In this document: positions 1 to 64,000 of the stretch, piece after piece | Numbering within the stretch: position 1 is the first letter of the stretch | Layout: every line of letters begins with the position of its first letter | Assembly: GCF_006345805.1 (NCBI RefSeq) | Contig: NC_043004.1 | Location: 93,496,001 to 93,560,000, forward strand | Direction of reading: 5' to 3' | DNA: 64,000 nt | From: Octopus sinensis | Lineage: Eukaryota | Made by a program: the position numbers and the translations under genes | Notes under the pieces: generated by a model | The model's input: the letters and a program-made list of their open reading frames with translations, nothing else | Told to the model about the DNA's origin: nothing | The model's database searches: none

Positions 1-110
1 CCGAAAACATCAAGAAGTGTCAACCTCTTTGCTAGCATTTTGGACAAAATCTTTAAATCTACATATAACAGAGTTGTTATGAGCCTGAAATTATCAAAGA
101 TGTCTCTCTT
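1..110 (-). mobile_element. Degraded L1/Tx1-like RT fragment
   Basis: Minus strand reads DNFRLITTLLYVDLKILSKMLAKRL, homologous to TLLNAELKILAKVLAKRL at 29156. Confidence 0.55.
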
Positions 111-813
111 GCTCACATCGCTTCTCTGCTGTATTCTTGTCACTGTATGCTCTCTGCACCGGGAACGACATATTCAGTTTCCAGTGACCGGCCTCCTATT
201 TATGTTGACAGCGTGCATCACAAACTTGTGGTCTATATAGTCAACCGACTGAAATTGTGGATATGTTATTTTATTCTTTGTAACTATCGGTACCTGATAA
301 ACAGTTGGGAAAAACCCAATCAAGTTTGAGCGGTTTTTACACTAATCCGCCTCTATTAACTATTTCCATAAAATTTAAGCCAATACAATCCAGTATTAAT
401 GAGCGAGACATTTTTTAAGAATATTTTTATTTGACTAATGAAGTCTGGTAGCCAGGGCTTTGTCAAGCGTGAATGGATACTAGTGTAAAAGCACATCATA
501 TTAAAAAAAAAACACTTTAAAAAGAACTCATAAAGGCACTATTTGTTTGTAATGTCCTGTATTGTCCTATCTGTGTATGATACACAATTATAGTAATAAA
601 GAATCATCTCTTTAGAAAGGTTGTATTCAACTTTCTTCATCTGTGTAGATCATTGTCCACGATACTATCGCCTGCTTCTTTGCACAAGTTATGTCGTTTC
701 AACAAATTGTATGAATAGTCAAAATATGAACAATTTGCAGTTACAAACCATTGCAGCTAACCGTTGCAGTTCGATTTTCTTTATTTGCCCACCAGGCGCT
801 TACCGTTACACTT

Positions 814-1931
814 TCTAACGACCGTGCGAAGCGAGGTGACGAGAATGGCTCCTTAGTACATCACACGGTCGATACAATAAATATAAAAAGAATAAATGCG
901 TATATGAGCCAGGGGAAAAAAAGAGAAACACAACCGGGTAGAATGTTTAAGAGAAGCTTTATTGATATGTTAACATGTGTGACTGTGTGTGCGTCATGTA
1001 TACGGAATAATAGACAGGCCGTCATGAGAACAAAGTGTGTGTATAGACATGGATGTATGCATGTGCGTTAAGTGCAGAGCATTGAATGAATCTATAATGT
1101 GAAGTTAGAAGAATGTTCATAGACACAAGAATAAGAAATACCAGTTCGTAGTCAATTGTACACGATAGTTGAAATGCTGTATCAAGAAGTTGCGGCGATG
1201 ATGCAGAGCCGGTTGAGATACATGTCGTACGTGAAGTTGTGGCTGCGATGCAGTGCCGGTTGAGGTATATGTCGTACGTGAAGTTGTAGCTGTGATGCTG
1301 CTGCCTGGGTCACTTGGTGCAAGAGTTCTCGCAGATTGTATATTTGCTGTTAACCATGGTGAAGTAATTCACGAACAGTGTTGTGTTTAACCTGTGCGAG
1401 TTGGTGGTTGCTGTGTACGTAGACAGATAATGTTGACGACGTTAAGCAGATGATGGTGGCGACGAAGAAAGAGATTGTCGTAATGCTGTTAGACGAGTGT
1501 TGTCGTCTGGCTCACAGGTTTTATATTTGCTGTTGATCCAGGGTGAAGTAATTCACGTACAGTGTTATGTTGAGCCTGGGCGTCTGGCGTTGTCGCTGGA
1601 ACTGGCTGTGTCTTGTGTGGTCAGTAGCTAAACTTTAAAAGGTCTGGGACTAAAGACATCGAGACGATGTGGAGCTGGAGTTTTATAAGGAGCAGTCGGC
1701 TCAAACTAGGGTTGAGAACAGAATGTCTCACGTGACCATATTTGAAGATTGCGATTGGTTGGGTTGGATATTGGTGCGCGATAGAGCAAGAGACAAATCG
1801 CGCCAATATCAACCAGAGTAGTGGACACAACAGGGTCCAAAATGCGGCCAAAAGCTAGCTGTTCTCTTCTACGTTCGTATGTATGTATATATAATAGAGA
1901 GGAGAGGAATTTCCCTCAAGTGTCCGCTACA
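814..1931 (-). mobile_element. Solo LTR-like element (family LTR-B)
   Basis: Starts TGTAGCG at 1931; TATAAAA near 1690; AATAAA near 960; internal tandem subrepeats; homologous in blocks to 25611-25990 and 26930-28241 (+). Confidence 0.6.
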
Positions 1932-2250
1932 AGTTCATTGCAGCTTAACTTTACAATTCATTGTAGCTTAAACTATTGTAACAAACTATCGCCGTTTACT
2001 GTTTCAATCTATTGCAGATTACAGTGACGGTCCGTTACAGCTTAAAGTTAGATAGTCTTTGTCAATTATAACAAAAGAAATATTACTTCAAACAAAAGGG
2101 TTCTTTCTGTTAATACGAGATGCGTGTTTAGCTGATAAATCTCAAGCTTGTCAGTCTTAGTAAAAGTATTTTAACTCATTTTTTGTTCGTCCTATTCTAA
2201 GAGTAACTGTAATTCACAAACTCTGTATTTCCTACAAATAAATCCCCTAA

Positions 2251-2657
2251 TACTCTTTTACTCTTTACTCTTTTACTTGTTTCAGTCATGTGACTGTGGC
2301 CATGCTGGAGCACCGCCTTTAGTCAATCAAATCGACCCCAGGACTTATTCTTTGTAAGCCTAGTACTTATTTTATCGGTATCTTTTTTGCTGAACCGCTA
2401 AGTTACGTAAACACACCAGCATCGGTTGTCAAGCGATGTTGGGGGGACAAACCTAGACACACAAACACGCACATACATATCTATACATATATATGACGGG
2501 CTTCTTTCAGTTTCCGTCTACAAAATCCACTCACAAGGCTTTGGTCGGCCCGAGGCTATAGTAGAAGACACTTACCCAAGGTGCCACGCTGTGGGACTGA
2601 ACCCAGAACGATATGGTTCATAAGCAAGCTACTTACCACACAGCCACTCCTACGCCT
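2251..2657 (-). mobile_element. tRNA-derived SINE, family A (about 420 bp)
   Basis: Head GGAGTGGCTGTGTGGTAAG, B-box-like GGTTC, central (TA/TG)n, tail (GAGTAAAA)n; more than 10 copies in the window. Confidence 0.9.
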
Positions 2658-3074
2658 ATGAATATAAATTCATGAACATTTGTATAACTCGTTTCTATAA
2701 ACGTATTTATGTATCCCAGAGTAATATATTAATCGTAACTGCTGTTTATATAAACAGCTGTTTTATATTATTTTGATATATTGTTTTTATAGCATTATTA
2801 TAATAACCCCTCCAATTAAACGGGAGAAGCCTATACTCAACACACAACAGGTGGAAAATGCAGAAATAAACTATTGTATATATGTAACTATAATTACTAA
2901 GAATGTTTCTTTTTTTTCATAAAATCACTCGACGTTTCTTTATTCACAAATGTATCTAGGCTATCATATAATGTACTCTTCTGTTTTATAGCAGCATAGG
3001 TCTTAAGGGAATTTTATCTGCTGTTTCTATAAAATTTCCTTAAATTCCCCTTTTATCTACTGCTCTTGAAGGCA

Positions 3075-3195
3075 CATATTTCAGTGGTTAGAGCGTCGGA
3101 CTTATAAACACGAGGTAGTCAGTTCGAATCCTGGACCGGGCTGTGTTGTGTTCTTGAGCATGATACTTGATTTCACGTTGCTCCAGTTGACTTTT
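3075..3195 (+). mobile_element. Partial SINE, family D head and central domain
   Basis: CAGTGGTTAGAGCG...GTTCGAATCC...TTGTGTTCTTGAGCA...TTTCACGTTGCTCCAG shared with 15555 and 19712. Confidence 0.7.
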
Positions 3196-3670
3196 TCTAG
3201 CAGGTCAAGCAACCACATACAGGCTCCGTGGTTGGTCTGTCTCAGTAATAATTTTGTTATTTAGCTTCAAATCAACCCTGATAAATAAACCTATGTTGTT
3301 ATAAAAACACCTCTGGTTATTAACAAAGGGTTTTGTCAGGGGAGTGGACCCGGAATTTGTTGCTCGCAAACAGCAGCAGTAATTTTCTTCAGCTGAATAC
3401 ACGTCATTGATTGGTTAAAATTACCCAAATACGACAACTTTAACACGAAATAACTTCTAATATACAAAATTTTGTCAAAAACGTTAAGAGTAAACCCTGT
3501 TCTATGTGACGCATTCTACCAGTATCCGAAGTTTCAAAGTGTTTAGTTAAAAAAAAAAAAAAAAAATCTGGCCGTCAAATTGAAAAGATCCCTAAGAGTC
3601 AGCTGACCAGAAGATGCATGACATAATAATAGTTAAACAGCATTTACCATAACGTAGTGGTTTTGTATCA

Positions 3671-4034
3671 TCTCTCTCTATATAAACGGCAAAATGTCTG
3701 TGTGTGTGTCCTTTATACAAATCCACAATTTTTCAGTTAGAGGGCTCGCACTTTCTATGGTCATTCAAAACCGTCCAAGAGTGGTCGTGCACATCTTTAC
3801 ATTTTCTCAGTCACCCTGCAAAGCCATTAAAAAATCAATAGAAGTGACTTTTTTGTGAATTTTCTATCCAAAACCCAATCAAAATGCTCGAAACTTGATA
3901 CGCCAATTGAATGCCAGCTAGCTGTATGTGATTGGTCGGAGATTTGGACAGTACTCGCGTGTATGTGCGCACGCACGCAGCTGTATATGCATGCACTAGC
4001 ACTATGACCCGGCAACGCCGGATTATAGTGCTAG
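3671..4034 (+). mobile_element. Non-autonomous Helitron
   Basis: A|TC start, subterminal hairpin CCCGGC-AAC-GCCGGG, CTAG|T end; 5' end shared with 18463 (-). Confidence 0.8.
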
Positions 4035-4595
4035 TATATTTTATTTGATTTACTTATTTGCTCGGTTCATCAAAAGGTGTTGATATGTATGGCAGATACA
4101 TAAAGTATAAACTTTTGACAACGAATTATCTAGTATGTCACAGCAGGACAACACATAATTTAAACTTCACGTGACAATTTAATGAACTCTTCTGTTTTGT
4201 CTCCTGCAAATTAAGTTGAGAAGTTGAGTCAATTGTACACGATAGTTGAAATGCTGTAGCAAGAAGTTGCGGCGATGGTGCAGAGCCGGTTGAGGTACAT
4301 GTCGTACGCGAAGTTGTGGCTGCGATGCAGTGCCGGTTGAGGTATATGTCGTGCAAGAAGTTGAGTCAATGAAGAGGATGACATTACTAACGACGACGGC
4401 GTTGCTAAAAGGATCCCCTTCGAGGTTCTACACCTTAGCATCAAAGAAGTGGAAATGAGGGGGTCACATGAATAAAACAATACTCAAACATCAAGAAACC
4501 GATATGAATTTGAATATTAAGAATATTCGTCTAAGGGGTGAGTGAAGATAACGAAGGGATTAAACGGGCAACGTACGGCTTATAAATTTGATGTT

Positions 4596-5018
4596 GAGTG
4601 GCTGTGTGGTAAGTAGCTTGCTTACGAACCACATGGTTCCGGGTTCAGTCCCACTGCGTGGCACCTTGGGCAAGTGTCTTCTACTATAGCTTCGGGCCGA
4701 CCAAAGCCTTGTGAGTGGATTTGGTAGACGGAAACTGAAAGAAGCCCGTCGTATATATGCATGAATACATATATATATATGTGTGTGTGTGCGTTTGTGT
4801 GTGTGTGTTTGTCCCCCCTAGCATTGCTTGTTTTACAACCGATGCTGGTGTGTTTATGTCCCCGTTCCTTAGCGGTTCGGCAAAAGAGAATGATAGAATA
4901 AGTACTGGGCTTACAAAAAGAATAAGTCCCGGGGTCGAGTTGCTCGATTTAAGGCGGTGCTCCAGCATGGCCGCAGTCAAATGACTGAAGCAAGTAAAAG
5001 AGTAAAAGAGTAAAAGAG
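4596..5018 (+). mobile_element. SINE family A
   Basis: Full-length match to the other copies. Confidence 0.9.
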
Positions 5019-5214
5019 AGAGTATACAAGGAAAGGAAACTGGGACAGATGACACCGACCAGCTTGTCGGCATTCAAACAAAATGAGAATACTATTTACA
5101 TTGCCCCCCCCCCACCACTCTTTACATGTATAAGGGCAATGACAGATGCATCCGTTAAAAAAGATGTCTTATCGAAACACATTGACATAACATCATAAAA
5201 CAGTTGTTTAGTTA

Positions 5215-5600
5215 TAGGAGCACTCCGTCGGTTGCGACGATGAGGGTCCCAGCTGATACGACCAACGGAACAGCTTGCTCGTGATATTAACGTGCAAGTG
5301 GCTGAGCACTCCACAGACACGTGTACCCTTAACGTAGTTCTCGAGGAGATTCAGCGTGACACACAGAATGTGACAAGGCTGGCCCTTTGAAATACAGGTA
5401 CAAGAGAAACAGGAAGAAAGAGCGAGAGAAAGTTGTGGTGAAAGAGTACAGCAGGGTCCACCAATACCCCCTGCCAGAGCCTCGTGGAGCTCTAGGTGTT
5501 TTCGCTCAATAAACACTCACAATGTCCGGTCTGGGAATCGAAACCGCGATCCTCCGACCGCGAGTCCGCTGCCCTAACCACTGGGCCATTGTGCCTCCAC
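5215..5600 (-). mobile_element. tRNA-derived SINE, family B (about 380 bp)
   Basis: Head GGAGGC(G/A)CAATGGCCCAGTGGTTAGGGCAGCGG, tail ...CGTCGTAACCGACGGAGTG; matches 19110, 21768, 27766. Confidence 0.9.
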
Positions 5601-5621
5601 TAGTTGTTTAGTTATTAAACA

Positions 5622-6010
5622 GCAGACGTGACTGTGTGGTAAGAAGCTTGCTTCCCAACCACATGGTTCCTGATTTTCTCATACTGCGTGGCACCTTGGA
5701 CAAGCGCCTTCTACTATAGCCTGGGGAGGGGGAGCGACCAAAGCCTTGTGGGTGGATTTGGTACACGGAAACTTAAAGAAGCCCATTGTGTGAGTGTGTG
5801 TGTTTGTGGTGTTTATCCTCCACCACCGCTTGACATCCGGTGATGTTGCGTTTACAGCTTCGTAACTTAGCGGTTCCGCAAAAGAGACCGATAGAATAAG
5901 TACTAGTAGGCTTTAGAAACAAAGTACTGGGGTGGATTCATTCGATTAAAAATTCTTCAAAGAGGTGTCCCAGCATGGTCGCAGTCTCATGACTGAAACA
6001 AGTAAAAGAT
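5622..6010 (+). mobile_element. SINE family A, older diverged copy
   Basis: Colinear similarity to family A. Confidence 0.8.
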
Positions 6011-6644
6011 ATAGATATAGTTTAATACAGAGGTGGAATATATCTTTATAAGCTTTAAATTACCACTTCCGTTACTGCCTTGATACAAAATCTTGCAACA
6101 AAGGTAATTAAAGGGTTGGAAATCACAACATTTGGTGAAAATTTAGAGCTCCCTTTTATGCATTACAAGTAATACGACTTGAATTTTTAGAAATATTTTC
6201 CGTGTAACCGCTAAATTAGAAAGAAATATTTTAAACAGCTGTACTTAAGTAAACATTCTCGACCGAGGCCGTCTTAATAGCAATATACTGGACCCTAACG
6301 TATTTATTGATAGTAAGGGATATTATACATAGATCTGAACTGAGCCCTTAGACCCGTAGGCCTCCTGAGCAACTGTCCAGTGTGTCCTTACCTTAAGACG
6401 ATGCTGCTCTCCACAAAATAATTTACCTTCCCACTCGACCACATCCTAGGTTCCTTCTCTGTTGCGACGTTCGGTATTTTTATGTGACTTTTCAAATAAC
6501 ATAGCAACATTAAGGCCCAACTCAATAAATGTAATGCTTAACTAGACTCAGCAGCTTACACGACAGCCGTGAAGGATTTCTTTATCAATTGTTTTTTCAC
6601 AGTTTTCGCAACAGAAAATATTAACAATCGCATTGCCAAATATT

Positions 6645-6935
6645 TGACTCCACACCAAGAATTTACTCTCATTCGATGTTGCAGCTGCGGGATGGAAGCG
6701 GCCTCTTGGCAGGCCCCGCGCTAGATGACTGGATGTGATTGGATAAGATCTCCAGGGACTCGACGTCACTTTGGAGGATGCAGAGGGGCTGGCACAAGAC
6801 CCGCTAACAGAGGAGAGCACTGGTAGACCTGGTCGGCTCTACGCATAATGACGTCTTTGGGGCCGCTAATCTGAGATGACCCCCAGCCCTATCAAGCAGG
6901 ACCATGAAGCAAGCAAAACAGCAAGTACAAAGAAT
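6645..6935 (+). mobile_element. RTE-clade LINE 3' remnant
   Basis: GWKRPLGRPRAR*LDVIG*DLQGLDVTLEDAEGLAQD...RALVDLVGSTH with a short (GCAA)n tail. Confidence 0.7.
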
Positions 6936-7349
6936 TTTCACATTTCCTATTTTTAGTCGATTTGATTTATTATTTCAACATTTCTCTTTTGTGTGTGAAA
7001 GATCCCAAACGCATGACTTGCCACTTCCTAACGTTTGGTGCCCCTGAACATGTAACTCCCCATCATCCCATCATCTCCTCCAGTATGAGATATCCCAGGT
7101 GACTGCAAAATGAAGAATATAGTTTTCAAAGATGTTCCCTTTAAAACTGAACGTTCAGTACTATACATGTGAACTTCACACCATCTCAAAAACCAAATGC
7201 TTAATGAAAAATAACTTCAAAAGAAATCATGAATGTCATTGTTCTCTACAGATCTCCCACAATATTACAATTCTTAAAATAATCGTAGAATTTCAACTAT
7301 ATATGTATGTAAACAAAACAAAGATGTATATAAAAAACACAAGGACATA

Positions 7350-7500
7350 CTCTTTTACTCTTTTACTTGTTTCAGTCATTTGACTGTGACCATGCTGGAG
7401 CACCGCCTTTAGTCGAGCAAATCGACCCCAGGACTTATTCTTTGTAAGCCTAGTACTTATTCTATCCGTCTCTTTTTGCTGAAGCACTAAGTTACAGGAA
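7350..7500 (-). mobile_element. SINE family A, 3' fragment
   Basis: Tail and 3' body of family A. Confidence 0.8.
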
Positions 7501-7990
7501 CATATACACACACGTACATATATATATATACGTTTGGGGCTGCTCTGTGTCCAAATTGCAGCAAAGCGCGAAAATCCAGACTAAGACAGCAAAGATTTGG
7601 ACAGAAATATCGTTCACCTCACGACCGATTATTCTTATGAAGATGCTGGAGGAAGGGGGTTCTGTCATATTAGCTCTTGACATCGTAAATCATCAACCTG
7701 CCTCAAATGTTACATCAAAGGACATGGACGTGTAACGCTGAGTAGTCAAAATGAAACAATCAACATGCCTGTTTATATGCATCTACGTGGCATGTGAGTT
7801 TGAGAATGTTCTAGTGATGTGTGACTGTATATATGTCTGTGAGTGTATATGGGTATGTCATTATGTAATATGTGTTTGTGAATATCCACGTAATGTGTAT
7901 AATGAATGTATGTATCTGTGACCTATGTATGAATGTGTGTGTTTTTATATACGGTATGTGTTTTGGGGAGTTTACGTGACATATTTGCGT

Positions 7991-8224
7991 AAGGCGGTCA
8001 GCTGGCAGAAACGTTAGCACGCTGGGCGAAATTGCTTAGCGGTATTTCATCTGCCGCTACGTTCTGAGTTCAAATTCCGCCAGGGTCGACTTTGCCTTTC
8101 ATCCTTTCGGGGTCGATAAATTAAGCACCAGTTACGCACTGGGGTCGATGTTATCGACTTAATTCGTTTTTCTGTCCTTGTTTGTCCCCTCTGTGTTTAG
8201 CCCCTTGTGGGTAGTAAAGAAACA
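7991..8224 (+). mobile_element. SINE family C (about 235 bp)
   Basis: AAGGCGG.GAGCTGGCAGAAACGTTAGC...GCCTTTCATCCTTTCGGGGTCGATAAATTAAG; copies at 31398, 31988-32348, 37500, 39050. Confidence 0.9.
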
Positions 8225-9369
8225 TATTTGCGTAAATGCACCATGTATGTTTGTGTGTCTATCCATGACGTGTCTATGTGATTTCTGCTTAATCTTTATT
8301 ATAGGCATGCAACCTGAACAAAGAATGGACATAACAAGGACGGACGACACAAAACATGGGGTACATATAACGAAGGATAACTATGAAATGGAATGTTTAT
8401 AATGACTAGAATGGAATGGCTTACGAGCCCCACCAAAGCTCGCAGTTTCATCTTACTGTTCTTTTATGCAGTTTTATAATCTTTTTTAAAAAAATTTCTC
8501 GTCTGTTATAAACTTCATCAATTCTTCCTGTTCAACAACATTCGACAGACTCTCATAACGGACGTACACTCCTGTCTCTGTACGAGTTTATATAGTACGT
8601 AAATGGATAAGCGAGTGAAAGAGGGGAGAGATAGAGATGGAAAGGTATATAAAAACAAGCAGAGAGAAATGCAGACAGGTAAACTAAACGAATATAACTT
8701 TTTTCTCACGTGTGATGAAGAAAACAGGTTAACACCCCTACATAAAAGGGCGTTAATAGGTTCGCCCAGTATTATATATAAAAACAGCTGCCTTTAAGGC
8801 GATAACAAACGAAGATAGACGAAGAAAAGGCAAATCTAGGTAAAAGTCAAACGAATGCCAACAAGAAAATGAAACAAGTTGTTTCTGTCGTTTGCTCAAA
8901 AGTGATTGAGCGGGCTATGATGTCATAATTCAAAGTGATTTTTGACCTTTCGGTCAGCAAAGTAAGAAATAAGGAAAGAATAAAAATACAGAGAAGGGAA
9001 AAAGAAAAAAAAAAAAAGAAAAGGGGAAGAAACTGAAGGAGTGAAAGGAAGAAAAAGAAGGAAGAAGAATCTATTGCTGCTGCTGCTGCAGCTATGATAG
9101 TTTAGTTGACAAATCCCTCTGAAGCTACGAATCCAGCCAAAACTATTTCGTGATCAGCACCAAGCAATACTTGTGATAAAATTTTAGTAGCAATATAAGA
9201 ACATGTTGCAGAATGGTTTTGTTAATAACTTTCAAGGTGAGACCCATTCCCGCACACTTTACCTATTATTGTTCCGCAGTCAATAAAATAAAGTACCGGT
9301 CAAGTACTGGGGACGATGGTATTGACTAACACCTCCCTTCAAACTGATTACTTTGTACCTAAATCAGAA

Positions 9370-9404
<35 letters not shown>

Positions 9405-9774
9405 GGATCTTTTCGGTTTGAACGGCAGTTTTTTCTAGCGGTGTCATATGAAATTGTCACCTATAATTATGACCCTAGTATCGATCTATTGCATTTCAAT
9501 CTGTTTTAGGGTTAGGGTTAGGGTTTTTCTTCACAAATGTAAATAAACCCAATCTGTTTCTTAAACGAGGGACATTCATACGACATAGAATTTTTTTTAC
9601 CTCAATAGACGTCACTGATTGGTTGAAATTGCAGAAATTGAAGTAAAACAACAACAAATATCTTACAAACTATAGAATTTTCTCAATAAAGCCACGAGAA
9701 AAAGTATACGAAGTTTTAAATTTTTTAGTTACCAAGAAATTATGTTAAAAACTGCCGTTCAAACCGAAAACATC

Positions 9775-9775
<1 letters not shown>
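9405..9775. mobile_element. MITE with 28-bp TIRs inserted in an (ATT)n tract
   Basis: GGAT(C/G)TTTTCGGTTTGAACGGCAGTTTT TIRs with 1 mismatch; internal (TTAGGG)3. Confidence 0.8.
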
Positions 9776-9821
<46 letters not shown>

Positions 9822-9859
9822 TATTATTATTATTATTATTATTCAGTAGACTTATTTTT

Positions 9860-10075
9860 ATCGCATGTTCTCCACTTTACTACGAGTGCAGCTCTGTGAA
9901 CCTTGGGTTCGTGCTGTTTATTATTTTTTTTTCATTATTTGTTCGGTGTTACAGTACCTAGCAGTGTTATTTTCCGTATGTTATATATACTTGCTAACCC
10001 AGGATTGGATTGTTTTTGCTTGCATGTTTTTGATCATACCTTGGCACAGTTTCTATTTCTGGTTCTACATTCGAG
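9860..10075 (-). mobile_element. R4/Dong-like (RLE) non-LTR 3' remnant
   Basis: Minus strand ...IRKITLLGTV..., similar to the 62900-63100 copy. Confidence 0.4.
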
Positions 10076-10569
10076 TAACTTCTATTTTCGTTCTGGGTTC
10101 AAATTCCATGAAAGTCGACTGCCTTTCACCTTTCGGGTTCGATAAAATAAGTACCAGTCACATATTGGGGTCAATCGACTTCTCTCTCCCCTCAAAAACT
10201 GCTGACCATAAGCCAAAATTATTATTATTATTATTATTATTATTATTGACTACTTTTTAATGTAAATTTTGTGCCTTACAGCAACCGAAAATAATCATGA
10301 TGCTGTCGGCCTTTTTCCAAGACAAGGTACTACAAATTTCCATTAAGCGTTAAACATCCGGTTGAACCTCGACTTCCGGTTGACATTGATGTCTACATCC
10401 CTTCTAATTTATTAATCAGAAATTGTTTCTATTATGGCATTTCGATATTATTCTGACTTTGAATTGTCTATAGTTAGGAGACGAATTCTCTTCAGATGAT
10501 ATGCCATTCAATGTTTACTGTCAGGTTTGAAACTTATAGTAATGGCAAAAGTAGTCAAATAACAATGAA

Positions 10570-10611
<42 letters not shown>

Positions 10612-10772
10612 TAAACCAAATATGTGCATTTCCAAACGAATTATTTTCAGTACAGCTATAGCTGACTTTGACATTTTTTTATCAAATAATTCATCGTACT
10701 TATTTATTTCTAAGAGGTTTCTACCAATAGCTGGCCTTTCATTTAAAGCTAAAGAGAGCGTTGAAACAATTT

Positions 10773-11616
10773 CTATTTTCTTCGTTGTTAAATTTGAATG
10801 ACAAAAAAAAACTACGCTTACGTTTATACCCAATTTCTCTAAAACCTCATAATAATTGTCAGCTTCATTTGACGAAAGGGTAGATACTTAGTTGCTATAA
10901 AATTTCTAAAATAAAACGGGTGGTGTTTAGTTGAAATTCTACTCAATCTACATAAGTTGGTAATTCGAGTTTCTGTAACGTTGATATTTACATGTCTTCC
11001 TCTAAGTTTAACATAAAATGTTGACTATGGTTATTAGTGGTTGTTATATTGTCGAAACGTAGCTTAGATGTGGCTTTTAGATAATTCCTAATCTAATTTT
11101 GGACTGGAAATTGTACTAAAAGGAAAGGCCATACTGACATCAAACGGGTCAGTATGAGCCTCGCTTTTATGAAACTGAAGTATGTGGTTTGAATGGAATA
11201 TACGTTGTAAATATACCCAAAAGAAAATTCAAAATCTTAAAAGCATGACTAGATTGTGGCCTTTCCTTTTAGTACAATTTCCAGTCCAAAATTAGATTAG
11301 GAATTATCTAAAAGCCACATCTAAGCTACGTTTCGACAATATAACAACCACTAATAACCATAGTCAACATTTTATGTTAAACTTAGAGAAAGACATGTAA
11401 ATATCAACGTTACAGAAACTCGAATTAACAACTTATGTAGATCGAGTAGAATTTCAACTAAACACCACCCGTTTTATTTTAGAAATTTTATAGCAACTAA
11501 GTATCTACCCTTTCGACAAATGAAGCTGACAATTATTATGAGGTTTTAGAGAAATTGGGTATAAACGTAAGCGTAGTTTTTTTTTTGTCACTCAAATTTA
11601 ACAACGAAGAAAATAG
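10773..11616. repeat. Long inverted repeat: about 360-bp arms, 125-bp spacer
   Basis: 10773-11131 versus 11257-11616; about 7 differences counted by eye. Confidence 0.95.
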
Positions 11617-12075
11617 TTGTATGTATGTATGTATGTATGTATGTATGTATGTATGTATGTATGTATGTGTGTATGTATGTATGTATGTATGTGTGTATGT
11701 ATGTGTGTATGTATGTGTGTATGTATGTGTGTATGTATGTGTGTATGTATGTGTGTGTGTATGTATGTGTGAGTATGTATGTGTGTGTGTATGTATGTGT
11801 GTGTATGTATGTGTGTGTGTATGTATGTGTGTGTATGTATGTGTGTGTGTATGTGTGTGTATGTATGTGTGTGTATCTATGTGTATATGTATGTGTGTGT
11901 GTATGTATGTGTGTGTATGTGTGTATGTATGTATGCATGCATGTATGTATGCATACATGCATGTATGCATGTATGTATGCATGTATGTATGCATGTATGT
12001 ATGCATGCATGTATGTATGCATGTATGTATGTATGTATGTATGTATGTATGTATGTATGTATGCATGTATGTATG
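11617..12075. repeat. Compound (TATG/TGTG/CATG)n microsatellite
   Basis: Direct inspection. Confidence 0.98.
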
Positions 12076-12606
12076 TTCGTACTCTTCTATCACTAATTAT
12101 ATGAAAGCTTCCTGTAAGGAAGGATCCGGCTTCTAACAAAGATGCGAAATTACATCATTGGCATGTAGATATTAACAAATTTGAGAAAAGTCTTGCATAC
12201 ATTTACTGTTCCGCTTACAGATTGTATTTGTAATGGGTGTCAGCTGGTTGGTTTCTTTTTCTGAAGACCTCATCTTTTAGATTGTCACTTCGGCATTTTA
12301 CTCACAAAACAAAGTTTGCCAATTATTATTAGAATAAATGCGAATTTGTAATTTAGGCATACAAGCTGAAGGCTTCAAAGAAATTGCCCATAGTTATACT
12401 TTTCTCTTTGATTTTCGAAGAGATCTTGACATCAGCAGAGCCGCTAACCTCTATGACGGTACATACTTTTATTGTCCGTTGCAAACCATCCGATCTGTTA
12501 GGCTTGCACTTGGTAGAAGTTTTGATTGGAATATTCTGCCTATTCTACCTAATTCCAATCACTGTTGTGACCATTTTAAAATCACGACTGATAAGAGAGA
12601 TTGTTT

Positions 12607-12952
12607 TGTACATACATACATACATACATACATACATACATACATACATACATACATACATACATACATACATACATACATACATAATACATAATACATA
12701 CATAATACATAATACATACGTACATACATACATAATACATACGTACATACATACATCATACATACATACATACATACATCATACATACATACATACATAC
12801 ATACATACATACATACATAGTATGTACATACATAGTATGTACATACATACATACATACATAGTATGTACATACATACATACATACATACATACATACATA
12901 GTATGTACATACATACATACATACATACATACATACATAGTATGTACATACA

Positions 12953-12986
<34 letters not shown>

Positions 12987-12988
12987 CA
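12607..12988. repeat. (CATA)n microsatellite with CATAGTATGTA interruptions
   Basis: Direct inspection. Confidence 0.98.
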
Positions 12989-13411
12989 TTACGTACGTGC
13001 GTCCATAAGTTTCAGGGATAATTACAAAAATACCGAAGTGCTAGAAACTTATATTTTGGTGATTGAATGGGAGTTTAACAAGAGGCTGGCGAGTACGTTT
13101 AGGCCCACCCTACCCTGCAAATTATTCTGGAGACTAACTCGGCCAAGAGAAATGCTAGTAATCTTGTCGGCTGGACTTTGAGCCATAATATTGGGGAAGA
13201 TCTCGGGACTATACCTCCTTTGCCCGTTCAGGTTCGTGGAACGAATTTGTCGATGAGAAATGTCAAATTCCGGGTTCCTTTATGACCTTTGAACTAGAAT
13301 TACAACGTGGTTTTAGAAATGATAGATATCTCTTATGGACTCCCTTCAAGAAAGAGGAGCAGATAAGTATATATGAATTATATAGTATTACCTATGTAGC
13401 AATTGGCTGTG

Positions 13412-13446
<35 letters not shown>

Positions 13447-13608
13447 AGTTTTACATATTGTAAGCTGTGCGTGTAAGTATGTGTGTGTGTGTGTGTGTGT
13501 TTGGGGTGAAATTGAAAGGGAATAATTCTTGTAAGTGATCCGATTTTTTTCGTGTTTGGTTTGATATTTCTGTCCCTCTCATTGGACTTTGATGATGATA
13601 TTTCTCAG

Positions 13609-14119
13609 GCACATTGTCAAGACGAGAATCCAGATTGCGCGAGCGAAGGAGGAGGAGGAGGAGGAGAAGAAGAAATCGAGCGAAATCACAGAGAAGGAGA
13701 AGGCATATTGCCAGAATGCGACAGGCATGTACCAAACCTTTCTCTCCCTTCCGCCCTTTCCACCCACGTTGGTCTGTAAGAGGCTATAAACATTTAGCAT
13801 CACGTCCCACCATCATGTCACGACCAACGATCCGAAGGCGGCAGCCTGTACACGGCCGTGGAGGATTTGACGTTAATCATAGAAGACGTAAAATAGATGG
13901 CCACAATCATCGTCAAGCTTGTCCGTTTACATTGAGACCTAGGTTTCGTCATCGTCATGATCGTATGAGTCCTCTGAAACATAGACTATCCAGGATGGAT
14001 CACATCATATATTGGGACATAGACAACTGGAGTAGGTTCTTTGAAAAGCTGAAGTTTCTCTTGCCTCCGAATACCTTCGTATGGGGCTTTCATAGTACCC
14101 AATGGAACCAGCCAACCAG
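13609..14119 (+). CDS. First recognisable coding exon of a PIN/NYN-like (ZNF451 PIN-type) gene: Arg/His-rich region followed by the start of the PIN domain
   Basis: Acceptor tttctcag ends at 13608; frame open from 13599; first in-frame ATG 13716; encodes ...MDHIIYWDIDNWSRFFEKLKFLLPPNTFVWGFHSTQWNQPT; donor AG|GTAATG at 14120 (phase 2). True start codon uncertain. Confidence 0.8.
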
Positions 14120-14279
14120 GTAATGAACTCGTGTTAAAGCTTTTTTTAAGTGTGAGAGGGTGTCTGGCTAAATGAAATGCAATTTTTGGTTCTGTCTCTT
14201 AAAGTTCTGTGCTCAGATCTCGCTGGAATCAGAGTGATTTCTCTTAGCCCATTTCTATTCTTTTATTTCTTTTGTTTGT

Positions 14280-14505
14280 TTCAGTCATTTGTTGTTTCAG
14301 TCATTTGACTGCGGCCATGCTGGAACACCACTTAGAAAGATTTTAGTCGAACAGATCGAGCCCGGGACTTACTTTTAAAGCCTAGTACTTATTCTATCAA
14401 TCAATTTTGCCGAACCGCTAAATTACTGAGACGTAAACACACCAACACCGGTTGTCAAGCGGTTATGGGTGGGGGGACAAATACAGACACACACACACAC
14501 ACACA

Positions 14506-14556
<51 letters not shown>

Positions 14557-14728
14557 ACACATATACACGGCGGGCTTTCAGTTTCCTTCTACCAAATCCA
14601 CTCACAAGACTTTGGTCAGCCCGACGTTATAGTAGAAGGCACTTGCCCAAGGTGCCATGCAGTGGGACTGAACCCGGAACCGTGTGGTTGGAAAGCAAGC
14701 TTCTTACCACACAACCACGCCTGCGCCT
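14280..14728 (-). mobile_element. SINE family A variant in a PIN-gene intron
   Basis: Family A body with expanded (CA)n. Confidence 0.85.
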
Positions 14729-14989
14729 TTAAATAATGTAAATTACTTAGGTGATAAATGTGTTCTCCTCATTTGTATATGTCTTAAGCTCTTTGGCTAC
14801 TGGAGATAAAGTTGGGCAGTTGTCGTGCTGATAACAGCTATTGAACCAGAACCAGAAATGCAAGTCCACGCCTGTTCTTTTACAACTTATCAATAAACTT
14901 CATCCCTTCCTTAATGGCATGCCAATTGTAGAAGATTCTTGAATCTTGCGATTACCTCCACTGCTCAAATGGAGCTTGTATGACTATAG

Positions 14990-15208
14990 CAGTGCTTTTC
15001 AAGCTTTTTGCTGGAGCGGAACCCCAAGAAAATATTCCACTGGCTCGAGGAACCCCTGTGCAATAATTTAATAGTCTTATGCACATATATCTGCACAGGA
15101 GAATTAAAAATTACTGTCGATTTTAGCATTTTTGTAACTTCTTGCGGAACCCCTGGACTTTACTGGCGGAACCCCAAGGTTCCGCGGAACCCTGGTTGAA
15201 AACCACTG
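14990..15208. mobile_element. hAT-superfamily MITE
   Basis: TIRs CAGTGCTTTTCAA / TTGAAAACCACTG and a perfect 8-bp TSD GACTATAG (14982-14989, 15209-15216). Confidence 0.9.
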
Positions 15209-15554
15209 GACTATAGTTTGGGCAGGAACTGCCTAATTTTTTCATCCAGACGGTTCGTACCTGATATGTACTCGTGTGCGCGCACAAACAGATGAATACG
15301 TGTCGGTTATTGTGTGATAAAAGTGGGTATACATATGTTCGAATATATGTGCATGTATACATGTATATACATACATATATATAGATATGCATTTGGGTGC
15401 GTTTATGATTCAGTTTTATCAATCGATCGATCGATTGATCGACAGAACATATAGGAAACGACCCTCATAATGGATATCTACTCCGAAGCCGAAACAAATC
15501 AACTACTAAAGGGAAAGGGATTATGTACGTACGTATGCATATGTAACAAATGTG

Positions 15555-15876
15555 AAGGAGCGTGGCTTAGTGGTTAGAGCATTCGGCTCACGATCTTACG
15601 ACCGTGAGTTCGATTCCAGACCGCGTTGTGTTCTTGAGCATTTATACCTCATTTCACATTGCTCCAGTCCACTCAGCTGGCAAAAATTGAGTAGTACCTA
15701 TAATTCATAGGGCCAGTTTTATCACGTTCTGTGTCACGCTGAATCTCCCCGAGAACTACACGTTAAGGGCACGCGTGTCTGTTGAATGCTCAGTCATTTG
15801 CACGTTAATTTCACGAGTAGACTGTTCCGTTGATCGGATTAATTGGAACACTCGCCATCGTACCCGACGGAATGCC
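15555..15876 (+). mobile_element. Chimeric SINE: family D head and core with a family B 3' part
   Basis: 5' part matches 19712-19840; 3' part matches 19340-19490. Confidence 0.75.
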
Positions 15877-15891
15877 ATTTATGTCATGTAC

Positions 15892-15946
<55 letters not shown>

Positions 15947-15964
15947 ATATATATACACACATAC

Positions 15965-16125
15965 ATACCTTCGTATGGGGCTTTCATAGTACCCAATGGA
16001 ACCAACCAACCAGGTAATGAACTCGTGTTAAAGCTTTTTTAAGTGTGAGAGGGTGTCTGGCTAAATGAAATGCAATTTTTGGCTCTGTCTCTTAACGTTC
16101 TGTGCTCAGATCTCGCTGGAATCAG
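15965..16125 (+). repeat. Dispersed copy of 14071-14232 (exon end, donor and intron start)
   Basis: 161 versus 162 bp; 3 substitutions and 1 indel. Confidence 0.95.
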
Positions 16126-16439
16126 TATATATGTGCATACGCGTATATTATAGTTGTATATATATATATACGTACAGTTCGATGCAACCCTGAAAAGCTG
16201 GTTCACCAGTCAGCAATATTAGACTGTGGACGGCATAATGGAATAGGGATTTTATTTGCATAAATTCAGTTGTGTGTGTGTGAAATATACATGAAGATCA
16301 TCACACACACACCAAAACAATAAAACTTTGCTATTTGATAAGAGCTTTATCTAGTTGAAGAATCCGAAACTTCAAGCATTTTCAACTTGTGTCTGTGGTC
16401 ATACCACACTTTAGATACATGCGGTCTTGTTGGCCAACA

Positions 16440-17060
16440 CATGGAAGGCATTCGGAAACAAAAATTCAATATCGCCAATATCAGTTTTTATGGAGATGAG
16501 AGATTAACTGAAAACTACACCTGGCAATAGCATACATTTGATAAATTTAAAAAGGAACTTAGTAGCGTTTGCAAACAGCTGGGATTAAAAATCATAATCA
16601 ATATCAAACTTAAGACAGCTAATTTATTGGACGTCACACTTAGACAACAACATGTATAAATCTTATAACGAACTAAAGCATAAATAGGGATTCTTGCCAC
16701 TGCCCCATATATAGTTTTTCAGAACATAGTTAAAATCATTGGTACAAGTATCTCCAAACTCTTTTCTTGTAGAGAGAATTTTGTTAGAAAATGAATTCCG
16801 CTATAATAGCGCCTTTCTTAATAGCTGTTTCAAAGATGGGATTAAATGCATATCTCGTCCACCAACACTCAATATGATATTAGGCCCCATAATGCAATCT
16901 TGCTCACTCTCATTTTCCTTTAAGCATAAAAATAAATAACGATAAAATATTCCCAGCATGTATTAGGAGTTCTGTTATAAAACCGTGTCAATAAAAGTTG
17001 CTTGAAAGTGACCTACAATAGTATTAATATGAAAAACATATTCTCTCAGAAAATACTAAC
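16440..17060 (+). mobile_element. Penelope-like element RT remnant
   Basis: FDKFKKELSSVCKQLGLKIIINIKLKTANLLDVTL, YNSAFLNSCFKD, KVTYNSINMKNI; stops and frameshifts present. Confidence 0.7.
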
Positions 17061-17437
17061 ATCCACCACTGAAATGCACTTATAGGTCACACGGAAACAT
17101 TTTCACGTGTTCAAAGGCTCAGAATGTTTCAAAGCACGCTATAGCTTGCATGTGAAGCTGTTAGAGTTCTGGCATTCTAAATCATCATCATCAGATTTGT
17201 TCAGAAGAACCTCTTAATCTTGTGACAACGGATGGCTACACCAGCATTATATACGATGCGATACCAGAAAGAACTTCTGAGAACTTTGTTCGTATACAAA
17301 TGAATTTTTTAATAATTATGTTATGAATGAAACTTTGAAGTAACAAAATCACTATCCCCCTTCTGCTCTATCAATATATATAATGTATATACATGGACAC
17401 TCATACAACTATATATATATATAAGTATAATGATAAT

Positions 17438-17515
<78 letters not shown>

Positions 17516-17821
17516 GGATAAAATCTTAAAATTTTTATAAGGTAAGCCAGAATATAATAAACCATATAGGTAACAATTAATACAAGTTTATATAATTATA
17601 TAAATATAATTATAATAACAAGGGCACTCATGAATAGCCCCACATGCTAGAAATAGACGTCAAATGGCTCTCAGAATTAGCACGGATTGAAAAGCAAGGA
17701 AAGAAATCGATCTATGGTTAAACTTTTTTTAAAATCTTATTTACTTACTTTCCTCGCTTTCAATCCGTACTAATAGAGTAAATAATTGTAGTTCTTATAT
17801 ATATATAAATTTTTCTTTCAG

Positions 17822-17921
17822 GTGCCTGGCGTTTCACCGGCTGATATCTACTGGGGGATTTCACAAGAATTATCAAAGTGGCAGGACGAAAAATGCAGCA
17901 GATTTTGCCATGATGCTTCAA
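17822..17921 (+). CDS. Middle exon of the PIN/NYN-like gene: (R)CLAFHRLISTGGFHKNYQSGRTKNAADFAMMLQ
   Basis: Acceptor ttttctttcag, 100-nt exon with phase 2 in and phase 0 out matching its neighbours, donor CAA|GTGAGA; KNAAD motif typical of NYN/PIN. Not in the ORF track. Confidence 0.9.
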
Positions 17922-18027
17922 GTGAGATGAAACCCGACTCACGGTTATGTTTTTTGTTGCTATTTCGTGATCACTGTATGGGCGCGAGTATGGTGTTTCG
18001 TTAAGAAGTTTGTTCTATATCATATAA

Positions 18028-18463
18028 CTAGCAGCATATAAGAGCCCCTAGTAGGCAACGACTAATCCCAATCTAGTCCTTTCCCTCTAGGGAACGAAGG
18101 CGCGTGTGTAGGTTGCAATGTCTTCTCTTCACTCGAATACTTCTGTGTATACGATGTTCCTAGCTGTCCCTTTGGGCGAAAACATGAAAACATCATTGCA
18201 CCTCCCAATGCGTGAACAGCCCACGTACAGCCCAGAAAATGTGTTGCATATAAAAAGCTTAGATTCTCGACCCCATGTCGAATTTATCGATTTTTTCAGA
18301 ACTGGGGGAACTTTTCAAAATTTTCGCTGCGTTAGTTTTGAATTATGACATTGGGCTATGTGCGTGTCAAGTTTCATCAGAATCGGTTCCAAGCCGTGGT
18401 CAGGGTGAGGGTACAACCTGACAGACACACAGACGGACAAACTGCCGTTTATATAGAGAGAGA
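18028..18463 (-). mobile_element. Non-autonomous Helitron
   Basis: Minus strand TCTCTCTCTATATAAACGGCA start (as at 3671) and TGCTAG|T end. Confidence 0.7.
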
Positions 18464-18485
18464 TATAATATATATTATAATATAA

Positions 18486-18777
18486 CTAGCAGTAGCGCCC
18501 GGAATTGCTCGGGTTTGTAAGGGAAATAACTATATAAGCATTTTTAGAGAGTTATTTCCCTTATATAAACCGAGCAAAAAATGCATTAAAAAGCGAAAAA
18601 ATGATGGTAATTTTTTTTTAAATCGTAGACGCGCGCTAATACCCAGAAGGGTTCGATATGAATCACGACTATCAGATACCCGCTTTTGGTTGAACTGCAC
18701 CACAAAATGTGGGAGTTGTTAGGAATCTAAATCGGAGGAGACAGACTCTCACACAACTTCAGTTTTATATATAAAGA
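18486..18777 (-). mobile_element. Second non-autonomous Helitron, in tandem with the first
   Basis: TC start; CCCGAGCAATTCCGGG hairpin; CTAG|T end. Confidence 0.75.
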
Positions 18778-19109
18778 TATAATATAATATATAATATAAT
18801 ATGATATTCGATTTATACGTTAGAAGCAACACCGTAGTAAAACTTAATCAATATAACATAATTGTGTGTGAGAGTATGGTTAAAAAGCGCTTCCGTTTCG
18901 CCAAAGACTGAAGTATATTGTGTTTAACATAAATCTATACTGCGTATTTTTATCCGAACGAAAGCTGCTGCCTTTGGCTTTTTGCATTCATACATACTTT
19001 AAGTCTGCTATATTGAGAAAGGTTTTACTATAGAGCTCTTTCTATTGCATAATTCGAATTCTATTTCGCTTATGCGGGCCTTTGCGAACCAATGTATGGT
19101 TCATACTGT

Positions 19110-19493
19110 GGAGGCGCAATGGCCCAGTGGTTAGGGCAGCGGACTCGCGGTCATAGGATCGCGGTTTCGATTCCCAGACCGGGCGTTGTGAGTGTTTATT
19201 GAGCGAAAACACCTAAAAGCTCCACGAGGCTCCGGCAGGGGATGGTGGTGATCCCTGCTGTACTCTTTCACCACAACTTTCTCTCACTCTTACTTCCTGT
19301 TTCTGTTGTACCTGTATTTCAAGGGGCCGGCCTTGTCACTCTCTGTGTCACGCTGAATATCCCCGAGAACTACGGTAAGGGTGCACGTGTCTGTGGAGTG
19401 CCCAGCCACTTACACGTTAATTTCACGAGCAGGCTGTTCCGTTGATTCGGATCAACCGGAACCCTCAGCGTCGTAACCGACGGAGTGCTTCCA
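19110..19493 (+). mobile_element. SINE family B
   Basis: Full-length match. Confidence 0.9.
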
Positions 19494-19711
19494 CATTTCG
19501 ATGCATAGAATTGGTAATATTACTGTAATTCATTGTGTTTTTGTTTTTATTCGCTTAGAGATCAGTTGGACTTCTGCTGCTGCTACAGTACTTCCGGATT
19601 CTATCTTGAATTTCTGCCCCTCAAAAGTAGTATCCATGAAATAGTCGACCCCATAAATTTGACCTTAAAAAATGGCCCTAAAAATTTCAATTTTTACAGG
19701 TGGCTTCTTTG

Positions 19712-19945
19712 TGGTTAGGGTGTCAGCGTCATGATCGTAAGATTGTGGTTTCGATTCCTGGACCGGACGAAGCGTTGTGTTCTTGAGCAAAACACTTCAT
19801 TTCACGTTGCTCCAGTCCACTCAGCTGGCAAAAATGAGTAACGCTGCGATGGACTGGCGTCCCGTCCAGCTGGGGAACACATACACCATTGAAACCGGGA
19901 AACCGGATCCATGAGCCTGGCTAGGCTTTAAAAGGGCGCATTTAT
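19712..19945 (+). mobile_element. SINE family D
   Basis: tRNA-like head, TTGTGTTCTTGAGCAAAACACTTC core, GCGATGGACTGGCGTCCCGTCCAG block. Confidence 0.75.
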
Positions 19946-20191
19946 ATATTGTTATTTATATACGGTAAATAAGGTTGCTACGACAGAATTGGTTTGGGAA
20001 GCACTGCTTTATATCACTGGGTGGGGGTGGGGCGAATGCGGAGGATATGTGCTGCATAAAAGTGTTACACTATGGGGAATTCTAAGTCTCCGCGTTCTAA
20101 ACAGCCATATCTGCGATGACATAGATAGCAAACTATGTCAATCTGGACTTCTAGTAGCATAGCTAGTGAGGATGGAGGACGGCCCTCCGTG

Positions 20192-20610
20192 TGTACTCTT
20201 TACTCTCTTACTCTTTTACTTGTTTCAGTCATTTGACTGCGGCCATGCTGGAGCACCGCCTTTAATCGAGCAACTTGACCCCGGGACTTATTCTTTTGTA
20301 AGCCCAGTACTTATTCTATCGGTCTCTTTTGCCGAACCGCTAAGTAACGGAGACATAAACACACCAGCATCGGTTGTCAAGCAATGCTAGGGGGACAAAC
20401 ACACTCACACAAACACACACACGCATATATATATATACATATATACGACGGGCTTCTTTAGGTTTCCGTCTACCAAATCCACTCACAAGGCTTTGGTCGG
20501 CCCGAGGCTATAGTAGAAGACACTTGCCCAAGGTGCCACGCAGTGGGACTGAACCCGGAACCATGTGGCTGGTAAACAAGCTACTACCACACATTCACTC
20601 CTGCGCCTAT
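20192..20610 (-). mobile_element. SINE family A
   Basis: Full-length match. Confidence 0.9.
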
Positions 20611-20879
20611 GCGCCTATGTGACGCATTTATTTTCTAAGTTTCTTTTACGTTCTAAGTTCAAATCCCAGAGACTAACCATTCGTCTTTCCGAGATTGATA
20701 AAATAAAATGCCAATAAAGTACTGTGGTTGATTTACTCTATTGTTACTGTCCTCCAAATTAAAGATCTTGTGACCTCCTAAAGCCGTGTCTTTAAATTCT
20801 CAATGTGTCCTTTCCTTTGCTACTAAACTTAGCTGTTTAATCATTTTATTGTTAAAACCGACCTTGCTTTTCTCTGTAG

Positions 20880-21062
20880 ATTGGCAAGATGGACGAGCTG
20901 CTTCCGAAACATGTCCAATTCACAATATTTTCTGGCGACAAAGGGTTTCAAGAAGCTCTTCATCAAATGAAGAATTCAAGAAGAACGATAAGAATAATAA
21001 ATCCACACGTTCCTGGCTGGCAAGCAAGACTTCACTGTATTTTGAACAGGACCATTCCTTGA
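20880..21062 (+). CDS. Last coding exon of the PIN/NYN-like gene: IGKMDELLPKHVQFTIFSGDKGFQEALHQMKNSRRTIRIINPHVPGWQARLHCILNRTIP*
   Basis: Acceptor gcttttctctgtag, phase 0, TGA at 21060-21062. DELLPKHVQFTIFSGDKGF...INPH closely resembles the ZNF451 PIN segment as I recall it (approximately DEQLPK.IPFTILSGD.GF...LNPH). Confidence 0.9.
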   Translation: MGKMDELLPKHVQFTIFSGDKGFQEALHQMKNSRRTIRIINPHVPGWQARLHCILNRTIP

Positions 21063-21279
21063 ATCCGATGGCACAGGCCCAAGAAACTTACTATATTGGC
21101 ACCAAATACATACGGGTTTTTTCATGATTTCTCAGCCTTCATTATTTTCATTTTCAAAAGGTTAAAAAAAACTGAACCCACCCAACGGCTTCGTTCTTTA
21201 TTTATTGTTTTACATGCATTGACACACACACACACACACACGCGCGCGCGCGCACTGAGATTTATTTAAAAAACATTTT

Positions 21280-21740
21280 TTACTGGTTGTGTCTGGAGGA
21301 AAGAGCAGCCTATGGTCCTTGTAGCTTTTCTGAGGCCAGTGAGGTCGACATCATCAATGTTCCATTTAAGCTATTGCTGGTCAGCACTTGCAAGAAAGAC
21401 AGGAGTAAGGAGAAGATTTCAGAAGACCCACGTGCTGTAGAAGGACTGGACTTAATCATTAGTGTGGGGTTGATGGTAGGTGGATGCAAAAAGGGTGATG
21501 AGGGATGGAGAGAGAGAAGTGGTGTCTCTGAATGGTGGATGTACAGGACCAGTCATTCCGAGGAACAGAGGCCATTATAGTAATGGTAGAAAAGACAGAG
21601 CGAGGGAATACGGGTGTGAGTCAGAGACTAGGGACGAAGTCTGGCTATGTTACTGAATGTCCTCCGATGCCAGGAACGAGAACTGCGCTGGTGATATTTT
21701 ATACTATAAATGAGGCTTTGGTGAGACCTGGTGGCGACAG
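21280..21740 (-). mobile_element. CR1/Jockey-like LINE 3' remnant
   Basis: Minus strand SLFYHYYNGLCSSE... motif followed by a pyrimidine-rich decayed C-terminus; similar tract at 58620-58910. Confidence 0.5.
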
Positions 21741-21767
21741 CTGTGAATAGTGCAGTAACAACCACAC

Positions 21768-22151
21768 GGAGGCGCAATGGCCCAGTGGTTAGGGCAGCGG
21801 ACTCGCGGTCATAGGATCGCGGTTTCGATTCCCAGACCGGGCGTTGTGAGTGTTTATTGAGCGAAAACACCTAAAGCTCCACGAGGCTCCGGCAGGGGAT
21901 GGTGGTGATCCCTGCTGTACTCTTTCACCACAACTTTCTCTCACTCTTACTTCCTGTTTCTGTTGTACCTGTATTTCAAAGGGCCGGCCTTGTCACTCTC
22001 TGTGTCACGCTGAATATCCCCGAGAACTACGTTAAGGGTACACGTGTCTGTGGAGTGCTCAGCCACTTACACGTTAATTTCACGAGCAGGCTGTTCCGTT
22101 GATTCGGATCAACCGGAACCCTCATCGTCGTAACCGACGGAGTGCTTCCAG
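21768..22151 (+). mobile_element. SINE family B
   Basis: Full length; CAACCACAC on both sides (TSD-like). Confidence 0.9.
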
Positions 22152-22949
22152 CAACCACACACACACACACACACCATACATCGAATTTTCTTTGAAGCTG
22201 AAAAATCCTGCAAATCATTACTCCGAGTTACACATTACCGATTGTCATCGAAAATGAAGCAGTTGGAAAAGTACAAAGATATTTAAAGACGGAATCAATG
22301 AAGAAATAATATCTATCGTTGAGTGGGTAAAGGACGCCCATAATTTTGGAAGTGAAAAGAATTCTTGGCGGAATCATACAAACGTCAAAGATTCTAAGTA
22401 AATAAACAAATATAATGTTGGAACATCGATGGGGAAAATGGAGAAGGGAAGAGAGGGAAGGGAGAAAGAAATGTGTAATTGAGAAAGAGCGAGGAAAAAA
22501 GTATGTCCACTAGTTAGAAACATATCGATCACATATTCACTCAAAAAAAAAAAGAAAAGAAAAACGAACACATGAAACAAAGCAGACACACAAGACCTAC
22601 TGAAATACAAGGCCGGAAATACAAAAAGACTAGCACACAGACACATGCACTGTTTCACAGCATCATTTCAGATGTTACATTGTAACATTCACACGGTGAA
22701 CGAGATATTAAAATCCAGTCTAAAGAGCAGGGACAGAACAAAACTAATAGGTCAATATCTGGTCCAAGCGTTAGACAATGAAAGCAACGACTGAGAAAAG
22801 TCAGATGAAAACTGGCGAAACAGGAAAGGTCAAAAGTTAAAAACCCAAGAACAAAAATGAAATAGGCCGCTTTAAAATCCAACACATTCCTAGTCGTACA
22901 AGTTACATCGTTTGAAAAATAAATATTTCGAGACCAATCTGCAGAGATT

Positions 22950-23750
22950 TAAAAGTTCCGATTTAAGATTCGATGCAAAAGTATCTTCAAAAGATTAAAG
23001 AATTTATTGCTGCAGCATACTAAACATATGATGGAATTATGATAAGAACCGTGTTTATATGGGTTTGCCATTTCTAAAATACTCTAGTGTATCTTAAAAA
23101 GAGTATCTTCAAAGAATTTAGATTCCTTCTAAACCTATATGCACTTAGATTTGTAGAAGTCCCTTGTTTCGGCTATTTGAAAGATTTCTTGGGCAAGTAG
23201 AAACTTTGTTAACCCGATATGCGCTATGTACTTTGGGTGGTTGTCAACAATTTTGCTCTATAAACTAGTTCCTAATAAAACAATTGTCTTTAAGGAGGCA
23301 TTTTCTCTGGGCTCCACATAATTGGGAGTTTGGTCATTAGGATTAACTTCAGCAATCCTTTTAGCATTTGAATTAACATTCGAAACCACGTCCTAACAGC
23401 AATAGTAGCTAACTTACAAATTTTATAGAAAGCACTACGACATTTATCTTTCGTTGAAAAGTGTTGGGTTGAATTCTCCGTTAAACTGCGAGACTTACCT
23501 GAATTTAATTTGTATTCCTCTTTCTAATCCTGTTAATAGTATCTGGAATGGATCTGCACAGAGAATCCGCTATTCTTAAACACCTCGTTATAATAATGAA
23601 GCCTATTGACAGTAACTCCAATTACTGATAGAGATGAAATTTGTTTATTTCTGTTGGAATTATATTCTGGAAATTGCAAGGAAGATGGTTAAAGTTAGTG
23701 TTTACATATAATTATCTCCCGTTACGGATTAAATGCACTGTTCTCTAAAT
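22950..23750 (-). mobile_element. Penelope-like element RT remnant
   Basis: Minus strand LYVNTNFNHLPCNFQNII...YNEVFKNSGF; homologous to the 16440-17060 remnant. Confidence 0.65.
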
Positions 23751-23833
23751 CCAAAATATCATCAAAATATTAACTATACCGAGATTTGTTTCCACTAGCA
23801 GCTCCTGTTAAGACATATTAATCTATTTAAGAA

Positions 23834-24301
23834 AGAGTAAACCCATAAAGCAGTCTTTATGGACACGTTGAAACTCCGACGTCTGGCAGCTGACTTGGCA
23901 GACACCCATCAAATTATTAACCATCTTACAAACAATAACTCTGAGCACCTTTTCAAACTCCACCCATCTAACACCCGTGGACATGTTTACAAAGTCAAAA
24001 AACAGCACAGTTCCCATGACTTTCGGAAACATTTTTTCACGCTGAGAGTTGCTGAAGCATGGAACAAACTGCCGGCATCAGTTGTTAGTTGTCGGAGCAC
24101 TGCATCCTTCAAAACTTCCATGCTTCCTGAGATTCCCCAACACTATCTTGATTTTCTCCCCTCCATACACACACAAGCATGTATCTGACTCATACATTGT
24201 TCGCTTTCCAGACATTTGTACATTACTGCATATATTTTATACGCACTTTCTGACAAGTTGTGGTGCACCTGAGCACTGTATACAATAATTTCATTTTTAT
24301 A

Positions 24302-24368
<67 letters not shown>
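23834..24368 (+). mobile_element. CR1-clade LINE, 5'-truncated 3' end with (ATT)n tail
   Basis: LKLRRLAADL...TRGHVYKVKKQHSSHDFRKHFFTLRVAEAWNKLPASVV; its tail also occurs inverted near 42265-42360. Confidence 0.85.
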
Positions 24369-24369
<1 letters not shown>

Positions 24370-25224
24370 ATTCGATCAAACGTCCATTGTGACTGAGCGA
24401 GAACTTTTTCATTCAAAATATTTTTGCAGAGAACCTTAAGTCGGAACTGTTAAATCCTTATAGACAAGCATCGAAGTATTTTAATAGACTGCTTCCCACC
24501 TAACAACTGATATAACTTCCTCCAGAAAAAAACCAACATCTGTTTTGTCTTTTTTCACTTAACTTCTAGTCAATGACAGTTTTGCGTCGACTTTTTTTTT
24601 AAATGCCTGATCAGACATTAAACTATTAGTTTTGTTCTATCCTCGTTCTATCAATGTTAGTTTTAAATATCTACTTCATGTATGACCAAAATTTCAATTC
24701 AATATTTTAGTGGTTTTGTGTAACAGCGCGTGTTTATGTTCGCTTCCATGTTTTCATCCGTGTATTTCAGTACGACTGCTTGTTCAATTTGTATGTGTAT
24801 ACGATTTGTTTCAAATGAGCAAGTATGATCTTCTCCTGTTTTCTCTTTCACAGCTGTATTTTCTTTTTTCCTCATTATGTTCCATCTCTCCTCCGTTTCC
24901 CCTCATACACTTCATTAATTAAAATTTTAAATATGTCACTTTATAATTTAAAAACTGTTAGAACGCTTTACATTTGACATTGCTGACAGAAAAGTTATAC
25001 ATATTTCCTAACACATGAATAAACTTATTTACCATATTTTAAAATATATTTTGAAATATTTATTTTTGCAATCATTCATACGAATTTTCCAACAATTCCT
25101 TTGACATTCAAGAGTGTGGGCATCCTTCATCCAATCAAAGAAGATTAATTTCTTGATCGATACTTCTAATAGAATATATTTTTCTATTGTTCTATTTGCT
25201 TCATTTTCAAATGCTATGACGTTA

Positions 25225-25555
25225 TGTTTTCCAATTATAATGTGTGGTCATTGTTGAGACTGTAATTGTTATGTCTACTCTAGCAGTCACGATATTTTCT
25301 TGGTATTGGATACAGTGTATCTCTTCCATACCAAAATGGCAATACACCGCATCATCGTCTAACGTGCTATCGCTGATAGCTCTGCAAGACACCAACTTTG
25401 AACCGTCTATCTTGACTGTCATTCGAACTCGACTATAACACGTAACTGACACCTAACTCCAACTGAGAACTCAACGACTCTACAACGACTGACACATGAC
25501 TCTCTCTACTAGTTGACGTCGTCTCACTTATGAGGGATGTACCATTTCCACTACA
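25225..25555 (-). mobile_element. LTR (family LTR-A) preceded by a polypurine tract; probable 3' LTR
   Basis: Starts TGTAGTGG at 25555; PPT AAAAGGGGAGATGT directly upstream; diverged homolog of 32833-33174. Confidence 0.8.
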
Positions 25556-26149
25556 ACATCTCCCCTTTTAGTTTTTTTCTTTTTGGGAAGCAAATAATTT
25601 TATTTTACTTTGTAGCGTAGACTCAAGTGAAATTCCGCTCTCCCATTTATTATATGTACGTGCATTCGAACGTAGCAGGTACCAGCTAGCCTTTGGCCTC
25701 TATTTGGATCACGTTGTGTTCACCACTTTGATTGGTTGGTATTGGTGCAATTTGTCTCCTTGGTTGCGCCAACTTGCCGCGTATAACCAGTCAGATGCTC
25801 TAAATAGGATCACGCGGGACAGCCTGTTTACTACCCTGTTTTAGCCTACAGCTCCTTTTAAGAACTGTTTTACCTCGTTCCGGTGTCTTTGGTTCCAGAC
25901 CTGGTTGTTGCAATCATTCTGTTCGAGAGCAACTTGAAATTACACCGTTAACTGCAAGGTTTGTTTTTGAATTTGTTGCCTGCACGCAGTCGTAGTTTCC
26001 CGTAAGGGAAACGTTGTTGAACATGTGTGTATTGGAAAAAAAAACACTGTGAAACTATTATCCTCTCCTAAGGGGGAAGGATTTGTGAACTTTTTGTTAA
26101 TCTTTGAATAGTATAGGACTTGAAATTATATCCTTGAAAAAAAGGAAGA

Positions 26150-26900
26150 CATACAACCATTCTTTGGAATGATTACGGAGGAAAACGGGGAGAGCAAAAT
26201 TGCTCCCCACAAACGAAGTAATAAACTTGACTAAAGAAAGGACAATTATCTATAAGACTTATGATGTTATTAACAAAATATTAGAACAATTTGAGGAAAG
26301 CACAATCGAAAAATGCCTTGGATCAGTGATGAAACAAATGGACATATGGCTCTTCTGCCATTATATCTGGGACGTAGAACATCCCAGATAAGAAAAAAAT
26401 ATTCTACCGGAGGTGGAGGTCGCGTGGATTGTGGCCGCTCTCTTATTTGAGAGAGAAGAAAAGATAAACATCATCCAGATTTCCAGAGACGCTCCACAGA
26501 ATTGGAGGTGACAGACTCTGGAAATTCTGGCACAGGCCACGTCCATCGACCTCGAAAACCTCCTCGAGAAAATTCACATCGGAGAGGAAACCGTGCTCTT
26601 TTATTTGAGAGAGAAGAAAAGATAAATATCATCCAGATTTCCAGAGACGCTCCACAGAATTGGAGGTGACAAACTCTGAAAATTCTGGCAAAGGCTACGT
26701 CCATCGACCTCGAAAACCTCCTCGAGAAAATTCACATCGGAGAGGAAACCGTGCTGGCAGTATATGTGAAGGGGAGAAGACCCAGGTGTTTCAAATGTGG
26801 CAAAAAGGGACACCTGAGATCCAAGTGCTCGCCTATACAGAAGGACGCTGAGGGGAAAAAGACTCCAGAAGAGGAGGGAAATAAAGAGGCGTACTCAGCC
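26150..26900 (+). mobile_element. Decayed L1/Tx1-like ORF1 with CCHC zinc knuckle and a 158-bp tandem duplication
   Basis: GRRPRCFKCGKKGHLRSKC; 26440-26597 repeated at 26598-26755. Confidence 0.7.
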
Positions 26901-27199
26901 CAGCAAGCAACTTATCCAGATTCAAACAGTCTACTGTTCGTGACTCATTTCACATGGAGTCAACAGCGAATATACAACCTGCATGAGCTCCTGTACAAGT
27001 GACCCAGGCAGCAGTATCACAGCCACGCCTTCACGGACGACATGTACCTGTAACCGGCTCAGCATCATAGCCACAACTTCTTGATACAGTATTTCAACTA
27101 CCGTGTACGTCTGGTTACAAACTGGTATTATCTTCCTTGTGTCTATGAACTTCTGGCTTCGATGGCTATAAACGTTTTCCCTATTTTCTTTTTTAGCCA

Positions 27200-27370
27200 T
27201 CGGCTGTGTGGTAAGTAGCTGGCTAACCAACCACATGGTTCCGGGTTCAGTCCCACTGCGTGGCATCTTGGGCAAGTGTCTTCTACTATAGCCCCGGGCC
27301 GAACAATGCCTTGTGAGTGGATTTGGTAGACGGAAACTGAAAGCAGCCTGTCGTATATATGTATATATAT

Positions 27371-27417
<47 letters not shown>

Positions 27418-27635
27418 TGTATGTGTGTGTTTGTGTGTATGTGTTTGTCCCCCTAGCATTGCTTGACAACCGATGCTGGTGTGTTTATGTCCCCATTACT
27501 TAGCGGTTCGGCAAAAGAGACCGATAGAATAAGTACTGGGCTTACAAAGAATAAGTCCTGGGGTCGATTTGCTCGACTAAAGGCGGTGCTCCAGCATGGC
27601 CGCAGTCAAATGACTGAAACAAGTAAAAGAGTAAA
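27200..27635 (+). mobile_element. SINE family A inserted in LTR-B
   Basis: Full-length body. Confidence 0.9.
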
Positions 27636-27765
27636 GGGAGATATGCCCTTTAACACGCGCATACATCTATGCTTGCACACACACACACATACACTTTGTT
27701 CTCATGACGACCTGTCAATTATTCTGTATACATAACGCTCAAACAAACACGTGTTATCGCATCAA

Positions 27766-28084
27766 CCAGACCGGGCGTTGTGAGTGTTTATTGAGCGAAA
27801 ACACCTAAAGCTCCACGAGGCTCCGGCAGGGGATGGTGGTGATCCCTGCTGTACTCTTTCACCACAACTTTCTCTCACTCTTACTTCCTGTTTCTGTTGT
27901 ACCTGTATTTCAAAGGGCCGGCCTTGTCACTCTCTGTGTCACGCTGAATATCCCCGAGAACTACGTTAAAGGTACACGTGTCTGTGGAGTACTCAGCCAC
28001 TTACACGTTAATTTCACGAGCAGGCTGTTCCGTTGATCGGATCAACCGGGACCCTCATCGTCGTAACCGACGGAGTGCTTCCAC
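27766..28084 (+). mobile_element. 5'-truncated SINE family B with an 11-bp TSD
   Basis: TATCGCATCAA at 27755-27765 and 28085-28095. Confidence 0.9.
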
Positions 28085-28399
28085 TATCGCATCAATAAAT
28101 ATTCTCTTAATCATTCTTACGCAGTCGTATCTCATTCCATCTGGCATTTATTTGTTCTATTCCATTTCTCTTCATTGTAACAGCTGTGTGATGTGGTGCA
28201 AAAGAGCCATACCCGTCACCTCACATCGCACGGCCCTTACAGACCGATGACCCAGTCTAAAGAACTATCGCCACGGCAATTATAAATTGGTGACCCGACT
28301 TAAAACACACATCTACGGTCATTACAACTTCATTCACCACACGTCCCATTTTTGAGTTTTTCTTCTTTTTTTGTACAACTTAATATTTTTTCTTTTTGG

Positions 28400-29140
28400 C
28401 GTCTATTTTTAGGAACTCTGTGTTCGTTTTCTCCCACTTGCACGCGTGAGTTCAACCACCTGTAACGGTGTTGGTACCTGGAATGTGTCATGCAGCCTTT
28501 CCATAGGTACTTCCAATCTGTTTGGTTCATTTTCTACGAATCTCTTTAATTGGTTTCTGTGTCTCTTTTCAATACTTTTTTTTTACTTTTTATCCCATAC
28601 TTCCTATGTACTTTGTAATTGTAATTTCGCTTTCTTACCAGTACTGTTTTCCGTTTTTATACGACCTTATCACTGATTTTGAAAACTTTTGATATGTCCT
28701 TCCTGGCACTTTTTTTTTTTTACATAAACCGTCGGTGCTGCCCAGTTTCAGTGGTCGATTTTCTCAATTATAGCTTGACTTTCCAGTCTTTTCAAATCTT
28801 TGTTCACCTGGTCTATCGCCGCAAACGACACGCTCCGTTTAGGCCTAAAAACAGGTATTGAATTTTCTTTTACAGTAACAGCCCAGTCCTTCCAAAAAAA
28901 AAAAAAATAATAATAAATAAAAGCATTTGGAAATTATTTTTTTTTTTTCGGTTCTTCGGTTTCATTCGAGCCTTTGACTGTCCCAACTACATTTTCACAG
29001 AGAACACTTATAGGGGTATCCCACATTTTAAATATCTTCATGCATTCTGTGCCAAATAAGTTCAATGATTTTTTTTTCAGCACATTTATTGCCGTTTTCG
29101 TTTTACCTCGAAAAGTTACACTGCAAACGCATTGGCCGAT
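28400..29140 (-). pseudogene. Mag-type Gypsy pol remnant: protease C-terminus, RT start, large deletion, integrase C-terminal region
   Basis: IGQCVCSVTFRGKT...SLNLFGTECMKIFKMWDTPIS...IPVFRPKRSVSFAAIDQVNKDLKRLESQAIIEKIDH*NWAAPTVYVKKK, then ...EKRHRNQLKRF...MERLHDTFQVP. Confidence 0.85.
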
Positions 29141-29155
29141 AAAATATAATTTCCT

Positions 29156-31109
29156 ACTCTGCTTAATGCAGAGCTGAAGATTTTGGCCAAGGTACTAGCA
29201 AAAAGATTGGCGCAGGTCGTGGGTAGACTTGTCGGTGAGGCACAAACCTGTGCAGTCCCGGGCCGGTCCACACACGACAATCTCCATCTTATACGCTATA
29301 CCTTAGAGCGGGTTAATAGGGTATCTGGCAAGGGCGGGGCGCTGGTACATTTAGACCAGGCTAAATTTTTCGATAAGGTCGACCATCGGTATCTGATGAC
29401 GGTTCTTGCGGCAGTTAGGCTGGGCCCGATCTTTCGCGTTTCGATCATAGCTTTATACAGCATCAATGACTCGATCGTTCGAGTGAACGGTTTCTTTTCG
29501 GAGCCGTTCTCTATCAAGCGCTCAGTTCGTCAAGGATGTCCGCTCTTCCCTCTTCTGTATGTGCTGGCTCTTGAGCATTTATTGCGGAAGTTAGAGAGTA
29601 TGAGTGGCGTCCCGCGAGATCTAGGTTGTGGAAGATCAGTAACGGCGTACGCGGATGATATCACCATCATCGTATCTGAGGCGTGACACCGACAGTGGTA
29701 GGTGAAGCCGTTAAAGAATATGAGGTGGTGGCAGGAGCAAAAATCAACCGGGAAAAGTCAGTCGGCTTGCAGCTCGGCACTTGAAGAGGCAAATGGATGC
29801 CGTCCAACAACGGCCCAGTGAAAATGCTCGGGGTCTGGTTTGGGCCAGACCTCCAGTTAGAGAAAAATTGGAGCGAGGTCACAAGCAGGGCGGCCCATCT
29901 AACCCAGACCTGGTTTGGGCGATGGCTATCCCTGAAAGGAAGGGCGAAGGTTGCAAATGTGTTTATCACATCTGTGATCACATACCGCCTGACTGTCGTG
30001 CTTCCACTTTTTGTGGAAGGGCAGAGGACCTCTTGTAAGGCAATCTATCTGTTGCCAACAACCACTAAAGGGTGGGCTAGGGATGCCGTAGCTGATGATG
30101 CGCAAGCACGCGCTGAGGTTAAGGCATATTTGGCTTTACCTGAATGTTGAACGGGTGTGGTCTCCGTTCGTCAAACTGTTATTTCTTAGACTCACTAGTT
30201 TTAGTGAACTAGAACCATGGATCAAACGTAGACCAAATTTGGGTGCTTGGCAGGCCGAGTGTCGCAAGGTCCTCGCGCTCTTCTGTCGCACGGGCAATAC
30301 TGGTAGCGTAGGTTCCACCTCGTCGTTCTATAGAGGGTTAGTAGAGGACAAGTGTGATGATGCGCTGGGGGAAACCCTGGGCTTCGACGAAGGTCAAACA
30401 GCCATCTTGTTCCAAAATACGTTCGGGCCTGGCAATCTTACCGAGGAGCCTTACCAGTTTACGATAAACTCGCAAAGCATGGTGCCTCATGCTTACCCAC
30501 CTGCCCAGAAGTGGGCGGGACAGTGAAACTGTTCCGCACGCAATTTGGCAGTGTGCGAGGATTTCAGAGTTGTAGGTTTACGTCTAACGACTGCTGTGAC
30601 GGCTTGGAAGAGTACAGTTGTCGTCCGAGTCTGTGATAAACATTATACCACCTCCCTCTCTGAACAGAGTAGGTAAGGTTTGTTTGCTCATTGTGGTCGC
30701 TATAGCGTAAGGGGCAATATGGAAGACAAGGACGAAAGGATTTGTGACAGTCTCTTTCATTTCTGGCCAATATTTGTTCAACTTTTTTATCTTCCTGCTA
30801 TGAAGGAAGATAAGGCTAGAAAGGAAGTGCGTCGGACATGTACGGTAAAAGATAGAAGCAAGTGGGAATGAAAGGTCCTACGTGAGTGCATCCATAAAAG
30901 GTAAATAAGAAGGCTCAGTGGAGGAACGTGTCTTGCGGGGTCGTAACCGTTCCCCCACTCCGTTGCACTGTTTTATTGTCTGTCTTTTCATTGCTTATAT
31001 TCATAGATTTTTTAACTTCATTTTTGTGTAATCACATTCGTTACCCTGACCCCGCATTCATTTTTGTATTGTTCCTCTGTGGTTGGCCCTTGTGGCTTGA
31101 ATAAAATTC
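29156..31109 (+). mobile_element. 5'-truncated Tx1/L1-clade LINE (decayed ORF2 RT and 3' UTR) with a 15-bp TSD
   Basis: TLLNAELKILAKVLAKRL...RQGCPLFPLLY...YADDITI; AATAAA near 31100; TSD AAAATATAATTTCCT at 29141-29155 and 31110-31124. Confidence 0.92.
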
Positions 31110-31397
31110 AAAATATAATTTCCTTCCACTAACGCCATATGCTACTTCATTTGATCTAAATAATTTCCGCTTACCGATTTGTTTCCATGTTTTTACATTT
31201 ATGGTAGTGATGCCACTACCTGAGTCTAATTGCATTTTGACACTTGTCGTTTCGATCTTCACCTTGACGAATTTTCTGTTTGTATTAACTTTTTTTTCTG
31301 CTGACAAATTATTTTTTTCTCGGTGTGATTTAATATGTCCTGTATTCCCATAACAAAAGCACTTCGCTTTTTGAATGCACAATCCTTCCTCAGGAAG

Positions 31398-31630
31398 GAT
31401 TTCTTTATTACCCACAAGGGGCTAAACACAGAGGGGACAAACAAGGACATACATAGGTATTAAGTCGATTATATCGACCCCAGTGCGTAACTGGTACTTA
31501 ATTTATCGACCCCGAAAGGATGAAAGGCAAAGTCGACCTCGGCGGAATTTGAACTCAGAACGTAGCGGCAGACGAAATACCGTTAGGCATTTCGCTCGGC
31601 GGGCTAACGTTTCTGCCAGTTCGCCGCCTT
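31398..31630 (-). mobile_element. SINE family C
   Basis: Reverse complement of 7991-8224. Confidence 0.9.
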
Positions 31631-31987
31631 AGGTGCATACAACCACATGCCATACATGGGTTTATATCCTGATGTTTATCGTGTTTTTTGTGAAGCACTT
31701 ACTTTATCCGTCTTCAGACACTTCCGCACAGGTTTTACCTGGAAACAATTTCTGCGTTGGATTTCCTCTGTGTTTTGTCTTACTTTTAATATCATATCGC
31801 ATTCTTCTGACAGTTTCTGCAGGGTGATATCCTGATTCATTTCCAGCTTTGCAAAGAACCTTCGTTCTGACTTCTGCGTCCTTTTTAGCAGTAAGTACCT
31901 GTGCGAAAATCAGGCATTTGAACGAATCTGGAATTATCCAGTTTAAACATCTCACATTCTTTGTTCACTCTACCCACATATATATAT

Positions 31988-32348
31988 TTCTTTACTACCC
32001 ACAAGGGGCTAAACATAGAGGGGACAAACAAAGGGATTAAGTCGATTATATCGACCAGTGCGAAACTGGTACTTTATTTATCGACCCCGGCGGAATTTGA
32101 ACTCACAACGTAACGACAGACGAAATACCTATTTCTTTATTACCCACAAGGGGCTAAACAAGGACAGACATAGGTATTAAGTCGATTACAACGACCCCAG
32201 TGCGTAACTGGTTCTTAATTTATCGACCCCGAGAGGATGAAAGACAAAGTCGACCCCGGCGGAATTTGAACTCACAACGTAACGACAGACGAAATACCGC
32301 TGCGCATTTCGTCCGGCGCGCTAACGTTTCTGCCAGCTCACCGCCTTA
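31988..32348 (-). mobile_element. Two adjacent family C SINEs (one partial, one full)
   Basis: Repeated family C blocks. Confidence 0.85.
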
Positions 32349-32818
32349 GTAAAGTCTTCATCATCGCTTTTCGCAATGTTCAAGAACTTCAATGTCTGTT
32401 GAACGAGTGTTTTTCACTGACCATCTTACATTACATAAAATGTCAATTGTGTCCGTAAAATTTTATGTCATAAGATTTTTTTAGGCAGTATAAAGTTACT
32501 GTATTTTTTATGCTCTGTTGTCTCCAGTTTCCTCAAAATTCGATGCGTTTCCATTTCGTCCGTCCAGTCTTGGTATTCTTTTTCGAAAATTTGTTCAAAT
32601 CTTCGGTAATATGTCTCGAAGGTGACCTCTTCTTCCGGGATATATTTAGATTCGTGTATTGAATTTTCTACATGGTCAAACGAAAACGTAAGTTTTCCCT
32701 AATTTTACGAATTTTTCGTAAAATATGTACAACAAAACGTTTGTTATTCCTCTGTTGAGTTAATTTCTCTGCGTGAAAAATCTTTTTCTTTTTTTTTAAC
32801 GTCGTTCGCGTGAATTAT

Positions 32819-32831
32819 ATCCTCGTCGCCA
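32819..32831 (-). promoter_or_regulatory. Primer-binding site complementary to the tRNA-Ser(GCU) 3' end
   Basis: TGGCGACGAGGAT one base downstream of the LTR-terminal CA. Confidence 0.8.
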
Positions 32832-32832
32832 C

Positions 32833-33174
32833 TGTTTTGATGTGTTTTCCAGTTATAATGTGTGGCCACTGTTATGACTGTAGCTGTTGTATCTACTCTA
32901 GAAGCCACGATATTTTCTTGGTATCGGACACAATGTATCTCTTCTATACCGGAATGGTAATACACCGCTTCGTCTATCGTTGATAGCTCTGCAAGACACC
33001 GACTTTGAACCGTCTATCTTGACTGTGACTCAAACTTGACTATAGCACATAACTGACACTTAACTCCAACTGAGAATTTGTACGACTGACACGACTTTGG
33101 TTAACGTCGTTTCGCTTTATAGTGGCTGGTTCATACCACTTTCCCCGTGAGAGGGGTGTATCATTTCCACTACA
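32833..33174 (-). mobile_element. 5' LTR (LTR-A) of the Mag-type element
   Basis: TGT...ACA termini, followed by PBS and gag. Confidence 0.85.
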
Positions 33175-33178
33175 TCAT

Positions 33179-33212
33179 CCGAAGATCGTTGACATGAAAC
33201 TCGGAGTAACGG
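33179..33212 (+). ncRNA. Degenerate or truncated hammerhead remnant of the same family as 48845-48882
   Basis: CCGAAGA tcgttgacat GAAA CTC-G-GAG TA ACGG; stem II unpaired; 5' strand of stem I replaced by the adjacent LTR. Confidence 0.4.
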
Positions 33213-35585
33213 TTTGTGAAATAGTAAATAAAATTTAGTCAGGGGAAGGACAGTGTACTTGTCCCTTTTCAGGACTTCTGAAACTGATGAGAGGGAGAGA
33301 GGGAGTTATCTTTAACTGGAAGTCTGATTCCAATCTTTGCAACAAAGTGGATCTCTCTGTTAAAGGCACACAACGGTCAGGTGGTGATGTTAAACAGAGT
33401 GACACATTAAGCCTATTACCCAAGCAGAGCAAATTTCGTCCAACTTTGCATGATTACATGAATCAGATGGGATTTGTCGAGGCAGATCTTTTCTGGCTGG
33501 ATGCTCTTTCTGTCACCAACACTAACCTGTTTCCAAGCAAGGTAATATTGCCTCATGGTCGGGTGTACTTTCGAACTCAGAACGCAGAGAATCGGAAGAA
33601 ATTCTGCAAAACATCCTGGTCAACACTAAGGATTCCGCCAGTCCGTGATACTTAATTTTATCGTTTATGCACATGGGAATGTGTGAGTGTAATATGAAGT
33701 TAAAAACCTTTAGGATATTCCCACGAGATCCAGAAATGAAGTGAAAAACGTGTGTGCATGAAGCAGCCATGTTTGGACGTTTCGCTCACGTTTTCTTTTG
33801 TCATAAAGATAAGCATTTTCTTCATAAATTTCATGTATTTTGAAAATATATTCAAACAAGAAATATTTAGTAGATAAAGCAGGCTTGGATAAACTCTCTG
33901 ATGATCGAAAATGTGTTAGAGTACAGGAATTAGGAAACTTTCAATTATGATGTATTAAAGAATAATCAACATTTATGTATTTTATTGCTTCCGGTGAATC
34001 AACAGTTTTATACGCACACTCATGTATTATTATCATCGTTTTAACGTCCAATTTTCCATGCTTGCATGAATCAGATGGGGTTTGTCGAGACAGATCTTTT
34101 CTGGCTGGATGCTCTTTCTGTTACCAACACTAACCTGTTTCCAAGCTAGATGATACTGCCTCATAGTCGGGCGTGCTTTCACGTAACATTGAAAATGGTA
34201 GCACTCATTCACATTGCTAACACAGCCACCCACCAATGCACACACACACATACATACAGGTACCGAAACTCTTATCCGGAATCCAGAAATCCGGCTATTT
34301 TTGAAATTGGCTAGCTTTGAATTTCGCAGGCTGTAGTAGTTTGTCATGTGGCCGCTTTGCTTTGGTTTCCATGACGTATGCATCACACGACGCCAGATCA
34401 AACAGACCCTGCTTTAGAAATGTATTAATTTGCATATGTTATACAATTTTGTTCTTTACTTTTCTTTGTGTATTTTATATTTTCAGTATATATTTAGCCT
34501 GGATCCAGAAATCCGGACCACCTCTGATCCCAAGGCTGCCGGATAAGAGGTTCTGTACTTGTGTATATATATATATATATATACACGCAAGGAGAATAAA
34601 AAGTTTCTAAATGAATTGCCTTCCCTTATCCACGTATCTATTAATTTTGAAGTTTCATAATCATACATAGTCATATCCAAAATGGAGGCGATTACCAACA
34701 TTCTCATGCGGAACGCTGGCAGAATTGTAGAAACTTTTTTTTCCAAATGAAACCATTGGTAGCACTGTTAATCCACAAAATGTGGTGTTGAGCACTCATT
34801 ATTATTGTTTGATACCACTGCGTGCACACACACACACGATGGTCTTCTTTCAGTTCCCATTTATCAGATTCACTCACAAGGCTTTAGTCAGCCAGGAGCT
34901 TTATGAGAAGACATTCCCATGCAGTGGGACTAAGCTAAAAACGAAACACACATGATTAGAAAATGAACTCCTTATCCACACGCACAATAAAATATACAGA
35001 TGATGCAACGATGAAAGGCAAAATGAAAAGTATAAATGAGAGTAACTAATTATAAATGAGATTAACAAATTTAGACTTTATTTCAAATTTATTGAGACAT
35101 TGTACAAATATAAAATGAGCAGGAGGAGATAATTTGGACAAAATATATATGTGAGTGCATGCATGAATGTGTGTGTGTATGTTATATAGATATATATGAA
35201 CATGTTTGTCTATATGTATATATATATATAGCTGGTGTATATGTGTGTGTAAATGTGAGTGAATACCTATGTATGCGTGAATGAGTGTATATAATTAGGA
35301 TAAAGACATAGGAAGTCATAAGAGGAACAGTAAAAGAAGAAACACATACACAAGATCACACTCTCCGTTTTCCTCTCCTTCATATACACATACTCTCTCT
35401 CAGGCACACACTATCATCTACTCCTTTCTATAAAACCAAGTAAAGGAATATCCAAGTCTGTACTGGTGGTGGTGTGTGTGAAACAACAATCCTAGAATGC
35501 AACTGTAGGAGGGTATAGGTAACAGCGGTCACAAAATGCAGCCGTATATCATAATACTTAGGCTGAATATGGATCTGAGACCTTC

Positions 35586-35623
<38 letters not shown>

Positions 35624-35822
35624 ATGTGTGTGTATATGTGTTAACGTTAGGGCATTTAAATTAAAATCATTAAAAACAATTTTATTGATGGAAGTACTCA
35701 GTACTTCAGGAAAAGTCAAATTTATTTCTCATATTGGGTTAATTGAGATTTCGGCCTGTAGCTACTTATTCAGCCACTGGTTGAATAAGCCACTACAGAT
35801 GAAACTTAAAGCTGCAATCAAT

Positions 35823-35881
<59 letters not shown>

Positions 35882-36070
35882 TAAATTAGAGATAAAACCA
35901 TTATTTTACTATAAAATTAATTTAATATAATATAATATTTTACTATAAAATTGGATTCAATCCTAAATCTGATTTTTCCCTGTAAGTTTGGATTTATTCC
36001 CTAATATTTTATTATATATATATATATATATATATGTGAGAAATGGAAAATGGAGACAAATGCACAAGAT

Positions 36071-36180
36071 GTTATTTATATTGCCGACATATGTTTCGAT
36101 GGATACATTAAAATTAATCTGGGAGGAAAAATAATGTGGAATAATGTATCAATCTCATCAGGGAAGAGATTATAAATAAC
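36071..36180 (-). ncRNA. Type I hammerhead ribozyme with canonical core
   Basis: Minus strand: GTTATTTATA ATCTCTTCC CTGATGA GAT-T-GATACATTA [31-nt loop] TAATGTATC-C-ATC GAAA CATATG TC GGCAA TATAAATAAC. CUGAUGA/GAAA core, G10.1-C11.1 pair, palindromic stem III, GUC triplet. Confidence 0.8.
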
Positions 36181-37499
36181 AGTGTTCATTAATAAGCCAT
36201 TTTTACTATATATGTGTGTGTGTGTGTGTGTGTGCGCCTATGTAGAATGATTACTGAAAATTGCAGTAAGTTTCCATACTTCAATACCTTTCAAATTCAC
36301 TTCATATATTGGACACTGTTGCAAAAATGGTGTGTACATATTTCAAAATTGCCCTTTCACACACTTCAGTAGTCAACTGGGCTAGCGTTTATCTGTAGTT
36401 TGAGTTGTTTTAAGTCAATGATAAAAGAAAAATGTTCTCATCTAGATAATACAGCAGTCAAACACAGAACAACCTTTTCATCAGAGAAAGAGTTTCTTAA
36501 ATTGTTAAACTTTGAACTGGAACTCAACTAACCTATTGAGCAAGATCGTCAGTATTTCCTATAAAGAATACCTGATTAGATGACAAACTTGGTATGGAGT
36601 AAAGCAAATAAAAGGAGAAATTTTGTTTGGAATGTCATAGAAAATATAATCTGATTTAATAAAGGTTTGGGGGGTTTCTTTTCAATGGAAATCGAAATAT
36701 CCATCATTTCAGAGAAGGAAGCAGTTGTGATCAATGAAGGGAGTTGGCTTCAGTTAGGAATCAATAGTAACTCCTCGACTCCAAATTCCAGGAGGTTACT
36801 AAGAAGTTATAGATATACCTTGGTGCAATCATGAATAAATAATTCAAAAATAAATAATAATGGTTTTGAACTTTGGCACAACCCTTTGGAGAGGGTTACA
36901 GTTGATTGCATCAATCCTCAGTATATAGCAGGTACCTATTTTATTAATGCCCTTTCTCCCAGACAATAATAGACAAGATGATACTCTAAGATTTCAACTC
37001 AGAATGTTGAGGATTGAAAATAAATACTATAAGTCATTCAATCTGGCATATACCTGAGCTAATGAAGGAACCTCTACATGGTTGCTCAACCTGTTAAAAA
37101 TAGCAGACAAATCACTCATGCTATCTTAAAACAAAACACATAACCTAGTGCTAATGAAACTAACCATCATTAAATAATAAAATGGATTTGATTCCTGATC
37201 AACATGTACTGTGTCTTTGGGCAGGGCACTTTACTTCATGTTCCTCCAATCTGCTCAGCTGGCGGACATAAGTATGAAGTCTCACAGAGCACCTGGTCAG
37301 TGTCAAGATAGAGCAGCAGCATTAACAAATCAATGGTTTGACCAAATTCAAGTAAGAAGAGGATATGTCCAGCAGTAGACTGCTTTATCCTACCAAGAAA
37401 TATACATCAACTTAGGAAAGATAATTCCTTCTCCGCAAGAGAAAGTTAAAATATCACCATGCATCTCAGCTTCAGAATTAAAGGAAACAACACTTTAAA

Positions 37500-37724
37500 T
37501 ATATTTCTTTACTGCCCACAAGGGGTTAAACACAGAGGGACAAACAAGGACAGACAAACAGATTAAATCGACCCCAGTGTGTAACTGGTACTTTATTTAT
37601 CGTCCCCGAAAGGATGAAAGGCAAAGTCGACCTTGGCGGAATTTGAACTCACAACGTAACGACAGACGAAATACGGCTACACATTTCGCCCGGCATGCTA
37701 ACGTTTCTGCCAGCTCGCCACCTT
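37500..37724 (-). mobile_element. SINE family C
   Basis: Full-length match. Confidence 0.9.
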
Positions 37725-37731
37725 AAATAAC

Positions 37732-37955
37732 GTGAGGTATACTTTCCATCTCAATATGGCTAACCACTAAGGGTGGGTGTTACTGTAGCTTGTAGCCCCA
37801 GGAGAACATTGTCTCCAGCTGGCTTTAGGCACACTTTCTGTGCCCTTATGGTATTTGCCTAAAGCCAGCTGGAGACGATGTTCTCCTGGGACTACAAGCT
37901 ACAGTAACACCCACCCTTAGTGGTGAGCCATATTGAGATGGCAAGTATACCTCAC
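37732..37955. repeat. Inverted repeat: 100-bp arms, 24-nt loop
   Basis: 37732-37831 versus 37856-37955; 4 mismatches. Confidence 0.95.
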
Positions 37956-39049
37956 ATTGTCATGCAGTTACTGTTTATACCTCGTTCAGAGATTTATTAT
38001 TACTTTAAATAATTATTTCTAACAAAGACACAACACTATAGATTTTGGTAAAAAGAAGCAGTTGATTACAATCAGGCCAGTACTTTGTTGGTACACTATC
38101 ATAATGATGCAAGAAGGAAAAGAAAATATTCACACAGTGAGTTTCGAACTCAAGATATAAAAGTATAACTAAATACAGCAAAAACCATTATTCAAAGTAC
38201 TAACAATCTGTTTAAATAATATTTCACAGCTTCACCACTGGAGGGAGCCAAGTATCACCTGACACTAAATACTGTTGCATTTTGTCTAGCATGCTATGAT
38301 TTGGTCATCCCCATCACCCTAGAAAGTCATCAATATTGATGTTGTTTAACCTGAAGAGAAAAAACCGATTGAGGAAACTTATGACAAAAGGCATTCTAGC
38401 CACGCCCATTCCATCTTATTTTCGAACTATGTATCCAGCACTATGTTTTTTAGTGTCCTTCCTTTTCTTAAGATGTGGGTTGAGTGAAATCAGCAGCTAT
38501 TTCAAGCATGTTGAAAAAACCATGTAGAAGCTTCTACATTGGCAATGTGGAGGTCTTCTGACCAGATACAAGTTCAATGTTTTAATAAGGGAGGGATATA
38601 GTCAACAACTGATCCTAATGTATTACTCATGTATATTTTATTGACCTCCCACAACTCACAGAGACAAAGTACATGAATCAAATTTACTTTACCAACCACA
38701 GGAAGGATACAGGACAGAGTCAACCATTGCAAGATTTCAATTCTAAACAGAGATCTGAAAAATGAATGATTCAGTATTACAACAATCCCTGTAAGTACCT
38801 GTGTTATGAGGAGATCACCCTTAGCAGCTACTACGTGGAAAGCAAGCTAGAAGTGAGACCAACAAGTGTCATATAACTCACTGATTTCTGATGCAGGATG
38901 GAAAGAATGAAGAAAATTTACAGTAACTGCTGCTTTAACTTAGATTCAAAGCTGTATAATAAACTAATGGCGTTAAACTGTTCTTTATAACAATGATTTT
39001 TTACAGACACAAGGTCTCAGACTTCAAGAGAAGGGAGCAGTCAAATACC

Positions 39050-39268
39050 TATTTCTTTATTACCCACAAGGGGCTAAACACAGAGGGGACAAACAAGGAC
39101 AGACACAGGTATTAAGTCGATTATATCAACCCCAGTGCGTAACTGGTACTTAATTTATCGACCCCGAAAGGATGAAAGGCAAAGTTGACCTCGGCGGAAT
39201 TTGAACTCACAATGTAACGCAGACGAAGTACCGCTAAGCATTTCGCCCGGCGTGCTAACATTTCTGCC
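39050..39268 (-). mobile_element. Family C SINE nested in an older related SINE, with a 14-bp TSD
   Basis: AGCAGTCAAATACC at 39036-39049 and 39269-39282. Confidence 0.85.
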
Positions 39269-42200
39269 AGCAGTCAAATACCATCGACCCCAGTACCTAA
39301 CTGGACTTCATTTTATCAATCCTGGAAGGATAGAAAGCAAAGTTAACCTTGGTAGGGTTTGAACTCAGAATGCAAAGAGCCAGAACAAATACCACAAGGC
39401 ATTTTGTCCAACACTCTAACAATTCTGCCAATTTACTGTTCTTCATAATTAGTTCTAATTTAGGCACAGGGCCAGCAATTTTGAAGAGAAATGGCTAGCT
39501 GATGTCATTGACCGCAAGACTTGACTGGTACTTTATTTTATTAAACCTCAGAGGGATGAAAGTAAAATTGACTTTATTGATATTTGAAGTCAGAATGTGA
39601 AAAGCCAGAATAACATGAGACATTTAGTTTTGATATTCTAATGATTCTGCTTATCTGCTGTTCTTTATAAAAATGACAACAAAATGGGTGAGGCAGTTTG
39701 CTCTTCTCTGACCCCATGTCACAGGAGTGTAAGAATCAGCCATAGCCCAATATATTTAATAATACACCCATATATAGATAAAAGTCCTCATACTTTTACT
39801 TGGGAGGAGAAATGAGACTGTGGGATGTTCATGCCATGATCAAAGACACTAGTGATGTAAATGAATTGGCTTAAAACGGACAAAGAAACTGAAATAGCCT
39901 GACTCAACTCTACATCACACACACACTAAATATATATATATACATGCAAAGAGAGGTAGAATAATGACCCATCACATTTTCTGCTGTTTTCATTCCAAAA
40001 ACCATACTTATACTACAGCACATAATTTAAAGAAGAATTTCATCAGAAAGAAATTTATATTTATATGTATATACATACATACATACACACACACATGTAA
40101 ACATACAAACATACACACACATATGCACTCAGAGCTATTGATTTAAATTAGTAAGTTTAACAGTGCCATCTTGCTATTCATCTGTCAGCCAACAGCTGAG
40201 GACAGAGAACAGTGAGATGGCACTGGTAGAGAAATATCTTTGCTTTAATAAATGCATATATCTGGCAAGTGACCGAATAGATAGACTTCAGGTTCTAGAA
40301 ATTTCTTTTCACATGATCAGACAAATAAAATTAAATAAAAATATAACAATATGAAGTAAAATATTAAAAACAAAACAACCCAACAAACAAACAAACATGT
40401 ATCACTTTAATGAAGGTTTCCAAGTCAACAGACATGGTAACACACTAGAATTTCTTTACAATTTTATTTTCAAAAGGCATATTTTCACCTTTCCAGACAT
40501 CTCTGTAAGTGAACATCCAAAATCATCTTCCATCCTCTGTTTGTTAATCAAAATCAGGCCAGTCAAGTCTGAGCCAAAACCCAGTGCAGCTACTCAACTT
40601 TCTATAGAAGAAATTGTTGTGCCAGACAACATGACCATAGGACTAAATAACAGTAAATGAATCAAAGTGTTAGACTCATTAAACGAGTCTAGCCAAGATA
40701 TAACCATATGATATAACTATTTGATGGTTAGTTAGAAATATTTTGTCCAACAGGCATATAACATTGCTTTCAAGTTTTATAACAAGGCCAGCAATTTTTG
40801 GGGGGAGGGACAGATCCATTGGATCAATCCCAGTGCTCAACTAATTTTGTATTGACCCCGAAAAGGATGAAAGGCAAAGTCAACCTCAGCAGAATTTGAA
40901 CTTGAAATGTAAAGATGGTCGAAATACCACTAAGCATTTTGCCTGGCATGCTAACAATTTTGCCAGCAGGTATATGATATTGAAAATCAAATCTATTGAA
41001 CACTTTCGAAGGTGTAGGGGTTATAGAACAGTGCAGTATAGACATGCAAACCCTATGATAGTTCCATGAACATTTTGGTAGAAAAGACTACTAATTCCCA
41101 GTAATCTATCAGAGTGTGAGCAATTATCAATGTCATATGGATGACTAGTCTATGAAGTCTTTGAAAAAGATGAAACTAGCAGACAGAAATGACCTGGTGA
41201 GAAAACCTATCAAAGAAGACATCCTGTTATTTGATGACATGAAATTTGACATAGAGAAACATTCAGTTGATGTTGGTAAGTATGGACAAGTTGTTGCTTT
41301 AACCCTTTTGATAGCAACCTACATGAAACCAGATTCTTTTGATACAAACTTCATCTTTTAAAGTGATCTAAGCAAAAAAAAAACAAAAACAAAAAACTTC
41401 TTAAGACCAGCTTAATACTAAGTTATTTTACTAAATTCTTCATTATTTTCAAAATTAAATGAAGCCAAGTTAGTGCATTTCAGCAGAAATGTAGTAACAA
41501 AAGGGCTAACAGATAAATTTAAAATGAATATCCTGATTCCTTCTATCACATCATAAACAGATTCAAAGACAAGTATCACCAAATTTCAAGCCTTTTTTTT
41601 GTTATAAAATGATTGTTATTCATATAATGTTTCTTAAAGAATAAAAAGAAGAAAAAAAACCCAAACTGGTGCTAGTGTAGTCTAACTAAACTCAAATAAA
41701 ACATCCACAAGGCTGTGGATAATTAGCAGAATTGTTAAGTGTCAGACAAAATGTTTATATTTAGTTACAGCCACTTACATGAGAAGATGGCATTACAAGT
41801 AATTAAAACTAATATCATCATCATCATCATCATCATCAATCATAATAAAGCACAACAAAGAAATAGTACTCTGTCAACACAACACTCTTGCTTCAGTTTA
41901 CCTTTGAAGAATAACGGCGAATTGCTCAGTTCCTGTTCTTCAGCTCTTTGCAGAAGCATCATCATCTGTCTGCTTGGTTATGGCTTAAACAGAATCACCA
42001 TAGTCAACAATTGATACTGTTTTCAAAGTACAAAAGTAAATTTTAGGACATCTGTATGCCACAACAAACAGTGATCAGATTTGAAAATTTTAATCGAATA
42101 TTATTATCCACCATGTACTTACTATCTAGGTCTATACGAGGTGTAATGCTTGTAGGTTATCCCTAATTATACGAAGTACCAAAGCTGATAAAGGTCAACA

Positions 42201-42412
42201 ACAGTAAAATAATAACAACTATGTAGGCTATTGCTTTTGAGATTCCCTGGATCAGTACTATAATAATAATAATAATAATAATAATAATGTGTACAGTGCT
42301 CAGGTGCACTACAACTCATCTAAAGTGTATATATAATCAGGTGTAGTTTCGGCGGATTTCGGTATATCTATATAAAAGAAAGTGGGTTGATTAATAGTTT
42401 AGGAACAACCTC

Positions 42413-42535
<123 letters not shown>

Positions 42536-42599
42536 AGTTGCTTGTTTTACTCATTTTAGTAGGCAATCTGCTGAAGAAAACTCATAATTATCATTTTAA

Positions 42600-43036
42600 T
42601 CCTTTAGCATTTAAACTGGCCGTAATATATCTGCTCCAAATATTCTACTTGTATTATGTTCAAACTAGCGAGATCTGACCTCTCACACCTACTCTACAAT
42701 GTCATTCTAAAAATATACAAGCACATCATTGAAATATGAAAGCTACAAGATAATGCATGATTAAATAAAGCTAATGTGAATACACAAGAATTAAATTTGA
42801 GCGAATATTCTGAATGCTAAGTGGTTAAAAGAACAATCAATTATTTAACCCTTTAAGCATTCAGATTACTCTGTCAAAAGTAATGTCTATTGATTCATAT
42901 TGTTTTGTATTAATCATGCATTAGCCATTGTATTATTCTTGTAGCTTCAAGATTTTGATGATATGATTGTTTATTTGTAGATGACATTGTCGGGTAGGTG
43001 TGAGAGGCTGGATCAGATTGGTTTAAATGCTAAAGG
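42600..43036. mobile_element. Two piggyBac-like MITEs in opposite orientation, 24 bp apart
   Basis: TTAA-flanked copies 42600-42824 (+) and 42849-43036 (-) of the element at 55071-55290. Confidence 0.7.
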
Positions 43037-43667
43037 TTAAAGCAAGAATTCTAATATGGTATAGCATTCATGCAATGAAGACATGGTCAATCAGATAGCT
43101 TTTCAAATACTGATAGAAAAATGTTGCTCTGTGGATTAGTCCCAACATAGGTTTAGTGACACTATGGAAATCAACACATTGTGATTTGGCAGCCAAGATT
43201 AAGAATTGACTGCCTACCACCAATATCAACTTAATGTTTCCATTTTAATATATTTGACATATGTATAGATATATGTGAAGGTGCTGGAAATGAATTTATT
43301 AAATCTTTAGCAAAGTCTCATAGAGAAAGTTGAGCGCTAAATAATGGATATAATGTAGAGACAGAAGAAGTAGAAACATTCATCACACATGTTGCAAACA
43401 GTACATATTTCTCTCTAAGTATGTACTGAGCACTTAAATGGTTTCACATGTGATAATGCAAAGATGCTCATATAGGTACATAGATATACATGAACATATA
43501 TGTTTACAAGTTTCTTGCTAAAAGTGGTCTTCAAATCAGAAAATCAGAACAACCAATATGACTCATAGAAACATAAATACTCTATTGCCTCAGTAATGAA
43601 TAAGTTTTTCCTCTGTACAAAGTATACTGAGTAGTAGCTACTATAATTTTATATATATGTATATAAC

Positions 43668-44045
43668 TTGTTATATTTTGGGACGGTCACTTTCTTTTTT
43701 GCCAAATAACCACATGCACTGTATGTACATTCTTTACTTCAGTTTAATTCAGACAAAGGACACTAAAATAAGAATAATATTATTTTAGAGTCCTTTGTCT
43801 GAAATCTTTTGTCACACATCTCGTAACCTCTTCGGTGACTCCGTCTCACATGTCCCCTAAACAAGACAGGAGGAGACACGTGGGAATGAAAGTTGCATGA
43901 TGTCTGAGAAAAGATTTGAAACAAAGGACACTAAAATAAGAAAAATAACAAAGCTGAAGTGAAGAAGAAGTATATAGTGCATGTGATTATTTGGAAGTAA
44001 AAAGAATAAAGAGAAAAAAAAATATGACCACCCTGAAATGTAACA
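43668..44045. mobile_element. Degenerate TIR element (Tc1/mariner-like MITE?)
   Basis: Degenerate terminal inverted blocks (CCAAATAA.CACATGCACT); internal 22-bp hairpin at 43750-43801. Confidence 0.4.
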
Positions 44046-45689
44046 ATGTCTGCTTCAACATACAATTTCACAGCAGGGATTTTGTAAAACAAATACATAA
44101 ACGTGCATATATTTAATTTAATAAAATTAATAAATTTCACAAAATTAAAAATTAATTACCAAATATGGTCTTTTTCATACCGATAAAACTACTAGGTGAA
44201 ATTTATTAATTTTATTAAATTAATTATATTTCACCCTTTTTGTATATATATATATTCATCCATTCATTCCATTCTGTGTGTGCATGTGCATACATATACA
44301 CATGCTTGTCATGTTTTTTGTGTGTGTGGAGATTGTTCATTGTACGCAGTTGTGACTGTTAGTGAAATTGTGTAGAGGTGAACATATATTTGTGTGTCAA
44401 AGAAAAACTAGGATTGTACAAAAACACACCTAAAAATTTTGATACTGTCAAACACAAAGAGCTACATGAGTAAATTATATATATATATAAAAATATATAT
44501 ATATATATATAACCTTATCAAGTGCATTTAAGCCTTCAAATCTTCAATAACTAGGTGTTTAGGTGCTTGACTCCTAACTTGGATTTTCAGTACTTGAATT
44601 TCATTTTTATTGGCATATGCACTCTCTCTCTCTCTCTCTCACACACAGAACAGAGACGGAAAAATGGTAAACAACTATTGGTTGATTTGCTGAAATGCTA
44701 TTTGCTGAAATCATCATGATTTGAGAAAACATGAAGACATCCTATTAGGTTCCATTAAATAATCCAATGCCACAGATGTGTTAAATAAACCACCATGATT
44801 ACATGTGGTAAATCAATCACAGTGGCTACATGTAGTAAACAGACAGCACTGATAGCATGGTGGTAAGTAAACTGCAATGATTACATGTGCCAAATAAGCC
44901 ACATGAATTGGATGCGGTATACAAGCAATATACTGAGTCTGCACAAATCCAGGTGGTATGGATGGTTAACAGTAACAGTCTTTCAATGATTCAAAAGAAC
45001 TGCTAAGTGCAACAAATTAACCAAACTGAAATATCTTTTATAGAATCTGAATATGGTGTGTGTGTGTGTGTGTGTGTATATATGCACACCAGTGTAACTT
45101 TCATGTTGATAAGATTATATATTATGTGTGTGTATAAAACAAGGTATTACATTTGTGACTTTTTTCATTTCTCCTGCATACTGCTTCATAAACAATTAAC
45201 AACTTAATTTATTTTTAAAATAGAAAAAAATAATAAAAATAAAAATAGAACCAGATTTAATCAGGGTTAATCTGAAATTATCAAAAGATGAAAACTTTAG
45301 TTCATGTTCAATTTGAAATTATTAAAATGTTTATGTATTTTTTATGTAAAGTATAAATAAGAATACAAGAAATAAAAATTTGAAATATGAAAATTAAAAT
45401 AAAGTTTAGTTTAGTTTTCTCTCTTTTATTTTTTTTTAATTAAGAAATTGAAAATAATAATAAAAATAATCATAATGATATTTTACTACCTTAGGCACAA
45501 AGCAATAATTGTGTGTGGCTGGAGAAGAAGATGAATAATCGATCAGATTGATTCCAGGACTCAGCTGGTATTTTATTTTATTGATTGTGGAAAAATGAAA
45601 GACAAAATTGGCCTTGACAAGATTTAAATATAAAATGTGAGGAGAGATAACTAAACACTTTACCCATCACTTACTGATTCTGCCACTCA

Positions 45690-46820
45690 TAATAATAATA
45701 ATAATAATAATAATCATAATAATAATAATGGTTTCAAATTTTGGCAGAATTTTAAAGGGGAAGGACTTAGTTGATATCATCAACTCCAGTACTTGACTGG
45801 TACTTTATTTTATTGACATTGAAAAGCTGAAAGGCAAAGCTGACTTCATTGGAATTTGAACTCAGAACATAGCCAGTCAAAAAAAAAAAAAAAAATACTG
45901 CAAAGTATTTCTTCCAATGTGCTTTAATCATAATAATGATAATAGTAATAATAATCCTTTCTACAATAGGCACAAGTCCTGAAACGTGGCAGGGAGGGGG
46001 CTGGCCAATTACACTGATGCCAGAGCTCAACTGTTACTTATTTTATTGACCTCTGAAAGGATGAAAGCCAAAGTCAACCTTGGTAGAATTTGAACTCAAA
46101 ATGTAAAGACAGATGAAAGGCTGTTAAGCATTCTGTCTGGCATGCTAACAATTCTGCCAGCTTGCTACCTTAAAAAAAAAAATTAAAAGAAAATATAATA
46201 ATAATATTTTCTATTAAAGGCACAAGACCTGATATTTTGTGGGAAGGGGCATGTTGATTACATTGGCCCTCAGTTGGTACTTACTTTATCAGCCCCAAAA
46301 GGATGAAAGGCAAAGTTGTCAATCTCAGCAGAATTGTTGAATAATGAAAATAATAATAATAATGCAATTATATGTTTATATTATGAAATTAAGCTCAAAT
46401 GACCCACAGAGTTCATTGAAATAATGAAAGTGAACAACTAAAAGTCGTAACAAGTACTCACTTTCTAATTCTATGTCACAGGGTCAGTCAGTCATTTCGT
46501 TTTTAAATATCAAAATGTATTCCTTGCTAAAGGCTGGAGTACTTTTTTTTTAAAAAAAAGTTAACATAGAATAAAGAAATTTAACAATAAAATTTTTGAT
46601 AAAATTTAATAATGATGATAATAATTATTCTAATTTTTGGCACAAGACCAGTGATTTTGAGGAGAGGGGAAGTTGATTACACCGACCCCAGTACTCAACT
46701 GGTACATATTTCATTGACCCTGAAAGAATACAAAGCAAAGTTGACATCAGCAGTATTTGAGCTCAGAATGTAAACCTCGATGAAACGCAGCTAAACATTT
46801 TGTTTGGTAATGATTCTGCC

Positions 46821-46861
<41 letters not shown>

Positions 46862-47969
46862 CATAATAATAATAATGGTTTCAAATTTTGGCAGAATTTT
46901 AAAGGGGAAGGACTTAGTTGATATCATCAACTCCAGTACTTGACTGGTACTTTATTTTATTGACATTGAAAAGCTGAAAGGCAAAGCTGACTTCATTGGA
47001 ATTTGAACTCAGAACATAGCCAGTCAAAAAAAAAAAAAAAAATACTGCAAAGTATTTCTTCCAATGTGCTTTAATCATAATAATGATAATAGTAATAATA
47101 ATCCTTTCTACAATAGGCACAAGTCCTGAAACGTGGCAGGGAGGGGGCTGGCCAATTACACTGATGCCAGAGCTCAACTGTTACTTATTTTATTGACCTC
47201 TGAAAGGATGAAAGGCCAAAGTCAACCTTGGTAGAATTTGAACTCAAAATGTAAAGACAGATGAAAGGCTGTTAAGCATTCTGTCTGGCATGCTAACAAT
47301 TCTGCCAGCTTGCTACCTTAAAAAAAAAAATTAAAAGAAAATATAATAATAATATTTTCTATTAAAGGCACAAGACCTGATATTTTGTGGGAAGGGGCAT
47401 GTTGATTACATTGGCCCTCAGTTGGTACTTACTTTATCAGCCCCAAAAGGATGAAAGGCAAAGTTGTCAATCTCAGCAGAATTTGTTGAATAATGAAAAT
47501 AATAATAATAATGCAATTATATGTTTATATTATGAAATTAAGCTCAAATGACCCACAGAGTTCATTGAAATAATGAAAGTGAACAACTAAAAGTCGTAAC
47601 AAGTACTCACTTTCTAATTCTATGTCACAGGGTCAGTCAGTCATTTCGTTTTTAAATATCAAAATGTATTCCTTGCTAAAGGCTGGAGTACTTTTTTTTT
47701 AAAAAAAAGTTAACATAGAATAAAGAAATTTAACAATAAAATTTTTGATAAAATTTAATAATGATGATAATAATTATTCTAATTTTTGGCACAAGACCAG
47801 TGATTTTGAGGAGAGGGGAAGTTGATTACACCGACCCCAGTACTCAACTGGTACATATTTCATTGACCCTGAAAGAATACAAAGCAAAGTTGACATCAGC
47901 AGTATTTGAGCTCAGAATGTAAACCTCGATGAAACGCAGCTAAACATTTTGTTTGGTAATGATTCTGCC

Positions 47970-47998
<29 letters not shown>
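45690..47998. repeat. Tandem duplication, unit about 1147-1149 bp, bounded by (AAT)n
   Basis: 45767 matches 46914 (offset 1147) and 46812 matches 47961 (offset 1149); two 1-bp indels seen. Confidence 0.97.
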
Positions 47999-48000
<2 letters not shown>

Positions 48001-48811
48001 GGATGGATATCAATTAATATTTAGACACTTTCTTTTGGAGAAATTTTGTCACTGAAATATGTTTCACTATTTCATTCCATTTAAAAGATATTTCAAGGTA
48101 TTCCACCAAAAATGGTTTAAATGCATTGTAAAGGTCAAACAATGAAACAAACAAATGAACAAAAATAAAACAAAAAACAAAGTGGATGAAATGAGAAAAT
48201 AATAAATAAAAATATAAAAGTGTAAACAAAATGAAGAAAATATATAGAAAAATTAGTTTTAAAAAATAAAATAGAACACACACGCACACACAAAAAGAAA
48301 GGGAAAAAATATGGACAAGAAAATAAATAATGTTGAAAATATATTGTCAGAAAGCAATTGGTATTGATTTGCTGTTTTATTGATTTGATGTGATGTGTAA
48401 ATATGGAGATATTTAGTGTTTTTTACCTATTAAATACTGGAGAGGAAGGTAGACTAGACATGGACATAATAAAACTATACATATTCAAAGGTTGTTGGGG
48501 TGTGTGTGTGTGTGTGTGTTTCTTGTTCCATCTTTCTTAGGTTAAGTGTGAGTGTGTGCATGGGTGTGTCTGTGTGTGTATGTGTAATAAGTCACTGAAA
48601 GTTATCAGATGAACAAACGCACCAGGAACTGGTAGTTGGTATATTTTGTTATTTATGTGTATATAAATGTGTGATCCCATGAATGTGTGTGTCTGTATAG
48701 AAGTGAATATAATACTATACATATACATACATATATATATATACACACATATATATATATATACACACATATATATATATATATACACTCACACATATAT
48801 ATATATATATT

Positions 48812-48915
48812 CTTTATTTAAAGCAGCAGAAAATTCTACAAAACCTGTTACTCTGAGTTTCACGTTGCCGTTCATCGGACAAGTTTTGTAGAATTTTCTG
48901 CTGCTTTAAATAAAG
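48812..48915 (-). ncRNA. Minimal type I hammerhead (U4C variant) inside a perfect 33-bp inverted repeat
   Basis: Minus strand: TTGT CCGATGA ACG-GCAA-CGT GAAA CTC-A-GAG TA ACAG; arms 48812-48844 and 48883-48915 extend stem I. Confidence 0.65.
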
Positions 48916-48995
48916 CATATTACTCGACCACTGGTATTTGAGTACTCTTTTTTTCCACCTTGTTTCACATTTATGTATTTACTCCGGTATATATA

Positions 48996-49085
<90 letters not shown>

Positions 49086-49796
49086 ACATATATATATACA
49101 CACACATACATACAGACACATACAGGGTAAAGAGAAATCACTGGTTATTGGAAAGAGGAAATGCAACAATTGTTGATAGTCTGTATGCATGTGTATATAT
49201 AAATGCATACACACACATACACACATCCATGTATGTATATGGTAAAAATATATTCATGGGATGCTGGGAGGTTGGGTGGGGAAATGCAACAATAGCTGAT
49301 AGTTTTATACATATATTTATACATATATATATATATATACACATACACACACTCACTATGTAGTAAAAAGTCTGTGGAGGTTGGCAAGTGGAAAAAATTG
49401 CAACAATAGCTGTAGGATTGAGCATGGTAGCAATAAGAATAACCTTAGTGACTACCCCACCCCAAATTTTTTTTTCTTTAACAACAACAACAATAAAAGG
49501 CAGAACAAGGATGACTGTCAGTAGCTGTCTGGTCGGGCTTGTCTTTCGTATTTCACACAAGGGAACTGTTTGGAGAATGTATCCGTCGAGCTCTGTCTTT
49601 ACTGAAAAGATAAAAGCAAGAAGAAAGGAATATTACAAATCTCTCTCGCACATACACAAACACACACAACAATGTTATGTCACTTAGTTTAAGACAAAAA
49701 TACATTGAGGATTAAATAATGTTACTTTCATTTATTTGATAATTAACAATATTTATAGAAAAAAGCCCATCGTATATCTATCTATCTATCTATATA

Positions 49797-50058
49797 GCAG
49801 TCAAAGACTGTTTAATTCCATTTTCTACAAGTGGAGGCTCCATATACGACTGGTGGCATTTGATAAATCTATCGAATATGGTGCTGACGAAAGAATTTAG
49901 GCAATTTCTCGCCTACGATCTAGAAACATGTTCACCATTAACGGTAAGAGATTGTTTTCGTTTATTTACTACTCCGACTTTGCGTATGTGAATCGCAGGG
50001 TTGTGTCGTATATGGAGCCTCCACTTGTAGAAAATGGAATTAAACAGTCTTTGACTGC
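49797..50058. repeat. Perfect 54-bp inverted repeat with a 154-nt spacer
   Basis: 49797-49850 versus 50005-50058. Confidence 0.97.
49878..49938 (+). ncRNA. Type I hammerhead motif with an A/A mismatch at the base of stem II, in the loop of a 54-bp inverted repeat
   Basis: ATGGTG CTGACGA A-AGA-att-TAGGC-aatttctc-GCCTA-cga-TCT-A GAAA CATG TT CACCAT: 6-bp stem I, intact core, palindromic ACATGT stem III, GUU triplet. Confidence 0.6.
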
Positions 50059-50683
50059 CATTTCTAATTCTTTCGGTATGCGGCAGAGCAACCTGTTGCC
50101 TGCCCTTTTACTTATATACTATATATACTGAACTCTACAGAAGTTCCTGACGCTAAAAGTCATGTTTACATACCGAAATTTACCGGTAATTAATTGTTGG
50201 TTGTCTAAAAAAACCCGAAAAAAATTATTTACCCTTTTTATTATATTATCTATCTATATGTATATATCTATGTGTGTATGTCTTTTTGCCTGTTTTTTTC
50301 GCTCCATCACCTCTTGATAATTGGTATTGGTGTGTTTATGTCCCTGTAACTTAGTGGTTTGGCAAAACAGACCAACAGAATAAGTACTAGGCTTAAAGAA
50401 TAAGTACTGGGGGTCGACTTATTTGACTAGAATCCTTCAAGGCAGGGCTACAGCATGGCCACAGACAGATGACTGAAACAAGTAAAAGAATAAAAGAATA
50501 TATATATATATATATATATGTATAAGATTAATCAGCCGAAATTGCGAGGATGATCCGGTTCTTGACTGAAGATTAGAGGCTTCGAATGACCCGTCCGTTT
50601 TTTTGTGTCATCTCTTTGAGTGTTTTGCGTTCTTGTCCCATTTTGTATTTTTATATATATTTTTTATACATATATATATATAT

Positions 50684-51004
50684 AAATTAATAGTTACCGC
50701 CATACTTATATGGCAGTCTTATAAATATAAGACTAAAGCTATCGCTGATTAGCTCCAAGAGGCCACCACCTCAAGCTAGCTATTTGACACACAATCTGCG
50801 TCCATTAGAAACCCTGAAACATGTCTGCAGCTGTCTGACTGGCAGGATGAAGCGACTGACCTCCCCTGTTCGAAGGTTTATAATGGACGCAGATTGTGTG
50901 TCAAATAGCTAGCTTGAGGCGGTGGCCTCTTGGAGCTAATCAGCGACAGCTTTAGTCTTATATTTATAAGACTGCCATATAAGTATGGCGATAACTATTA
51001 ATTT
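50684..51004. repeat. Inverted repeat: 130-bp arms, 61-nt spacer
   Basis: 50684-50813 versus 50875-51004; 4 mismatches. Confidence 0.95.
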
Positions 51005-51553
51005 CCAGTAACGCTGCCGTAATCTCCTTTAGAGAGACTTAGTAATTTTAATATTTCTATTATATATATATATATACCAGAAAAAGAGCATAATCTCTTG
51101 AGAGGAAAAACCAAAAAATATATATATATATACCTTTAGATGTTATGTATGTTTGTTCGTAGAGTCATCACCACAGACTCTGCTGTGATGAATCAACAAA
51201 CAAACACACATAACATCTAAGGGTATATATACATTTTTTTCCCTCTGAAGGGATTATGCTCAGAAATATAAATTTAATTAATTACACTATGTATAATTGA
51301 AACAGCAGTAAGGGATAATAATCGATTTGTTGCTAATAATAAACTCTTAATAACTTCAAAATCTCCATTTTCTCCTTTTTCTTTTGCATGAATATAAACT
51401 ACTTTCTCAGCCTTTTTTTGACTCTATTACAATTAATATCACTAAATGACAAAGCACATATTCCTGAAAGCTAGATGTACTAAGGTAATGTAGGGTTCAC
51501 AGAATTACCTTCATACAACAAAATGCCCACATATCAAGTTAAGATCTGCAACA

Positions 51554-51589
<36 letters not shown>

Positions 51590-51750
51590 GGGCTAAATAT
51601 CCTTCATATGTGCACTTTGTTGACTCTAAGAGACAAAACATTTTAACAAATTCAAGCAAGATTTAAGAAAATTCAAATTCACCCTCTCATCCCAAAGCCA
51701 ATTTTATTCTTGTTTTGAATAAACAAAGAAATGAATGGGTCAGTTTTTAA

Positions 51751-51814
<64 letters not shown>

Positions 51815-52469
51815 GGGATAAAAAGGGCAGAAGAGAGACAAGGATAATATATATATATATATATATCATCATCATCATCACTTAATGTTTGTCTTCTATG
51901 CTGGCATGGGTGGGAGATATATATATAGATAGAGAGAGAGAGAGAAAGAGAGAGAGAGAAAGAAAGAGAGAGAGCGCAAGGAATAGAAAATCTAGAATTC
52001 TTTTGAAGGATCAGGAGACACTGTAAAATAATTTTTAAAAAAACAAACAAACCAACACACACCTAGACATCAAAATACAAGGCATGAAAACATTGAAGGA
52101 GTGTCGGAGATTAAAAGGTTAAGGTGTAACAAGGCATTCACAGTGAAATATAACAAATAAAGGGTGTGTGATCAGGAAACAAATTTGACAAAGAGAGAAT
52201 GAGAATGCAAGTTTTTATACAGTACAAAAACCATAAAAGTGCCAAGGTATTTTAAAATGTGAAAATGGCAAACTTCTGAAAATAGATTGTAATTTAGAAG
52301 GTAAATTTTGTGGCATTAATGAAGAGCAATGCAATAGACTGGTATCCTGTTCAGGTGGATTGTTGTGATTTCGGTCACTTGTATGGCATGAAAATTGAGT
52401 AACCAGCCTTATGAGTCCTAGGGCTAAAGAAAAGAAAAGAAAAAAAAAAAAAATGAAAAGTTTAGGTAT

Positions 52470-52890
52470 AGGCATGGCTGTGTGGCAAGAAGCTTGCTTT
52501 TCAACTACATGGTTCCAGGTTCAGTCCCACCGCATGGTACCTTGGACAAGTGTCTTCTACTATAGCCTTGGGTCAACCAAAGCCTTGTGAGTGCATTTGG
52601 TAGTCGGAAACTGAAAGAAGCCAGTTGTGTGTGTGTGTGTGTGTGTATGTATCTATCTATCTATGTGCATGTGCCTTTGTGCCTATGTTTGTCCCCCACC
52701 ATCATCGCTTGACAACCGGTGTTGGTGTGTTTACGTCCCCGTAATTTAGCAGTTTGGCAAAAGAGATCGACAGAATAAGTGCTAGGTTTAAAAAAATAAG
52801 TTCTGGGGGTCGATTTATTTGACTAAAACCCTTCAAGGTGGTGCTCCAACATGGCCGCAGTCAAATGACTGAAACAAATAAAAGAATAAG
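52470..52890 (+). mobile_element. SINE family A, older variant
   Basis: Colinear similarity. Confidence 0.85.
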
Positions 52891-53103
52891 AGAAAATGTA
52901 AAGGGATTGGTAAGCAGCTGAGACAGCAGAGTTGAGCAGAATGCTTTGCAGTATTCAGTTATGACCCTTTATAGCCCTGGGTTCAAATCAAACTTAAGTT
53001 GACTTTGCCTTTTTTATCCTTCCACAGTTACTAAGGTAGATTTGATCAACTATAGCCCTTATTCCAACATTGTGGCCTGTGTTTACATTAGAAAGCAAGG
53101 AAC

Positions 53104-53497
53104 AGGAGTGGCTGTGTGGTAAGTAACTTGTTTACCAACCACATGGTTCAGGGTTCAGTCCCACTGCGTGGCACCTTGGGCTAGTGTCTTCTACTATAGC
53201 CTTGGGCCGACCAAAGCCTTGTGACTGGATTTGGTAGACGGAAACTGAAAGAAGCCCGTCGTATATATGTATATATATATATGCATGTGTGTGTTTGTGT
53301 GTCTGTGTTTGTCCCCCTAGCATTGCTTGACAACCGATGCTGGTGTGTTTATGTCCCCGTCACTTAGCAGTTCGGCAAAAGAGACCGATAGAATAAGTAC
53401 TGGGCTTACAAAAGAATAAGTCCCGGGGTTGAGTTGCTCAATTAAAGGCGCTGCTCCAGCATGGCCGTAGTCAAATGACTGAAACAAGTAAAGCGAG
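53104..53497 (+). mobile_element. SINE family A
   Basis: Full-length match. Confidence 0.9.
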
Positions 53498-54163
53498 TAA
53501 CAAAATGTACCAAAACCAGTTGTATTGTTGTCTTCACAATTACAAGAAAAATTATTATGGAGTAAGGGTTAATGATTTAGACAGAAGGCCAGCAATTTTG
53601 AGAGGAGGGGGTTTGCTTAATATCACTGACCCTCAGTACTTGACTATTTCTATGTTTCATTGAACCTCGGAGAATGAAAGGCAAAGTTGAGGTTTGTGGG
53701 ATTTGAACTCAGAATGTGAAGAATCAGAACAAAAACCATGGGGAATTTTTTCTCCCCACTATAATGATTTTACCAGCTCTTCTTCCTTCTATAGGATAAC
53801 AGACTATAGTTAAGTAAAATATCCATATGGTAGTTGTGGCAGAGAGGAGTGTAATAAGCTTTTGCAGAAAACGCTGTCAAAGATTGTTGTACACCAGTAC
53901 ATCCACCATGTGTATTCCAGGTCAGAATGGAAAATGACTGAGGGATTCTTTTTAGGCTGGAGTGGAAGCAAGAACTCTGAGCACTAGAACAATTTCCTAG
54001 TGCCTTCTCTGAACCAAAAAGAAGAGTGAAACACTTAATCCTGAATTATCATTGTTATCAATAATCACCATTTTATCTTCACTTTCTATTGGTATAGGTT
54101 GGAAGAGTCAACATGGTCAAAATCAATTAATATTCAGTGTTATTGCTCACCTAGATAGGTTAA

Positions 54164-54378
54164 ACTTTTAGTGTTCATATTACTCTGTCAAATAGATTTA
54201 TTTATTCATTGTTCTGAATTAATCATGCATTATCTTGTAGCTTTGAGATTTTGATGGTGCAATTGTCTATTATTAAAATGACATTGTAGGGTAGGTGTGA
54301 CATGCCAGATCTGGCCAGTTTGAACATGAAAGAGGTAGAATATTTGGGCCAGATATGGCCAGTTTAAATGCTAAAGGG
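54164..54378 (-). mobile_element. piggyBac-like MITE, diverged copy
   Basis: Reverse complement of 55071-55290. Confidence 0.65.
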
Positions 54379-54674
54379 TTCTCTCAACCCTATATAATGG
54401 TAACTGGTTATCTCAACCCTATATAGCCTCTGCTTGTTTGCCAACCATTTTATAAATGTTGCCACCATTTTATATGTTCTGAGTACATGTATTACAAAGA
54501 TCTCCAAAGAATTAAGAACATTTTAAGGATCAGTGGTTATTTTACTTAAGGGCAATATAAAAAGAATGATAAATATGAGAGATAAATGCTCCCTTAGAGA
54601 GATTGCAGGTCTCAAGTTTATTAACATAAAGTCAGCAATGTGCAAGCAGACCTGTGATCAAAGCACTTCACCTA

Positions 54675-54872
54675 TGACTGTGCCAGTGGCACGTAAAAAG
54701 CACCCACTACACTCACGGAGTGGTTGGCGTTAGGAAGGGCATCCAGCCATAGAAACATTGCCAGATCAGACTGGGCCTGGCGCAGCCTTCTGGCTTCCCA
54801 GACCCTAGTTGAACCGTCCAACCTATGCTAGCATGGGAAGCGGACACTAAACGATGATGATGATGATGATGT
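54675..54872 (+). mobile_element. RTE-like LINE/SINE 3' end with (GAT)n tail
   Basis: GTGGTTGGCGTTAGGAAGGGCATCCAGC...AAACGATGATGATG; related decayed copies near 33460-33570 (-), 34030-34190 (-) and 57140-57290 (+). Confidence 0.65.
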
Positions 54873-55070
54873 ATCTAGGAGTACATTATCCAATATAAGC
54901 GTTTCCTCTTTCCTTTTAAAACAGTGGGGTGCAATCTGAGGGAGATTTGGCTGTTATGCAATCAATCACAATACTTAAATCTGCTATGCATCTAGAATAT
55001 TAACAGTTAGTTTTCAATATTGCGAAAAAAAAAAAAGTAGAAACCTTTTATCTCTAGAAGTATATTTTAA

Positions 55071-55290
55071 CCCTTTAGCATTTAAACTGGCCATATCCGG
55101 CCAAAGGTATTCTGCCTGTTTTTATGTTTAAACTGACCAGATCTTGTCTCATACCAACCCTACAATGTCGTTTTAAAAATTAACAGTTACCTCATCAAAA
55201 TCTCATCGCTACAAGATAAAGCAGGATTAGTTCAAAACAATGTGGATGAATAAGCATTAATTTTGGTAGAATAATGCAAACACTAAAGGG
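55071..55290 (+). mobile_element. piggyBac-like MITE
   Basis: TTAA|CCCTTTAG...CTAAAGGG|TTAA termini. Confidence 0.85.
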
Positions 55291-55599
55291 TTAATAGTGT
55301 GAGAAATTATATGATAGTAGCTTATTACAGATGTTTAGACATATAATACAGCTGGTATGGGAGCACAGTGAATAAAAGTTGTAGTATCTTGGCCTTGATG
55401 CAGAACTCTTCTTTCGTAAGCCACTTCTATTTCCACAAAAAGACGGCAAATCATTGAACAAACAGAAATATACGACTTAAATTCTTTATTGCCACATAAA
55501 TTTGAAAGGAGCCACAATAAAGTGAAAATAATTCTGAAAAAAGGAAATTTAGTGCTACTGTGAGAAATGCAAACCTGAGACACCTGTGCAAGAGAAAAT

Positions 55600-56150
55600 G
55601 TAAGGTAAACTGTTTAATGGAGCAAGGTATGACAAAATGCTTTATAATGAAAGGTATGGCAAACCGCATTAGGGCAAAGGTAAGACAAAGTGCTTTATGG
55701 AGAAAGGTAAGGAATGCTGTAAGGCAAACACTGCTTTATTTATTCTATTCTAAAACAAACTACTTTAAAAGGTAAGGCAAATTACTTTATGGAGATATGT
55801 AAGGCAAGCTACTTTATAAAGAAAAAGCAAAGTGTTATATGAAGAAAGATAAGGCAAATGGCTCTATGGAGAAAGGAAAGGCAAATTGCTTTACAGGGAA
55901 AAGGAAGGACTACTGCTTTATGGGAAAATCTAAGGCACACACTGCTCTATGATGAAAGATAAGGCAAACTGCTTTATGAGAAAATATAAGGCAAACTGCT
56001 CTATGATGAAAGATAAGGCAAACTGCTTTATGAGAAAATATAAGGCAAACTGCTCTATGATGAAAGATAAGGCAAACTGCTTTATGGAAAATTTAAAACT
56101 GCTTTATGAGAAAATATAAGGCAAACTGCTCTATAGAAAAGCAAACTACT
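55600..56150 (+). repeat. About 27-bp minisatellite (AAGGCAAACTGCTTTATG...) with a 54-bp dimer at the 3' end
   Basis: Alternating AAGGCAAACTGCTTTATGAGAAAATAT and AAGGCAAACTGCTCTATGATGAAAGAT units at about 55960-56080. Confidence 0.9.
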
Positions 56151-58210
56151 TTAAGGGACATGCATGGCTGGTGTGGTCATTGAAGGCAGAAGTAAAATGT
56201 GAAACACAAAACAAACATGTCTTGTTGATGCTATTAAAAGGAAAACATGTTAAGTGAAAAATTAAATGATAAAATAACATGTTTATTTCAAGAATATCGG
56301 AGTTGGATTAATTTAATGTGTTGAGAGCATAGAGTCAAGGAAGCCCTCTATAAATTGGTTAAATTTATTGTTATTACTTTTTTTTAATTGTTGTTGCTGT
56401 TTTACACCTGTATTTCCATGGCAATATGAAGGAAATTGTTTCTACTTTTTTTTTTATATATTTCCTTTAGATTAATTGACATTGTTGTTGTTGTTTAGCT
56501 CTCAGGTCAGTGTGTTTGAGTTGATTTATTTGTCAAAGAGGTTTCAACTTCCAACCATCCAATCATTTTCTTTCAGACACCAACACAAACCATCATCCCA
56601 TTCCTGTCATTTTCCCTCTATCTACTGAAAATATTCTGCTGTTCTTCACCCTTTCTGTACAGTCAGTCATCACCTCCTTTCCCCTATTTTCCCTCCAAAA
56701 CTTATATTTATTTATTGACTGCCCTTCTACCTTTGTTCACAATTCCTCCTACCCTACTCCTCATCTCTGACCATCCCTCACTCTCTCCTAATATTTCCTA
56801 TAACCTCTACCCACACAAACCAGATCTTCTATATACACCCTTTTTAATATTCACCTGATACCTTGAGGGCCTACTCTGTTACCTTGTTGCCACCATCTTT
56901 ATCTCCTTCCACTTCCGTCCTGATTACTCCCACTTACTTTTATGTAATAAGAAGAAATTTATATCCTCTGCAACAAGAAACCTACTTCAGTCCTGTCTTT
57001 CATACTTTAACCTCAAAAACCACTTCTCTCTCTTCTGTACTCCCACTCAGTTGAAGGGGATCTTGTGAGTTACATGACGACCTCACAAGTACTGGTTTCA
57101 CAAAAGAAAAAAAAAAAAGAAAACAAAATAGAAAAAAAAAGCACTAGTACACTTGGTTAAGTGATAGGCATTTGGAAGGGCATCCAACCACAGAAACCAA
57201 ATCAAAGTAGACAATGAAATCCTCCAAAATTTCAGATGTTGTTTAACTGTCCAGCACATGCTTACATAGAAGACAGATGTTAAATATTGATGAATGTATC
57301 TATGATTATCTTATCCAATATGTCCTTCCTTTTAGAAGGTGGCATAGGAGATATTGTAGCAATATTTTCACATAAATTTAGCTACTATACTGTAGTTTCA
57401 CTCACTGGTTTAATTTTATAAATAACTAGAGACTTACTAACAAGTACCTTACGTCAGTACATTGCTCCATTAAAGTTGAACTATCCTTCATACCAAAACG
57501 ACTTCTCCATCACCTTCTAAAGAGACAGCCTTAGACTACTACCACAGTAAGGTACCTTACATTCCTTTCAACTGAGTCAGACTACTACCATATGGAAAAT
57601 AACGTTACAATGATACAGTGTACAGGAGACTGTACAATCCTGCTACAATCAACCTCTCTAGTACTGGGGACCTGATTAAGATAAAATGAATACAATCTAT
57701 ATTGTAAAGTGGCTGGTGAAATCCAGCCACTAAAATCATGTATAAAATAACATACACATCAACAAAGCTAGGTGGTTTTCTCTGTTGTTCTGCCTGTTAG
57801 ATGAAGAATTGTGAGATCCATGAAACCCATATAAGCATGAAAAAAAAAATACAAAATACAGATGATGATGGAGATGATAATGGTGATGGTAATGAAATAA
57901 GGAAAAAAAAATTCAATTCATTTCAAGTGTCAATTGTGTTTCAAAGTTCAGTGTTCCATGAGCTAAAAAAAAAAAAAAATTCAGAACCCTACACAGATGG
58001 AGGGGATCAACATAGGTAAATGAACGTATATTACTCAAGCAAGATCTCCCATCAAAGATGCTGGAATGTAGGATATCAATGACTATGGTAGTACAAGTGC
58101 TTTCAATAAGTCAACAGTATAATGCAAATTACGATGGTTAGCAGAAATATTTTAACAAATATCAACTAAATATTTTAGTAAAGCATAGTATATTTATTAA
58201 AATTTTTTGA

Positions 58211-58607
58211 AGGAGTGGCTGTGTGGTAAGTAGCTTGTTTACCAACCACATGGTTCCGGGTTCAGTCCCACTGCGTGGCACCTTGGGCAAGTGTCTTCTG
58301 CTATAGCCTCAGGCCGACCAAAGCCTTGTGAGTGGATTTGGTAGACGGAAACTGAAAGAAGCCCGTCGTATATATGTGTATATATGTATGCATGTGTGTG
58401 TTTGTGAGTCTGTGTTGGTCCCCCTAGCATTGCTTGACAACCGATGCTGGTGTGTTTATGTCCCCGTCACTTAGCGGTTCGGCAAAAGAGACCGATAGAA
58501 TAAGTACTGGGCTTACAAAAGAATAAGTCCCGGGGTCGAGTTGCTTGATTAAAGGCGGTGCTCCAGCATGGCCTCAGTCAAATGACTGAAACAAGTAAAA
58601 GAGTAAA
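58211..58607 (+). mobile_element. SINE family A
   Basis: Full-length match. Confidence 0.9.
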
Positions 58608-59423
58608 GGGTACTTATGATTTTGAGTGACCTCCTATACTAGTAACATTAATGTGGCTGATGTTCAGTTTGAACTTCAGTAGGCTGATGTCTGTAAAGGA
58701 AATGTGTGCAGGGTGGCTGCTCCAGAGAGATGCATTTCTGATGGGAAGAAGAAGGTGAAGTGCTATGTGTGGGATTTTTGAGTGCGAGACAAAACAGGAA
58801 TGGTGAGAGGTAGGTGAATCAGGTAGACATAGGTGGAGGTGAAGGAATAGAAGCTATTATAGTGGTGGTGAGAGAGAGAGAGAGAGGGGAGGGAGATCTG
58901 TGCTGTTGTAAGATATATTGATGAGGTAAATCTTTACCAATCACATAAAAAAAAGAAGGCATGTTTAAACCATGTCTATTTTGGAAAAGTATACATAAGG
59001 ATGATGATAGATATGAGCTGAGGTGCTCTAGGACCTCTAGCACCATATATAGACATAAGCTGAAATGATTTCAGTGAAATTGAACTTACAAACTATCAAA
59101 CAATTCAGCTAATTGACTTGTATCGCATCTCTTTCTCACAACTTTTCCAGTCAGACAATAGTCTGAAAATGGACTTGATTGTCTAGTTTTATTTTTATAA
59201 TTTACAACTAGTATAGATGTGGATGCTTTTTGGTTTTCTCACTCCCATTAAAAAGAATTACCATTAAAAAAAATTGGGTTATCTCCCCACTAAAAAATTG
59301 AGTTTATGTGGCGACAAGGGATTGGATTAAAAGCGTTAGATCCTTTTGATTCAGTACTTCAACATGTTGCTGACGTTTGGCTTCCGCATTAGGCAGGGTA
59401 TGAATTGTTATAAAAATGTTATC

Positions 59424-59847
59424 AGGCGCAGGAGTGGCTGTGTGGTAAGTAGCTTGCTAACCAACCACATGGTTCCAGGTTCAATCCCACTGCGTGGCAT
59501 CTTGGGCAAGTGTCTTCTGCTATAGCCTCGGGCCGACCAATGCCTTGTGAGTGGATTTGGTAGACGGAAACTGAAAGAAGCCTGTCGTATATATGTATAT
59601 ATATATGTATGTGTGTGTGTTTGTGTGTCTGTGTTTGTTTCCCTAGCATTGCTTGACAACCGATGCTGGTGTGTTTACGTCCCCGTCACTTAGCGGTTCG
59701 GCAAAAAGGGACCGATAGAATAAGTACTGGGCTTACAAAAAGAATAAGTCCCGGGGTCGAGTTGCTCGACTAAAGGCGGTGCTCCAGCATGGCCGCAGTC
59801 AAATGACTGAAACAAGTAAAAGAGTAAAAGAGTAAAAAGAGTAAAGA
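59424..59847 (+). mobile_element. SINE family A
   Basis: Full-length match. Confidence 0.9.
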
Positions 59848-59974
59848 GATTCAATAAGATGTTTAATTTTTTCAGTTTTCCTTTTTACTAATTTTTCTCA
59901 GTTTTGTATGATTTGTTATAAAAATATTATGAGAGTCGATGTGATGTTTCATCTTTTCAGTTTCCTTCTTTACA

Positions 59975-60345
59975 TCTTTTACTTGTTTCAGTCATTTGAC
60001 TGTGGCCATGCTGGAGCACCGCCTTTAGTCAAGCGAATCGACCCCCAGGACTTATTCTTTGTAAACCTAGTACTTATTCTATTGGTCTCTTTTGCCGAAC
60101 CGCTATGTTACGAGGATGTAAACACACCAGCATCAGTTGTCAAGCGATGTTGGGGGGACAAACACAAACACACACATATATATGACGGGCTTCTTTCAGT
60201 TTCCGTCTACCAAATCTACTCACAAGGCTTTGGTTGGCCTGATGCTATAGTAGAAGACACTTGCCCAAGGTGCCATGCAGTGGAACTGAACCCGGAACCA
60301 TGTGGTTGGTAAGCAAGCTACTTACCACACAACCACTCCTGCGCT
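59975..60345 (-). mobile_element. SINE family A, inverted relative to 59424-59847
   Basis: Full-length reverse-complement match. Confidence 0.9.
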
Positions 60346-62663
60346 ATGTTTATTAATTTTTTTCTTTTTTTTATTGGGGGTTAAACAATTTCTTTAGTTG
60401 AGGGAGATAACCAAAAGTACTGATATTTCTCATAAAACGGGGGTGGGAAGATAGCACAATTTTTTTATGGGGGTGAGATAACCAAAAAGTACCTAAATGT
60501 GTCATTATCTATCAGAGAACTTGTACAAATCGTTATGGTGCTAGTTTTTAAGATATCACCTTTGATAGTGGGTTTGTACTCAAGGTAAGAGGAGGTGTGG
60601 CCTAATTCTTTATTTATCCACTATCTCATCCGATAGTCCACATTGCTTTTATTAGCTCATGAGGCAGCATTGATGAGAGACCACTACATGGAAAGAAACA
60701 TCATTTGGTCATTTAGTGCAGTGTCACAACAATATCTGTTGAGTCTATTCATCAACATATCAACGTCCTATTAGGGAAGGCTGATGGTTGTGGTGGTGGT
60801 GACAAAGATGAAGATGATGATGGTGGTGGTGGTGACAGCGATGACCTTGACTATAACCTCAAATATTTGTAGGGTACCATTTGTAAGGGAGACGGTATTG
60901 CTGATCGAATTGAACCCAGTACATGCAGGTGCTTGTATTAATTAACAAAAGCTGGAGGGATAACAATCAAAATGGGAAAAGGTTAATCCTGACTGGATTT
61001 GAGCTGATGAATATAAAAATGATAATTAAATACCAATCAGCATCCAGTCTGGTATCATCTCATTATCTGCCACTCTACCATAGTGATACTCAATGATGAC
61101 CATGATGAGGAATTTGGCAATATACACTGTTTTCAGAAATCTAATAATTACTTATACTGAAGTGGGTATTACTAACATACTTAGTATCTCCCAGTCAGCA
61201 AAAAGCCATCAGCAAAAATCCAATGAACTGCAAGAAATAGCAGCCAAATCTTTCTTAAATGATATCTTATTGTCTTATAAAAGGATGGACACGTTATGTA
61301 ATGTAGTCCTGAATACATTATGTCTGAATAATGACAGGATGGCATGGCTGGAATGAAATGCTTTTGATTACATGTCTGCACAATCATAGCTGAGTTGGGG
61401 CTAAACAGCAACACCAACAGTAAGTCATTGAAGGAGCAGTGAACCTGTATATGGCAGACTTTACCAGCTACAATTAGCAACTAAATCTATTTCAGGTCAC
61501 TGCAGCCTACCATCTTAGAAAAGAATGGACACATTAATGTAATCCCAGACACACAAAGTCTGAAAAAAAAAAAAAAGAAAGAAAAAGGATGAGAAGAAAT
61601 GATTAAGTCTGTGTTGCTTTTGATTTCCCAGTCTGTTCAATCAGTTTGACATTGTGGCTAAACAACAACACTAACAGCAACAACAACAACAACAGTAAAG
61701 GTTACAATACCACCATGAGAAGAATATTAAACTGAAGGGCAGATAGGAAAGAAACTAGAAAGTAACAAGCATCTGAGAAAGCTAGTAGAACAAAAGTATG
61801 TAAAAAAAAGGCATAGCTGCCTCAAGACAAATTGGTGACTGGTAAGAATGTTAATTTTGCTTACAAAAATATTAGTTGATAGGATTATTATCAGTAAAAT
61901 AGAAAGGGTATTCAATCAGGGCCTAGAATAATAAAAAAAAAGCAAAGAAATGGAATTTTTAGTTAGGTTATATAATTTCATTTAAATATTTTGTTTTTAA
62001 ATTATGTCATATGTAGGAAAAAGAGAAATTAAAAAAATTAGAAAAAGCAAAACAAAACAAAACAAAAAATACAGTGAGACTTATGTAGAAATTGCATACG
62101 TGTTCATTGACTTTTTGTGCACATAAACTTACCATTTATGTTATCTCAGAGATGCTCTGAAATCTTATGATCTAAGAGAATCAGTATGAAATTCAAGCTC
62201 CCACCCCATGAAGAATTATAGGGTTATTAATTGATAGAGAAAAGGGCACAGATTTGGTAGACCTATTACTCATTTATACCACAAATCTGTAGTTTTAATA
62301 TTTTCTGACAAGTATAAATTCTGGTGTTCAGACTTCTGCTTACATAACAAAGTAATATTTGCCATCATCGTTGTTGTTTCATGTCTGATTTTGATGGTAC
62401 TGCGTACTGCTGCAGCTGAGTGTTACTTTGCCCTTATTATGCAGACAGAAGTTTATAGGCTTTACAATTTGAGAATGGAGATATAATTGATTAAACTGGA
62501 ACCAATAGTTGACAGAATACATTTTCTTTTATCAATGTCAAAAAAATTAAAGTCAAACTGCCAGCTCGCCGCCTTAAATGTAAATACCTCAGAATGTAAA
62601 TACCACAAGGTGTTTTGTCTGATACTACAAAATCTGCTAATCACTGCAATAATAATAATAATA

Positions 62664-62694
<31 letters not shown>

Positions 62695-62899
62695 CCTTCT
62701 ACTATAGGCACAAGGCCTGAAATTTTTGGGGAGGTGGTTAGTCGATTACATTGACCCCATTACTCAACTGGTGCATATTTTATTGACCCCGAAAGGATGA
62801 AAGGCAAAGTCAACCTCGGTGGAATTGACACACAAAATGCCACTAAGCATTTAGCCTGGCATAAAGGTAAAAACGAAGCTGCTTACTAGTTGATTCATC

Positions 62900-63110
62900 T
62901 TGTCTATTTGATTCCAGGATCATAAAGAAAAAAAAGGTTGTGCCTATAATAATCGGTGCATTGGGAACTGTAAGCAAAGGTATACAGACAAATGGTTGAA
63001 GGAGATTGGAATAGAATGTTTGCCTCTTAGGGACGGGAAAAATTATAAGGAGAGTTCTAAGCACTTGAAAGACTACCGAAAGCGAGTGGATACCTAAAGG
63101 TTACAGGTAG
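62900..63110 (+). mobile_element. R4/Dong-like (RLE) non-LTR 3' remnant
   Basis: KKVVPIIIGALGTVSKG...WLKEIGIEC...LGTGKIIRRVLST*. Confidence 0.65.
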
Positions 63111-63171
63111 TAACCTGCTACCCACATAAATCCTACCAGGAATAAGACCAAACATGAGCCAAATCAATACT

Positions 63172-63386
63172 CTCTCTCTTTTTACTTGTTTCAGTCATTT
63201 GACTGCGGCCATGCTGGAACACCACCTTTAATCGAGCAACTCGACCCCGAGACTTATTCTTTGTAAGCCCAGTACTTATTCTATCGGTCCCTTTTGCCGA
63301 ATCGCTAAGTGACGGGGACATAAACACACCAGCATCGATTGTCAAGCAATGCTAGGGGGACTAACACAGACACACATACATACACG

Positions 63387-63420
<34 letters not shown>

Positions 63421-63592
63421 CATATATATGACGGGCTTCTTTCATTTTCCATCTACCAAATCCACTCAAAAGGCTTTGGTCAGCCCAAGGCTATAGTAGA
63501 AGACACTTGCCCAAGGTGCCATGCAGTGGGACTGAACCCGGAATCATGTGGTTGGTAAACAAGCTACTTACCACAGTCACTCTTGCGCCTAT
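63172..63592 (-). mobile_element. SINE family A
   Basis: Full-length match. Confidence 0.9.
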
Positions 63593-64000
63593 ACTAATAA
63601 TAATAATAATAATACTAATAACAATAATAATCCTTTCTAGTATGGGCACAAGGCCTGAAATTTTGGGTGGAGGGGACTAGATGATTACACTGACCCTAGT
63701 ACTTGACTGGTACTTATTTTATCAACCCCAAAAGGACGAAAGGCAAAGTTGATCTCAGCGGAATTTAAACTCAGAATGTAAAGATGGACGAAATACCACT
63801 AAGCTTTTTGTCCAGCATGCTTATGATTCTGCCAGCTCACCCACTGAAATAATAATAATAATAATAATAATAATGGTTTCAAATTTTGACACAAGGCTAG
63901 CATTTTTCAGGAGGGATAAGTTGATTATATAGACTCAAGTGCTTGTTTGTTGTTCCTGTCTTCTGTTTCTTGTACAATTTTGAACCATATATATGTATAT

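What the first reader, a model, noticed from the sequence alone, without database searches (positions are those of the whole stretch)
13609..21062. Hidden spliced gene: stand-alone ZNF451-type PIN/NYN domain behind a very basic Arg/His-rich leader
Seen: three exons with canonical GT-AG sites and compatible phases (2, then 0) splice into a 228-aa ORF from ATG 13716; two exons are absent from the ORF track. The domain keeps the acidic motifs WDIDN, KNAAD and SGDKGF. Established: DxxN, KxxxD and SGD motifs mark NYN/LabA-type PIN ribonucleases, and vertebrate ZNF451 (SUMO E3 ligase acting with TDP2 on TOP2 adducts) ends in such a domain. Inference: with no zinc fingers upstream in this window and a leader rich in R and H (RPTIRRRQPVHGR...RPRFRHRHDR), this may be an uncharacterised nucleic-acid-binding PIN nuclease.
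Basis: partly seen in the sequence, partly recalled or inferred. Interest (0 to 1): 0.75.

Follow-up and report, generated by a model that had tools for sequence, protein, structure and literature searches.

The report
Octopus stand-alone ZNF451-type PIN gene
This is a real, spliced octopus gene for a small, very basic protein made of an arginine-rich leader plus a ZNF451-type PIN (PIN_11) nuclease-like domain; it is a zinc-finger-less side copy of ZNF451, is already predicted in databases, and its biochemical activity, like that of every PIN_11 domain, is still untested.

Summary
The three exons (13716-14119, 17822-17921, 20880-21062) have GT-AG borders and phases 2 then 0. They splice to 228 aa, which match Pfam PIN_11 end to end (E 1e-37).

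The model is incomplete and the gene is not hidden. A 5' exon (about 8827-9236) carries an in-frame ATG at 9203, so the full ORF is 275 aa. An in-frame TAG at 9188 excludes any further upstream coding exon.

The window is Octopus sinensis chromosome CM016866.1. There NCBI annotates only a 140-aa 'ZNF451-like' isoform. O. bimaculoides already has the 275-, 228- and 217-aa isoforms (LOC106868266; UniProt 'ZNF451 PIN-like domain-containing protein').

O. sinensis has a separate true ZNF451 elsewhere (781 aa, with SIMs, C2H2 fingers and PIN_11). That gene shares both intron positions and phases inside the PIN domain. The window gene is therefore a finger-less paralog, seen here only in octopods.

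All family-conserved acidic residues are kept (D148, D150, N151, D209, S233, D235). The predicted fold is confident and closest to the MARF1 NYN domain. The domain is under purifying selection (dN/dS 0.23). The leader is coding (all five indels in frame) but fast-evolving.

The nuclease function is plausible but unproven for the whole family. Interest is modest.

The parts
8827..9236 (+). 5' exon: about 376 nt of 5'UTR with short uORFs, in-frame TAG at 9188, start codon ATG 9203-9205, 11 codons plus 1 base, donor GT at 9237. The 5' end is approximate.
   Evidence: An octopus RNA contig (L001) aligns to 8827-9237 and then jumps to 13617. Sequence read. ORF and uATG list. The N-terminus is the same as O. 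bimaculoides isoform X1.
9213..9215 (+). Second ATG, +1 frame, in a stronger Kozak context. It is the start of the 140-aa NCBI isoform (MVLLITFK...). With the full exon 2 it gives only a 64-aa overlapping ORF.
   Evidence: the translation of 9213-9236 + 13609-13724 + exon 3 + exon 4 equals P0003 exactly.
13609..14119 (+). Coding exon 2 (511 nt): residues 12-182.
   Evidence: Indels against the octopus RNA contig are 6, 3, 9, 3 and 6 nt, all in frame.
13725..13726 (+). Alternative GC donor (GACAG|GCATGT) used by the annotated 140-aa isoform. That isoform skips the leader and beta1 and reads the purine tract in another frame (GGGGGGEEE).
   Evidence: exact match to P0003 = XP O. sinensis 'ZNF451-like'.
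17822..17921 (+). Coding exon 3 (100 nt): residues 182-215 with K205-N-A-A-D209 (D209 = 17901-17903). It is entered in phase 2 and left in phase 0.
   Evidence: The introns have the same positions and phases in the long ZNF451 gene.
17922..17943 (+). 22-nt extension from an alternative downstream donor (CACG|gttatg). It brings in a TGA and yields a 217-aa product ending MMLQVR, truncated after K205-N-A-A-D209 and lacking the exon-4 part of the domain (S233-G-D235).
   Evidence: The RNA contig L001 uses it. O. bimaculoides A0A0L8HW15 (P0153) has the same end.
20880..21062 (+). Coding exon 4: residues 216-275 with S233 (20931-20933), D235 (20937-20939), R250 and N-P-H258. The TGA stop is at 21060-21062. 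The 3'UTR continues to at least 21171.
15965..16125 (+). Intronic 162-bp copy (97.5% identical) of the 3' end of exon 2 plus its GT donor: a decoy donor inside intron 2. It is not part of the mature gene.
   Evidence: The segment is single-copy in O. bimaculoides.

Best explanation
Shown: the window (O. sinensis chr CM016866.1) carries a four-exon gene spanning 9203-21062. It encodes a 275-aa protein of pI about 12 with three parts:
- an arginine-run helix (residues about 13-50);
- a disordered Arg/His/Pro-rich stretch (about 51-130);
- a complete C-terminal PIN_11 domain (about 140-272).

It is a zinc-finger-less, SIM-less paralog of the molluscan ZNF451-type gene. Orthologs were seen only in octopods (O. 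bimaculoides, a market octopus RNA sample, Argonauta). It shares the ancestral intron positions inside the PIN domain, so it arose by a DNA-level partial duplication, not by retroposition.

Inferred: the domain is a metal-dependent (Mg2+/Mn2+) NYN-type endonuclease acting on single-stranded nucleic acid, most likely RNA. Its acidic residues D148, D150, D209 and D235 sit at the C-terminal ends of the parallel strands and at a helix N-terminus. The arginine-rich leader supplies nuclear or nucleolar targeting and non-specific nucleic-acid binding, in place of the fingers and SIMs of ZNF451. Alternative 5' splice sites (GC donor at 13725; +22 nt donor at 17944) and uORFs yield truncated, catalytically dead or NMD-prone products and probably keep protein output low.
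For: Gene model:
- Searches give the exons, the RNA contig and the upstream in-frame stop.
- Searches show identical 275-, 228- and 217-aa products annotated in O. bimaculoides.
- One search shows the window is 100% identical to the O. sinensis assembly.

Domain:
- PIN_11 scores 128.7-129.3 bits with full coverage.
- All highly conserved family columns are kept. D148 is conserved in 90 of 93 domains, D150 in 75 as D plus 13 as E, N151 in 87, D209 in 92, S233 in 89, D235 in 88, R250 in 89 and P257 in 89.
- The AlphaFold2 model has pLDDT above 90 over 133-272, with the strand and helix order of a PIN/NYN fold.
- The best Foldseek hits are the MARF1 NYN domains 5yaa and 6fdl, probability 1.0.

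Selection:
- dN/dS is 0.23 in the domain and 0.47 in the leader.
- Five of five exon-2 indels are multiples of three, against two of five in the 5'UTR exon.

Paralogy:
- The true ZNF451 of O. sinensis is 781 aa with SIM-like N-terminal motifs, C2H2 fingers and PIN_11, on another chromosome.
- Both genes have a phase-2 and then a phase-0 intron at homologous positions, with a middle exon of 100 versus 97 nt.
- The short genes form a 100/99 clade on a stem of about 1.0 substitutions per site inside a mollusc group.

Basic character: 50 Arg in 275 aa. The domain pI of 10.2 ranks 5th of 93.

Literature: PIN_11 was proposed as a potentially active nuclease with at least four conserved Asp (PMC5499597).
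Against: - No PIN_11 protein has a demonstrated nuclease activity.
- In vertebrate ZATT/ZNF451, the PIN-like plus UIM region makes only a modest contribution to TOP2cc repair in egg extracts (bioRxiv 10.64898/2026.07.14.738426). The domain was reported as a p300-binding surface (cited in PMC5499597).
- The family lacks the second Asp of the classical NYN SGDxDF motif (the consensus is SGDKGF). The Pfam NYN model is not reached (14.3-14.8 bits against a cut-off of 24.2).
- Model coordinates could not be inspected, so clustering of the Asp residues is inferred from secondary-structure positions only.
- The one RNA contig in hand carries the premature-stop isoform. No transcript or peptide of the 275-aa form from O. 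sinensis itself was found.
- Localisation and substrate are pure inference.
Confidence: 0.5

Rival explanations
1. Non-catalytic adaptor or regulator. The PIN_11 fold is used as a protein-binding module, as reported for ZNF451-p300. The free-standing octopod copy would compete with, or modulate, the partners of the long ZNF451. The conserved Asp residues would serve the fold or ligand binding, not catalysis.
For: - PIN_11 has no shown activity, and a protein interaction was reported (PMC5499597).
- The ZATT deltaCT mutant largely rescues repair (bioRxiv 10.64898/2026.07.14.738426).
- Both annotated isoforms of this gene and human ZNF451 isoform 2 drop strand beta1 with its Asp residues (PMC5499597). 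This suggests Asp-independent roles exist.
- The short domain is strongly diverged from the family consensus (128.7 versus 209 bits; stem about 1.0).
Against: Near-invariance of four acidic positions plus N151 and S233 across 93 domains from cnidarians to vertebrates, and their retention here after a long fast-evolving stem. This is what a metal site predicts and is more than a binding surface usually needs. A pI of about 12 and the Arg-run fit nucleic-acid contact better than a protein-protein decoy.
Confidence: 0.3
2. A decaying partial duplicate: a transcribed relic of a ZNF451 3' end whose transcripts are mostly nonsense isoforms, with no protein function.
For: - The only RNA contig has the +22-nt donor and a premature stop.
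- NCBI's O. sinensis model is a 140-aa product lacking beta1.
- Several uATGs precede the main ATG.
- The leader evolves quickly (dN/dS 0.47).
Against: - The ORF is intact over 275 codons in O. sinensis and O. bimaculoides. It is open through the leader and domain in a third octopus, and the domain is kept in Argonauta.
- Domain dN/dS is 0.23.
- All indels are in frame.
- All conserved residues are kept.
Confidence: 0.08
3. An ordinary ZNF451 ortholog whose finger and SIM exons lie further upstream, outside the reader's span.
For: The NCBI names ('E3 SUMO-protein ligase ZNF451 isoform X2', 'ZNF451-like') suggest it.
Against: - An in-frame TAG at 9188 lies in the 5' exon, upstream of the first ATG.
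- The RNA contig runs on with 5'UTR only.
- No C2H2 pattern is present in the 64-kb window.
- tblastn of the long ZNF451 finds only the PIN exons.
- A separate 781-aa ZNF451 with fingers exists on CM016877.1.
Confidence: 0.02

Closest known systems
Octopus bimaculoides LOC106868266 (XP_014768937.1 isoform X1, 275 aa; XP_052826038.1 isoform X2, 228 aa; UniProt A0A0L8HW07 / A0A0L8HW15 'ZNF451 PIN-like domain-containing protein')
   Same: Ortholog. It has the same four coding exons, the same 275-aa length, the same N-terminus MLQNGFVNNFQGTLSR and the same alternative +22-nt donor product. Identity is 92% over the 228-aa form (BLASTP): 130 of 135 domain positions (96%) and 80 of 93 (86%) in the shared part of the leader.
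   Different: Species. The window's arginine run is purer (R10, against RRKRRKRRR). In O. sinensis only a 140-aa isoform is annotated. These are computational predictions only, with no published study.
Pfam PIN_11 (PF18479), the C-terminal PIN-like domain of ZNF451/ZATT, defined by Matelska et al. 2017 (PMC5499597)
   Same: Full-length match far above the cut-off. The conserved Asp, Asn and Ser positions are kept. It has the 'minimised NYN' topology and lies at the C-terminus of the protein.
   Different: - There are no fingers, SIMs, coiled coil or UIM around it.
- The commonly conserved Cys/His positions (family H198, C201, C213) are N, S and M here, as in the octopus long ZNF451.
- The domain is unusually basic.
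- It scores lower than its long paralog.
ZNF451/ZATT, SUMO E3 ligase and TOP2cc repair factor (O. sinensis XP_029648111.1, 781 aa; vertebrate forms about 1060-1090 aa)
   Same: It shares the PIN_11 domain (about 40-48% identity) and the two intron positions and phases inside it.
   Different: The window protein has none of the parts shown to matter for SUMO ligase or TOP2 function (tandem SIMs, coiled coil, ZF1-4). The database name 'E3 SUMO-protein ligase' is therefore not justified for it.
MARF1 NYN domain (PDB 5yaa, 6fdl), an NYN-type domain
   Same: It is the best structural neighbour of the predicted domain (Foldseek probability 1.0, TM 0.5 on the target). Acidic residues sit at the strand ends.
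   Different: Only 13-16% identity. The Pfam NYN model is not reached. It has SGDKGF instead of an SGDxDF-type motif. The fold is smaller.
Other finger-less PIN_11 proteins, e.g. Nematostella vectensis A7SY93 (160 aa) and Dreissena polymorpha LOC127858457 (two PIN_11 domains)
   Same: Stand-alone PIN_11 architecture without C2H2 fingers.
   Different: They are not orthologs and sit in different parts of the tree. None has the arginine-rich leader.

Membership tests
PIN_11 (PF18479) | Match to the family HMM above the gathering score, over the whole model | tested here: met
   128.7-129.3 bits against a cut-off of 26.6. Profile positions 2-118 of 118 are covered.
PIN_11 (PF18479) | Conserved acidic and polar positions (DxDN, KxAAD, SGD) | tested here: met
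   D148, D150, N151, D209, S233 and D235 are all present. These columns are 81-99% conserved in 93 family domains.
PIN_11 (PF18479) | PIN/NYN-like alpha/beta fold | tested here: met
   AF2 pLDDT is above 90 over 133-272. The order is beta1-beta2-alpha-beta-alpha-beta-alpha-beta-alpha. The top Foldseek hits are MARF1 NYN.
PIN_11 (PF18479) | Embedded Cys/His residues proposed to bind zinc (Matelska 2017) | tested here: not met
   The family-majority H198, C201 and C213 are N, S and M in the window protein. C183 and H258 are kept. These columns are only 50-70% conserved, so this is not a strict criterion.
ZNF451/ZATT orthologs (SUMO E3 ligase) | C2H2 zinc fingers (ZNF451-specific finger models) | tested here: not met
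   There is no finger Pfam hit in the 275-aa protein and no C2H2 pattern in any frame of the window. The O. sinensis 781-aa protein and the frog ZNF451 do hit the ZNF451 finger models.
ZNF451/ZATT orthologs (SUMO E3 ligase) | N-terminal tandem SIMs and coiled coil | tested here: not met
   The N-terminus is an Arg-run with no acidic-flanked hydrophobic SIM cores. An in-frame stop upstream excludes more N-terminal sequence. tblastn with the long protein finds nothing but the PIN exons.
ZNF451/ZATT orthologs (SUMO E3 ligase) | Being the single ortholog in the genome | tested here: not met
   A separate 781-aa ZNF451 lies on CM016877.1. The window gene forms its own octopod clade.
NYN / LabA (PF01936) | Match to the NYN HMM above the gathering score | tested here: not met
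   14.3-14.8 bits against 24.2, E 0.04-0.06, covering only the KNAAD-SGD half. The relationship is at clan and fold level only.
Active PIN-like nucleases | Metal-dependent cleavage of nucleic acid, lost on Asp mutation | not testable with these tools
No PIN_11 member has been assayed in the literature searched.

The most novel reading that the evidence does not exclude
The octopod short gene is a naturally minimal, catalytically active PIN_11 ribonuclease. An arginine-rich motif has replaced the zinc fingers and SIMs and targets it to nuclear or nucleolar RNA. It would be the first PIN_11 protein with an assignable activity. It would also be a simple handle on what the enigmatic PIN-like domain of ZNF451/ZATT does in all animals.
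Probability: 0.25. Interest if true: 0.55.

Novelty: new member of a known kind. Interest (0 to 1): 0.3.

Why it matters
The biochemical role of the ZNF451/ZATT PIN-like domain is unknown, although it is conserved from cnidarians to humans and scored in a base-editor tiling screen for etoposide sensitivity. A small, finger-less paralog with every conserved residue intact is a convenient protein for asking whether PIN_11 is a nuclease.

Practically, the result corrects annotation. The O. sinensis locus is named an 'E3 SUMO-protein ligase' and modelled as a 140-aa product lacking the first strand. The conserved product is a 275-aa PIN_11 protein with no SUMO-ligase parts.

Beyond that it is an ordinary lineage-specific gene duplicate.

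Tried and rejected
- Exact-sequence look-ups of the window's 275-aa and 217-aa products in public assemblies found nothing. So there is no same-species transcript evidence. P0001 was not on record either.
- A profile search of the PDB by sequence gave no hit at E<=1.
- An alignment-seeded search of the 5.8-billion-protein set added almost nothing.
- NCBIfam gave no hit.
- A sister relationship of the short clade with the cephalopod long ZNF451 had SH-aLRT 90 in the quick 95-row tree. It collapsed into a mollusc polytomy in the careful 41-row tree, so the donor gene is not resolved.
- I looked for homology between the leader and the linker of the long ZNF451. There is none: similarity starts about 5 residues before beta1.
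None was found in the window or in L002.
- Searches for LOC106868266 and for PIN_11 literature gave nothing beyond Matelska 2017 and the 2026 ZATT preprint.
- Model coordinates are not exposed, so Asp-Asp distances could not be measured.


Full report
**1. Observation**

I read the three claimed exons and spliced them in a script. The exons are 13716-14119 (404 nt), 17822-17921 (100 nt) and 20880-21062 (183 nt including TGA). Together they give a 687-nt ORF of 228 codons.

The product matches Pfam PIN_11 (PF18479) at 129.3 bits (cut-off 26.6, E 1e-37). The match covers profile positions 2-118 of 118, so all three exons are needed to complete one domain. Weaker hits are the related PIN7 model (E 4e-6) and NYN (E 0.04, below its cut-off). 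This cannot be chance.

**2.

A homolog search returned four relatives:
- an identical 228-aa architecture from O. bimaculoides ('E3 SUMO-protein ligase ZNF451 isoform X2', 92% identity);
- a 140-aa O. sinensis 'ZNF451-like' protein;
- a 147-aa Argonauta hians protein;
- a 210-aa product from a 1411-nt Logan contig (L001).

L001 comes from run SRR3401912, an octopus meta-transcriptome (PMC11662614). It aligns to the window as four blocks: 8827-9237, 13617-14121, 17819-17946 and 20879-21171. So there is an upstream exon. Its donor is at 9236|gtgaga.

The ATG at 9203 is in frame with the PIN ORF through this junction. No exon further upstream can therefore add coding sequence to this transcript form.

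The 275-aa product is already in the databases for O. bimaculoides, as XP_014768937.1 ('uncharacterized protein LOC106868266 isoform X1') and UniProt A0A0L8HW07 ('ZNF451 PIN-like domain-containing protein'). A 217-aa isoform ending MMLQVR is also listed.

**3. Isoforms**

L001 and the 217-aa O. bimaculoides isoform both use a second donor, 22 nt downstream of the canonical one. In the window this is CACG|gttatg, so the exon runs to 17943. It brings in a stop after MMLQVR.

The 140-aa O. sinensis model equals, residue for residue, the translation of 9213-9236 + 13609-13724 + exon 3 + exon 4. This isoform differs in three ways:
- it starts at a second ATG 10 nt downstream, in the +1 frame;
- it reads the purine-rich tract as GGGGGGEEE instead of poly-Arg;
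- it leaves exon 2 through a GC donor (GACAG|GCATGT), skipping the leader and PIN strand beta1 with its two Asp residues.

The 5'UTR holds five short uORFs.

The window is 100% identical to O. sinensis GCA_006345805.1, chromosome CM016866.1. So the locus is annotated in this very assembly, only as the truncated form. 'Hidden' is not accurate. 'Under-annotated and misnamed' is.

**4. Is the leader coding?**

The reading frame is open from 9203 through the domain in O. sinensis, in O. bimaculoides and in the RNA contig's species. In a nucleotide alignment of exon 2 with the RNA contig, the five indels are 6, 3, 9, 3 and 6 nt. In the non-coding 5' exon they are 77, 6, 3, 1 and 8 nt.

dN/dS (Nei-Gojobori) is 0.47 for 130 leader codons and 0.23 for 135 domain codons. 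The leader is therefore translated but evolves fast, which is typical of a disordered basic region.

Composition:
- residues 1-139 hold 40 Arg, 10 His and 10 Pro;
- the whole protein has 50 Arg and a pI of about 12.

AlphaFold2, using a 39-sequence alignment, gave the following:
- residues 13-50 as one long helix (pLDDT about 95 in the Arg-run);
- residues 51-130 as disordered;
- residues 133-272 as a confident alpha/beta domain (pLDDT above 90).

**5. It is not the ZNF451 ortholog**

- No C2H2 pattern occurs in any frame of the 64-kb window.
- Pfam finds nothing but PIN_11, PIN7 and NYN in the 275-aa protein.
- An exhaustive HMMER search of 1.84 billion representatives found 165 relatives, nearly all with the domain at the C-terminus of proteins of 140-3050 aa.
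- Naming the best of them showed that O. sinensis and O. vulgaris have a separate 781-aa 'E3 SUMO-protein ligase ZNF451' (XP_029648111.1) on chromosome CM016877.1. Argonauta has a 752-aa one.
- The 781-aa protein has SIM-like N-terminal motifs, C2H2 fingers with a weak hit to the ZNF451 first-finger model, and a PIN_11 domain of 209 bits.
- tblastn of these long proteins against the window hits only the three PIN exons. Similarity starts about 5 residues before beta1.

**6. Origin**

In the long gene (locus L003), the PIN domain is interrupted by a phase-2 intron after W-F-P-P-K-(S) and a phase-0 intron before VGKMDE, with a 97-nt middle exon. The short gene has a phase-2 intron after W-N-Q-P-T-(R) and a phase-0 intron before IGKMDE, with a 100-nt middle exon. 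Positions and phases are the same. This points to a DNA-level partial duplication, not a retrocopy.

In domain trees, the short genes (window, O. bimaculoides, the RNA contig's species, Argonauta) form a 100/99 clade on a stem of about 1.0 substitutions per site. The clade lies inside a mollusc-dominated group that also holds the cephalopod long ZNF451s and bivalve proteins. A sister relationship to the cephalopod long genes had SH-aLRT 90 in the quick tree but is unresolved in the careful one. No decapodiform short ortholog appeared among the representatives. That is absence of evidence only.

**7. How it probably works**

I aligned 93 PIN_11 domains. The near-invariant columns and their counts out of 93 are:

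| Residue | Conserved in |
|---|---|
| D148 | 90 |
| D150 | 75 as D, 13 as E |
| N151 | 87 |
| D209 | 92 |
| S233 | 89 |
| D235 | 88 |
| F238 | 90 |
| R250 | 89 |
| P257 | 89 |

The window protein keeps every one of them.

On the predicted secondary structure, the key residues sit as follows:
- D148 ends strand beta1 (143-148);
- D150 and N151 follow in the loop;
- D209 opens helix 207-222;
- S233-G-D235 follows strand 228-232.

These are the positions where PIN/NYN nucleases place their metal-binding carboxylates. Foldseek's best PDB matches are the MARF1 NYN domains 5yaa and 6fdl (probability 1.0, TM about 0.5 on the target). The domain is also unusually basic (pI 10.2, 5th of 93, against a median of 8.7).

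My best reading is a metal-dependent NYN-type endonuclease whose arginine-rich leader provides nuclear or nucleolar targeting and nucleic-acid affinity. The nuclease step, the substrate and the localisation are inferences.

The literature offers no assay for any PIN_11 domain:
- Matelska et al. 2017 call it a potentially active nuclease and cite a p300 interaction.
- The 2026 ZATT preprint finds the PIN-like domain among the stronger-scoring domains in a base-editor tiling screen for etoposide sensitivity, yet a PIN-like+UIM deletion mutant still substantially rescued TOP2cc repair in egg extracts.

A non-catalytic adaptor or competitor role is therefore a serious rival (0.3). A decaying relic is unlikely given the selection data (0.08). 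The 'ordinary ZNF451 with distant finger exons' reading is refuted for the transcript seen (0.02).

**8. Comparison and novelty**

The gene is a member of PIN_11 by every testable criterion except the loosely conserved Cys/His positions. It is not a member of the ZNF451/ZATT orthogroup, because fingers, SIMs and single-copy status all fail.

Finger-less PIN_11 proteins exist elsewhere: Nematostella has a 160-aa one and Dreissena has a double-PIN_11 protein. Matelska et al. already noted that fusion to fingers is a feature of 'higher eukaryotes'. What is particular here is an octopod-restricted paralog with a new arginine-rich leader.

It is a new, computationally already predicted member of a known kind. 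Interest is modest at 0.3. Its main value is as a minimal test protein for PIN_11 biochemistry and as an annotation correction.

Noticed in passing
window 15965-16125 (copy of 14071-14232): A 162-bp, 97.5%-identical copy of the last 49 nt of coding exon 2 plus the GT donor and the start of the intron. It sits 1.9 kb downstream inside the same intron, preceded by TA/CA microsatellites. O. bimaculoides has this segment only once. It could act as a decoy donor, or it could be an assembly artefact.
   Followed up: partly
window 13630-13715: The purine-rich (GAG/AGG/GAA) tract is open in all three frames. Two annotated isoforms read it in two of them: poly-Arg in the 275-aa form and GGGGGGEEE in the 140-aa NCBI form. 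The third frame would give poly-Glu.
   Followed up: partly
window 25130-25062 (-); L002 24249-24181 (-): In O. bimaculoides a 361-aa syntaxin-5-like gene call on the opposite strand spans the whole PIN gene. Its first coding exon (MKDAHTLG...) maps to window 25130, but its GTAAGT donor reads ATAAAT in O. sinensis. No SNARE exon lies in the window. The antisense overlap is therefore probably not conserved.
   Followed up: partly
window 14292-14728, 20196-20611, and about 12 more copies (e.g. 2251-2660, 4596-5032, 27205-27634, 52470-52893, 53103-53500, 58211-58606, 59424-59839, 63168-63592): A roughly 400-bp SINE-like repeat family (72-95% identity between copies, both orientations) fills the introns and flanks. 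A second family of about 380 bp occurs at 19108-19493, 21768-22150, 27766-28084 and 5219-5600.
   Followed up: no
window 26670-26999 (+), 29150-30520 (+), 31044-31421 (-): Retroelement debris: a CCHC zinc-knuckle ORF, a reverse-transcriptase-like ORF run and an aspartic-protease-like (DSGS) ORF. None was scanned against Pfam.
   Followed up: no
window 45770-46033 and 46917-47180 (-): Two identical 88-aa ORFs 1147 bp apart, which indicates a recent tandem duplication or an assembly repeat.
   Followed up: no
P0170 (Partenskyella glossopodia MMETSP1318, 376 aa); P0016, P0034, P0054 (JGI/IMG metagenomes): Full PIN_11 domains turn up in a chlorarachniophyte transcriptome and in environmental metagenomes, although the family was described as specific to Eumetazoa. 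This is either contamination or a wider distribution.
   Followed up: no
P0005 / P0154 (Dreissena polymorpha LOC127858457, 523-559 aa); P0079: These proteins have two tandem PIN_11 domains and no zinc fingers. The two Dreissena domains are each other's closest relatives, which indicates an internal duplication.
   Followed up: no
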